This document shows positions 1 to 64,000 of a stretch of 64,000 nucleotides of DNA, piece after piece. The notes under the pieces are model-generated. The model was not told the DNA's origin. It worked only from the letters and a program-made list of their open reading frames with translations, and searched no databases. A program made the translations under genes and the position numbers. The stretch lies in NCBI RefSeq assembly GCF_036321535.1, contig NC_087436.1:11098001-11162000 (forward strand). The letters are read 5' to 3'. Positions within the stretch are counted from its first letter, which is position 1, and each line of letters begins with the position of its first letter. Origin of the DNA: Camelus dromedarius (taxonomy: Eukaryota).

Positions 1-204
1 TTTAAAGTGCCTAGAGAAACAGAGAGAAAGCTCTCCCCTTCTACAGTGTTACAGCCTAACTGAGTATCTGTGTCAAGCTAGATCAAGTCAGTCCAAACAT
101 AGTTACTCTATGCCTAGAGCCACAGGGCACTAAGTCATACAATGGCAGGTCACAGTCCCTCCCTGGAGAAAGAGGGACAGTGGATTACAGAACAGGTTTC
201 GGCG

Positions 205-345
205 TCTGATAGACCCAGGCCCAATTCCACCTCTGTAGTTTTGATAACATAACTTTTCTGAACCTCAATTTCTGCACCTGCAAAATGGGAATAACACCTC
301 ATAGGGATCCTGATGATACTAGTGAAATGCTTAGTTCTGTTTGTG
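205..345 (+). mobile_element. MIR SINE fragment
   Basis: Core motif ctgaacctcaatttctgcacctgcaaaatgggaataacacctcatagg. Confidence 0.6.
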
Positions 346-1207
346 ACGATCTGAAGGATGCCCATGTGTTAGCTGTTTGTTGTTGCTGCAGGGTTTTATT
401 TTTGTCTTGTTTCAGTTGGATTTGGTTTGGGTTTGTTTTGTTTGAGAAAATCACTATCAAAGGGAGGGGAGCAAATTAAACCAGTAATTATTAAGTAATG
501 TCCAGGCACTCACACCAGTGGACCTCTCTCCTTTTTCAGTAAACATTTCTGTAACTATCATCTTAAGTGAACTATAAGAGGATACCTTTTATCTTAATAT
601 CTTAAGGTATGTGTCATGTGTGTGGACATAAATAATAGCAGATCCTTAAACACAAGTTTATTAAGAAGAGGGGAATGCTTTGAAGCAAATTAAGTTATGT
701 CCAGGTTATTAGCACTTCTCACAGTATAATCGGTCAAGGCCAGGCCTTAGTCAGACTCTGGGTCAGCCAAATCTACTCCAGAGGAAAGCACTAAGCATGC
801 CGAAGGTGCTAAGGGACAGTCACGCCTGGGATGGTTGCTGTGCTACGGAAAAGACCTCAAGCTCACAACATTCCCACAGCAAACTGTGTAATGTGCACAA
901 AAATCTCTTGAGGGGCTCTATTAGAACTCCTAATAGCCAAATGGCCATTTGGAAAATGTATGGTTCTTTCTATAACCTAGACCTTGGAACACATGAGCCA
1001 TCAATGGCAAACATAATCAGAGATTGCAGGAAAATGTTTCCATGTTAAAGATCTTGTCAGTTTCAGCCCCTCGCGTTACTCTCACTGGCATTGGTCCCCT
1101 GTGCCACATCACATCACCAAAGGCTTAGACCAAGAAAAGAGCTGAGTAATAAGATGGACCAAGACCATTATAGACTCAAAAGAGGACAGTGACCCAGGAA
1201 TCTATAG

Positions 1208-1740
1208 GTAGTTAGATAAGTGGGGACACTGGGCAGATAAGGTAGAAGAGAAAGAGGATGGTCCAGAAGATGGTGGGATGCTTGCCTTCAGCATAAAGGG
1301 GCTTTACTTCGTCTAAGTAAGTGCCAGCAAGAAACCGATTAGAACCCGATGGCCACGACTGCTCGGTAGCAACAAGGACCTAACTGGACGTGACCTAATG
1401 TTCACTGTAATATAATTAGCATTGTGGTTTTGCCCCCCGCCCATGGGTTTTTCTGTGTGCATCAAAAGGGGACGAGCAGGACTGAGCACTCCAGGGGCAA
1501 GAGCTGTCAATCAATCAAGAGATCACTTCTAAGCGAGGGTATAAGAGAAGGGACCAAACAAAGACCATTGCTATCCGCCCTTGGATCAGCCCACCTCCCA
1601 TTCCTGGAGGTGTACTTTCCCTTTGCTAATAAATCCTTTAAAATCTTTTGCTACACAATGCTTCTGTCTCCTGTCTGAATACTAATCTTTCAGGTAAGAC
1701 AAGAACTGGGGTCTTTTTTCCTTCCCCTTTTGGGGTAACA
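1208..1740 (+). mobile_element. Solo LTR, ERV1-like
   Basis: Ends ...ggggtaaca; TATA-like gtataaga near 1539; AATAAA at 1628; flanked by direct repeat ctatag (1202-1207 and 1741-1746). Confidence 0.75.
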
Positions 1741-3326
1741 CTATAGACCCAATGTACACAAAGTGCTGGGTAACTCTCCTGGCGTCACCCACAGGGGCAC
1801 TCTGCTCGTGAGATCAAGGCCATGAAGGTGCTCGTACTCCGTCACCCTCGCACTCCCAGACCAAGCCCCCATGTCCAACCATGAAAGGTTTCCGAGGAGG
1901 TCTGTCCCATAACATGCCACAGATCACAAAAATCTCATTTAACATAAACAAAAAAGCAAAAAGCAAAGGGATTTGACTCTGTGGGATGTCTGGGTCCTTA
2001 GAATATACTGATTGCAGAGTTGGGGGTTAGCAATGAGGGATTTCTCTTTTAACTCAGATTCAACTTTTTATTCTCTCCCCCTTGATCTGATAGACTATCC
2101 TGAAGGCATGATGTCTCCTGGGTTCCTTCCCAAGGAGCTTTTAGATCTTAGCTTCTGTGCTTTCTATGAAGTTATTTTCCTCTTACTGTGAATTTTCTGT
2201 TGACATTAATTAAGCTCCCTTTAGTGTTATGAGCGATTCGATAGCTGATCTAAAGCCTTTCACACATAAAAAATAACAAGTTGGAAAGAAAGCGAGTCAG
2301 TCATAAAAGAGATGTGGGATCTGTTTGAGTCGCTACATTATAAAAAGGTCAGCCCTTTAAACAGTCAACTTAAACAGGATGAAATTTGGGTTAAACCATC
2401 CCCCTGTGAGAGTTCACGAGCCCCTCGGCAGGCCCCCTCACGCCTGGGCGGGCTCCTAAGGTGTCCTTTTCATCTGGTGGATGTTACACTTCAGCAGTGG
2501 AACTGCTTTGCAAGTGGAGATCACGGGGGTCTCGGTGTCCCCCCAAATCAGATATGACCCAAACAAAGCTTCATCTTAGAAATTAAAGAGCAGACAGACC
2601 ATAGTGACAGTCCAAGAGTACATCCCAAGGGCAAGCCTTTAAAGAAGACTTTTAATACTGAGCACCTTGATTTATTGTCTTTATAACAGCTTGGATCTTG
2701 TTTTATCTTGTTGTGTTTTTTAATGTGACAAGTCAGGTCGGAAAGGTTAGGGTTTCCTGGGTAGTGACACACTCAGGGCATTAGAGGACCGTCACTCCCT
2801 GCTGGGTGCAAACACTCATTTCCCCTCTCTCTGCAGCATTCCTGGCTCCTCGTGTCTCCCACGGCATGAGAGTAGATATCTACCTCCACCAGTTCTGTCA
2901 CCTCTGTCCCAGGATGTAGCCACTGGGCAAGTTCCCCCGGGAGTACTTACAACAAAGATGATGACCTCCAGGCATGTGAATATTCTGTTCCTAGCCAGAG
3001 CCGCACTCCCTGAGCCCCAGGAAAGTTCTTTCCTGCTTTTCCCCACTCTATCTCAAGACCTGCCCTCAGTAAAAGCCCACCTCAGTGCAACTCCCTGTCC
3101 CCTTTCTCCTGAGCCCTGCCTTTATCCTCACAAGCTGGAGAAGACTTAACACCCCAATCCCACAGGAGAAGCTACAAAAGACACAAAATCTGCAAGAGCA
3201 ATATTCTTACTGAAAGATAAAAAGTTTTATGTCTTCACAACCTGTGTCAAAAAACCTCACTGTCTGAACACCTGACCCAACAGCTACCCTGAGGACTTCC
3301 CCCATCTTCCTATAAGGACCAAACTG

Positions 3327-3412
3327 GTGCTGAAGGCAAGTCCACGTGCCCCACACACCATGAGGCCAAACAAACTGAAGTGTGGGAGTTTGGAGCAGAG
3401 AAAGGTTTATTA
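3327..3412 (-). mobile_element. LTR end fragment (ERV1-like)
   Basis: tgaggccaaacaaactgaa...gagtttggagcagagaaaggtttatt resembles a laurasiatherian LTR end as I recall it. Confidence 0.45.
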
Positions 3413-3809
3413 TATTTGCCTCTTAAAAACAAATAGCTAAAAACCACCTAGGCCCTTCGAGTCAGCCCTAGAAGAGTTTGTAACCAAAATATCCAAGATG
3501 CTTTTAAAAATAACTTAAAACATAGCCAGCCTGTATTGTAACAGTGAGAAGTAGCCCAAAAAGTATATATAAAAAACACCACCCTCATCAAGGAGCTAGT
3601 AAGGAATTTTTAGTGAGGCCTATGTAGTAAATAATTCAATAAAGAAGTAAAAATCAACTATAAATATTGTATGTATCCTTTAATATATTAAATACCAATC
3701 ATTATCAGCAGAGTTTCAAAATGGCTGTTCTGTTAGCATAAGCATTGTGTTGCCAAGTCCGCCAAGCTCAGCAGAGTAGTGTCCGTTGAATTCATAGAAG
3801 AGTATGTTT

Positions 3810-4012
3810 CCAGGGACAGGTTTTGGAGTCCCACAGCTCTGCCACTAAGTAGCCATATGATCGCAGCCTCTATAAACCTCAGAGTTCACATCTATAAAAT
3901 GGGAATTATGTCTAACTCAGAGATTTGCTGTGAAGATTAAATGTGTGCTAATGTGGGTCGAGTCTTCACCACGGAGACCGACACAGAGTTAACCAACAAA
4001 TGGTAGTAATTT
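3810..4012 (+). mobile_element. MIR SINE
   Basis: ctctgccactaagtag...cctcagagttcacatctataaaatggg...gtgaagattaaatg. Confidence 0.65.
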
Positions 4013-4179
4013 TTATTACTTGTGAAATGAGTGATTGGGTTACAAACATATATAAATTGTGAATGTTGCTTTAACCTACTTGTGTCTGATCTGTAAACCT
4101 GCCAGAAACAGAGACTGAAAGAGAGCAAAGTGTGTTTACCCAGATAGTCAGCTAATGCTAATTTAGAATTGATTATTCT

Positions 4180-4632
4180 AAAATAATGCCGTTTGCAGCA
4201 ACATGGATGGAACTGAAGACTGTCATACTAGGTGAAGTAAGTCAGACACACAAAGACAAATATCATAAGATAGCACTTATATGTGGAATCTTTAAAAAAT
4301 AACACAAATTAACTTATTTACAAAACAGAATCAGACTCACAGACATAGAAAACAAACGGATGATTACCAAAGGGGAAAGGGGAGGGAGGAATAAATTAGG
4401 AGTTTGGAATTAGCAGGTACTAACTACTATATATAAAATAGGTAAACAACAAGGTCCAACTGTATAGCACAGGGGAATATATTCAATACATTGTAACTGC
4501 CTATAATGAAAAAGAATATGAAAAGGAATATATATATACATATATGCAAAACTGAATCACTATGCTGTACACCAGAAACTAACACAACACTGTAAATCAA
4601 TTACACTTCAATTAAAAAAAATTGTTAAAAAA
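4180..4632 (+). mobile_element. L1 3' end (artiodactyl/camelid type)
   Basis: atgccgtttgcagcaacatggatgga...ctgtatagcacagggg...cacttcaattaaaaaaa. Confidence 0.85.
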
Positions 4633-4885
4633 ATTGACGACTCTTCTTTCTTAATTACTTCTCATTTGACTTACTTTTTTCATCCTCTTAGTTTAACTTT
4701 TCATTTCAAAGCATAATGAAAATGTTTCATCTTTATTCAGACCAAATTACATCTCTGTTTAAAAAAACAACCAGATAAACTATATATTGTCATAATTCCA
4801 CTGAGGATTTTCCTTCCAGGAAAGTAAGGATTCCTCCTTGATAGGACAACAATGAGAAAACACAAAAATAAAAAGGAGTTGTTGA

Positions 4886-5045
4886 GGGGGGAGGGTATAG
4901 TGCAAATTGTAGAGGGCAAGCTTTGCATGCTTGAGGCCCTGGGTTCAATCCCCAGTACCTCCTCAAAAAATAAAATATAACCTACTTACCTCCCCCTGCC
5001 AATTTAAAATAAAATAAAATTATACAATAATTTAAAAAAATTTTT
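4886..5045 (+). mobile_element. tRNA-derived SINE (Vic-1-like)
   Basis: ggggagggtatag head, B-box ggttcaatccc, A-rich tail, TSD aaaaaggagttgttga (4870-4885 and 5046-5061). Confidence 0.85.
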
Positions 5046-5586
5046 AAAAAGGAGTTGTTGATATACAATTAACATTCAATGGTGCTAACGAAGGAAAAAA
5101 TAACTAAGATGGACTGATATATTCCCCAAAGTTATTACACACATTTCTGTAACAGGAAAGTAAGCTTCTAAAACATAGCAGCAATGGAGAGAGGACAAAG
5201 GATACTTCGTGCAGAAGAAAAAAAGCATCCCAGAGCCCAAAGGCAGTGTACACAAGTCAAAAGGCAGACAGTTCATACATAAGAACTGGGAAAGTATTGA
5301 ATTTCCAGCCACTGACATTAATATGCTTTTTCTGCATATTACTGATAACTTTATGTATCAATTAAAAATATAAAGAGACCTAAAAGTTAAGGAAAAAATT
5401 CACATCAACTTATTCAATCATTCCATCATGGGTCTGAGTAATTTAGATGAGTAACTGCAAGATACAGAAAACATTGTGTTTCCTGCTCAAAAGTGCTTCT
5501 ATATTAGAACAGTTGAGCGCCACACAGCACGGCAGCTAGAGGAGCTTAGACTGGAAAGCATCCTTATCTGCCTTTGAAGCAAGAAT

Positions 5587-5915
5587 TTTTTTTTTTAAAC
5601 TGAGGTATAGTCGGCTTACAATGTTGTCAATATCTGGTGCACAGCAGAATGTTTCAGTCATACATACACATACATATATTCCTCTGCAGATTCTTTTTCA
5701 TTATACGTTACTAGAAGATATTGAATATATTTCCCTGTGCTCTGCAGAAGAAACTTGCTGTTTATCTATTTTATATATAGTAGTTAGCATCTGCAAATCT
5801 CAAACTCCCAACTGATTTCTTTCCGCCCTCTCCCCGCAAGTAACCATAAGTTTGATCTCTATGTCTGTGAGTCTGTTTCTGTTTTGTAAATAAATTTATT
5901 TGTGTCTTTTTTTAT
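5587..5915 (-). mobile_element. L1 3' end
   Basis: Poly-T followed by the reverse complement of the L1 3' UTR seen at 4180-4632. Confidence 0.8.
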
Positions 5916-6904
5916 TAATTGATTTTTATTGTTCACAGAATGCAATGAATCTGTTTCCTCACATTATTGGATTCACACAGATCATGCTCTGTTGAAGGAT
6001 CTTGCCTAGTCCAAGCATTTCCTTAGGAAGGGCCACTGTCACTGAACAGTTTGTGCAATGTAACATACATTTTTTTTTGTTCTTGGTAAATTAAAAAAAA
6101 AAAACCTGACCAGTGATCTCCATCATCCCCATTATTTAGCCATGTAACTAATATGTTGTTGCCTATTTCATTACAGTATTTATGAATTAAATCTACCATT
6201 AAGATGATTTTTCTGCTAAGAATTTGTTATGCAAGAGCCAAAGGACCAAGATTACATCCCCTTATGGGACAATTTAGATCAGAAGACCTCTGACGCCACA
6301 GTCAATGGGCTTGTTGCAATTTGTTTCCTTGTTTTATCAAGGACTCTGCTGTGCCAGACATGTGTACCTGCAGAGATTGTACAGTGATGCATTTCAGATA
6401 GTGACAAATGCCAAACCCACAAGACAATCTTTGAGAGATGAAACTTCACTTTATAGTTTATTATTTTTGAGATTTTCAAAAACGTCAGGAAGTAAGTCAG
6501 GAGAAAGAACTGCTCTGCACATTTCTGCTAAATCGCCATTTCTGCTAACCCTGAGTATGGTGCATGTGCCCAGCTTTTGTTTTACAGAGATGCACTCCAG
6601 TTCCCTCTAATAAATCTTGTGCTCTGCAACCAGATTTAACTAGATAGAGTTATTCTCTCAGACCTTAATAAATGGGATTATGACTGAACATCTAGGCATC
6701 TTCTAAGTTATGACCTCATGCCTCATAAAAGAGGAATGAAGTTGTGTTGGAGTGTTTTAAAAAGCTAACCCTTGTGCCTCAATCACATCATAACTAGAGG
6801 GAGATTCCCCTTGTTTGGAGGTTATTAGGGCAGAGACAAAGAAAATGAAAAGCATCTATGAAATGCACAGCTTGGGTTTATGACAAATAGAGGTGTGTTC
6901 ACTA

Positions 6905-7172
6905 TTTTTTTTTTGCTTCAAGTATATACATTTTTATTATATATATATTTATTGAAGTATAGTCAGTTTACAAAGTTGTGTTAATTTCTGGTGTACGGCA
7001 TAATGCTTCAGTCATACAAGAATATACATATATTTGTTTTCACATTCTTCTTCACCATAAGTTACTACAAGATATTGAATATAGTTCCCTGTGCTATACA
7101 TAAAAACTTGTTCTTTATCTATTTTATATATAACAGTTAGTACCTGCACATCACAAACTCCCGATTTATCCC
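6905..7172 (-). mobile_element. L1 3' end
   Basis: tttattgaagtatagtcagtttaca...atatagttccctgtgctataca. Confidence 0.8.
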
Positions 7173-7423
7173 TTTAAAATAAGCTCCTTCCCACCTCCTA
7201 CTGGTGACTTCTCAAAGGAAATACATTAATTACAAACCAGAAAGATGCTCTTCCAGAGCACTGGGGGAAGACTTTGGTGCTTGGTAATCAATCATGGGGA
7301 ACAATTGAAGGTGCTGCTCACGTGTGACACCATATGTGTGAATTGGAGGGGAAAAGCCAATTGCCCCGAATGAACTTGCATATACCCATATAAATAGTCA
7401 CACTGGGTCTCTCTGCTCCTCAC

Positions 7424-7625
7424 CTCCAAGTCAGATGGAAGATTTAAAAGCACGACAGCAGCCGCCTGGTTGAGGATACTAAGTAGCGTTGAGAGGAACA
7501 TGTCAAGGCCCTTTGGCTGAAGTCTGTTGTTATCCATTTGGATGTGTTCTTCATACCATATGTCAGACTAAAGCCAGCTTCCTCCACCAGAAATGCCAAA
7601 AACCACCAAGAAGGCATCCCTGAGC
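7424..7625 (-). pseudogene. Candidate exon, 202 nt, phase 2-0: LRDAFLVVFGISGGGSWL*SDIWYEEHIQMDNNRLQPKGLDMFLSTLLSILNQAAAVVLLNLPSDLE
   Basis: Acceptor gattatttcag, donor GAG|gtgagg, one stop in 67 codons. A neighbouring AG..GT segment lies at 7792-7985 (donor AAG|gtaagg). Confidence 0.45.
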
Positions 7626-9029
7626 CTGAAATAATCACTTTTAAAGTGTTAGGTGAGATGGTTAGAAGAGATACTTTTTAAACTAGCAAAATGGTTGTTC
7701 CAACCTGGACGAGCACAGTGAGACCATGCCAGAGAGGTGCTGCTGTCTCAGCGAAGGGAGGAGCCGACGAGGCGGCTATCCCTAGCCTTACCTTCTATGC
7801 GTTATTTAAACATAAAGTCTGAGCTACAGAAGAATGCAAGAAGAATGCAAATGCCACGTTACCACCAATGTCTGCGTGAGGACTCATTCCCTGCCAATGA
7901 ATTATGCCCAGATGATAATGATACACTTTATGAGAAAATTGGATTCTCCTCCATAAAAAGAAGATTTGGATTCTTGTTGGAATCACTTAAAGGAAGGTTA
8001 ATAACCATTTTATCTATTGGATTTCACATCACTTTTCTGTACGACTATTCACAGTGATTCTTTCCCTATTGTGAAAGAATAATGTGTCTTTGTTCAAAAT
8101 GTATAACTCTTCCAACTTCAAATAAGCCTGTGAAGCCCATGTTCCTCAGAGGGTGTAACAGGTGGCCTGGTCGTAATCAGCCCCTGCTATCCAGATGGAA
8201 CCATCAGGTAAGTGTGCCTCTTCCAGCTATTTCTCAATAATGTGGTCTTAGGGTTTATTATGAAATACAGTGGAAAGACTAATAGAGAATGGATAAAAAA
8301 GTTCATTCTTTAAGATAATAGCAATTTGTAGTTTAGAATGCATTAAACTCCAGTAGGCACATGTGCACACACACACACACACACACACCCCATGTGGGAT
8401 TCCAGTTCCTTAGACTGTAAGCTCTTTGATGACATAGCCTATGTCTCAATTCACCACTGACTCTCCAGCAAGTGTCTGGTATCCATCAGGTGCTTAACAA
8501 TATCATGGAGCATGTTAACTATCTGATCTCCAGCAAATGGTGAAAATCTTTGGTTAGGTATGGCCAAATGAGTGATTTTCTTCTAGCTTAATCCGAGATC
8601 TCCTTTTTTTATTTTGATAAATCTATTTTGGGTGGCCTACATTTTTCCATAAAAATTTGCATGATCAGACTGCCTATAATTGCCAAGTGTTAATACCACA
8701 AACACTTAAATCCTCATTGACCGATTTCTAAGGGATTTTGGCCTTTATTCAATGTTTCTTGAACTGTCAGGTAGACATAAACTCCGGAATAACTTCCTGT
8801 TGAGTTTTGTTGTCCATGGATTTCTCTCCACTTGCTGTGTTTAATAGTGGTTTGCTTCTTTACTAGCAATAGGAAAAGAGTTTTGTCTTGTTTGTTTTGT
8901 TTCAGAAGGGATTTCTGGGTAAGGGTTTAATCTAAAAATCAATTCTAGCATTGGGCAGAAACAGAGACATTACGAAACTTCTAGAGTAGCACTGTTAAAT
9001 CTATTCCCCAGATGGCATTACTTAAAAAC

Positions 9030-11855
9030 AAAAAAACAGATTCAATAAAATCCCTATGAAAAGTCCAAAGGCATTTTTCACAGAAATGGAAACCCAATGT
9101 TAAAATTTGTATGGAACCACAAAAGACCAAAACAGCCAAAGCAATCCAGCTGAAGAACAAACCTGGATATGATCCCCCAGGACATTTGACTTTGAGGGCC
9201 AGTGGGGCTCACTTTCAGGAGGCCCAGAGGGCTGTAGGAAATAGAGGCTCCACTCTTAAAGAGTACACACAAATCTCACATGCTCCAGGCCTCAGGGAAG
9301 AGGCAGTCATTTGAAAGGAGCCTGGGTCAGACTCACTTGCTCATCTTGGAGAGCCACCAGACAATGAGGGGGGAACTGGAGCTCACCCTGGGGACCTGGA
9401 GGCTGGCAGCTGCCATTTTGGGGAGTTCATTCTACCATGAGGACACTGGTGCCGGCAGGCACCATTTTGGAGTCTTCCCTCTAGCTTATTAGTACCAGAA
9501 CCCAGCACCACCTACCAGCCTGAACTCATACCAAGCATCTTTTTTGACCACAATGCTATGAGATTAGATATCAACTACAAGAAAAAAAAAACTGCAAAAA
9601 ACACAAAACACATGGAGGCTAAACAATATGCTGTTAAACAACCAATGGGTGACTGAAAAAAATAAAAGAAGGAATAAAAAAATACTTGGAGACAAATGAA
9701 AATGAACACTCAATGATCCTTAATCTAGGGATGGACCAAAAGCAGCTCTAAGAGGGAAGTTTATAGTGACACAAGCCTATCTCAGGGAAAGGAAAATCTT
9801 AAAAAAAAAAAAAAATCTAACCTTACACCTAAAGGAACCAGAAAAAGAAAACCAAATGAAATCCAGTTAGTAGAAGGAAAGAAATCATAAAGATGAGAGC
9901 AGAAAGTAATGAAATAGAGACAAAAAACAATAGAAAAGTTCAATGAGATTAAGCTACAGTCATCAAAACAGCATGGTACTGGCACAAAATCAGACACATA
10001 AATCGATGGAACAGAATAGAGAGCCTAGAAATTAGCCAACACTTATGTGGGCAATTAATCTTAAAAGACACAAGAACATACATTCGAGAAAAGACAGCCT
10101 CTTCAATAAATGGTGCTGGGAAAATAGGATAGCTATATGCTAAAGAATCAAACTGGACCACTCTCTCACACATGCACACACACACACACACAAAATCCAA
10201 AATAGATTAAAAACTTAAACATAAGACCTAAAACCATAAAACTTCTGGAAGAAAACATAGACAATATGTTCTTTGACATGAGAGGTTTTTTTTTTTTACA
10301 TTAGTCTTAGTAATTTTTTTTGTATGTGTCTCCTCAGGCAAGGGAAACAAAAGCAAAGATAAACAAATGTGACTATATCAAACTAAAAAGCTTTTGCACA
10401 GTGAAGAAAACTATCAACAAATGAAAAGGTCATACTGAATGGGAGAAGATATTTGCAAATCACATATCTGATAACAGGTTAATATCCAAAATATACAATG
10501 AACTCATACAACTCAACATCAAAAAATAAGCAACCCAATTTTAAAAAGGGCAAAGGACCTGAATAGGTAATTTTCCAAAGAAAATATACAGTTGGCCAAC
10601 AGGCACATAGAAAAGATGCTCAATATCACTAATCATCAGTGAAATGCAAATCAAAACCACAGTGAGATCACCTCACACCTGTTAGAATGGTTATTATCAA
10701 AAAGACAACAAATAGCAAGCTTTGGCAAGGGTGTGGACAAAAGGGAACTCCCATGCACTGTTAATGGAAATGTAAATTGGTGTAGCCACTATGGAAAACA
10801 ATATCAAAATAATTAAAAATAGGACTACCAAATGATCCAGAAATTCCACTCCTGGATATTTATCTGAACAAAAACACTACTTAGAAAATATATATGCACC
10901 ACTTTGTTCAGTGCAGCATTATTTACAATATATAAGATATAGGAGCAACCTAAGTGTCCATCATACAGGAATGGATAAAGAAGATGTGATATATATATAA
11001 TGGAATATTACTGAGCTATAAAAATAATGAAATCTTGCCATTTGTGACAACATGGATGGACCACGGGAAATAAGAGGGTATAAGCAAAGTGGAATATGTC
11101 AGACAGAGAAATATAAATACTGTATTATTTCACTTATATGTGGACACTAAAGAACAAAGCAAATTAACAAATATAATGAAATAGAAGAGAGTTATAGATA
11201 CAGAGATAAATAGGTGGTTGCCAGAGGGAGGGGAGAGGGAGGCAGGGAAGAAATGAGAAAGAGAGATTAAGAGGTGCAAATTTCCCATTGCAAAATACAC
11301 GAGTTGCTGGTATGAATGTACAGTGTAGGGAATATAGTTGATAACTATGTAATAATATCTTTGTATGGTGGCATCATAATGACATTTGATGGTAATCATT
11401 TTGAAATGTATAGAAATATAGAATTGCTGTTGACTAACAGGAACATAGTGTTGTAGGTCAATTATAATTCAAAACAAAAAGATTAATAGAAAAAGAGATA
11501 CAACTTGTAGTTATCAGAGGCAGAAGGTGGAGAGAGGGGCTATTGGATGAAGGTTGTCAAAAGGTACAAATCTATGTGTTAAGATAGATAAGTATTAGGG
11601 ATGTAATGTGCAACACGATAAATATAATTAACACTGCTGTTGTTAGATGCATAGGTTGTAAAGAGAGTATATCCTAAGAGTTCTCATTACAAGGAAATTT
11701 TTTTTCTATTTATTTTGTATCTATATGAGATGATGGATGTTTACTAAACTTATTGTGTCAATCATTTCACGATATATAAGTCAAATCATTATGCTGTACA
11801 CCTTAAACTTATACAGTGTTATATGTCAATTATATCTCAATAAAATTGGAGAAAA
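9030..11855 (+). mobile_element. Rearranged L1 (L1MA9-like 3' end): ORF2 piece, 5'UTR-like piece, two ORF2 pieces, 3' UTR
   Basis: Degenerate ORF2 motifs (gcatggtactggcacaaa, aataaatggtgctggga, cacctcacacctgttagaatgg). The 3' UTR ends atatctcaataaaattggagaaaaaa. Confidence 0.85.
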
Positions 11856-11859
11856 AAGA

Positions 11860-13435
11860 AGTAAGGTCCTTAATATCAGTCTTGGCAATAACTTTTTGGA
11901 TTTGACATCAAAAGCTAAAAGAAAAAGGGAAAAATAAACAAGTGGGATTACATCAAACTGAAAAGTTCTGCACAGCAAAAGAAACAATGAACAAAATGAC
12001 AAGGCAATCTATGGAAATATTTACAAATCATATATCTGAGATGGTATTAATATCCAAAGTATATAAAGAATGCTTATAACTTAATAAGAGAAAAACAAAA
12101 AACCTAATTAAAATATGGACAGAAGAATTGAACAGATGTTTCTCAAAGAAGACATAAGATGGCAAAAAGGTATACAAAAGTATTCGAATCACTCATCATC
12201 AGGAAAATTCAAATCAAAATGATAATGAGATATGACCTCACATCAAAAAGACAAGAGATAACAAATGCTGGGGAGAATATGGAGAAAAAGAACCCCTGTG
12301 CACTGTGGGTGAGAATGTAAACTGGTGCAGCCGCTATAGAAAACAGCATGGAGTTTTCTCAAAAAATTAAAAATAAAACTACTATATGATTCAGCAATCC
12401 AACTTCTCTGTATATATCCAAAGGAAATGAAAGCAGCATCTCAAAGAGACATCTGCATTGCCATGTTCATTGCAATGTTATTCAGAATAGTTAAGCTACA
12501 GAAACAACCCAAGTGTCTGTCAACAGATGAATGGATAAAGATAAGGTATGTATGTGCAATAGAATATTATGCAGGAGTGAGTAAGAAGGAAATTCTGCCA
12601 TCACAGATGGACCATGAGGGCATCATGCTGAGTGAAAGAAGTCAGACAGAGAAAGACAAATGCTATATGATCTCACTTATATGTAACATCTGGAAAAGCC
12701 AAATTCATAGAAACAGAGTAGAGTGGTAGTTACCAGGGACTGGAGGCTTGGAGGAGACTGGGATGTGGTGGTCAAAGCATGCAAACTTCCAGTTATAAGA
12801 GGAATAACTTGTGGAGATCTAACATACAGCATGATGATTATAGTTAAATTATACTGTATTGTATATTTGAACTGAGTTCATAAATGTTCTCAGTACAAAA
12901 AAAGAAATGGTAATTATGTGACATGAAGGAGGTGTTCACTAAGGCTGGGTGATCATCATTTTGCAACTTATGAATGTGTATGTGCGTTTGTATATATATA
13001 TACACACGCACATACACATAATTACACAACTTACATGTCAATTATATTTCTTTTTTGGATATACTTTTATTGAAGTAGAGTCAGTTTACAGTATTGTGTC
13101 AATTTCTGGTGCACAGCACAATGCTTCAGTCATATAGGAACATACATATTTTTGTCTTCATATTCTTTTTCACCATAAATTACTATAGGATATTGAATGT
13201 GGTTCCCTGTGCTATACAGTATAAACTTGTTGTTTATTGGATTTTGAGAGAATCCTCCTGTATTTGAAAACCAGAGACACTCTGCCAGAGTTCAGTAGGT
13301 GTTCTGTGTGATACAGTGGGTTTGTAGATGTAATTCTTGGTGTACTTGTGGGAGAGGGTGAGCTGTGAGTCTCTCTACTCCAACATCTTGGCTCCGCCTT
13401 ACATGTCAATTATATTTCTAAAAAGCTGGGGATAA
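11860..13435 (+). mobile_element. Older L1 (ORF2 C-terminus and 3' UTR), interrupted at 13051-13397
   Basis: ORF 12427..12729 resembles the L1 ORF2 C-terminus (QPKCLSTDEWIK...EYY...MLSERSQTEKDKCYMISLIC). Confidence 0.8.
13051..13397 (-). mobile_element. Mini-L1: L1 5' end fused to L1 3' end
   Basis: Minus strand begins GCGGAGCCAAGATG and ends AATAAAAG..AAAAAA; 22-bp TSD cttacatgtcaattatatttct (13030-13051 and 13398-13419). Confidence 0.75.
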
Positions 13436-15691
13436 AAATCACATCAACTTATCTATAAGGAAGTCTTACTTTCTTTGCTAATTGCCTGAGGCCAATAATC
13501 TAACTGCTACCAGAATATTCTCTTTCTAGTGGTTCAACACTGGAGATAACAACCATTCAATAAACTGCAAATAATTACCCTGATTGTCTAGGAAGGCACT
13601 GTCTCCCCCTTGCCACCCTCTCCCCTCGATTAAAAAAAAAAAGAGGTATAGAATTATTAAAATTGTAACAATCGTCCAAATGTCCAAATACTCATTTTTT
13701 AAATTTGAGAAGAAAAAGGACTAAATCTGCTCCATCTTTAAGAAAATCCTTTGCTTGTGTTATATTTCAATCATAACGTGCAATCTGTCTTCATTGGGAC
13801 CTAATGCCTGGAACTGTAATTTCCTCCTAGAGCCAAACACAAGAGTGTTCCAATTTGCTACCAGGACACTGAACATTTACAAATCTTACCTTCCGTTTCT
13901 CTCCTTCTCCCTTCAGGTCTTGTCACGCTTCTCTGAGGTTTAATCACACACACAACAAAAACTTGACGTTCATCTCCTATTTCCTTAGAGCTATAATTTT
14001 AGTTTCTTTGTTATCTGCAGCATTTCTCTTTTCTAACCCATCAAATTTAGTCAAAATGATTTCTTGCGGCTCCCCAGGATGTGACACATTTCCTTCGTAA
14101 TCACATCCCAGTGCGAAGCAGCAGGAAGTGAGCATTATTCGACCACGTTTGTGCCACAAGTTTTCTTTTCTTTCTCTCAGGCCATGAAGTTCTTATGGAA
14201 TCATATTTGTGCTCCATGCACATGGTATTGATGATGACTGGATTGGGTTAGGGGACCTGCTCACAAAATAGGTTCTTCAGATGTGTCATTTTTGTGCTTC
14301 TCGGCAATTTTCTGGGATCTAGAGTTGCAGAACTGAAGCATGGTAAAATCTCCTTTCACAGGGGTCAGCGGTCACAGTGGCGACTGATCAGGCACCCTGG
14401 ATGAGCCAGGCTCTTTACCTGGTTCATGACCATGATCCTCTTACAGAAGTACTTTCATGTGCATTTCATGGAAAACAGAGGATTAGGAAAATTAAAGGAC
14501 TTGCCCAAGGCATCATGCAGTCAAATCCTGGTCTGTCTTACTATGAAGCCCATTTCTTTCTTTTTTTTTTTTTTTTTTAGCTATTTGGTATAATTTTAGT
14601 GTAGATTTCCAGAATGCATTTTCTTTAAGAATTTGCACATTGCTACACCAAACCAAGTCAAGAGGCTGATCAAAGACACAGGAAGAGTCTGCATTTACAA
14701 GGTGATAGATGTTATGGATTGATTTGTTCAATTCTTTTTCCAGTCTCCTGCTGTTATTGTTCAGTCCTGTGTGCAGAATATGGAAAGTTAAAAACCTTAT
14801 TTCCCAATTGCCTTTGCACCTGGGGTACCAGATGTATGAAGCCCATTTCACTGCCACACAAGCCCACCTATCTAGTTGCCAACAAAAGCTCCCTCGTCAT
14901 TTTTTCCTACCCCAGAGTATCAATCGCATGTATCAACTCTCATGCCACAGTCGTATCTGTGTTCTAGGGCAGTGGTTTCTAACTTGAGTACATCTGAACT
15001 ATTGGGGTGCTGATTACAAACATACATTCTTAAGCCTTCTCTCCAGAAATTCTGATCTCTACTTTATAGTGGCTTCTCAGCACCTAAAACTGCTGACACA
15101 TTTGGGCTCTAAAATTATGCAGTTGCTCAAAGGAGAGCCCTTTGGAACATTCATGGCAGATTTGTACTTAATTTATAGACTTGCTTTATATATTCATTTT
15201 GATTATGGATACAGAAAATCTATCCAAAAATTAGAGGTGGAGAAGGATATTGCTTAGAGGCGAGTCCATTCTCAAAATACCTAAAACCAGGAGCCTGGTG
15301 GCAAGGTAATCTAAAACAGAAAGTCTGAAATTGGAGCTGGCTCTGGCCATCAGGGGCACGCAACTCCTCCACACTCCAACCTCAAAGCCCCATAAAAGGG
15401 ATGAGTCATTCAGTGAGATGAGTATGTCAGTTGATCTTATAATGCTCGTTTTGAATCAGCAAAATGTCAAATTTGTATTCAGCATTTTCTCTTTAAGAAA
15501 GCAATTTAATGTATAATATATTTCAGAAAGATAAAGCAGTGTTTATGCTCAAAGAGGTAAGCCCTCAACTGTTTGGAAAACAGTTCCCTAAAATGATTCT
15601 AAACAGTGGGGGTGACACGCACATAAACCAGGAAAAGGTACCGTTCAGGACTACCACCGATGAATCAATGAATACGTAGAAATAGAAAATG

Positions 15692-16117
15692 TTAATCACA
15701 TCCTTGTCCTTGTGCCCTCCTCATTATTGTTTTTAGTTGAATGTGAATTTTTCCTTCAGATGAAAACATAATTTTTAAAAGTTGTTCAAAACAATTGCTT
15801 TTCTCTATTTGCTCTTTGTTAGCCAAGTCCATCTTTTCTCTGTTAAACTTTTGTATGGACTTCGAGGCTGGTGGTTTAGGATGGCCACTGCCAGCCAGGT
15901 TAGCAAACCACTCATCTAAAAGCATACATGCACTTTCTGACGTCCTAACAAACGGGGGCTGCATCCTTGATCAGGACGTTGGATCTGTCCCGTGCCGGCA
16001 GTAGAGGGCTGAGAATCTGACGTGACAGGAACGGACCAAGTCTAGTCTGAGCAGGCTCCAGGAGGGACAGAAAGATGATATGGATGGGACAAAGACCACG
16101 TCATTCAATTGGGGATC
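15692..16117 (-). pseudogene. Candidate exon: DPQLNDVVFVPSISSFCPSWSLLRLDLVRSCHVRFSALYCRHGTDPTS*SRMQPPFVRTSESACMLLDEWFANLAG...QGCD
   Basis: ORFs 15971..16246 and 15692..15964 are in the same frame, separated by a single TGA. Acceptor ggcacacag; donor not located. Confidence 0.4.
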
Positions 16118-16670
16118 CTGTGTGCCAAGTGGGAGACAGGCGTGCCCAGGTGGGAGCACCAGCGAGGGTTTCACAAAAAGACAGAGCGCATAAGACGACA
16201 AGAGAATTATAAAGCACGTCAGAGGTCTGTAATCTAGAGTTTTCATTTAATTCACGTTACAATTGTCAGCCATTATAAACAAAAGGTCATAATTTAATGA
16301 AGTCTCCTGTTAAAAAGACTCTCTTAAACCCTTAAATCGTACAGGACCTACCTCTCCAGGGTTTTGATAAGAGGCTATTCAGACTCTTCTTAACATGTCT
16401 TAGATAATGAATTTCCTTCCTTACTAAGAAGGACGTTCCTATTTGAAAACTCTTAATTATTAGAAGAGTCTGTCTTTTGGTAACAGCCGCTCACCACTGA
16501 CAGCAGTAGCATGTGGAACGCAGAGCAGAAAACCTCCTACCCCCATGCATTGGCCCAAGGAGTATTTAAAAGAAAAATCCTAATGAACCTTTTTCCAGAT
16601 AGCAAATATTCTTACCTTTCATCACCTTGGCTGTGCTGTGATTTGAAAATGCCTACCCTCTATTTTGTAT

Positions 16671-16823
16671 TTTCTTCCCCCCCTCCTTTTTTTTGGGGGG
16701 GGGTGGGGCAAAATGATGAGGTTTATTTATTTACTTATTTATTTAAATGGAGATACTGGGAATTGAACCCCCGACCTTGTGCATGCTAAAGGCACACTCT
16801 ACCACTGAGCCATTCCCTCTCCC
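16671..16823 (-). mobile_element. tRNA-derived SINE (Vic-1-like)
   Basis: Reverse-complement head ...ctctaccactgagccattccctctccc; flanking direct repeat ctattttgtat. Confidence 0.8.
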
Positions 16824-17019
16824 TATTTTGTATATTCCCCAGTCTCCGTGTATCCCTCAACCCAGTCACATCTGATTGATTTTTCTCACCCATCTATTTC
16901 CCCACACCTAACTTTGGAGTTGTACTAAAAGGCATTAAGGACATGCTAATTCTCAGACTGGTGGACAAGACTTAACCCCAACATCACCTGCTTTTCACAT
17001 TTTTCACCTTTTCCTCTAA

Positions 17020-18930
17020 TCTGACCCCTTCACTGGCTTCTCCTAGTTCTCTGCTACCTCATGAGTCTTTTACATGGTGATATTTCTTTTTCCTCTACCG
17101 GACCCTTAAGTACCAGTATTTTTCAGGTTTCCATGTTTCATTCTCTTCTTTTTTCACTATTACTTCTTCCTAGCAACCTCATTTGACCTCATGATTTTGA
17201 TTACCATTCTTAGACTAATAAATTACAATTCTTTATTACTCCCCCAGACCTCTTTCCTAATCTCTGTAAATTTTCTTATTGTGTCTCTCCACCTAGACGT
17301 TCCAGAGGCTCTTCCAAACTGACGTATCTAAAACTGATCTTTTACTCTCCCTGCAGACTGGCTTCTCACCTAGTACTCAGAATCATCAATGGAGATCGAC
17401 CAAGATGGTGCAGAAAAACCGTGAGCTCCCCTCCTCTCACGAGCTCACCAAAATCACAGCTAACTGCAGAACAACCATCAGTGAAAAAGACTGGAACCTA
17501 CTGGAAAAGACCTTCTACAGCTAAAGACATAAGGTGTTAAGCAGTTAAAGAGACAGAGGCACTGGGCAAAGGGATGGAAAAGGGAGGGAAAAATCCAGAA
17601 GACAATGGTACCCCTGTGCTCAGAATAAGGGGCTTCAGAGAGCTTTACTTTCTCTAAATGAGTGTCAACAAAGAAACCAGGTAGAACCAGACAGCTGCAA
17701 CTGTGCCGTAGACAGGAGGACCCCACCTGACATGAGCCAGTGCTCATTATGATGTAATTAGCCTTGTGGCTTGGCCCCTCCTCCAGGGGCTTTCCTGTGC
17801 GCATTGTGGGAAAGGAAAGAGTTACATAGCCCACACGTGCCACTCAAATGATGTCAACTATCAAATTAGCTTACGACAGCCCCTAGGCAACCTCACAAAA
17901 GAAGCAGGGTCTGGGACAGTCACTTCTAACCTCCCTTGGACCAGTCCGTCTTCAGCTCTTGGAGGTGTCCTTTCCCTTTGCTAATAAGTCTTTTGTTTCC
18001 ACAGTGCCTTGGGTCTCCCGTTTGAATTCTTACCTTTCGGGTGAGACAAGAATCGAGGCTATTCCCTTCCCCTTTCTGCAATAACAGAGGAACCACAATG
18101 AGATGGGTAGGCGCGACACACGTAATATAATCAAATCCCACGTACCCCGGGGTGAGTGACCCACAAACCGGAGAGTAATTACAGTGTAGGGGTCCCCCCG
18201 TGGGAGTGAGAGCTCTGAGCCTCCCGTCAGGCTCCCCAGCCTGGGGGTCTCGCACCAGGGAGATGAGCCTTCAGGCCAGTTGGCTTTAAAGGCCAGTGTT
18301 CCCAGCCCCACAGCCCAGTTCCAGACCTCTTTATCTCTTGTCTAAACTCATAACTGACCCCCTTCTTCAGAGTTTCAGTCCTGCTGGGCCGGCTTGCACA
18401 CCGCCACCGGAGCAGCTCTGCTAAGCAACAGCTCACGCGGTCATTGCAACTGCTTAGCGCGCTTCCCTCGTCGTCCACTGCCCGCAGGTAAGCCCAGACA
18501 CTCAGCGTGGATCAGAGGGCTTTCACAGTCTGGCTCCTGCCTACACCTCCTTCTTTTTCTCAAGTCAGGCTTCCCACACTGTCCAGGCCTCAGCTGTGCG
18601 CCCAGATCCATCTGCTTAGCAGCTGCTATTCCCCCTCACTCGGCCCCATCTTACTTCCTGGTGAACAGCTCGCCAGTCAAATTCTGTTTCAAATTTCACT
18701 CTCACCAAAAGGCATTCCATGACTAACCCACACTCTTTTTTAATTCTTTTCTCTTGCACACGTATATTGTGGCTTGACCTCACACACATTTTGTGTGTGT
18801 TCTCCTGTGTACCTTCTCTGAGGGACTCTGAACTCCTTATAAAGATTGTTTCTTAATACTCTGACTTCCCTCATCCCCTCCTCTGCATAGTAATTCACAG
18901 GCACATAGTATTTCAATAAATATTTATTAA
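17020..18930 (+). mobile_element. L2 element split by an L1 5'UTR fragment (about 17390-17534 and 18087-18298) and an LTR
   Basis: Pyrimidine-rich L2-like body with 3' end gcacatagtatttcaataaatatttattaaag; L1 start caagatggtgcag near 17400. Confidence 0.6.
17535..18086 (+). mobile_element. Solo LTR, ERV1-like, nested in an L1 5'UTR
   Basis: TG...CA ends (tgttaag...caataaca); 4-bp TSD aagg/gagg; 3' part similar to the LTR at 1208-1740. Confidence 0.8.
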
Positions 18931-19125
18931 AGAAAACAAATTGTGCTTAATAGAATCCAGAAATTGTCATAAAAACTCGCCATCTAGTAATGAGATATTT
19001 ACATGAAGAAACCATTCAAATAAGACACATTCTGCAGAATCTACCCCAGGTCCACGTGGGCGTCACAGTAACACAGGCCGCACGGGCGGCCCGGCTGAGG
19101 GTCGTAACAGATGTCACGTCCTCAC

Positions 19126-19206
19126 CTGCAGGCTTGTCATATCCTTCTGTCCATGAATGAAAGCTGTGAGAGTCCAGGAAAATATTGATAACTCCTACTT
19201 CCCATC
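19126..19206 (-). pseudogene. Candidate exon, 81 nt (DGK*ELSIFSWTLTAFIHGQKDMTSLQ or WEVGVINIFLDSHSFHSWTEGYDKPA)
   Basis: Polypyrimidine tract of about 45 nt ending ctatctcag, donor CAG|gtgagg, length divisible by 3. Confidence 0.5.
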
Positions 19207-19299
19207 CTGAGATAGAGACACAAAGAGGAAAAAGAATAAAAAGGAAACAGGAGAAGGCTAGTGTGAGGGACAAAGAGGTGGGAAGGAACAGGCAATCTT

Positions 19300-19808
19300 T
19301 GTGGGGTTTTTTTTTGGTTTTTTTTTTCAGTAAAAGTAGATTTACTTAGAGAGAAGGTAAGAGAATGAACAAGAGGTATCGGGTGTGGGGTTGCGTGTTT
19401 AGTTTAGAGTAAAAGCAGATACACACTCCACAGACAGTGCGGGCTGTCTCAGAAGGCAAGAGAGAGACACCGCAACCATGAGGCTGGTGTTGCTAGTTTT
19501 TATATGTTAACAAGTGAGAGGCTTGTTCTAACTTTGGGGAAGGGGTAGGGATCCCCAGGAGCTGGGCCACCACCTTCTCGTTGACCTTTCCTGGTCAGCC
19601 TCAGAACTGTCAAGGCGCCTGCGGGTGTATCACTCGCCATGCTGGTACATTACAATGTGTACAATGAAGTTCAGGGTCCACTGAAGGTCGAATCTCCCAC
19701 CCTCTTGGGCCTCCTGGTCCACTGGGAGTTGAATTCTCCTCCATCTTGGCGCTCACTGCTGTGTCGTCCTTGAATGGCTATGCCCTGGTTCCTTCCTTCT
19801 GGTCTCAT
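19300..19808 (-). mobile_element. Probable LTR (ERV1-like)
   Basis: gtaaaagtagatttacttagagaga...cacactccacagacagtgcgggctgtctcagaaggc resembles an artiodactyl LTR; ends ...ctggtctca. Confidence 0.5.
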
Positions 19809-20419
19809 TCCTTGCTCCGAGATTTCACTCCCATATCCCTGTGGGGGTGCAGAGGGGCAGAGGTCCATCTTCTGCAGCTGCTTCAGGGCTGAGTTGGGGG
19901 CATAGACCCTGCCTGTCAGGGAAGAATAGGCAATCCTTGAAGTAGTGGAGAGTCCGGCACATGTGGGCACTAAACAAATATTTCTGAATCAATAAGTGAA
20001 TAAGTGAGATGCACTGTAGTTGCAGGAGAGTAGGGAAGGTGAGCTCTAATAGCACAAAAAGTTGTGATGCTAGCTGCCAGCTCTCTCGGGTGTGATTAAC
20101 CTGCCACCGAGTGCATCTTCTTGGTGTGCTGACATTCATTCCCTGCTGCCTTAAAACCACTAATAAAGTCCAAGCCTCATGCTCAAGACTATAGACTGTG
20201 ATGGAAGGAAAGCAGCCCATTTTTAAGGAGTCCAGGGAAACTGCCAGGAGAGGCAACAATAAATATCTGATTGTTGATCGATTCACTAGGAATTCAGAAT
20301 CAGCACCTCACGCAAGCCCGCAGTCTTGCCCGGCAGCCTCACTAATTCTACTGACTGCTCACCCTCCCACACCCACAATGGCGTTTTCAACCCCTCCTCC
20401 ACCCTCCTCAAACTCCTGG

Positions 20420-22570
20420 TCTCTCAGCCTCTTCCCTCGTGGTCGGAAGATGACTCCCCTCTGCTTCACAGAGCAAGTGGAGGCTTGCAGATGGGAAATT
20501 CTCTCATCTGTCACATGTGAAATATGCACACCCACCTGGGACTGTATCCATCCACCCTCTCTCTTGTTACTGTCTAGGGTCTCTCTTCCACCTTGTGCGG
20601 GAGCACAGTTCACTTGTTTCAGGTCTCCTTTGGGTTTTTAACTTCTCCCTCATAACTCAACCATTCAGGTTTGGTAAGGATTCCATAAACCTTCCTTGAC
20701 CACAATTATCCCCCACCTACCAAACTGCTTTTTCTCTTTTCTTGTTATTCTATCCCCATTTCCTCATCTGGGCACCCCCATCGACGCCAATATGGTTTGT
20801 ACCCCCCTCATTCCACCAAAATGGCACTTACGAAGGTCACTGATGGACTTCACATCCACAAACGTAAGAGACACTTTTCAGTCTCCATCTCCCTGAACGT
20901 CAGTCACACTGCAGGGTTTGACGTTGTTCAGCTCTCCCTCCTTTTTGAAATGCTGTAGTTTCCATGAGACAAAATCCCCATGTTTTTCTCCTATCTAGAA
21001 TGAGTTTGTACAGGAGACAGAAGGAACAGCTGGAAAGGTCTCCTGTACAAACTCATCCTCTGCTATTCAGCCATTAAATGTGAGAAACTCCTCAAGTTTG
21101 GGCTGAAACTGAATTTGCTTCTCACACCATCATCTTTTCTTAATCACACCTGTCGCTAGGGCACCAAAAAGCAATGGGATGACAAATGGAGAAACAAACA
21201 AATGTGGTACATGAAACATGATTCAGACATAACAAGAAGGAAATACAACATGGATGAATCATGAAAACGTGACCCTAAAGGAAAGAAGCCAGGCACCAAA
21301 GGCCACGTGTTGTATAGTTCCATTCCTATGACGTGTCCAGAATAGGGAAACCTACGGGAAAAGAAAGTGGGTTAGTGGTTGCCTAGGACTCGGGGTGAGG
21401 GAAGGCTGGGGTGATAATTAAAGCATACAAATTTTCTTTTAGGGAAGTTGCAAGTGTTTTAAAATAGACTGTGATGATGGTTGCATATGTCTTTAATACA
21501 TTAAAAACCACTGAATTATATACTTAAAATGGGTGAATTGTATGGTATGTGGACTATATTTCAGTAAATCTATTTTTTAAGTTAACAAGAACAACAACAA
21601 AGCTACTGTATGGGAATGATTCTAAATTATATACCCAACTTAGACCTCTTCTCTGAACCCTGGGCTCATGTAGCCAATCTCCACAAGTATTTCTCAAATG
21701 CATCTCTAGATCAACATATTAAAACAGACATCATGGCCTCCCTCCCCAGATGACTGTGTCCAGTAGGTCTTCATCTCACGAACGTGACAAATTCCCTGGT
21801 CCTCTTATGCAAGCCTCAAGCCCGTCAGTCAGCCCAGAGACCTCCCCTCCTCTCTTTCCCTATCAAACCCAGGTCAGCTCTCACCTGTATCCACTTCCGT
21901 CCACACTGGACCACTGCAAGAGCTTTCCAGTGACTTCTCCCTATCCACTTGCCCGCCCCCATCCACCAATTCATTCCCTACTTCTATTCAGAGCTATTCC
22001 AAATATAAATGTGGTGTGTCACATCCTTTCTCCCCATGCCCCGTCCCAGTTTAAAAGCCTTCAAAAGGACTTAAAGACCCAAATCCTTAACTTGGCCTGC
22101 AAGGACCAGCCAAGACCAGCTCCTTCCTCTCTCTGGCTCATCTCACACCATGCTCCCCCTCACTTTCCATGCCCCAGCCTCACTCACCTCCTTTTGGTTC
22201 ATTAAATGCTCATACTACTTGGCCCATACTGTTCCCACTGTCCAGAACAACTCACCAGCCACCCCTTCCTTTGCTTACTGAAATCATACTCTCCCCTCGG
22301 GTCTCAGCCTCTCAGAGAAGAGTCCCCTGCCACCCCTGGCCAGGATAATTGTATCACCTGTGTTATCATCTCCATCCTCATTCCTGTCCCCATTGTGATT
22401 GTACATTCATCTGTGTCATCTTTTGGTTAATGACTATCTTTCCTGCCCAGCAGTGACCTCTATGGGGGCATCAGCCTTGTTTCTGGTTGTGTTGTTATTT
22501 GCCATCCTCAAATGCCTAATATACTGTCTGTTCCACAAAAGTGTGTTCTTAATAAATACTTTTTTAATTG
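20420..22570 (+). mobile_element. L2 element interrupted by an old L1 3' end (about 21170-21590)
   Basis: C/T-rich degenerate L2 ORF2-like sequence ending cttaataaatactt; L1MB/MC-like 3' UTR (accactgaattatatacttaaaatgggtgaattg). Confidence 0.65.
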
Positions 22571-23144
22571 TTCATAAGTTACAGGAGCTCTTTTATTTGA
22601 GTTGGAGGAATTTCTGTGTTCCCTCCTGAGCCCCCCAAAGGCAGGATTTCCCAAGTGACAGTAGGGGCAGTGTTCTCCAGTCATGGACCTACTGTCCAAA
22701 GACAACGTCGGGACAGCTGGGGTTTTGTTTGGCTAAACAGGACAGGCCGGGATGACCTGGTTGCCTCTACAGAGATGGTTTGGAAAATTCAGCTTTAATC
22801 TGGGGATACAGAGGAGTTGGGGGGGGGGAGGAAACAGATGAAGCAGCTCAGAGCAAGAGGGAAGTGTGGAGGGGAGGACATCCAATGGCAACTTCTGTGA
22901 AGTTCACCCTGTGGTGCCCAGTGTTAACACCCTTCCTGTTCCTCATTAAACCTTAAGTAAAATTTAATTAACTTGCTATGAGCAGTGCCATTGTGTCTGG
23001 TTTGGGCAGGCGCACACTGGGAAAGGATGAGTCAGGTTGCTGAGTTCTACCTCAAGGCGGAGACAGGATAAGAAGAAAGCACTTCCCTGTGATTCAAACA
23101 CATCCCAGACCTCCAACAGGAGTCTGAACGATGCCGTTTCTCAC

Positions 23145-23353
23145 CTGGTCCTTTTGGAGATTTAGAAAGTAGTTCTGTGCATCTTTTTGGCTTTCCAGTT
23201 TCCTCCTGTGATTGCAGATTGGTACTCCATGTGAGTAGCAGATTTCAGATAAAATCGCTTGACCATGTAAGATTTTGTTTTCTCCCCATGATCAGAGGGC
23301 ATTTCCAAGAATGTCCTCTAAACACCTTTTAGCTTGTGTTTCTATTTTTGTTC
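23145..23353 (-). pseudogene. Candidate exon, 209 nt, phase 1-0: TKIETQAKRCLEDILGNAL*SWGENKILHGQAILSEICYSHGVPICNHRRKLESQKDAQNYFLNLQKDQ
   Basis: Acceptor ttcactgctatag, donor CAG|gtgaga; one TGA in 69 codons. Confidence 0.5.
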
Positions 23354-24757
23354 CTATAGCAGTGAATCTGAGGGACGACAAGTTTGTGAATGCTCTAGGT
23401 TTGTGAAAATGTTAAGCAATGGAGTTACACATGTACAATAAATGATGTACACTCTTATCAATTCTTGGAAACCTGAATGAACTATTTCAGGAAATAGGAG
23501 CATTTTGATGGCATGAAGGGGCAGGAAAATTACATTTGCTTACTCTGTTCTAAAGCCAGCGTGTTATTGGTACTCATGAATGCATTAATCCCAGAGGCTA
23601 TGATGGGAAGGCAGAATTATAACACTGCTGGGTAGCATTTACGATGTCTTTCGTGATTTTTCTAAAGAGAGAAATTCTTTTTTATTGGTTATGCATCACA
23701 GGAGTACTGTAAGATGGGACAATCTCCTTATCTTGACAGTATATTCAAATCCACTGACACATCACATGGGCTTCACAAGGTCACAGAAGAGCTATCAAGT
23801 GACAACGTGCAAAGTTAGAAACAAACTCAATTCCTGCATTGGGAAAGAGCCACACACAGCAAAGCATTTGTCATTGATTAACTCGGCAAATTAAGACCAG
23901 TATGGCTTCCGGTTTCACCAGTGAGGAAAATGCAACCCAGATAAGTGAAATGATGTTAGGCTATGCCGCTGAAGAAGCTGTGGCTGGAATCTCACTAACT
24001 GCACAAGGTTGCAATTTATGAATATATGCATTCTTTACACTAAAGACCATACTTTCTCAAGACAGAACACCAGCTCCACAGCATGGCTTTTGAAGAGACA
24101 GAATTGTTCTTTTTTGTGTCAGTGCACATTGAAAATGGATTAAACCAGGTTCCCTGGTTCCAGTAATGAAGAGAATTTTTTCCCATATAGGCATAGTATC
24201 AATTTTTTTTATAATACATCAGTGTAGAAATGAAACAAAAGAACACAAAATAATTTACAAAGTGTATCCATTTTTGTAATACCCAATGTATAACGGAAAC
24301 AAAAGAAAACAAAAACTATTTACAAAGTTTTTTAATACTGTGCACCAAAGAAAAGAATTAAATATTCCATTTTTACATTCCATTATCTCTAAATATGTAT
24401 TCAGTGAGCTAACTGAATGTGTTTTGGATTTTCTAAAGTGTAGCCAACAATAGAAAAGACAGGGAGAAAGGAAATGAATCCACTTATAAAACCATAAAAA
24501 CATATATCCTCAAGCACAGGAACTGTCAGCTCAATAAAGACATTTACTAAAAGAAAAGGAACTTCAGGAAGGAATCACACAGCCTAGAACAGAGGATGTT
24601 TTCCAAGAAAGCAAAATACACGTTTCAACAAATATTTAGCAAAACAACAACAAACTTAAATACTCCAGAAGTTTGCATGTTTAATTCAGGGGGAAATCCT
24701 ATATCCAATGAGAAACATGATGTTCCAAAACACTGAAGTTATTTTTTCTTCTTTCAC

Positions 24758-25095
24758 TCTCGGTTAAAGAGCTGGTTGTGCACATGATTATGTATTTGCA
24801 GAGACAAAACGGTTGCCTTTTCCTTTAACTGTATAATGTAACCTTTAACTGTATAATGTAACAGTGGATTCAGGGCCGGTTGAAGATTTCCATCAGGACT
24901 GTTCCCAAAGCTTCCAACTCCATTAAAATGAAAAATAGCATTAAAATGTATAGTTCTTGACACAGAGAATGTTTTACAGTTATCGCCCATCCATATTGCT
25001 GCCAGGCAGCAATGTTCAAAGTAGCCGCAGAGTTACTTCTCGGGTAAAGCAAAGTGGCAGCTGATATAAATAGCTCCGTTATTTACATGTCTCCC
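24758..25095 (-). pseudogene. Candidate exon, about 338 nt including a 20-bp internal duplication; two near-open frames
   Basis: Acceptor gcaatgcag, donor GA|gtgaaa; overlapping minus-strand ORFs 24754..24990 and 24870..25052. Confidence 0.35.
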
Positions 25096-25199
25096 CTGCA
25101 TTGCTCGAGAAATGAGCAAGTAAGACATTTGTGTTGTTTTGTTTGCTTTATTTTTCTCCACATTAGAGGCTTTTCACCAGGCATGTTTAAGTCGTTCAC

Positions 25200-25335
25200 C
25201 TGAAGAATGAATTCATATCCCAAATCAATTAGTAGGTAAATCCTCAGCCGTGTAACTGAAACTACAATCCAGACTTTAGATCAAGAACGCAGTCGGCACA
25301 TCCAATAACAGCAACGCGGAATCCGGTGGCAGTTC
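25200..25335 (-). pseudogene. Candidate exon, 136 nt: ELPPDSALLLLDVPTAFLI*SLDCSFSYTAEDLPTN* (frame ambiguous)
   Basis: Acceptor aactctctcag after a pyrimidine tract, donor CAG|gtgaac; locally CpG-rich. Confidence 0.45.
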
Positions 25336-25662
25336 CTGAGAGAGTTTTAAAGGACAAAGAAAAACTAACTCCACATAAATCAAAAGAGTACTTAGAAGGA
25401 TAGAGGTAGAGAAAATGGTAACCAAATAGGTAGGAACAGGCAAAAAAGTTTATTGGAATGGAGAGGAGAGAGAAAAGGTAGTGGGGTAGGATTGTGAAGA
25501 AAGCAATAAATTAAGTGGAAGACACTAGAATATATTATCGTCCTTCTCATTATATACTAGTGCCACCAAAAAAAATTGTTTTCCTGACTGAGTTTGTTTC
25601 TATCAGCAGTTTCAATGGGTGAATTGTCTGTGATGGTGATGCCTTGAAAGATTTACACGTGC

Positions 25663-25687
25663 ACACACACACACACACACACACACA
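25663..25687. repeat. (CA)n microsatellite
   Basis: Seen directly; another (CA)n lies near 8364-8387. Confidence 0.9.
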
Positions 25688-25778
25688 GAAACAGGTCTCG
25701 TGCTGGGAGCATTCCATAAAGGAAGTGGTTTGTCTGTTACCTTATTCTGGACATCAGAAACATCACAAATATCCTCAC

Positions 25779-25918
25779 CTTGGCCAGCAAATTCAGTTTC
25801 TCTCCTTGATAAAAGCTGAATGAGAAGTTTCTAACCAGGGCTTGTAAAGACTCACAAAGGATGAGGCAGCACGTGGAGTTCCGTGGAAGATGACATCACC
25901 ACCTCATCCCCGTCCAGC
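25779..25918 (-). pseudogene. Candidate exon, 140 nt, phase 1-0: WTGMRW*CHLPRNSTCCLILCESLQALVRNFSFSFYQGEKLNLLAK (alternative exon end at 25856 gives LDGDEVVMSSSTELHVLPHP)
   Basis: Acceptor cttcaccttccag; donors AAG|gtgagg or TT|gtgagt; original frame ambiguous. Confidence 0.5.
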
Positions 25919-26791
25919 CTGGAAGGTGAAGTGGAAGGCAATGTTCCCCTTGCATTTCTTTTTCACTTTGCTGACACACCCGGAGGGTGAATGCTCCAAG
26001 TGTGGATGGTTTCCAGTTGTTCAGTCTTCCCTGTCTATGCCGACCTGGGAAGGCTTTCTTTTTTCTGCTCTGCCACCTCCCTGGTCTTTGAAAGAAAGAA
26101 CGCAACTGCAAGGTAACTGTAATCAGAAAGCCAACCACTGTTTTCGAACAGCCTTGATTTGACATGCAGTAGAAACTAGAGATAAAGCACTAAGAGAAGA
26201 TTATAAATAGCAATTCACCAGCCCACCCACTCCCCTGTATTAACAGTCACGTCCAGTGTCTGAGTGCTTAAGAGCAGTCTGACTCGACTAGCCACTTCAG
26301 AATAATATTTTCCAGCACAAAAGTTAAGGGATTTGGTCTTCTGTGTCTTATTTGAGCTGTTATCTATATATCAGTGAAACAGGAAAAGTACGCTGGACTA
26401 CTTCCAAATTGAAAATCCTCTCTCCTGGCTCAGCAGAGAGGAGCTCTCTAGCCCATCGTGACTCTGTTCACAGAGTAAACCCCGTCCTGTCTACTCAACT
26501 CGGCTTCTCCTCCAGAGGACGTGGGAGCAGATGCATAAGCCAGTGAAACTTATCCTTCCCGGCCAGACTTAATTCCTTCGTTTACTCCTTTCAGCTAGTC
26601 TAGCCCATGGTCAAGGCTACTCTAGACTTTACAGATGATCTGAAATCTCCCAAAGTGTTAACTTGTTTGATGTAGATTTCTGGTTCACATACAATTATTT
26701 TCTGTATCAAATTATTCAATGTGGTCTCTCTCCCACTCTGAACAAATGCCACCCACACCAATGCTCTGGGTAAAAATTCCAACCTACTTAC

Positions 26792-26930
26792 TTGTCTCCT
26801 GTTTTGATATTTAATTCTCACTACTTTAGGCAATATATGAAAATAAATCCTCATCTTCCAAGTCACCATCTCCTTCATGAAGCATTCCATGATTTTTACA
26901 TTGAGTTGTTTCTGCTACTAACTTCTGCAC
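26792..26930 (-). pseudogene. Candidate exon, 139 nt, phase 0-1: VQKLVAETTQCKNHGMLHEGDGDLEDEDLFSYIA*SSEN*ISKQET
   Basis: Consensus acceptor ttcccttctttcag|G and donor CAA|gtaagt. Confidence 0.55.
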
Positions 26931-27006
26931 CTGAAAGAAGGGAAATCAGTTTCGGAACTCGATGCTATATACTGGGCATTCCAAAATCTCTGTTTCTAAA
27001 ATATGT

Positions 27007-27046
27007 GTCTACTGCCACACCACCCTGAATGCGCCCGGTCTCATCT
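27007..27046 (+). pseudogene. 3'-truncated 5S rRNA retrocopy (first 40 nt)
   Basis: gtctactgccacaccaccctgaatgcgcccggtctcatct versus 5S GTCTACGGCCATACCACCCTGAACGCGCCCGATCTCGTCT (5 mismatches); flanked by direct repeat tctaaaatatgtgtct. Confidence 0.85.
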
Positions 27047-27370
27047 AAAATATGTGTCTGGCATGTTTCTTATATCTTGAAAAACACAATAATTATTTGT
27101 AAATAATGTTTGAGTTCACTCAATATAAAGAAATAAAAATTAAAACAAGCTATCAATGTTGGCTTATAAAACTAGCAAATTATTAAAATTAATTAATAAT
27201 AAATTAATAAGTTCAATTAAAAAAAACTAGTGATTAAATGGTAAAATGTGCATTCTCGTGGTCCTCATTGGCCCAAAATAGTGAATCTACTCAAAAAACA
27301 CAGACTTCCTTTCTTTTAAAGCCTGTTTATCTTAAGTAAACCCAAGTCCTGCTAACTCATTCTGTCTTAC

Positions 27371-27602
27371 TCCCTCTAACAATATGAATTGATTATCTTC
27401 AAAAAAGTCATCAAAAACAAAAGTAAAGAACCCAACTTTATTATCCTTTTAATAAAGCAGAGATATAGTAAATTTACCACCATCAAAATAAAAAGCTATT
27501 AATTAGAACTCTTTGTGTATGTTGATGACAGACAATTTATTATCCCAATTCTCCAGGACCTTCGTAAAGAATTTTTTTAAATTCTTATCAACACACTGTT
27601 GC
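27371..27602 (-). pseudogene. Candidate exon, 232 nt, phase 2-0: QQCVDKNLKKFFTKVLENWDNKLSVINIHKEF*LIAFYFDGGKFTISLLY*KDNKVGFFTFVFDDFFEDNQFILLEG
   Basis: Acceptor ttttattatcatag, donor GGA|gtaaga; phase matches both neighbours; two TAA stops. Confidence 0.55.
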
Positions 27603-27715
27603 CTATGATAATAAAATACAGAGAAGTTCCTAGTATTCTAACTTAATGACACACAAAGGAGATGTCACTTTGTCATGCAAAGGTGCTCCTGCCCCTCGTT
27701 CACTGACCCTCTTAC

Positions 27716-27826
27716 AGGTGAGATAATACCCCTTCTAATCTGAGCAAGCAAAGAAATTCAATGAATGTCACTGTAGCCAGAAGTACGGAATCATCCAAGT
27801 TGGACAAGAGCTGGGACTGAGAGTTG
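27716..27826 (-). pseudogene. Candidate exon, 111 nt, phase 2-2, open: NSQSQLLSNLDDSVLLATVTFIEFLCLLRLEGVLSH
   Basis: Acceptor acgtttttag, donor CCT|gtaaga. Confidence 0.55.
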
Positions 27827-27893
27827 CTAAAAACGTAGCAGCAAGGGAATTAACGAAATGAAACACGGTATAAAAGTATTTGTAGTCTCTTAC

Positions 27894-28058
27894 TGTCTAA
27901 ACTTCATCATATGCAGATTTGAAAACATCCATCAAGAAGAAGCATCTGGCAAAGAGACTGTATATCAAACAAGGATGAGGAGATTCCAAATAAGGAGTTT
28001 GTGCCTCTATCTTTGCAAAGAAAACCTCTTTCTTATCTGCAAAGCTGGGTTTCTTTAT
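27894..28058 (-). pseudogene. Candidate exon, 165 nt: IKKPSFADKKEVFFAKIEAQTPYLESPHPCLIYSLFARCFFLMDVFKSAYDEV*
   Basis: Strong acceptor ctctctttctctcatag, donor ACA|gtaaga; 53 open codons then TAG. Confidence 0.6.
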
Positions 28059-28094
28059 CTATGAGAGAAAGAGAGAGGGGAATGCTGTTAGCAA

Positions 28095-29265
28095 TCACTG
28101 AACGGATGAGATATGGAGAACAGGGTGAGTATATCTGACCTGTCAGATTGAATTGGCGCTTCATAAGGAGAAGAGATAGAAGAGAGCAGAGAAAATATTT
28201 GGAGAGATAACAATTGAAAAATATCCAGAACCGATTCAACACTCCAAGACACAGATTCGAAAAACCACGTGAACATTTAGCAGAATTTCTTTTTTTAACG
28301 TCATTTCATAGTATAGCTAAGAAACATGACAAAGAACATAGAAAAAGAGAAACAAAGAGACAAAAAGGATCTTAAAGTCAACTCAAGAAAAAAGAAAAAT
28401 TACTTACAAAGAAAGAAGTATCAGACTGACATCTGATTTCCCAATAAAAACAATACAATCTAGAAAACAGTGGAATTGTATTTTCAAAATGTTGATAGTA
28501 ACAACTCACCATCTAGAAGTCTGTAAACAGCAAAGCTACCTTTCAAAAAAAGAATAAATCATGTCTTTTCAGACCAAACAAATGAGAGCTTATAATTTAA
28601 AAATCTCCACTAAGCTTTTAAGGAATGTTTTAGGATTTTTAAAAAACCCCAGAAGGAATAAGTAAAATGTACCCCCCCCAAAAAAAGACAAATGAACAAA
28701 GAAAATGGTAAACATAGTGAAGTCTAAATAAATGATGACTGTATGAAGTATCAGTTGATGTTAGAGCATTTAGAAAGTCCTTGTTTGGTTTGGGAAGAGA
28801 ATAAAGTTATTAGACATAAACTTAGTTGTATGTAATATGCACATTTAATTTTTTAGCGTAACAGAGTTTCCAAAACAATATAATTTTCAAACCGGGAGAA
28901 AATGGAACAAACCCAAAATCTAAAAAAATAAAATTTTATCCAAGAAAAGGCAAGAAAGAAAAACAAACACAGAAAATGTAGGATAAATAGAAATAGACAG
29001 CAATAACTTCAAACTGATCAAATGTATATATTTTTTATGCACACCAATAACATAGTTTCAAAATACATAAAGCAAAAAAATAAAGAAACTGAATCTCAAG
29101 AAGAAACCGACAAATATAATACCAGGGCAGATTTTAATACAGCCTTCTCAGTAATTGATATTGATTCCTTGAAGTAACTACTCCATTTCTAAATTTTGAA
29201 ACTTAAAAAACATGCTTCTATATAATTCATGGTTTCACAGCTAAAAATTAATTAGCCAATTTTCT
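28095..29265 (+). mobile_element. Old L1 fragment (ORF1 to early ORF2, L1MC/ME-like)
   Basis: A-rich degenerate ORF1-like motifs (gaaaatatttggagagataacaattgaaaa; tcagactgacatctgatttc). Confidence 0.6.
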
Positions 29266-29278
29266 CACTTAATAACTA

Positions 29279-29296
29279 GAAAGAAAGAGAAAGAAA

Positions 29297-29388
<92 letters not shown>

Positions 29389-29448
29389 AGGAAGGAAGGA
29401 AGGAAGGAAGGAAGGAAGGAAGGAAGGAAGGAAGGAAGGAAGGAAGGA
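29279..29448. repeat. Compound (GAAA)n(GGAA)n microsatellite
   Basis: Seen directly; about 170 bp of pure purine sequence. Confidence 0.95.
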
Positions 29449-30639
29449 GAATGAAGAAAGAAAGACAGACCAAAACAAGCCATTTACTCCAAAATCTCCA
29501 AAACTGCCTGTGCTTGGAGGTGGAAAATATATCATGTTAACTGTAAGATTACAGTTCAAGGAATGACAATTCAATTCCTTGTCCCCTTAAATCCATGAAT
29601 TTACCACTCTGGAGCCACTTCTATGTCATTTGTAACTACCATCATGATATCTCTCAACTGACTCGACAGCACAGACAGAGAACCCAAAATTTATGGAGCT
29701 TCTACTGCCCTACATGTTTACACATAATATTTCATTTACTTTTCCTGTAACTGCCTTTCTGCAGATGAAGAAAATTATAATTAAAGAGATTAAACCAGCC
29801 ACCCGTGGCCATCCATTTCCTGGGTGTCCATCTACATGGTTTGCACAGAGGATTTCTCTCCATTTAACTCTAACAGCCCGGTTATCTGGGAATTGGAATC
29901 ACTACATCACCCTGGAGGGCAAAAGAGACAAGTCACTATAGATAGACTTTCATATTTTTTAAATAAAATAATATGTGGAAACTAAGATATGTAGTTGTAT
30001 TTGGAAGAAATATATTTATAATTATTAATTGTGAGATATTTTCACATTGATTGGAAGGGTCAAAAATGATGTAACAATGGTATAAATTATCAAAAGTTGC
30101 GCATCCCCTAAAAAGACGTCAATCAGAATAACAAAACTTTTTACTTCTTTAAGTTGGAAAGGTCATATTTCTCGTTTATTATTCCCCTCATAGAATAAAT
30201 TGACTTAATTTCTTCATTTTTAATTAAATTTTGGCTCACTAATAGTCCATTACTGACAAAAGTGGCATAATTTATTGTTTTATAGGGAAGAATAAAATAT
30301 GCAAGTTTGTCTTCAGTGACAATATATTCTATTTAGTATTTGGGTGTGATCTCATTTTTCAGTAATAATTTCTCACGGACATTTAGAGCCTAATTCGCCA
30401 GGAAACTCAGCTGTGAGGGAAAATGTCATATTCTCCTTCCCTAAGGCCTTCCTAACTTCCGCAGTGAATATATTATCCTACTTTTAGCCATTTCATGATA
30501 GTCCAGTAACATTTCAGCTTGTTCTAAAAATAAAGAACTTTTAATGAGAATCACCAAGATATTTCAAAGCTGGTCTAAAGGTGGTGCTATCTCACTGGTC
30601 TCCTGGGAGTCCCTGCCTGGTTCACACCTGTCCCTTTAC

Positions 30640-30818
30640 CTTTGACCCCAACTGTCTCTTGGCCATAACTGAATATTTATAACTTGTTAAAAATTGTTTC
30701 TTTTCACTTTTGTTTCCTTTTTTCTGAACTGTCTGATTTTGCTCATCTCTGGGGTGCTTCAATTTGTAATTCTGTGGAAACCAGCTGGACTGCTCATTTT
30801 TGACATTATCCAAAACTT
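30640..30818 (-). pseudogene. Candidate exon, 179 nt, phase 1-0, open: EVLDNVKNEQSSWFPQNYKLKHPRDEQNQTVQKKGNKSEKKQFLTSYKYSVMAKRQLGSK
   Basis: Acceptor ttttattaag, donor AAG|gtaaag; coincides with ORF 30622..30813. Confidence 0.5.
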
Positions 30819-30909
30819 CTTAATAAAACTTGAAAAAGTCTCAGCTTTCATACATGCAAGTTTAAGTCGTGGTACCGTAAATTAGAACCTATCAGGCTAA
30901 GATACTTAC

Positions 30910-30943
30910 CACCACTTTTCAACCCTAGCAAACAGACCGAGGT
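30910..30943 (-). pseudogene. Candidate small exon, 34 nt, phase 0-1: TSVCLLGLKSG (alternative 15-nt form 30910-30924)
   Basis: Acceptor gccttatcag, consensus donor GTG|gtaagt; phase matches both neighbours. Confidence 0.45.
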
Positions 30944-30977
30944 CTGATAAGGCATTTATGAGATGTAAAGAATGAGC

Positions 30978-31229
30978 TGGGGGAAAGAGGTGGAAAGGAA
31001 TACATTTGGGAGTTTGAGATTTGCAAATGTTAACCACTATATATAAAAATAGATTAAAAAATAAACTTCTTCTGTACAGCACAGGGAGCTATAGTCAATA
31101 TCTTGTAATAACCTTTAATGAGAAAGAATATGGAAATGAATATATGTATGTATATGCATGACTGGGACATTGTGCTGTACATCAGAAATTGACACATTGA
31201 AACTGACTATACTTCAATTAAAAAAAAAT
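30978..31229 (+). mobile_element. L1 3' end
   Basis: tgggagtttgagatttgcaaatg...ctgactatacttcaattaaaaaaaa. Confidence 0.8.
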
Positions 31230-31509
31230 GAAAGGAGCAGAACAGAACAGGTTCAGATTTCAGTATCACCACAACTTTGACAGCAGGACAGAATATTTTA
31301 CGAACTTAAACTAAAGATCCCCTTGGAGGAAAAAAAATCCTTCAATCATGGCATCATAGAAGGCATAATATCACACCACAGAGCAGCAAGTGTGGTGCTC
31401 ACTTTGCCTTAAAAATACAAAACATAGTCTGTGGACTGATTTTATGAGTCATCCCTGTGTCTGCAGACAAGACTGTAAGGTGATCATCGCGACCCGGTTA
31501 GCACCATCA

Positions 31510-32025
31510 ACCTTCTCCCCGCCCCCACAGGAGCAATGATCTTTTTAAAATATCAGTTCTGTATTCAAGCCTTACAGTGTTTTTCCGTCTTGGTAGAATA
31601 AAATCCAAAATGCTGACCAGAACCTGCAAAAACTAGTCGTGACCCGGCCCCTGAGGTCCTCTCTGATGTCATCTACTTCCACTGCCTCCAGCTTCTTTAG
31701 GTCCAGCCACGGAGGTCCCCTTGCTGTCCCTCACACATGCCTCAAGGCCATCGTAAAACTCTCACCTCAGCCCCGGATGTGGGGGTGGCTATCCCAGACC
31801 CACACAGCTCCCGGCTGTTTGTCTCAGCCTACCTGCTCTGTTTCTTTTTTCTGCATTTTAGACCTAGAATATAGCTATTGATTTTTTTTTTTTTTTTTTT
31901 TTTTTTTTGGTCTGCCTTCCTCTGCTGGGATGTAAACTGATAAAAATGAAGCCGTTGTTTTGTTCAACGGTGCACTTCCCGCACCTGGAAGAGTATCCGG
32001 CACAAAGTAGGCTCTCAGTAAATCT
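31510..32025 (+). mobile_element. L2 3' portion
   Basis: tgtaaactga...gcacctggaagagtatccggcacaaagtaggctctcagtaaat. Confidence 0.55.
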
Positions 32026-32028
32026 TAC

Positions 32029-32108
32029 CTGAGAATGAAGAAATGCAAAAGTGAGCATAGTCCTCTACTTGGCTCCCATTAGGTATTCAGACAGTATTTC
32101 TGAGTCCT
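32029..32108 (-). pseudogene. Candidate exon, 80 nt, phase 1-0: QDSEILSEYLMGAK*RTMLTFAFLHSQ
   Basis: Acceptor ccctcattacag, donor CAG|gtaaga; phase matches both neighbours. Confidence 0.5.
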
Positions 32109-32468
32109 CTGTAATGAGGGCAAGGTTGTCAATGTGATCATCAGAGAAATTAAGCAGTACTGAGCAGAAATGAATGCTGTTCACACGCTGGTACTCTCTG
32201 ATTGTAAGTTGCACGCAGCCACTCGGGAGGGTATTGGGATAATACAGAGTGAGCAGATTAGGGTAAACACACAAAAACAGAGCAGAGAAAATGGCTCAGA
32301 GAGCATGTACGAACTGAACAGTACGACATCAGATACGTGCTCCTTGAAGCTTGCTATGTTTTAAAAACTGCTGGTCTCAGTCCACCTCCCATCCCTACTC
32401 AGACCAAAAACCTGATTCTACCTGTTGCGGTGTGTTCAATCAAATCCAACAAATTTCACCTCACTTAC

Positions 32469-32936
32469 GATTGAAAACTTTATCTCCGAAAGATAATCAA
32501 GTGCAGATACCCCTACCACAATGCAGTAACTGTCGCTTTGCCACGGCTCTCTTCACCTTCTCGCTGGTGACCTTCCTTTTACAGAGCTCATGTGTGGGAG
32601 AGAGGGAATGGCACAATGGGGGACAAGGGATGGACCTGGCCACCCCTCCTTTGAATACACAGCTGTCCCAGGACTGCTGCAGGGACCTTCTAAGGCTAAG
32701 GAACTCAACTGCTAAGAAACTCAGCTCCATCTCAGAGGAGTCTGGTGTCAGTCCTTCTGTGAGGTGTACTGGAGGGTCTAAGGTGCCCAGCCGAACCCAT
32801 CCTGAAGTCCACTTTTGACCATCTTAAAGGGACCCTCTCATTCCACCTCCTTGTTCTCAGACCCAGAGCATCGGTTCACTCCATAACCTTGGGTGGGATT
32901 GTCATTTAGAAAACTCAGGAGAAGTAGTTACCATGA
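32469..32936 (-). pseudogene. Candidate exon, 468 nt, phase 1-1, four stops: ...GWVRLGTLDPPVHLTEGLTPDSSEMELSFLAVEFLSLRRSLQQSWDSCVFKGG...LLHCGRGICT*LSFGDKVFN
   Basis: Very long polypyrimidine tract ending cttgcctccag, consensus donor C|gtaagt, length divisible by 3. Confidence 0.55.
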
Positions 32937-33214
32937 CTGGAGGCAAGAAGTGAGGAAAGAGGGGGAAAAGGAAGAAAAAAAAAAAAAACAATAAGAATGT
33001 GCCTTTAATTTAGTAGCTTCAGGATGTAGTTCTCAGCTGTGAGCAATCTCTGTTGGACGTTTGCACTTAGCCGTGGACAAGGGAACCAGTCAATACCCTT
33101 GGGGCTGAAAGAGGAAAGGGAATGCATCTCTCCATCACATTTCCTGTCACCAGGTGCAAATATTAACACTAGAGAAGCCCCATCTTCTTCAGAATGCTCC
33201 CGGTAATTTCCACC

Positions 33215-33385
33215 ATATATTATTTATTTAATGCGTACTACATACCAAGCATTGAATAAAGTTTTACAAGTATTATCTCATTTAAACCTTGAGACGATCT
33301 CCTGAAAGAGGTACTTGACATCCATTTTGCACATGAACCAGAGGCTCAGAGGAGCGTGGTAGGGTATTCAAGGCCATGTTGTAGT
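33215..33385 (-). mobile_element. MIR SINE
   Basis: ttatctcatttaa...ccattttgcacatgaaccagaggctcagagga. Confidence 0.6.
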
Positions 33386-33772
33386 AGGTCCTTTTGCATC
33401 CTCTTTCTCCCCACTCCACACTTGCTCTTGCTTTTCCCAGTGTAGCCCAACGTGTCTGTCTTGCAGCATATTGTGTTCTGATGTGCACACAGTGTTTTAC
33501 TGTAGGGTCACTAAAGCAGTGTCGCCCTGATGTCATAAACCACTGAGGCAGTGGCTGCAAATCGACCAGTGTGAGACTTTAAGTCAAGGGCATGTGGAAA
33601 AATGGCGGCATCTGAATTTATTCTGAAGACCTGTTTTGTTTTGACAACATGGTGCTTTGTTTTGATTTTTTTTTAATGTTTTTAGGCAGGTGGTAGGCTT
33701 GTCAGTTTGAAGTTTCTACCACCCCCATCTGATTCACACCCCTGTTGCCTCCACACACTCTCTCCCCCACAC

Positions 33773-33877
33773 AGATTTTGAAAGAACTTGAGGTCGAACC
33801 CTCTGATGAAAGTCAATCATAAATCCATGGAAACTAGTAGTCCTCTGAGTTGTCTGATTTAAAATCGTTGTCTATTC
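33773..33877 (-). pseudogene. Candidate exon, about 105 nt, phase 1-1: IDNDFKSDNSEDY*FPWIYD*LSSEGSTSSSFKI
   Basis: Acceptor gttttctcaatag. The donor is weak (T|gtgtgg), so the 3' end is uncertain. Confidence 0.3.
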
Positions 33878-34105
33878 CTATTGAGAAAACACTTCATTTG
33901 GAAGAGAATGGAAGGGAAAAAAAAAAAAGACCCACAGAAGCTGTTCAAATAGTGGCATGGGTGGGGAAAATTTAGACCTAAGGCCAAAAAGAACTTCTAA
34001 AATAGGAAAAATTAAGTAAAAGTGAACACCACACCAGCTGTCCAACGTTAGGTCTTGATCCAAGTCACAAATGTCAAAAGAAACCAGCACAACTAAAATA
34101 AAACT

Positions 34106-34580
34106 ACAAATCTTCCTCCACTTACCAGGGGTTACGCCCCCAGCCTCCCATTGACAGTGGAATATAGGTAAGTCAAATATGCCTTGAAAACGTCTCACAT
34201 ACTGAACATCCTAGTTTAGCCTCGCTGACCTTACATATGCTCAGAACACTTACGTTAGCCTACAGTTGGGCACAATCATCCAACACGAGGCCTATTTTAT
34301 AATGGAGTGTTGAATATCTCATGTAATTTATTGAATATTGCCCTGAGAGTGAAAAACAGAGTGGCTCTCTACCCTCATGATGGCAGGGTTGCCTGGGCGC
34401 TGCGCTCACTGCCGCTCGCTGGCCAGCATCATGGGAGAGGACCTACCCAGATCACTAGCCCAGGAAACGACTAAAGTCCAAAACTCAAAATTCAAAGTAC
34501 CATTCCTACTGAAGGCCTCTCACTTTCGCAACATCATAAAGTTGAAAAATCGTAAGTCAAACTGTAAACGGAAGACTGCA
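34106..34580. mobile_element. MER47/Tigger-like non-autonomous DNA transposon
   Basis: acgttagcctacagttgggc...gtgttgaatatctcatgtaatttattgaata...gttgaaaaatcgtaagtc, with degenerate inverted termini (acttac/gtaagt). Confidence 0.7.
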
Positions 34581-35898
34581 CTTATTTGATTTTATCTTCT
34601 TTTGGTGTAAGATCTGAGGTATCCCCAAGTTTGTAGCTCTCTTTCCACGAGAGCTCAGTTTCATGTGCAAGAATGACTCAGATCTCCTGCTCAGATTAAA
34701 GCAGATGGAAGAAGTGTCCCCCGCCTAGAACTGGAGTGCAACAGCCCTGCTTGCCAGAGATGCTCTGGTTAAACCTCTGACCCCCTAGACTGAGGCAGCT
34801 CTCCAGATGCTGACTATCTCAACAGGCAGAGACACAGACGATCTGCAGCAGGATCATTGGCTAAATAGTAGATTCCTAGCCACTCCTCTCCCCCCACCCT
34901 CCCTATGCATGATTTCTCAATTGGAATCTCCAATGAGATCTCGGAATCTGCTTTTTAACAAACATCATCATATGCTTTTATGATCACTCACCGTGGGAAT
35001 CACTGCCTTAGACTCAAGCCACAGCTTGCTCTGCCTCACTTCATTTGATCTTGACCTTCCTGAACCTTCAGTTCTTACCAGATTCCTCTTCCTGAAATGA
35101 ACACTAGACACAATGCCTTCAGGTGCCCTCTGTTCTCTTTCTGCCTAATCTCCAGCATAACAAGGTGATTATATTTTATAATTGCTCCTACTGTCCATCC
35201 TCCAGCCTGGTACTGAAATAACTGTCCTGTTAAGTCATCATGAGCAGCGCCTATGAGTCTAGAAACTACAAAGTGGGGTGCTTTTACCAGCTAGCTCTTC
35301 CCTATAAAATGGTGGAAGGAAACACTTCCCAAAGTAAGTGAAGGACAGTCACTTGACAGATACGATAGATCAGGTACAGACACACAATAAATAGTTTTCC
35401 TACCCGGAGGGAAAACAAAACAACAACAACAACTTTGGTGGATTTGGTGCCTGCCAACCTTTAAATCTTTATGAGGAGTAATTTATTTTATGGTTCCTTC
35501 CGTTGTATCCTTGCAATCAATGAGCAAACTATTGCATTACATTTGCCCAGTTTTTCTATCAAGACCACAGAATAAATGAGCCATTGAATGACTAGGTATA
35601 TATTGTTTTTAAATAGATTGAAAATGTATGTAAATAATTCTGTCTCCTGAGCTTAGGTGGTGTACAAAGATGTTTAAGGGTGATCACCATAATGCAAAAT
35701 TCATGACAACTCATTTGCTGTAATAGCAACTCTGAGTCACAATGAAGAATTGAAGACACATAGAGGAAACAGCTTCAGTAGGAGAGTGACCTATGAGTAC
35801 AAAAATTTTTTAAGTCACCAAGTTCTCTGTTAACCTCAGTAGCACAAGGGTTGCACTGTCATTTCGTCCCAGGTGGCCAATTGTAATGCAGGCCTCAC

Positions 35899-36036
35899 CA
35901 GAGAACTGAAATGCACTGGTTTGCAGCACATGGCATTCTGTACAAGTCTCAGAATTGTGGAGAATCTCCGATGGTGGTGGAAAGGTTAATTTTCCCAGTG
36001 TCACATCCCATTAGAACACACACCATTCCACGTCAG
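35899..36036 (-). pseudogene. Candidate exon, 138 nt, phase 1-1: DVEWCVF*WDVTLGKLTFPPPSEILHNSETCTECHVLQTSAFQFS
   Basis: Acceptor tgtttgttcag, donor TG|gtgagg, one stop; overlaps ORF 35810..36004. Confidence 0.45.
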
Positions 36037-36364
36037 CTGAACAAACACTGATTCTGCAAACAAAACAAGTAATAATGATAAAGGACAGCAGTAGGTAGAG
36101 AAGCTAAAGAGCTAATTTGAAGAATAGCACTCAACCTTTCTAGCAGGTAACTTGGAAAGAACTATCAAAATTCTAAGCTGCACGTATCTTTTGACTGTCA
36201 GAAACGTATTTGCACTAACAAATAAGATGCATATATAAAGCTGTTCATAGCAGCCTTATTTGCAATTAAAATCCTTAGAATACTTTAAACTTTAATCTGT
36301 ACAAACTAGGCTAAAAATCCAGGGTATCTATTCTACTGAGTGGCCATTAAAAAATATGTATAAT

Positions 36365-36949
36365 GTGATCCAGCGACCCCACTCGTGGGCATATATCTAG
36401 AGGAAAATAGAATTCGAAAAGACACATGCACCCCAGTGTTCACAGTAGCACTATTTACAATAGCCAAGACATGTAAACAACCTAACTGTCCATTGACAGA
36501 TGACTGGATAAAGAAGTCGTGGTATATTTATGCATAATGGAATACTACTCAGCCATAAAAAAGAATAAAATAATGCCATTTGCAGCAATATGGATGGACC
36601 TGGAGATTGTCATTTTAAGTGAAGTTAAGTCAGAAAGAGAAAGAAAAAATACCATATGATATCACTTATATTTGGAGTCTAAAAAAATAGGACATAGATA
36701 AAGTTATCTACAAAAAAGAAATGGACTCGCAGACATAGAGAACAAACTATGGTTACCACTGGGTAAACGGAGTGGGAAGGGATAAATTAGGAATTTGAGA
36801 TTTGCACCTCTTGGAGAGTGACGGAAATGTTAGCTATCTTGATTGTGGTGGTGGTTTCATTGGTCTATAAATCTATCAAAATTCATCAAATTATACATCT
36901 GAATTATGTGTAGTTTACTGTACAGGAATCATACCACAATAAAGGTGTT
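36365..36949 (+). mobile_element. Young L1 3' fragment inserted in an older L1
   Basis: ORF2 end and 3' UTR; 15-bp TSD aaaaatatgtataat (36350-36364 and 36950-36964). Confidence 0.85.
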
Positions 36950-37394
36950 AAAAATATGTATAATAAAGCAGTATCATATTTATTGACTGGACCATTATCT
37001 ATGCTGTATTATCAAGTGAAAAAGTAAGTTGTAAAGTATTATTATGTTTACACTTGTGTATGAACATGTATATATATATAATGCTTCTATCTGTACTGGA
37101 AGCTTCTGAAAATATATGCATGATGCTGGTAAACACAACTACCTTTGGAAGTTGCAAATGAGGGATCCAAAAGACTTGGGTGCTTTCAATCACCACTCTA
37201 TTCTTCTGTACTATTTCAGCATTTTTATTTTTTACTCTTAGCCTGTATTGATTTGAAATAAAATTTATTAAAGATCAAAATCTCTGATAACACACAATCT
37301 TTGATAATATTGATAACATGTGAATAGTAGCATAAAAATCCTCATATATTGCTGGAGAAAGTGTTCATTGATAACATTTTCATGGAGGAAAATT

Positions 37395-38599
37395 TGGCTA
37401 TTGTACATAGTTCTGCTACAAACATTGGGGGTGCATGTATCTTTTTGAACTAGAGTTTTTGTCTTTTCTGGATATATGTCCAGGAGTGGGATTGCTGGAT
37501 CATATGGTAAGTCCATTTTTAGTTTTTTTAAGGAACCACCATACTGTTCTCCAGAATGGTGGCACCAATTTAAATTCCCACTAACAGTGTTGGAGGGTTC
37601 CCTTTTCTCCACATCCTCTCCAGCAATTATTATTTGTTAACTTGTTGCTGATGGCCATTCTGACTGGTGTGAGGTGATACCTCAAGGTAGTTCTGATTTG
37701 TATTTATCTAGTAATCAGTGATGTTGAACATCTTTTTATGTACCTGTTGGTCATCTGTATGTCTTCTGTGGAGAAATTTTTATTTAAGTCTTCTGCTTAT
37801 TTTTTGATTGGGTTGTTTGGTTTTTTTAATATTGAGCTGTATGTGCTGTTTGTATATTTTGGAAATTAATTGCTTACTGGTCACATGGTTTGCAAATATT
37901 TTCTCCCATTCCATAGGGTGTGTTTTCCTTTTGTCAATGGTTTCCTTTGCTATGAAAAAGCTTTTAAGTTGAATTAGGTCTTACTTTTTTTTTTTTTTCC
38001 ATTACTCTAGGAGATGGATCCAAAAAATATTGCTGCAACTTATGTGAAAGAGTGTTCTGCCTGTGTTTTCCTCTGTAAGTTTTAGAGTATCCAGTCTTAC
38101 ATTTAGGTCTTTAATCCATTTTGAGTTTATATTTGTATATGGTGTGAGGAAATGTTCTAATTTCATTCTCTTACATGTAGCTGTCCAATTTTCCCAGCAC
38201 CAGTTATTGAAGAGACTGTCTTTTCTTCATAGTATATTCTTGCCTCCTTTGTCATTAATTAACTGACCATAAGTGCATAGGTTTGCTTCTGAACTTTCTA
38301 TCCTGTTTTATTGATCTAGGTGTCTGTTTTTGTAGCCATGCTGTTTTGATTACTGGGCTTTGTAGTATAGTCTGAAGCCAGGGAGAATGATTCTTCCAGC
38401 TCCATTCTCCTTTCATCGAGAATGTTTTGGCTATTCGTGGTCTTTTGTGTTTCCATACAAAGTTTAACATTTTTTGTTCCAGTTCTGTGGAAAATGTCAT
38501 TGGTAATTTGATAGGGACTGCATTGAATTTGTGTATTGCTAGGCTCTTTTTAAGTTATTGTTTCTGCCCTGGGTCTCCGAGCATATGAGATTTTGTGTG

Positions 38600-38630
<31 letters not shown>

Positions 38631-39030
38631 CAAAACAAGAGTGGAGTTTGTTTCTGCCGTCTTCTGGCTTTCCTAAGAGCAATCCCATTGGCCTTTGAAA
38701 CCAAGCATTCTTGGGGCTCACACTCCTGGGGCAGCATCTCCAGGCTGTGGAGCCCCGTGTGGGATTTGAACCCCTCCCTCCTTGCGGGGAACCACTGTAA
38801 TTGTGACTACCCTCCATTTGTGTGTTGCCTCCCGGGATGTGGGTCTTGACTACACTGCATGTCCACCCTCCTACCTGACTTATTGTGGTCCCTTCTTTGT
38901 ATCGTTTGTCTTTATATATTTAGATGTTTTCTGTGAGTCCTTAGGTTGCTCATTGATAGTTGCTTTGTAAGCAGTTATAATTTCGCTGTGTCTCTGAAAG
39001 GAGGCACACGGCCTACTCCACTGTCTTCTA
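37395..39030 (-). mobile_element. Internally deleted L1: 5'UTR (about 38545-39030) joined to distal ORF2 (about 37395-38540)
   Basis: ORFs 37268..37612 and 38255..38500 are ORF2-like ([22 protein letters not shown]). The upstream part resembles the 5'UTR pieces near 9.2 and 18.1 kb. Confidence 0.8.
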
Positions 39031-40646
39031 AAAGAAAGTTTTTGAGAAAAAGATTGCTAGTTTCTATCAGATAAAATGCTAGTATCTAAGCGTATCTGAG
39101 ACAACATTATGAGACATCTTTGGGATCTTTAACCCTAAAATTATAGGGTCAATTGAATCAAAAACTCAGACTCCACGTGAGACTCTCTCTTCCCCCTACA
39201 GCACATTGGCTCTAGCTTTTAGGCTTTCTTCCCTCCTCTCTTCTACATCGTCTCCTAGGCTGCCATTTCCATCATCCTGTGCTTCCACAACTCTGGCTGT
39301 TCAGATTTCATAATTAGTTCAAAGATGATAAGTGAAATAATGGTGAATGTGCAAAGTGAAAGAAAAGTAAGCTCTGGAGGCCACTACAAGACAGACAAAA
39401 GTCCTTAGAAAAGAGTATATAGTAGTAGCTATCAAGGTAGGAAGAAAACAGGATTAAGTGATGTTATGGAAACCAAAAGCCAAGTTTGAGAGAGTGGGAA
39501 TGGGAAATGTACCCAAGGGACCAACTAAGACAGAAAAATGTATTGGATTTAGATTTTAATAAGATGAAGAGGTTGATTGAGGGGCAAAAGTGAGGTGAAA
39601 AGTGGACATAGCACTTATCTCATTGCATTACAACTGTCTGGTGACACATCTGTCTCCTTTAAAAAACTGTGAATTCCCCCGGGGCATTGTCTGTTGTCTA
39701 ACTCACATCTGTTTCCTTTGAGGTCTGCACTTGTTCCTTTTTAGCAGAAACAAAATGACTAAATTGTAAGTATAAAGACCTGGAAAGTGAAGAAGAAACT
39801 TGAATTAATACCCTTATTACTACTGTAGATGTCAGTAAGAATAATACAGATCAGTATTTTGTATTCATGTTAAAATCAACACCACTGGAAAACACCATTA
39901 TCCACTCTCTGATGGGAAACCAACTCAATTAATGACCGCCCTTTCCTGAAAGAGAAGGCCATTATTGAGATTTCACATACATTATTACATTATAGCATGG
40001 ATATAAGAGTCTTCTGTTTGCTGATAATAACGCTTTTACATTAGCACTCTGGATAAATGCACTATTCATTTGATTACATAAAATGAATATCACATTGAAC
40101 TGTATTCATATTGACTACACTGTGTGTGCTTTATAAAAGCCACAGGGAGAAGGTTTTCCATACAGATTTTCTGTGCAGCTGAACAGTTGCCATTCTTGGG
40201 TGGTCAAGCACGAAATATTTTAATGCTTCAGATATGACAGACTTTCAGATAACCCAAGTTAGAATAAATAAAGGCATTCTTCTTTTTCCAGAGAGGGTTG
40301 CTTTCCTGCATCTGATCTAAGTTACCATCACAGAGGAGAATCAAGCCACAAAAAGAGAAAAAGCATACTTTGTTCAGCCAACCAGATGAGAACTTTCAGC
40401 CCCTAGTGGAAATATGAATTAAAGATAAGCAATAATAGACTTTGGGAGCTCCCATGAGTCAGTAGGTCAAAACAGATCTGCTGCTTCCTCTCAGCTTGTA
40501 TTTTAATGTGCAGAATAGGATAAAAAACCCATAAATCTTCCAATTTTATCATTCAATTCTTATAATTTATGATCTGCATGAAACACCTTTAATTAGGTCA
40601 GTGGATCCTTCTGATTTCATAAACTACAAGTAAAGTTTGGAAGTTG

Positions 40647-40790
40647 AGGAGAGGGTATAGCTCAAGTGGTAGAGCACAAGCTTAGCATGAACAAGGTCCT
40701 GCGTTCAATCCCCAGTGCCTCCTCTAAAATAATTAACAAACCAAATTACCTACCCCCCCAAATAAAATAATTAAATAATACAGTAATAAA
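40647..40790 (+). mobile_element. tRNA-derived SINE (Vic-1-like)
   Basis: gagggtatagctcaagtggtagagc...gttcaatccccagt. Confidence 0.85.
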
Positions 40791-41029
40791 GTTTGAAAAT
40801 CATTTTTAAGTATTGACCCTGGATTCCTTCAAGTTTGTTTATATTAGTTGTTATCATGTGGTTTTGAGAGTGGGTGAATGGAGAGATGCTGTCTAGAGAT
40901 AAGACCTCACTTTAGTTTGATTTTTAGTTTTTGGTTTTACCTGATAGTAGCAAAAGATTATTTACTGTTTTGTCTCATCTTGTGCATATTACAGTGGCTG
41001 AGCCACAAATCAAGTTACGAGGAGCTATA

Positions 41030-41180
41030 AAAATAGACACGTGTGAAAATCCTGGGTCTTCCTTTTAGAAACGGTGACCTTGGGAAAATTACTGAACCAT
41101 ACCAAGCCTCAGTTTCCTCATCTGTAAGAGAATAAAGTGCAGATGATGATACCTACCTCATAGACTAGTGTGAGGACCTC
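41030..41180 (+). mobile_element. MIR SINE
   Basis: gtgaccttggg...gcctcagtttcctcatctgtaa...acctacctcatag. Confidence 0.7.
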
Positions 41181-41681
41181 CACCCGCACCATGGAAGGGT
41201 CTATATCAACATAGACTCATTCATTCCCTAAAGGGAAACAGTCGTATTAACTCAAGAGTTGTGTGAAAAGGAACAGAGAATGTTCCCTCTTCAAGCACAG
41301 TTCCAGCCTCACTGGAAGACAGTCCTTGCTGTGGTCTCTACACAGAGAGTACATGGAATGACGTTCTTTCTTTGGGCCCTGCAAAGTCGCGTTGAGTATG
41401 GACACAATGGCCCTAGATCTTTCTCGGTCTGGGGAGTGGAGAAGAATAGTAGAAATAGAATCCAAGAGTTTGAGTTTGGATCTCGCTTTTCTACTTACAG
41501 AGGGCTGGGCTTTACTTAGCCCACATTCATTTCAACTTTAAATTTTCAGAAATCTCAGCTGTCTTATTTTAAATTTAAATTTTCAAAATTATTTAAAACT
41601 AAAAATAGAATAATTTCTACCACATTGAAAAAAAGAAATCAGATGAGGTAACACTATCTAACTCTTGCTACTCAGTGAGGT

Positions 41682-41860
41682 GTCAAGGTGGAAAAAATTT
41701 CCCTTCTCCACATCCAGCTTCTTTGGCTGGTCTAATAACTAAACCGACATAAGACAGATTAACAGGAGAAAAACAAATTTAATTTTGTGCATACGGGAGC
41801 TCCAAAGACATGATGCCCAAGGGGAAGTGGGGCAGTTGAGGCTTATATGCTACCCTGAGG
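41682..41860 (-). mobile_element. LTR fragment (ERV1-like)
   Basis: gacataagacagattaacaggagaaaaacaaatttaat motif. Confidence 0.5.
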
Positions 41861-44859
41861 CTTAGAGAGGCTAAGTGACATGGCCCTGCTCTCCTGACAT
41901 CAAGCCCAGTCTTTTTTCATTGGTTCTGAGTTGTCGGAACCCATCCTAATGATCCATGAAAAATAATCCAAAATAAGACTGAAGGGAAAAAGTATTTCTG
42001 AGAAGTCATATTAAATTAAATGGATTTGCTTTTCAAAATAATTTAAGATACGAACAGTGCTATATATAAAATGTATATATAAAAATTCAAGAGAGGGCTA
42101 AAAATAGCTGTGGCAGAAAAGGGCTTTTAAAGGTGACCTCCTGCCAAGAAACTCTTTTAGACCGGAGGCAGAGGAATGCCTTAAGAAGGAGGGGAAAATG
42201 TGAGGAAAATGCAATTCTCTCTGCCAGAATGGACCTATTTTGAATGAAATCATGTTGGTTTCACTGAAATTATGTCGTTTCAGCAAATTTCATGGCATTA
42301 CCTTCAGTCATATTAACTGCCCCAGTAGACAAAAATATGTGTTGAAAGTAAGAAACCTTAAAATTATGAGGTAACTGTGCTTATTAAGGTTATTTAAAAA
42401 TTTGAAGATAATAACTAAAACTTAGTGAAGTCTGAAGGCCCTGTGATCACTTGAATGAAACGTTCAGAATAATCAGGTGAACGGGATTTAGAGAAGAAAG
42501 CAGAGGAAGTTCAGAATCTCAGAACTCCAGCAGTGTTCTCCCAGATACACAATAGTAATGGCCTCATTTTCCTCAACACTCATCCTTAACCCTGTCCTAA
42601 CCCGACACTGGACACTCATTACACAGGCTCCCTTCCTGATGACAACTGCATTGCCCACCTGACTTTAGACCCACCACAGGACCAGTTAGACAGGGAGGGC
42701 ACCAGGAGTTAGCTGGAGAGGAAAGATGCCTTCACTCCAAGTGCCACGGCTGATCTAGAGAAGACATCGTGCTGGTAATACACAAAGTCACAGGGACAGT
42801 ATGTTGGAGACCCACCCCTTACCAGCTACGTGATTGGGCCACACTGCTCATGAGAACAGTCAGTTTCTAACAAAATTTAACAACGACCTTCTCTAGGAGT
42901 CCGTCTCACAGAAACGTCCTTTCTGGTGTTTAAGATAGATGAACAACGATATTTGAGGCAGCAGTGTTTATAATTGCAAAATACTATGCAGTCTTTAAAA
43001 TCTACGTATACTGACAGGGAATAATGCTCAAAATGTATTAAATAGGAAAAAAAGAGCTCTCAAACAGTATGTTCAGCATAATACTAGTTTTTTTTTTTAC
43101 TAGTATAAATCACAGAATATTACCTAGCAGTTCACATATCAAACCGTGAACAGCTATTGATCCTAGGTGGTGGTATGTAAAGACTTCACTGCCTATTTAT
43201 AAACTTATGTATTACTTGAACTTTTGGAAACAAGTTAGAAGTAATGATATTAAACTGTAGGATATCACTTATATGTGGAACCTAAAAAGTACAACAAACC
43301 AGTGAAAAAAACAAAAGTGGGTACTATGAAACTATATAAAATTGTGTGTGAAACTTGAAAATTGTAAAGCATTATAGAATTTCAAGAATCTTCCATTCAA
43401 TTAAAAAAAATGACAAAAATTTTTAAAAATAAAATCTCATGCAAAAAAAAAAAACCCAGAACAAAACAAACAAAACAGTATCGTACTAACACACATGAAA
43501 AAAGTAACGGTATTAAAAATAAAACCAAATGAAGCTTTAAACAGTATCATAATAATACTATTGCTACCACTAATACGAATAATAATCAGTTCTCAAGGTT
43601 ATTATTAACATTCAAAGCATCACACATGCCGGGAATTCATTTGTATCTCTGTTCTGGAGAGCATTCAATATCATTTTATTCTTCAAAGTGAATGTATCAT
43701 TTTCTAAGTCCTTGAGTCTTTATCTGTTAAAAATGAGATAATAATAAAAACTCCCTCCCTTTAGTCAACAGTGTTGACCAGACAGCAGATGTGACACATG
43801 AGAGGTTCTCCTGAAGCTGCAAAGAGACGACTCGTGACTCAGGACATCAACGTCAACATTCATTATTTTGGGTTTCCTGAATTTGGAACATTGATGTTCA
43901 CTGTGTAGAAATAAAAAGTTCCATTGAATACATTTGGAACTGAAGACTTGACAGTTAGGTGTTGTAATAAGACAAAGCACTTACACACGTGTGCACACAT
44001 GCACCTTCTCCAATACTTATATATCTAGATCGATGTCCCTTTCTGCAGTTGATTGTGCCAAGGAGGAAGCTGAGACAAAATGGTCCAGAGAGCAGACCTC
44101 ACCGAGGTACCAGGAGATGCTGCAGCCAGGCGAGGCACTGTCTTGGCCAATTGGACATCAGCCCCTATGAGCTGTTTTATGACTATTCCTCATCTGTTGG
44201 AGAAAATTGCTCTCTGATCTAAAATATCTATATTGCTCACACACCAATTTAAAGACCTCTCAAATCTTATGGGTTACATAACTATTCCTTGGATTCTGCC
44301 AAAATGTTTGAAACTCCTTTCCTGAAATAACCATCATGAATAGTTTTCAAGACACATACACACACGGAACTCACTTTACTTACTATATGGTTGCACTTTC
44401 TAAGTTAAAAATTGTACTACCTAGCTTCATCGCTGACTTCACTCATCATTCTCTTGAGTGACTCTCACTGCTTCTGATACTATGAATAAAAAATTTGCCG
44501 CCAACAAGTTTATGAAAGGTATTTTACTAGCTTTTATAGACATCCCAAAATAACAGTTCCAAAGCAAGGTTTAATAATGACTATACTACTGTAATACTCT
44601 ATAGCCTATTAGAAAACAACTTTGGGAAAAATGCGCTCAATGAGACTGCTAATGGAAATAGTAATTATTAAAACAAGTCACAAGGCATCTTGTAAATAAT
44701 TTGATTCACATGCTAAGACAGTACAGTTAGTTTCTGTAGCTTGCCTTTTGCAGGTGACTCTCTGTCACATCTTCTAAGTCACCAACAAGTTGCCTATAGA
44801 CCCAGAAGGCATGACCGAGTCTAAAATAAAGCAGTTATTCCTGAAATGTTTTCACAATG

Positions 44860-45660
44860 CTAGTTCCTTGAGATTCTCCAGTGCTCACCCAGGGGACATA
44901 AAAGGTGGTGGCAGATATTCTGGGAGTGTTCATCTACATGAGCTTTCCTGGAGGCTGACATCTTGATTGGATCATTAGCACCAAACCCAGCCCCACCCAA
45001 AAGCCTGTAGGGAAGCCTCAGGCCAGACAACATACAGGGTGGGAACGCAGCCACGCAGACTTCCTAAGTCACAAAGGCCTCTAGATACAGCTCTACCCAC
45101 CAGGGGTCCAGGACCAAGCTTCACCCAGCAGTGGGCAGGCACCTACTCCCCCTCCCAGGAAACTTGCATAAGCCTCTAGACCAGCTTCATCCACCAGGGG
45201 CAGATACTGGAAATAAGAACATTACAATCCCAAAGCCTGTGGAAGGAATCTGCAAACACAGAAAGATAGATGATATGAAGAGGCAGAAGAATATCTCCTA
45301 GGCCAAGGCACAAGATAAAATCCGAGAAAAGATATAAGTGATCAGGAGGCTAGTGCAGGTTTCCTGGTAGGAGGAGCCAGTGCCTGCCCACTGCCTTGGA
45401 CTGGGAGATATTCCTTTGCCGCCTCATATCGTCTATCTTTCTATTTCTAGTTTTTGAAGTGAAAAAAAAAAGTGAATGAAGGGCTGCAAATGGCAAAATA
45501 TCCTTCTTTTTTATGAGTGAGTTGTATTCCATTCCACATCTATATGCTGCATCTCTATTATCTATTCAACTATTGATGTGCACTCAGGATGCTCCCATAT
45601 CTTGGCAAGTATAAATAATGTTGCTGTTAATAGCAGGGTGTATGTACCTTTTTGAGTTAA
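44860..45660. mobile_element. L1 5'UTR/ORF1-start fragment (+), inverted related piece (45350-45445, -) and L1 3' piece (-)
   Basis: gatgatatgaagaggcagaagaatatctcc resembles the ORF1 start; a reverse-complement homolog is adjacent. Confidence 0.6.
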
Positions 45661-45789
45661 TTCTTATTTTGTGGTTGGCTTTATTGCTTCGATAGCTATG
45701 TAAGTTTAAAAAGCTAAAGCTCTAAACGTTCTTAGAAACAATGAACAGTACATATATGTAAATTAAAAAATATATGTGCAGTAAAAAAA

Positions 45790-46285
45790 AAAAAGATCTA
45801 TCAAGCTATGAAAGACATGGAAGAAAAATTTACAAGACATATTAGTAAATGAAAGAAGCCAGTCTGACAAGGCTACAAACTGTATGATTCCAACCAAATG
45901 ACATTCTGGAGAAGGCAAAGCTACAGAAACAATAAAAAGATGTTGGTTTCCAGGGGGTTGGGGAGACGGAGGAAGGGAGGAATGAATAAATGGAGCACAA
46001 AGGATTTTCAGGTCAATGAAATTATTCTGCATGATACTATAGTGGTGGCTACATGTCATTATGCATTTGTCAAAACCCATAGAATGTACAACATCAAGAG
46101 TAAACCCTAAATAATGTGCCCATGTTGGTTCATTGATTGTATCAAATATGCCACACTGATAGGGATGTTGAGGGTAGGAGAGTATAAATGTGTGGGTAGG
46201 GAGGGCTATGTGCAAACTCTGAATTTTCTGCTCAATTCTGCTGTGAACCTGAAACTGCTCTAAAAGAATAAAATCTATTTAAAAA
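45790..46285 (+). mobile_element. L1MC-like 3' end
   Basis: gaaagaagccagtctgacaaggctac...ctgtgaacctgaaactgctctaaaagaataaa. Confidence 0.75.
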
Positions 46286-46376
46286 ATAGTAATAATCGCA
46301 TCTATAGCTTCTGAGTGTGTAAATCAGATTGTATAAGGCAAGAGTATGGGTCTGTGTCAAGACTGCCCAACTTCAT

Positions 46377-46570
46377 GGGGGGACGGTAGAGCTCAGTGAC
46401 AGAGTACTTGCTTAGCATGCACGAGGTCCTCAGTTCAATCCCCAGAACCTCCATTAAGAAGTAAATAATAAACCTAATTACCCCCCCAAAATTAAAATAA
46501 TAAAGTAAAAAAATGAGAAGATAGGAAAACATCACTCCTTTTGTATAAAAGAATCAAAAAATTTTTAAAA
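46377..46570 (+). mobile_element. tRNA-derived SINE (Vic-1-like) inserted in a MIR
   Basis: SINE head; TSD aagactgcccaacttc/aagactgtctaacttc; MIR-like sequence resumes to about 46760. Confidence 0.8.
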
Positions 46571-47783
46571 AGACTGTCTAACTTCGCATCTCACTCAGTT
46601 CTGCCACCTACTAACTCGAGGACCCTGTGCAATGTCTACATTTACTCATCTTTAAAAATGGAAGAATATTTTTCCTAATTCCTAAGGTTACTGAAGGATT
46701 GAAATTGTTCATCATGCAGAGTGTTTAAAGCAGTTCTTGTCAGCTATTAAGCACCCTATTAGCTACAGCTGTTATGGTTATTACTCATTAACATGAGTTT
46801 AACAAACCTTAAGAGCTCTAGTTGACAGTGAACAGAATATAACTAAATGATATATTGACAAAATAAACCAACTAATTTAAATTCTACTACTTCAATAATA
46901 ATAATAAAGTGAATCAAAGGTGGAAAATAAAACCTCTGATTAATTAATCAGACTTTATTAAGGCTTTATTTATTATACATGGTTCTAGGTGTTTAAATCA
47001 GATATTAGCCAACAAACAGGTTTCTTCAGACAAACACAACCAGAATGTTAAAAATTGTGCTTATAAAGAGAGGCAGGCGGAAAACTTGGGAATGTTTAAA
47101 CCTGGAAAATGGAAAATTCAGGGGCAATAGGATGCCTGCTTTAAAATGTGAAACGTTCTCACATTAAGGCTATTCAATATTTATGTAACAACTGTAAAAC
47201 CAGACTTGGAAGGAAATTAAATAACTTATCTATACAAGACAATGGCTCATATTTAGCAAAGAGGGGAAACAGTTGATGCCACACACAGGGAACTTAAAAA
47301 TATGAACAGAATTGCCCTCTCAAAAACACAATATAATAATAAATTCACACTTCAAATGTGTCTGTAATTAGCATCTCTTACATCTTTTTATTTATGTCAC
47401 TCATTAATTAAGGTGTCTTGCAGGAGACCATATACAAAATGTGTTTAAGTGGTGACTTGCTAAAAATTGAATTTCTTAAGCTTTGCCTTTACTTAAAACA
47501 GAGCAATAAATATGTTACATGCATTAAAACCATAAGGTAGATTTTAAAGTAGGCAAGATTATATAAGGAAAAGAAATGTGAAAATGCTTCCACAATTTTT
47601 CTTCCACATTATAACCTTATAAGATATTTTTTCTTGATGCTACACTCAGCACGGTGCATTAGTCCATGAGATGTTAAATGAATATGTTCCATGAAGATTT
47701 GAAACAGTGGACATCTTCTGTAGCACATTGGATGCAAATATCTTAAATTCCCCTCTAGAAATTGGAATATATACATCATATAA

Positions 47784-47952
47784 TGATGGTACAGGAAAGA
47801 GTAAACCTAGAATTCATCTGTATTTATTACACGTCGTTAAACCAGGAGGGGTTATTGACTATTATTATTGTGATGGTACAGGAAAGAGTAAACCTAGAAT
47901 TCATCTGTATTTATTACATGTCGTTAAACCAGGAGGGGTTATTGACTATTAT
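47784..47952. repeat. Tandem duplication, period 87 bp
   Basis: tgatggtacaggaaagag...gttattgactattat starts at 47784 and 47871, with one C/T mismatch. Confidence 0.95.
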
Positions 47953-48109
47953 CATCCTGCCTCCTTGAAAGTCAGTTCATGTTGATAGTAGGGCCCTGCT
48001 TACCTTATTTAGTTCCGCATTGCTTCCTCCTTTAAACCAGAATCATTTCCATGAATTTAAGTCCATTCATTAGTGGTAGAAACCTCTTAGTTTTAGAAAT
48101 AATACCTAC

Positions 48110-48154
48110 CAACTCTCCATCAAAACAGAGTTCAAAGCTGCCAGGTCCTCTATA
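48110..48154 (-). pseudogene. Candidate 45-nt exon (YRGPGSFELCFDGEL or IEDLAALNSVLMES)
   Basis: Acceptor cttccttccctttgcacag, donor TTG|gtaggt. Confidence 0.35.
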
Positions 48155-48858
48155 CTGTGCAAAGGGAAGGAAGTAGACTTTTAACATGTTGAGTGAAATG
48201 TAGCAACTAAAATAACAGAGCACTCATGGAGAACAGGCAATGGTTATCATTGGAAAAAGGAGAGAAAGAAGAGAGGAAACAAAGGAGGGAGGGAGGGAGA
48301 GAAGGAGGAGCTACATTACTGGAAAAGATGAAGAGAGAGAATGGCTTGCTTTCTGTCATTGAGAGAACCAAATTCTTCTAGCTCTTCCTCTGAAATATCT
48401 GAAATTTAATCACTTATCCAAGCAAGGGATTAAGAGTCAAATAAAAGTGGGAGGTTAGGTTAAGAAAATAGAAGCAATCTGAATTTTACAAAGACTACAG
48501 ACTCTCAAAGGAGGAAATGAAAGTCATCTTGACATTACACTCAGCACGGTTCCCACAGAATCTCAAGGTGGGGTCCCGACCTTCTCCAAACCATACTGCT
48601 GCTTCAAATCCCCTTGTCCTTCATTCTGCCTCTCTCCTCATTCTTTTGTTTGTTTGAGACCTGGCCATTGTTCCTTTTCCTTTTTCACCACTTTTCCTTG
48701 TTATATATTTCCTTACTAGGGTGGGTCCCTTCCCAAGCTCAGATCTCATCCTTGCCTACCTTCTTAGGGATCTCAGGCCACTGCAGATTTCCTTTCTGCC
48801 CTCTGTCTTTGACCTCAGTCTTTAGACTGGATTTGCACTATCAACATTCAGCATTCAG

Positions 48859-50927
48859 ATACTATATATAGGAAATCCTAGAAGTTCCACACAAAAACTA
48901 CTAGAGCTAACAAAAGAATTCAGCAAGGTAGCAGGATACAAGATTAATGTACAAAAATCAGTTGCGTTTCTTTACACTAACAATAAATCAACAGGAAAAG
49001 AAAATAAAGAAACAATCCTTTTTAAAATTGCACCCAAAGTAATAAAATACCTAGGAATAAATCTGACCAAGGAAGTGAAAGACTTATACATGGAGAACCA
49101 CAAAACATTGATTAAGAAAATTAAAGAAGATCTAAAGAAATGGAAAGATATCCCATGCTCTTGGATTGGAAGAGTCAATATTGTTAAAATGGTCACACTG
49201 CCCAAGGCAATCTACAGATTTAATGCAATCCCTATCAAATTACCCAGGACATATTTCACAGAACTAGAACAAATCATATTAAAATTTCTATGGAATCACA
49301 AAAGACCCAGAATTGCCAAAGCATTACTGAAGAAAAAAAAGGCTGGAAGAATAATCCTCCTAGACAATACTACAGAGCTACAGTCATCAATACAGCATGG
49401 TATTGGTACAAAAACAGACATATAGACCAATGAAACAAAATAGAGAGCCCAGAAATAAATCCACAGACCTATAGTTAATTAATCTTTGACAATGGAGAAA
49501 AGACAGTCTCTTCAGCAAGTGGTGTTGGGAAAACTGGATAGCAGCATGTAAACCAATGAAATTAGAACACTCCCTCACTCCACACATAAAAATAACTCAG
49601 AATGGCTTAAAGACATAAACACAAGACAAGCCACAATAAATCTCCCAGAAGAAAACATAGGCAAAACATTTCACATACATCTCAGCAATGTTCTCCTAGG
49701 GCAGTTTACCCAAGCTATAGAAATAAAGCCAAAAATAAACAAATGGGACCTAATTAAATTTACAAGCTTTTGCACAGCAAAAGAAGCCATATGCAAAACA
49801 AAATGACAACCTACAGAATGGGAGAAAATATTTGCAAAAGATGAGACTGACAAGGGGTTGATTTCCAGAATATATAAACAGCTCACACAACTTAATAACA
49901 AAAAAAACAAACAATCCAATCCAAAAGTGGGCAGAAAACCTAAACAAGCAATTCTCCAATGAAGACATATGAATGGCCAATAGGCACATGAAAAAATGCT
50001 CAACAGTGCTAATTACTGGAGGAATGCAAATCAAAGTACAATGAGGTATCACCTCACACCAGTCAGAATGGCCATCATTCAAAAGTCCACAAATGATAAA
50101 TACTGTAGAGGCTGTGGAGAAAAGATAAGCCTCCTACACTGTTGGTGGGAACATAGTTTGGTACAGCCATTATGGAAAACAGTATGGAGATTCCTCAAAA
50201 ACTAAAACTAAACTTATCATATAATCTAACAATCCCATTCCTTGGCATATATCCAGAGGGAACCTTAATTCAAAAAGACACATGCACTCCAATGTTGATA
50301 GCAGCACTATTTACAATAGCCAAGACATGGTAACAACCTAAATGTCCATTGACAGATGACTGGATAAAGAAGCTGTGGTGTACTTACACAATGGAATGAT
50401 ACTTGGTCATAAAAAAAGAATAAAATAATGCCATCTGCAGCAACATGGATGAACCTGGAGAACGTCATTCTAAGTGAAGTAAGCCAGCAAGAGAAAGAAA
50501 AATACCACATGGCATCACTTTTATGTGGAATCTAAAAAAAAAAAAAAAGACAAATGAACTTACATATAAAACAGAAACAGACTCAACAGACATAGAAAAC
50601 AAATATGGTTACCGGGGGGAAGGGGGTGGGAAGAGATAAATTGGGAGTTTAAGATTTGCAGATACTGACAGGTATACATAAAATTGATAAACAAGTTATA
50701 CTGTATAGCACAGGGAACTATATTTAATATCTGGTAGTAGCTTACAGTGAAAAAGTATATGAAAATGAATATATGTATATTCATGTATGACTGAAGCAAT
50801 GTGCCATGCCCCAGAAATTGATACAACATAGATAGTAAACTATACTTCAATTAAAATAATAATAATAACAACAACAACAACAATAATAATAATAATAAAA
50901 GACAATACCATTAGTAAAAAAAAAGCC
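48859..50927 (+). mobile_element. 5'-truncated young L1 (distal ORF2, 3' UTR, tail)
   Basis: ORF 49075..49425 ([18 protein letters not shown]...[11 protein letters not shown]) and 49996..50205 are L1 ORF2; TSD ttcagcattcag (48847-48858 and 50928-50939). Confidence 0.9.
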
Positions 50928-51259
50928 TTCAGCATTCAGGCAAGCTCTTCTCTACCTGATTATTTTACAAAAATCTTCCTTGGCTATGCTATTCTCACTC
51001 AATTCATTCATTCAATAGATATTTATTAAGCAACAAAGACACACCAAACCCTAATGACCCAAATGGATGAAAATCCTATCTTCGTGGAGCTTATAACCCA
51101 GTAATAGAGTTACTGCCATTTTTTAATTTATAGAGAATTGGTTTATATAACTTAAAGGCATGGACTCATATCCTTGTAAATATAATTAGTGAGTGATTCA
51201 TCTATGTTGGTACCAACAGGTTTTACTACTTGGTTCTCTTTTGGTGCTTTTTTTCTTAC

Positions 51260-51504
51260 CCACTTTTCTTTTCCCCTGGAAAGGGTCAGTCATTGATGTT
51301 GGTAGGTCATAGAGAATTTTGCCTTTCATAAGTGGAAGGCTGTCAAAAAAGTCCTTGAACCAAAACAACGACTCTATCCCTTCAAACCTCCAAAATTATC
51401 ACACTTGTATTACAGTTATGGTCCCATACACATCATTTAACTCCTCAGCAAGATTATACCCCTGTAGGGCTCGGACCCGACATGAATTACGCCGATTGGC
51501 ACCC
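51260..51504 (-). pseudogene. Candidate exon: ...GYNLAEELNDVYGTITVIQV**FWRFEGIESLFWFKDFFDSLPLMKGKILYDLPTSMTDPFQGKRKV
   Basis: Donor GG|gtaaga; 81 codons with two adjacent stops; exon start uncertain (51504 or 51461). Confidence 0.4.
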
Positions 51505-52699
51505 CTGTGACACTGACACCCTTTAATCAGACTCTGGGAGATAGGAAAATGACTTCCTTTGAGACTAGCTTTTGGGTGGGACATTGCGGGAATTACAACA
51601 TCACTCTAGTCTTTTAAGTACGCTACACATTTGAGCTGATTCTCTCAAAATGAGAGTGGTATTGCAATTAACTATGAATTTCATAAGTAGTCTTCTAATA
51701 CAAGAATTTAATACAGATTTTTTAATGACCAAGGCCCAGGGCTAAGGTCACAGGGAAGGTGAGGGCCTGACAGGTTCTGACCCCGTCACAGGCGGACTAG
51801 CCCCCAAGGCCGCGCTGCTTTTCATCAAACTCAGGCGGACGCCAATGCTGATTGCCAGGAGTTCTTCTGTTTGTAGGAATTGACTTAAGTCACTCAAGAT
51901 CTTTATTGTAATGATGACTGACACCTAAAGTGTCTCTCTAGGAAGAATTTTCCTGCTCTGATGTTCAAAAATCTATGTCACAAGCTCCAAGAAAACGTGC
52001 CAGATGGTAAGGACCAGCAGAGAATTGAAGGCAGCTAAGGACTGCTCTGCCCCTTATTAAGTGAGATTTTGAAACGGGATAGGGCAGTTGGGGGAACACC
52101 TGCAAAAGATAGAGTCTATTTGCCACATAGGAATATGAAATAACAATTTGACTTTCTACGATACAAAACAGTTATGTTTGATAAAGGTATTTATCCTGAG
52201 TAACTGGGTAGGACCAAAGCTAGGTAATTGCCTCACTGTAACAGAAGACAGTGAAAAACAAGGGAAGAATAGAAAATATCATCTTTTATGTTGATATTTC
52301 ATTTCACTTCAGCGTGTGGGCTTACATTCTCCCAGCGATTAAGGTGTATTTACTTGTATCTATATGAGATGGAGGAGGAGTGACAGGAAAGATAGAGCTT
52401 TGTGTGGAAAAAGTAATTCTTTTTGTACAAAATGAATTCTGTGTTTCCAGATGCATTTTATTCTCCTGCTGCAAATACCTGGCTTTTTTGTTTGCTTGTT
52501 TATTCTACTTCCATGAGAGCTATTATAATTGCCATTGAAGAAAATTCAATTAATTGCAACAAATATCTGTTAAGCGCTGTATGAAGCTCCACAGGGGACA
52601 CAAAGATGGGTAAGGGAGGTTCGTTTGCCAAAGAGTTTGTCATCCAGAGGGAGAAAATGTTTAAGAGCAATCATATCACAAAGTAGAAGGAAGCATCAT

Positions 52700-52900
52700 T
52701 GGAGCCTGGCTGCCCAGGTCCTGATTCCTGGCCTGTGATTCCCAGAAGCTCTCAGTGCGGGCTGTTTCCATGACCTGGTGGTGTCTCCCTGCCTTCACCT
52801 GGAAAATGGAAGAAACAAGAGAATGTGTATCACAAGATTTGTTTGAGGATTAAAAGAGTGAATACATGCAAGTTCTTAATACTGGCACATTAGAGCAATC
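52700..52900 (+). mobile_element. MIR SINE (another MIR near 53690-53810)
   Basis: cacctggaaaatggaa...tgaggattaaaagagtgaatacatgcaag. Confidence 0.5.
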
Positions 52901-54699
52901 CCTGTTGGCTACCACTATTATTAGCAATATTTAACTGCTATGATATTTCAAAGGAAAGAGATACTGAATTCCATTTAAAGGATCATAAACTATTTGGGGA
53001 AAGAAAGTGCAGCATTTGGAATGGATCTTAAAAAGATGGGCATACTTTTGAGAGGGGAGGAGGGTGTAGTGGAAACTTGGATTTGAATAACTGGAGAGTG
53101 AGATGTCAGTAAGACACCCACGCAGGCATTTGGAAATGTTTCAGGCTGACCCGTTTAGAAGTCGAAATACCAAATTGTGATCAGAAACAATTTGCACACA
53201 TGGAGTTTTGGCTTCTAAAACTTTTCGAAGGCTGAAATGCTAGGTTGTTAAACAGCTTTCCTGTAATCACATAATTCACCATTTGTAAGGGTGAAACCTA
53301 ATTCATGATTTCTGATACATTTTTTTTAATCAGGCTTCAGAGAGTCCCTTCATAAAAGTAAAGTAAAAAATATTCACCAGTCCTGCCAAAAAGTGTGATT
53401 CCCACCTAGAGTGTCACCATGGATGGACTTCCTAGACACTTGAGTCTCTCTCACTCCTAAGTGATGCTCCATAGCTCTTTTTATTTTGGTGGGTGGAGGG
53501 CCCCACCTGAAAGGAAGATGAGTGTAACTGACCTGCTTGAGTTCTAATCCAGACTTGTGACCCCATGATGACTATCCAGCAACCGTAAGTATAGCCCCCT
53601 CTGCCTTTTTTTTAAAAGAAATGAGTTAGATGAAAACAAATTGCTACATTAATTAGACCAAGGGGCTTTGTGCCAAATACCAAAGCAGAAGGCACCATCA
53701 TTTCCTTATTTGGAAAATGGAGATAGTACTTGCGTCCCCTTCACAGGGTGCTTGTGAAGATTAAATGAGATAATCCGTGTAAAAGCTGAATACAGTGTCT
53801 GGAAATAAACATGCTATTTTGGTTTGATGCCAGCTGACCAGGGTATATGTGGCATATAAAATTGTCCCCAGAAACAACCACAAGCTAACTGATTACACAC
53901 TAAAAGGAGACAAAAATGTGTAAAACTGCCACTGAAATGTAGGGAAATGTATTCATTAGTTCAGATTGGGGTGTTTCTACACTGCATGTGTGATATTGTA
54001 AGCCATCAAATCAAGTGTTGTTGTTTGCTTTTCAGAAAAATAAAAGTATTTTATGCATGCAAACACTCTCTTCCTGATCTAAGAGTTTTGTGATGTTAGA
54101 TGATTTTATGTTGAGGGCATGTTTGTGTACTGTATTGTGACTAAAGTTGAAATAGGTTATTTTCCACCTGAAAAATGCATTTCAAATATAAGTTGTCCCC
54201 GAGCCAGCTGCAGGTTTTGAAGCCATTTTATATTGCCAGATCCCCCATCAAAAAAATTGTAAGCCACCAGCAAGAGCATTTTACAATTCATTAACCTTCT
54301 TCATTCAAATCACTCTACATCACTTTGATTTTTGAATAAATACAACACTAGAATTCTATTTTCCATCAAATTTATAGCAACATCTGAGAAATAACCCTCA
54401 GTTTTGCATCATTTAGATTTGAGTTTTAGCACTATTATAAATAGACCTTGAACTAAGATTGTTCTCTTATACAAAGGGACTACTAGTGTTTTTGATCTAC
54501 ATGAAGAGAAATGACAGAGAATTAAGCAATTGAAAATACCCCTAATTTAAGAATAACACAAATAATTGTGCTATTTAATCACACTAGCATTCTGTCTTAC
54601 TTCTGCTACAGTAATTAGTATTATCAGTGTTTCCCATTCTATATTCTCTCACACAAGTTGTTTTCTCTTGTGTGAAACACCACTCAACTTAACTTCTCC

Positions 54700-54844
54700 A
54701 TTTTTTGTTGTTTTTTTTTAGGCGGGGCAGATAATTAGGATTATTTATTTATTTATTTTTTCAATGGAGGTACCAGGGATTGAACCCAGGACCTCCTGTA
54801 TGCTAAGCTTGTGCACTACCATTTGAGCTATACCCTTTCCCCCC
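54700..54844 (-). mobile_element. tRNA-derived SINE (Vic-1-like)
   Basis: gggattgaacccaggacctc...gagctataccctttcccccc. Confidence 0.85.
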
Positions 54845-54949
54845 ATCTTCCTCCTCTATTTACAGCTAAGAAGTAGAGGACAATCTCTAAGCAACTCATT
54901 CTACTTGATGGCATTTTCTTCTTCTCAGTCTCCTATTATTATTCATTTT

Positions 54950-55420
54950 TATAATCAAACTTTTAATTTCAAAATAATTTAGATTCATGGAAATTATAAC
55001 ACAGAGTGGAGAGATCCCATGTAACCTTGACCCAGGTTTCCCCAACAGCAACATTGTGAAAAATTGTAGCACAATAATGGCAACCAGAATGTTGACATGG
55101 AGAGAGTCAAGACACAGAATGTTCTGTCTCCGCAACACCTTCCTTTCCACCCCCATCCTTTCCTTAACTCCTGGTGATTTGTTCTCCAGTTCTATAATTT
55201 TGTCATTTCAAAATGTCATATAAATGGAATCACATAGTATGTGACTTTGGTGATTGCTTTTTTTTTTTTTTTCACTCAACATAATTCCTGGAGATTGACC
55301 CAAGTTGTGCATATCAGTAGTCTGTTCCTTTTTCTTGCTGAGTAGTATTCCATGGTGTGGATATATGACATTTGCTTAATGATTCACCTGCTGAAAAATG
55401 TCTTGGTTGTTTCCATTAAT
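54950..55420 (-). mobile_element. L1MC-like 3' end
   Basis: ttttgtcatttcaaaatgtcatataaatggaatc...tgctgagtagtattccatggtgtggata. Confidence 0.7.
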
Positions 55421-56382
55421 TGATCTTAAATTCTACTTAACACTTGTAAAGCTTCTATATTATACTTATCCTCTACTGTTTCTACAGCCTACTGGGGCTT
55501 TAGACCATCACGTGCCATAAATGCAGTGTCCTTTATACTTTTCAAACATGGTTTTTCTTATTTAGTAGCATCTCCCTTGACTTAGATCCTATTGGACTAC
55601 CTTTTTGCATCTATCCAGGGGTTATTTTTATGCATCCAAATCAAAAGAAAGGACTGCCCACGTTCTCTGTTGAAGAGCAGGGGAGAAACCATGACCACAG
55701 ACACCACAGAGAGAATAGCTCCGCTGGTCCCTAACTCATACATGCTCCTCTTTGCCAAAAAAGGACCTGGATATTGGTCATGGTCCACCAACAGAAAAAA
55801 AAGAAGGAAATTGTCCATGCTTATCCCAGAGACAAAAGGAGTAAATGAAACAAGCAGTGGTTTCCTGTGCTGGACCAACGATTTCCCAAATGTTTCCACT
55901 CAACCAATATTGATGGGGTGGCCCATCACCCTGCTAAATATTGTGGGCATGGGCTCTATGACACCAAGACCACACAGTTTTCTGTCTTCACCAGGAACTC
56001 AAATGGAAAGAGCAGATGAGAATAATGATCTCTTACTGGTCAGTGATTGAATGTTAACAAATGCATTGTCTGATGGCCTGGGGACGTCCCACTTCAAAAA
56101 GAGCTCCTCAGCCAATGTCACCTCTGGTGGGAGGGGACCTACATAAAACCATCACTTTTCATAAAGGCTCTCAGACAAGTTATATGCTCATTGGGGAGAA
56201 TATCCCTTAGTTAGGATATGTATTAAGGATCTAATAGGTGATATTTGCAAGGCATTATGAAAATACTCCCTTTAACCTTCCTTAACCAGAGTTCAAAACC
56301 ATTGAATGTGAATGTCATATAGGTCCTAAAAGGGACTTACTTCACTTAGAAAATATTGAAATGGCCACGTGATCTTTCTTAC

Positions 56383-58588
56383 TTTCAGTCTTTACATTAT
56401 TCATCACTGTCCAGTTGATTTAAATACAAACGGACCACGCTGACAATTGCAGTGCCTGAGTCATCCTGATTCAAGCAGTTTTGCTTATCTGTATGGATTT
56501 AATGATTGCAAAACCCAGTCAGGAAGCTGCAGAATTTTAACCTTAGTGCTGGGGTGGGGGCGGGGCGCGGTCTCTGCACGGGTTCTTTTGAATGCTGCGG
56601 AGAAACTCACTCTGGGGAAGAACAAAGAAAAATCACTAATGGGAAAATTTTCCCACTAGACTTTTTAATTTAATTTAATTTAATTTTATTTTATTTTATT
56701 TTATTTTTTTTGGATATAAATTAAACAAGAATATACCATGGCTGTTAAAACTGTTTCTTAGAGATTTTAAAGATGCTCTTCCCTCATAGCTTTTAAGTGA
56801 CCCATTAGTTGGGGAGGAAAGTGAGGAAAGAATAATATTCTTCTAACTCCATTTGTCTGGTGAAGAAATCCGTCCTCTGCATGATTACGTACTGATGGAA
56901 CATTATCAAGCCCAATCTTTAATGAGCCATAACAAAATGAAATACTCGGAGGACTGATGAGCAGAAGACCCAGAAGAAAAAAAAAAAAAATCGCAACTAC
57001 CTGCTCTGATCACCATTAAAGCAAATGAGAATATAGCCCATTTTCAGAGGAATTAATTTGTGTGATGGACAGCCAACCAGAATTCTTTTGGCAGGGTTAT
57101 CCTTTCTTTAAACATCCAGTTATTGCTTTGGGCACAGAAAACATATTTGCACTCAGCAGTCATTTAGCAAAAGAGCTGAAAAACAAAGAGTCAGGCTGAG
57201 AGCTACTGTCTACTTTCACCTACAGAGTCTGTGACTAAACACCGTTCAGGTACAAATATAGAATTTTTCAAACCAAATTAGGGAGGACCATCATCGTTCT
57301 TGCCAAACTCGCAGCTTGCAGGAACTGTGTCACTTGGCTCTGATGGGCAAGCTGGTTTTTTTCTTTCCTGTTATAGATCAGGATATTCTTACCAGCTGCC
57401 AGGTTTTTAACTGCATTTTTTAAAACTCCGTGTGTGTCCAAAGCACCTTGTTGTTATTGTCTCATTTGCTTATAATAATAATGATAATAATCTGATGTTG
57501 AGTAGAAAGAAATCAATCAAGCAGAGGAGGCTCAGGCAGCCCACAATTCAACATCAAGCATGTGGTAGAGAACGTTTTCTAGAAAGCAAGCGCTGAGTGA
57601 AAGCTTCACAGGGCAGGTGGGGACTTGAGTGTGGCCTTGAGGTTCGAGTAGAACAAACCCTGTGAGACAGATGGAAGGCTTTCCAGCACGAGGAAAGATG
57701 CAGAGGCGAGAATGGGCTCGTCTGTGCGCTCACAGACTTACCCCCATAGCTGACACACACCTGCTGCTCGGTAAACATCCGAGGACTGTGAAGCAGTTAA
57801 TATTAATAACAAATGCAGATAATATGGACATAGGGATGGTCCTGGATCCTCCGGTCTGCCGAAGCCACACAGAGAGCTTTAACACAAGGCAGTAGACAAG
57901 GACGTGCACCACCGGTACCGTCCACCGCTCTGCAGTTAAATAGGACCGTCACCCCCAAGAGTGAGTGACATTGCTGGACCATGACACATGACACAGCAAG
58001 CATCTTAATTCTTACTGCGAGAATTTTCCACCAAACAATTCACCCATCCTGAGCAACCATCCAATGATGTAGCGTTGCTGTATCAGAATCAAGGTATCCA
58101 AGAGAGCTCTGCCCTGAGCCTTGGCCAATGGGGCTTTCTCTCCAAACCAGCCCCTCCATTTAAGAATAATGTGAATTAAAGAGCCATGAGCAAAGTTCGA
58201 TGAGAAAGGCATAATTTTCATCTGCATGGGGACTAGGTAACGCTCGAATCCCACACCCCACCAGCTGGCATGAGAGCATTGCTCACTATGGACCACAGAG
58301 CCATTTCTGGGGTTCTTTCTCGACTTTAAATGGTCCCCACAGAGGATCGAACTGGGCTTTTTAGCATTTATTGGGTAGATTGGCCAAAGGTTTATGTTTC
58401 TGTGCCTTGATTTTAGAGCAGATGGTTAATGAATGTGCTGGTGTGTGTATGCGTGTGTTCCAACGACTTTCTCTAAAAAGTGAGCCAGAAATTAAATTGA
58501 ATGATTTTACTTACCTGCGGCTCTCAGGTATGTCACTACCTATGAGCATCATAGCTCGCAAAGAGGGCAGTGATCTCTCAGGTGGTGT
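56383..58588 (-). pseudogene. Cluster of five candidate exons: 58515-58588, 58016-58221, 57742-57929, 57393-57491, 56383-56488
   Basis: All five donors are gtaag(t/a). The last three junctions are phase compatible (KFSQ|AVDG, VSYG|DYYH, NLAA|DKQN). Stops and a probable frameshift are present. Confidence 0.4.
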
Positions 58589-58618
58589 CTAATTTTTCTA
58601 TTATGTTAAAAAATCCCA

Positions 58619-58754
58619 GAGGGGGAAGGGTACAGCTCAGTTTTAGAGCACATGCTTAGCATGCACGAGGTCCTGGACTCAATCCCCAGTACCTCCATTA
58701 AATTAATTAATTGACTTAATTACCTCCCTCCCAAAAAAGCTTTTAAAAAGGATT
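58619..58754 (+). mobile_element. tRNA-derived SINE (Vic-1-like)
   Basis: gggtacagctcag...gcatgcacgaggtcctgg; TSD aaaaatccca. Confidence 0.85.
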
Positions 58755-60669
58755 TTAAAAATCCCACTTTAATATATGGTAAATATTGCGTATGTTGAAA
58801 TATTAACAATTCTGCTTGGCTTCCGCAAAACGCACCCACCAGAAGAATGACGTCACACACACTCTGCCATTGTCCTGGTTTCCTCTCCCCTCTCCTGTCA
58901 CTCCTCATGATCTGCTTCTCTGTAGGTTTATTAGGCAAAAAGTAGGTGGGACACTGCATGTCCTTTATACCTTGTTTTCCCCCTGAACTCATTGACCTGA
59001 GCCAAATTTGCTGTTTTAATAATTCTAGTACCGGGGACAGGATAAGCAACAGCGTGGACCTCCCCTAGGACCTAATCTCGTCTGCGATGTTTCTGAACTC
59101 AGGAGCTCACAAACTGTTCTGTGAAGTACTGGCAGGAGTGAGGGATGAAGAGCCCTTCAAAACCCCAATGGAAAAACCAAAAGCATCCCTGGTGACAAAT
59201 ATAGGAGAAAGAGTTATAATTCTTTATTCCACATTTAAATGTTTCGGTGTAGCATTATAGAATGATATATCCTCCCAAATGTCAACATGACTCTGAGGCA
59301 TGGCGTAAGTTGTAGAATATGTTCTGTTGCACTTCAGAAATGTTTAGGATGGTCACTGAGATGGGCGGATAGACACAGAGACAGAAACAGAGAGAGAGCA
59401 GATATGCAGTCTCTCATCAGGTACGATATGTCAACCTGACAAGAAGGGTATGCCTGAAAACCAGCCTAAGAGGCACGTTTGTGGGAAAGACTTCTTTGCA
59501 TCATGCCCTTGACCCAATCACCTCACTTCCTACCTCCAAGTCTCATCTTCCTAATATGTTTTCTTCCCTGTGTTCCTGCCTACTTGGGGAGGCCCAGCCT
59601 GTGAGGGCTATGTTCTTTTTGCGTTGCTTTTCCATAATTCTTTTTTTTTTTTTTGTCTTGGTAAACATCATCTGCAGTTTTTATAAACCGAACTGAATAC
59701 TCAGTGGTGGGAAGCTACCCAGAAGCAGAACACAGCAGGCTCCAGCAAGATCTCCCAAGACCCAAGAACCCCCTCCTCCAAACTGAGTACGTTCAGCCAC
59801 TGGAGGTCGCCATTGCTCCAATTAAGTGGGACAGCATTTTTAAAGTGCCGTTATGTGTAAGAAATGGGCAACACCAGGTCAGCTGGCTTAAGCAAAAGAA
59901 ACAAATTCACAAACCGAGTCCTCCACCTCCACAGTTTACCAAGGTCTTGTTATGTCTCCAGATCAGTTATATCAGTCTTACCAGGTACACTCAAAAACCA
60001 GTATTCCCTACATAGTGAGCACTTCAAGCTAGCCCTCTCAGATTTGTAGGAGATAAAGTGGGTGGAACCCACCGGAGGCTCCCTGTCTACTGCAATACGC
60101 ATTTTCTTAACCACTTGAAATAGCCTTATGCCTGCTCATTACGTACAAGATATTGTATATATTTAAATGCAGATTATTTAGAAATGGCCTTCTGTTTTAC
60201 TTTTAATTATTCCTAGTCTTTCTAAACAAGAAATGAGTTGGTAATTTAATATAAGAATGACAGGGACTGGGTCTTTTCCAGTCTGCCCCATGCCTGGCAT
60301 TCAGTACAGTTTATTGAACACAAACATAAATGAATGAGTGCATGACTGGATGAGTGAATGAAAGCAAATGAAGCAAATCACCTGCAAGTTGGTACAAAAA
60401 GTTACATGAGATATGCCCTAGAGTATGGCCTATAAATGAGGATCCTTGCTGAAAAATAATTTTACTTATATAATTCCATAAAGGTTTCTCCCCTCCCCCC
60501 CAAAAAAAACAGTGGCAGAAACAACACACAATGGGGAAGTTTGTACAACAGCTGCAACATTCTATAGTCTATTAAGATACTTATCCAAGACAAAAACATA
60601 TAATCATCAGGGCAAGGAGAAATGGTCACATTTACAGAATTGGTGAGGATGAGCTAAGCAAGTGAAGAA

Positions 60670-61000
60670 GTGTAAGATTATGCTACGTAACAAACAACCC
60701 CCAAATCTCAGTGCCTTAAAACAACAAAAGGGAGAAATAATTTCTGCCCTATGTGACAGGTCTGTAAGTCACAGAGGGGCTGAGTTTTCCGCTTAAGGTT
60801 TTCCACACTAAGGCTGGCTGGGAGAGCAGCCACCGTGAAAATTGTCCAGTCATCATGACCAAGAGAAGGAGCAGTCTTTAAATGGCAATTAAATGCTCTG
60901 GTGCAGAAATGCCGGTCACTTGATCACAGGCAATGCACTCTTACCTTGTGTCCAGGAGAGAAAGGAAGCTGAAATACCTTACGAACAATGACCACCAAGT
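60670..61000. mobile_element. MLT1-like (MaLR) LTR fragment
   Basis: ttatgctacgtaacaaacaacccccaaatctcagtgccttaaaacaacaaa. Confidence 0.55.
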
Positions 61001-61892
61001 TCAGAAAGTAAGTCCTGGCTGATTTCCATTAGAACAATAGAATTCTATATTCTTCTTAAAAGAATAATGAGCTTAAGATGTACTTAAACCTTAGCAACTT
61101 CATTTTCTTGGATTGTAAGTAAGAAAAAGCTGCCTGAAAGCTCAGCATGGAGTCTCTCATGCTTTCGGTGATGCTTCCAACACAGGCAGGATCTCAGTGC
61201 CCGCAAGGGATGCAGAACTGCAGAGACGGGCACTTCAGGTACACAGTTGTGTACAAGAGCAGAGGCACTAGGGGACAAAGAGTTTAAAGGCTCCTACAGA
61301 TGTTTAAGGATTTCTAGAAGGGAAAATGGGGTGTGTGTGTGCTCGTGTGCACACGCACGCTCACAATTCACCTGGCTGCTCTTTCGAGGAACCAAGAGAA
61401 ATGACGTACAGCCCAGTAAAGAGAAAGAAGAGGGTGGCCTAGGTTGTAAATTCAAGGAACTTCAGGAAGGATATTTAAACACTGAATATTGAATATCTCT
61501 TTGCAGGAGTCAACCAAGATTGATGAGAAGACAGTGTGAAGAGGGCAGAATTTATAACCCATGAATGTTCCCAGCCTCCACCCTCTGCAGCGAGGAGAAA
61601 GAGGGGCCACCTGCTTCCGTCCCTCCCTCCCCTCCCCCTTCTGACAAACTAGTTCAAGGACCCTTGAAAAGGACTGAAGCTAAGAAGACAAAAGAAGAGG
61701 GGGAGCCTATGTAGAGAAGGAAATGCAAGTAAGAAAGTGAAAAAGAACAAAGGTGAAGGAGAAAGAGAAAGAGGTGTCAAAAGAGGGCCAGCGTGGGGTT
61801 TGGAGGAAAAAAAGATTGATCCTGTGACCTTCCGCTGTGCACTGGGGGTGGAAGGTCACAGATGAGAGGCTCCATGTAAAATGGTACGAAAG

Positions 61893-62361
61893 AATGGAAT
61901 GTTACTCAGCCATGAAAAAGAATAAAATAATGTCATGTGCTACATCACAGATGGACCTGGAGATCGTCATTCTGAGTGAAGCAACTCAGACAGGAAGAAA
62001 AACACCATGCGATACTACTTTATGTGGAATCTTAAAAAAAGACAAATGAACTTATTTATGAAACAGGAACAGACTCACAGACATAGAAAGCAAATTTATG
62101 GTTACCAAGGAGGGAAGAAGGTTGGAAGGGATAAACTGGGAGTTCAAGATTTTCAGACACTAGCCACTATATATAAAATAGATAAACAAGTTTTTCCTGT
62201 ATAGCACAGGGAACTATATTCAATATCTCGTAATAACTTACAATGAAAAAGAATCTGAAAAGGTATATATGTATGTGTATATGTGACTGAAACATGCTGT
62301 GCACCAGAAATTGACACATTGTAACTGACTCTATGTCAATAAAAAATAAATTATAAAAAAT
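61893..62361 (+). mobile_element. L1 3' end
   Basis: aatggaatgttactcagccat...gtatagcacagggaactatattcaatatc...tcaataaaaaa. Confidence 0.85.
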
Positions 62362-62396
62362 GGTATGAAAGAGAATTGTGAAGAAGAGGAGCTGAA

Positions 62397-62557
62397 GGGG
62401 AGGGTATAGCTCAGTGGTAGAGCATGTGCTTAGCCTGCATGAGGTCCTAGGTTCAATCCCCAGTACCTCTATTAAAAATAAATGAATAAACCTAACTACC
62501 TCCCCCACAAAACAAACAAACAAAAAAGCTTAAAAAACTAAAAAAAAAAAAAAAAAA
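62397..62557 (+). mobile_element. tRNA-derived SINE (Vic-1-like), near consensus
   Basis: ggggagggtatagctcagtggtagagcatgtgcttagc...ggttcaatccccagtacctc followed by poly-A. Confidence 0.9.
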
Positions 62558-64000
62558 GAGGTGCCAAGAACATGAGAAGCATTCCCTGGGTTTGTGAATT
62601 CTATTCCTTTCCTTGTTTTCCAGAGGCTGAATGTTCTTATTACTTTTGGTTATTCGGACATGCTTATTGGAATATCACTTTCCAAGGTTTGCATTTATTT
62701 AAAAAAAATACACATGAGACATTGCTCTACTTTACTTAGAAATTCATAAAATAATACACCAGAATACAATGAAGAAATATCAAAGTTTTTGAGTCTTTTG
62801 TCAACAGGAAAAAAGCACTGTGTTTGCCAGCATCCTCTTAGGGTCCTCCTTTCACAGACTGAAAAGAACCACTGCTTCTGGACCTTGTGACAGTTGTCAA
62901 TTTATTGCCTCACAAGTCCAAACACATCCTTGAAGACAATGCTTTATGACCACAGGTTCCTTTAAGCATGTCTCCTCTGCACTGAGTATAATGTTAAGCA
63001 AGAGGAAGAGCCTTCGGGTAGGGGAGGCAGGCAGTGTAGCCCTCTGGGGAAGCCTGCCCAAGCTGCAGGACTGGACCACAGTCCCTCTGCAACCTGCACT
63101 CTGAAGGCCCCAGCCCCCCTGGCATCCACACCCTCACTGCACGCCCACACCACCTATCGCTGATCACCTGCCTGGTGTTTGCCCACAACTCCACTCCAGC
63201 CAACCTCTCCACGGCTGGGTGGCCAAGGTACACTTTATTCGAGAAGTCTGCACTCCTTCCAGATGCGGCCTTCCTTGGGTTTTCTCCCTCAACCCTTAGG
63301 GACCAGGTAGAGTTTCCTTCTATCTTATAGTTATTCTCTAATTAGAGTTAAAATTCTTATAATGAACGTCTCCTGTTTAACCCAAACTAACTATGTAGTT
63401 TCTGTCTCCCAGTTAGATTCAGTCTTCTCAGACACTTCGAGATGGTTTGAGGGGCTAACTTCACTCCTAAAACCATGTTCCTCATGGGAACACGTGACTG
63501 GCTCACTGCTTGGAAACACCCATTTTATGAATGATGAAAAATGGGCACATAGAACAACTTGTGTAACACAACAGGGTCTACAGTAGATTCAAAGCGAGCC
63601 CTTCGATAGCTGAATAATTCTCTTCCATCCACTTTGACTATGGAATAAGTCATAGATGCACAGCAAACCAGGTGCTAGAGAAGGCAGAACACAGAGATGA
63701 AACGACACATCCAGACGGTTACTGTGCCCTGAGTCCAAGCCTTGTGACTTTCACTATATCCTAAGTCTAAAGGACACAGCCTGGTGGTGTCTGCATGTCT
63801 GTCAGCCTGTCCGTCCATCCTAGGGACGTCCAGCACCCGGGCTGTGTCTCTTTCTTCTCTTGGCATCCTGCCACCGTTGCTTCAGAGATTGGATGTTTCA
63901 CTCTGAAACGTTAACAACTGAGAAGTTAAAACGACCTTTCTCACCCACATCAGCATCCCACATACACACACACAAAAACAGTTTTGGTACCTCTGGGGTC

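Follow-up and report, generated by a model that had tools for sequence, protein, structure and literature searches.

The analysed window comprises 64,000 bp of Camelus dromedarius contig NC_087436.1 (positions 11,098,001–11,162,000), and its minus strand carries a chain of 12 exon-like segments with AG/GT ends and introns of 67–2581 nt, i.e., an exon-intron structure kept in place (Table 1). The chain sits between a RINGv gene in the MARCHF1 position and SMIM31, which is found on the other strand about 95 kb past the chain; the chain lies upstream of SMIM31. Together with APELA, TRIM60/61/75 and TMEM192, these genes belong to the same chromosomal block, which corresponds to human 4q32.3. By interpolation, the human counterpart of the chain would fall at about 164.62–164.67 Mb of hg38 chr4. 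The APELA-TRIM-TMEM192 order is given in the available text of PMC10145180. The neighbours were identified by family searches, and the ab initio exon lists of the flanks gave no neighbour name. Although the chain shares the block with MARCHF1, SMIM31, APELA, TRIM60/61/75 and TMEM192, it is identical to none of them, since RING, SPRY and any Pfam match are absent from it. Synteny with human 3q/21 was dismissed, as the claudin and scramblase clusters of that block are located on another contig.

Table 1. Predicted features of the exon chain and its surroundings (window coordinates).
Feature	Position	Strand	Remarks
Speculative first coding exon from ATG	51260..51329	-	Donor 7.4 bits; below small CpG-containing patch; picked by eye
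Speculative second exon	47616..47754	-	Picked by eye; weak sites (3.3 and 1.7 bits) around 46 open codons
Possible extra exon	39848..39945	-	Acceptor 12.9 bits; donor decayed, end uncertain
Probable extra upstream exon	39707..39779	-	Acceptor 12.5, donor 7.7 bits; frame uncertain; outside the initially annotated span
Fossil exon	35899..36053	-	Acceptor 36053 or 36036; strong donor; 1 stop
Fossil exon, frame less sure	33740..33877	-	Chain frame is not the fewest-stop frame; 2 stops
Large fossil exon, 468 nt	32469..32936	-	4 possible donors; 108 stop-free codons mid-exon; 4 stops
Fossil exon	32029..32108	-	Sites 8.8 and 11.3 bits; recovered by automatic chain finder
Short fossil exon	30910..30943	-	Weak acceptor (0.2 bits), strong donor (9.8 bits)
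Fossil exon	30640..30818	-	Decayed acceptor; stop-free; lysine/glutamine-rich
Fossil exon	27894..28058	-	53 open codons, then the sole visible 1-nt phase break; matches only itself in the genome
Fossil exon	27716..27826	-	Stop-free; preceded by 67-nt intron
Fossil exon	27371..27602	-	77 codons, 2 stops
Fossil exon	26792..26930	-	Strongest acceptor; both stops are sense codons in P0003 cluster
Fossil exon	25779..25918	-	Sites 10.9 and 11.2 bits; homologous ORFs P0006, P0007, P0017
Fossil exon	25200..25335	-	P0008 and P0018 have E, W, W in place of its 3 stops
Candidate terminal exon	24754..25095	-	Out of phase from 25095 acceptor
Candidate poly(A) signal, first downstream ATTAAA	24680..24685	-	Consensus match only

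The initial annotation had proposed 13 minus-strand exons joined in consistent phase. A minus-strand AG precedes all 13 of the proposed exon starts, and the translations quoted for the segments are present in the sequence. When splice sites were scored with a weight matrix derived from general consensus frequencies, six of the 13 acceptors reached 7.7–13.6 bits, which places them in the top 3% of the 1053 AG sites at 24500–40000, five others scored 2.9–6.1 bits, and those at 30943 (0.2 bits) and 30818 (−3.1 bits) were poor. The 12 donors used score 5.0–11.3 bits (about the top 10% of 844 GT sites). For the first exon, acceptor 36053 outscores the one originally chosen, 36036 (8.7 vs. 2.9 bits). 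Through 12 exons (36036 to 25200) the phase is retained except for a single 1-nt break, which separates the 28058 exon from the 27826 exon; as read from the sequence, one surplus base close to the end of the 28058 exon would explain both this break and the stop in that exon. The segment starting at 25095, on the other hand, does not continue the chain, for the frame required after 25335–25200 carries 10 stops there. This segment is also broken by a 20-bp tandem duplication (24822–24862), which is absent from the homologous ORF P0001.

The previously reported 11 stops between 32936 and 25779 were recounted in 517 codons rather than 516 (2.1%), versus 68 stops in 1013 codons of the other two frames and 310 in 5594 (5.5%) in the introns. 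The whole chain contains 17 stops in 646 codons and one phase break. Of the sampled words of 26000–33000, 0.98 were present in five runs that belong to three studies not flagged as a possible source, which indicates that most of the 10 stops in this interval are not assembly errors. A neutral simulation produced 11.5 stops for 0.15 substitutions per site and 16.7 for 0.25, compared with the 17 in the chain. Under neutral decay, stops and frameshifts should be similar in number. The excess of stops over the one visible frameshift is therefore odd for such decay; six ambiguous junctions may conceal some frameshifts.

The caution, voiced from the outset, that picking frames by hand inflates consistency proved right for the stop count, as a low count on its own is what hand-picking yields. 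With the frame left free in each exon, 17 stops in 646 codons are ordinary (P = 0.32 in 2000 random genomic sets; P = 0.23 in 1500 dinucleotide shuffles), while P falls to 0.022 with frames free at the six ambiguous junctions only, and to 0.006 with one free shift. In 10 of the 12 exons, no other frame has fewer stops than the chain frame. A permissive automatic chain finder did not single out the region (score 114; background 16–179), and with a stricter one, run at four penalties, 2, 0, 1 and 1 of the 94 background windows ranked above it, the best chains also including segments and frames beyond those initially annotated. As to whether equally good chains can be drawn from the plus strand or from shuffled sequence, the region beats its own plus strand at all four penalties of the stricter finder, whereas its free-frame stop count is matched by shuffles. 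Several composition measures, all picked after the chain had been seen, are specific to the chain frame: without stops, D + E is raised (12.1% vs. 8.8%; none of 1500 shuffles as high), C + R + W is lowered (8.6% vs. 11.6%; P about 0.004), and G is more frequent at codon position 1 than at position 2 (P about 0.003 in shuffles; 3 of 2000 genomic sets). Purine at codon position 1 (P = 0.87) and the amino-acid frequency score (P about 0.25) gave no significant signal.

In the camelid genome, two exon translations and 801 bases match nothing but themselves, which points to a single-copy locus, although a distant paralogue could escape these three queries; no working paralogue was found with them. 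Within the same sensitivity, a duplicated (unprocessed) pseudogene was rejected, as no parent gene was found elsewhere in the genome. A processed (retro) pseudogene was ruled out by the presence of introns. In the literature and supplements searched, a gene between MARCHF1 and SMIM31 is nowhere described. The available parts of PMC10195156 (one supplement), PMC10951430 (12 supplements), PMC6315173 and PMC10445033 contain nothing on the locus, and the accessible portion of the human gene list for chr4:165.30–166.13 Mb (PMC8269103) includes no such pseudogene, a weak negative given that it also omits APELA.

No intact parent protein, Pfam family or fold was found in the protein, Pfam and structure libraries, and the collinear protein match that had been proposed as a test of the chain failed in every library tried. 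The protein collection includes annotated camelid, other placental and marsupial proteins, and simulated orthologues were recovered in 40 of 40 cases at 50% identity or more and in 39 of 40 at 45%, whereas at 40% and 35% identity recovery fell to 20 and 12 of 40. Because of this content and of the sensitivity at 45% identity or more, an annotated close intact orthologue does not seem likely. Searches of 18, 14 and 6 translations against Pfam gave a best E-value of 0.14, with all matches falling far short of the cut-off, and four queries against PDB sequences gave 0.37. Word-indexed searches of longer proteins (to 2000 aa) retained 0 of 19 candidates for the 77-aa exon, 0 of 212 for the 155-aa exon, and 0 of 613 for four exons stacked as a profile. 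Two stop-free pieces compared with the ESM Atlas scored at noise level (best 0.77 and 0.82); a Neuralized/SPRY feature score of 0.81 in the Atlas is reached by shuffled proteins a third of the time, and PF07177 and PF00622 gave no Pfam match up to E 10. Viral contigs yielded 0 of 4. In JGI metagenomes, one of 129 pattern matches passed (L026); it has no DNA similarity to the window and was taken as chance. Chicken ENSGALG00000009509, a lead from a lost-gene table, turned out to be CALCR, which lies on another chromosome.

The search of 1.84 billion proteins returned eight matches, all of them short unnamed ORFs from Logan/ENA contigs. Because they run through intron and exon alike, these ORFs appear to derive from the same locus of other mammals. 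Camelid stops correspond to sense codons in the relatives at both positions covered by the P0003 cluster and at all three covered by P0008/P0018, while P0004, P0006 and P0008 have frame changes of their own, and donor sites are apparently altered in P0003 and P0007, judging from their translations. The stop that ends P0005 is shared with the matching camelid frame, which suggests an old common lesion if that frame was coding. Pooled identity to the homologous ORFs is 223/350 in exons versus 137/262 in introns. The expected excess of exon conservation is nevertheless not consistent across the five ORFs spanning both, since identity is higher in the intron in two (P0003 and P0008), slightly higher in the exon in two, and clearly so in one.

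A single-sequence model of the 77-aa exon (27371..27602; pLDDT 56) shows, at low confidence, a helix followed by a three-strand meander and then a short helix. Its fold searches remained at noise level (best Foldseek E-value, 0.29; best VIA Z, 3.5; rmsd 3.8; 59 aligned). The RNase H-like/MutS connector fold has a five-strand sheet that contains a three-strand meander with a helix after it. For this exon, a nuclease-like fold of the RNase H type would be a long shot, prompted by inspection of the model by eye. The model of the 155-aa exon reached a pLDDT of 34.

In RNA run X17, 0.20 of the sampled words of 26000–33000 were present. Exon-only words account for 0.168 of the interval, or 0.219 with three short introns retained, and thus the share in X17 is exon-sized, as judged from words and not from splice joints. 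Run X18 of the same study had a share of 0.17; this and the smaller shares of X19 and X20 were not counted as evidence. Runs X15 and X16 (0.33 and 0.30) may be DNA.

Taken together, we consider it likely (probability about 0.7) that the chain is an old unitary pseudogene, derived from a single-copy gene that had at least 650 codons and is now dead in several placental lineages. The initial reading of a gene lost long ago is supported by splice sites, phase, composition, single copy and separate lesions in apparently orthologous DNA; the copy that was initially suggested to persist intact in other vertebrates may exist, but no intact parent protein was found in the libraries searched. The locus would thus hold the in-place, intron-bearing remains of a protein gene between MARCHF1 and SMIM31, with at least 12 exons and about 650 codons; counting the upstream candidates would raise the latter to about 790 or more. 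Probably the gene was lost early in placental evolution without ever receiving a name. Its function was probably lost at or near the base of placental mammals, roughly 0.15–0.3 substitutions per site ago, followed by neutral decay that would have been slow enough in camelids to leave the splice sites readable. Presumably no protein is made: translation of a spliced RNA would run into a stop in one of the first exons, making the transcript a substrate of nonsense-mediated decay. The locus might still be transcribed and spliced as non-coding RNA in reproductive tissue, for which the odds appear somewhat below even. Tentatively, our best guess for the ancestral product is a germline protein that evolved fast, in which a charged linker preceded a C-terminal half folded into helical and alpha/beta structure. 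It is similarly doubtful, though conceivable, that the chain is the fossil of an undescribed conserved vertebrate family whose members, of some 800 residues or more, persist intact in marsupials, monotremes or reptiles; placental mammals would have lost the gene at their origin, and reproductive tissue of camelids would still splice its exons into a non-coding RNA.

The few frameshifts, the well-kept splice sites, the camelid stops that are sense codons in ORFs of other mammals, and the pooled identity, which is higher in exons than in introns, would also fit a fast-evolving gene that is intact but unannotated in some placentals and was lost separately, and more recently, in camelids and others. 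We regard this as rather unlikely: the homologous ORFs crossing an exon edge are mostly damaged themselves, an annotated intact copy at placental distance would have turned up, and 17 stops demand much divergence.

Exons of the length seen here and introns of 67–113 nt are typical of coding genes. They speak, together with the frame-specific composition and the fewer stops than expected by chance once phases are fixed (P 0.006–0.02), against a spliced lncRNA locus with real exons, whose coding frame would be an artefact of frame picking. Such a locus would account for the strong splice sites, the exon-sized word share in one RNA run and the lack of a protein family match anywhere, and is in our opinion improbable. 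Ordinary intergenic DNA, hand-assembled into a chain from cryptic splice sites, is the least credible origin: it agrees with a permissive chain score equalled by the background, ordinary stop counts under free frames and inconsistent exon conservation, but not with the stricter finder, which ranks the region behind only 0–2 of 94 windows and also picks up several exons of the chain, nor with the D + E excess, equalled in 0 of 1500 shuffles, nor with stops that read W, W and E in the homologue of another lineage.

A unitary pseudogene at this locus would resemble human TMEM274P and the crescent remnant (Mudge et al. 2019, PMC6886504), which, according to the available text, are likewise in-place exon-intron remains of single-copy genes disabled by stops and frameshifts. 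The intact orthologue has been identified for both of these, in contrast to the camelid chain, for which none was found in the proteins searched. Apart from files 1 and 8, the supplements of that paper contain no MARCH1, APELA or coordinates starting with 1645/1646. If a spliced non-coding transcript exists, the putative camelid RNA would be similar to lncRNAs derived from "genes with lost coding potential" (Hezroni et al. 2017, PMC5577775). In the available material of that study, Table S2 has no human chr4 row at 165.4–165.7 Mb (hg19), and the sole Apela row pairs Apela with a coelacanth gene, its anchor also mapping to human chr6 loci, without sequence similarity.

Gene-loss catalogues begin from annotated genes of reference species, so that a gene dead there and unnamed elsewhere is missed; the camelid locus looks like such a missed loss, detected from raw sequence alone. 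Should no intact copy exist, the locus would be of modest interest as one more ordinary old pseudogene; an intact copy outside placentals would mean a new protein family and a dated loss beside APELA and SMIM31. Both of these neighbours were themselves long classed as non-coding.

The initial annotation had read a chain of 13 minus-strand segments (named by acceptor position, 36036 to 25095) as the remains of a long-lost gene for a large protein. All 13 acceptors and the quoted peptides were found on the minus strand where it had placed them. When scored with a weight matrix of consensus frequencies, 6 of the acceptors ranked in the best 3% of the 1053 AG sites nearby, those at 30943 and 30818 were poor, and the 12 donors used reached 5.0–11.3 bits. 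The claimed phase consistency held from 36036 to 25200 except for a single 1-nt break; the 13th segment (25095), counted as a member of the chain, cannot be joined in phase. The tally of 11 stops was confirmed (in 517 codons), with rates of 6.7% in other frames and 5.5% in introns for comparison.

Whether such a chain could arise by chance depends on the test. With every exon's frame free, two tests gave no excess of stop depletion over chance (P = 0.32 and P = 0.23); it modestly exceeded chance with frames tied at unambiguous junctions (P = 0.022) or with one free shift permitted (P = 0.006). In an automatic search for chains, a permissive finder gave the region 114, inside the background range of 16–179, and a stricter one placed only 0–2 of 94 background windows above it, recovering several of the proposed exons plus some segments and frames that the chain does not include. 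Better evidence than the stop count comes from the chain frame's composition. With stops left out, D+E amount to 12.1% vs 8.8% (matched in 0 of 1500 dinucleotide shuffles), C+R+W to 8.6% vs 11.6% (P about 0.004), and G is more frequent at codon position 1 than at position 2 (P about 0.003); two further composition measures were not significant. All tests combined, coding ancestry of the chain has a probability of about 0.83, and the chain is probably a real and apparently unnamed fossil gene.

One frame containing three chain exons, scored against 1.84 billion proteins, gave 8 matches. All are short ORFs without names, taken from Logan or ENA contigs. Their alignments cover both intron and exon, so the simplest reading is that they represent this locus in other mammals. 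Camelid stops are read as sense in the P0003 cluster (2/2) and in P0008/P0018 (3/3), and P0001 lacks the 20-bp duplication breaking the camelid terminal frame. The frame shifts within an exon in P0004, P0006 and P0008; P0005 ends at the same stop as the matching camelid frame; and, to judge from translation, the donor sites in P0003 and P0007 appear altered. Exons showed no consistent excess of conservation: pooled identity was 64% in exon vs 52% in intron, and lower in exon in 2 of the 5 ORFs spanning both.

An intact parent, which the initial annotation suggested might survive in other vertebrates, was found neither among the 1.84 billion proteins nor in three word-indexed searches. This carries weight because annotated placental and marsupial proteins were included and 39/40 simulated orthologues were recovered at 45% identity (20/40 at 40%, sensitivity being reduced further by keeping one representative per 50% cluster). 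The chain translations against Pfam, PDB sequences and the ESM Atlas, as well as two fold searches, yielded nothing above noise. That the ancestral protein was a fast-evolving germline protein is a guess, rather unlikely to be right; a nuclease-like fold is a far fainter lead.

The RINGv gene is taken to be MARCHF1, the CpG island its putative promoter (by position) and the block human 4q32.3, all from human gene order. On this reading the fossil sits in the interval from MARCHF1 to SMIM31 and shares the strand of MARCHF1. Searches of the genome with two exon translations and with 801 bases returned only the queries themselves; a control claudin-4 was identical to records from camelids. The gene order over 4.6–20.2 Mb is unlike the human one, in which the fibrinogens adjoin GUCY1B1, far from TLL1; the difference points to an inversion, and cattle and pig have a similar order. 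The start of the human SMIM31 CDS used for comparison is printed in a supplement of PMC6886504.

Features of the contig (NC_087436.1) around and within the window
Feature	Position	Strand	Basis or remark
HNOB gene	4.63 Mb		family search
RINGv exon	10.21 Mb		family search
CpG island	about 10.944 Mb (L006:5500-7000)		
Window	11.098-11.162 Mb		
SMIM31 first coding exon	11228766-11228900 (11.229 Mb)	+	translation resembles human SMIM31 start
TMEM192	11.47 Mb		family search
Astacin gene	12.26 Mb		family search
Fibrinogens	12.81-12.85 Mb		family search
MH1 gene	20.18 Mb		family search
Tandem duplication, two copies, 65 bp	window 24206-24328		
Tandem duplication, two copies, 20 bp	window 24822-24862		disrupts candidate terminal frame
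L1-like fragments (presumed)	window 28200-29200, 37268-38560, 48826-50850		in introns; identified by L1 features
(AGAA)n array	window 29278-29469		inside intron
Tandem duplication, two copies, 87 bp	window 47784-47952		directly above candidate exon 47754
Open frame, 154 codons	window 55586-56050	+	overlaps the next; DNA looks non-repetitive
Open frame, 100 codons	window 55597-55899	-	

The fossil has three of the four defining features of a unitary pseudogene, the remaining one being an intact syntenic orthologue; a processed pseudogene was rejected on account of the introns, and a duplicated one, within the sensitivity of the three queries run against the genome, because they matched only themselves. 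The locus did not turn up in the searched tables of Hezroni 2017, in the searched supplements of Mudge 2019 (PMC6886504) or in the searched table of PMC10195156. The literature search did not find the locus, which subscription papers and bioRxiv supplements, outside its scope, may list. Should an intact copy exist outside placental mammals, the locus would represent an overlooked gene loss and a new protein family, an outcome we consider doubtful.

Today the locus would encode no protein, because any spliced RNA would hit a stop in the first exons. In a neutral simulation, the 17 stops of the whole chain required about 0.15–0.3 substitutions per site, approximately the camelid distance to the placental or boreoeutherian ancestor. 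Loss may have been one early event or several, and damage in other mammals' copies is compatible with either. Neutral decay should produce similar numbers of stops and frameshifts; with 17 stops against only 1 visible frameshift, ambiguous junctions may conceal others, or the loss may be younger. An RNA run labelled reproductive system contains 0.20 of the words of 26000–33000 (exon-only words, 0.168), a hint, from word share rather than observed joints, of a spliced non-coding transcript.

Two more exons probably lie upstream of the chain, each with a strong acceptor (39945 and 39779). Two further candidates picked by eye, one opening with an ATG (51329) and one an open exon (47754), have weak sites and can be joined in phase. 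Above the ATG exon, the candidate first exon, a small patch (51480–51830) holds several CpGs and GC-box-like words; it is a possible decayed promoter, with a CpG observed/expected ratio of only 0.37 over the surrounding kilobase.
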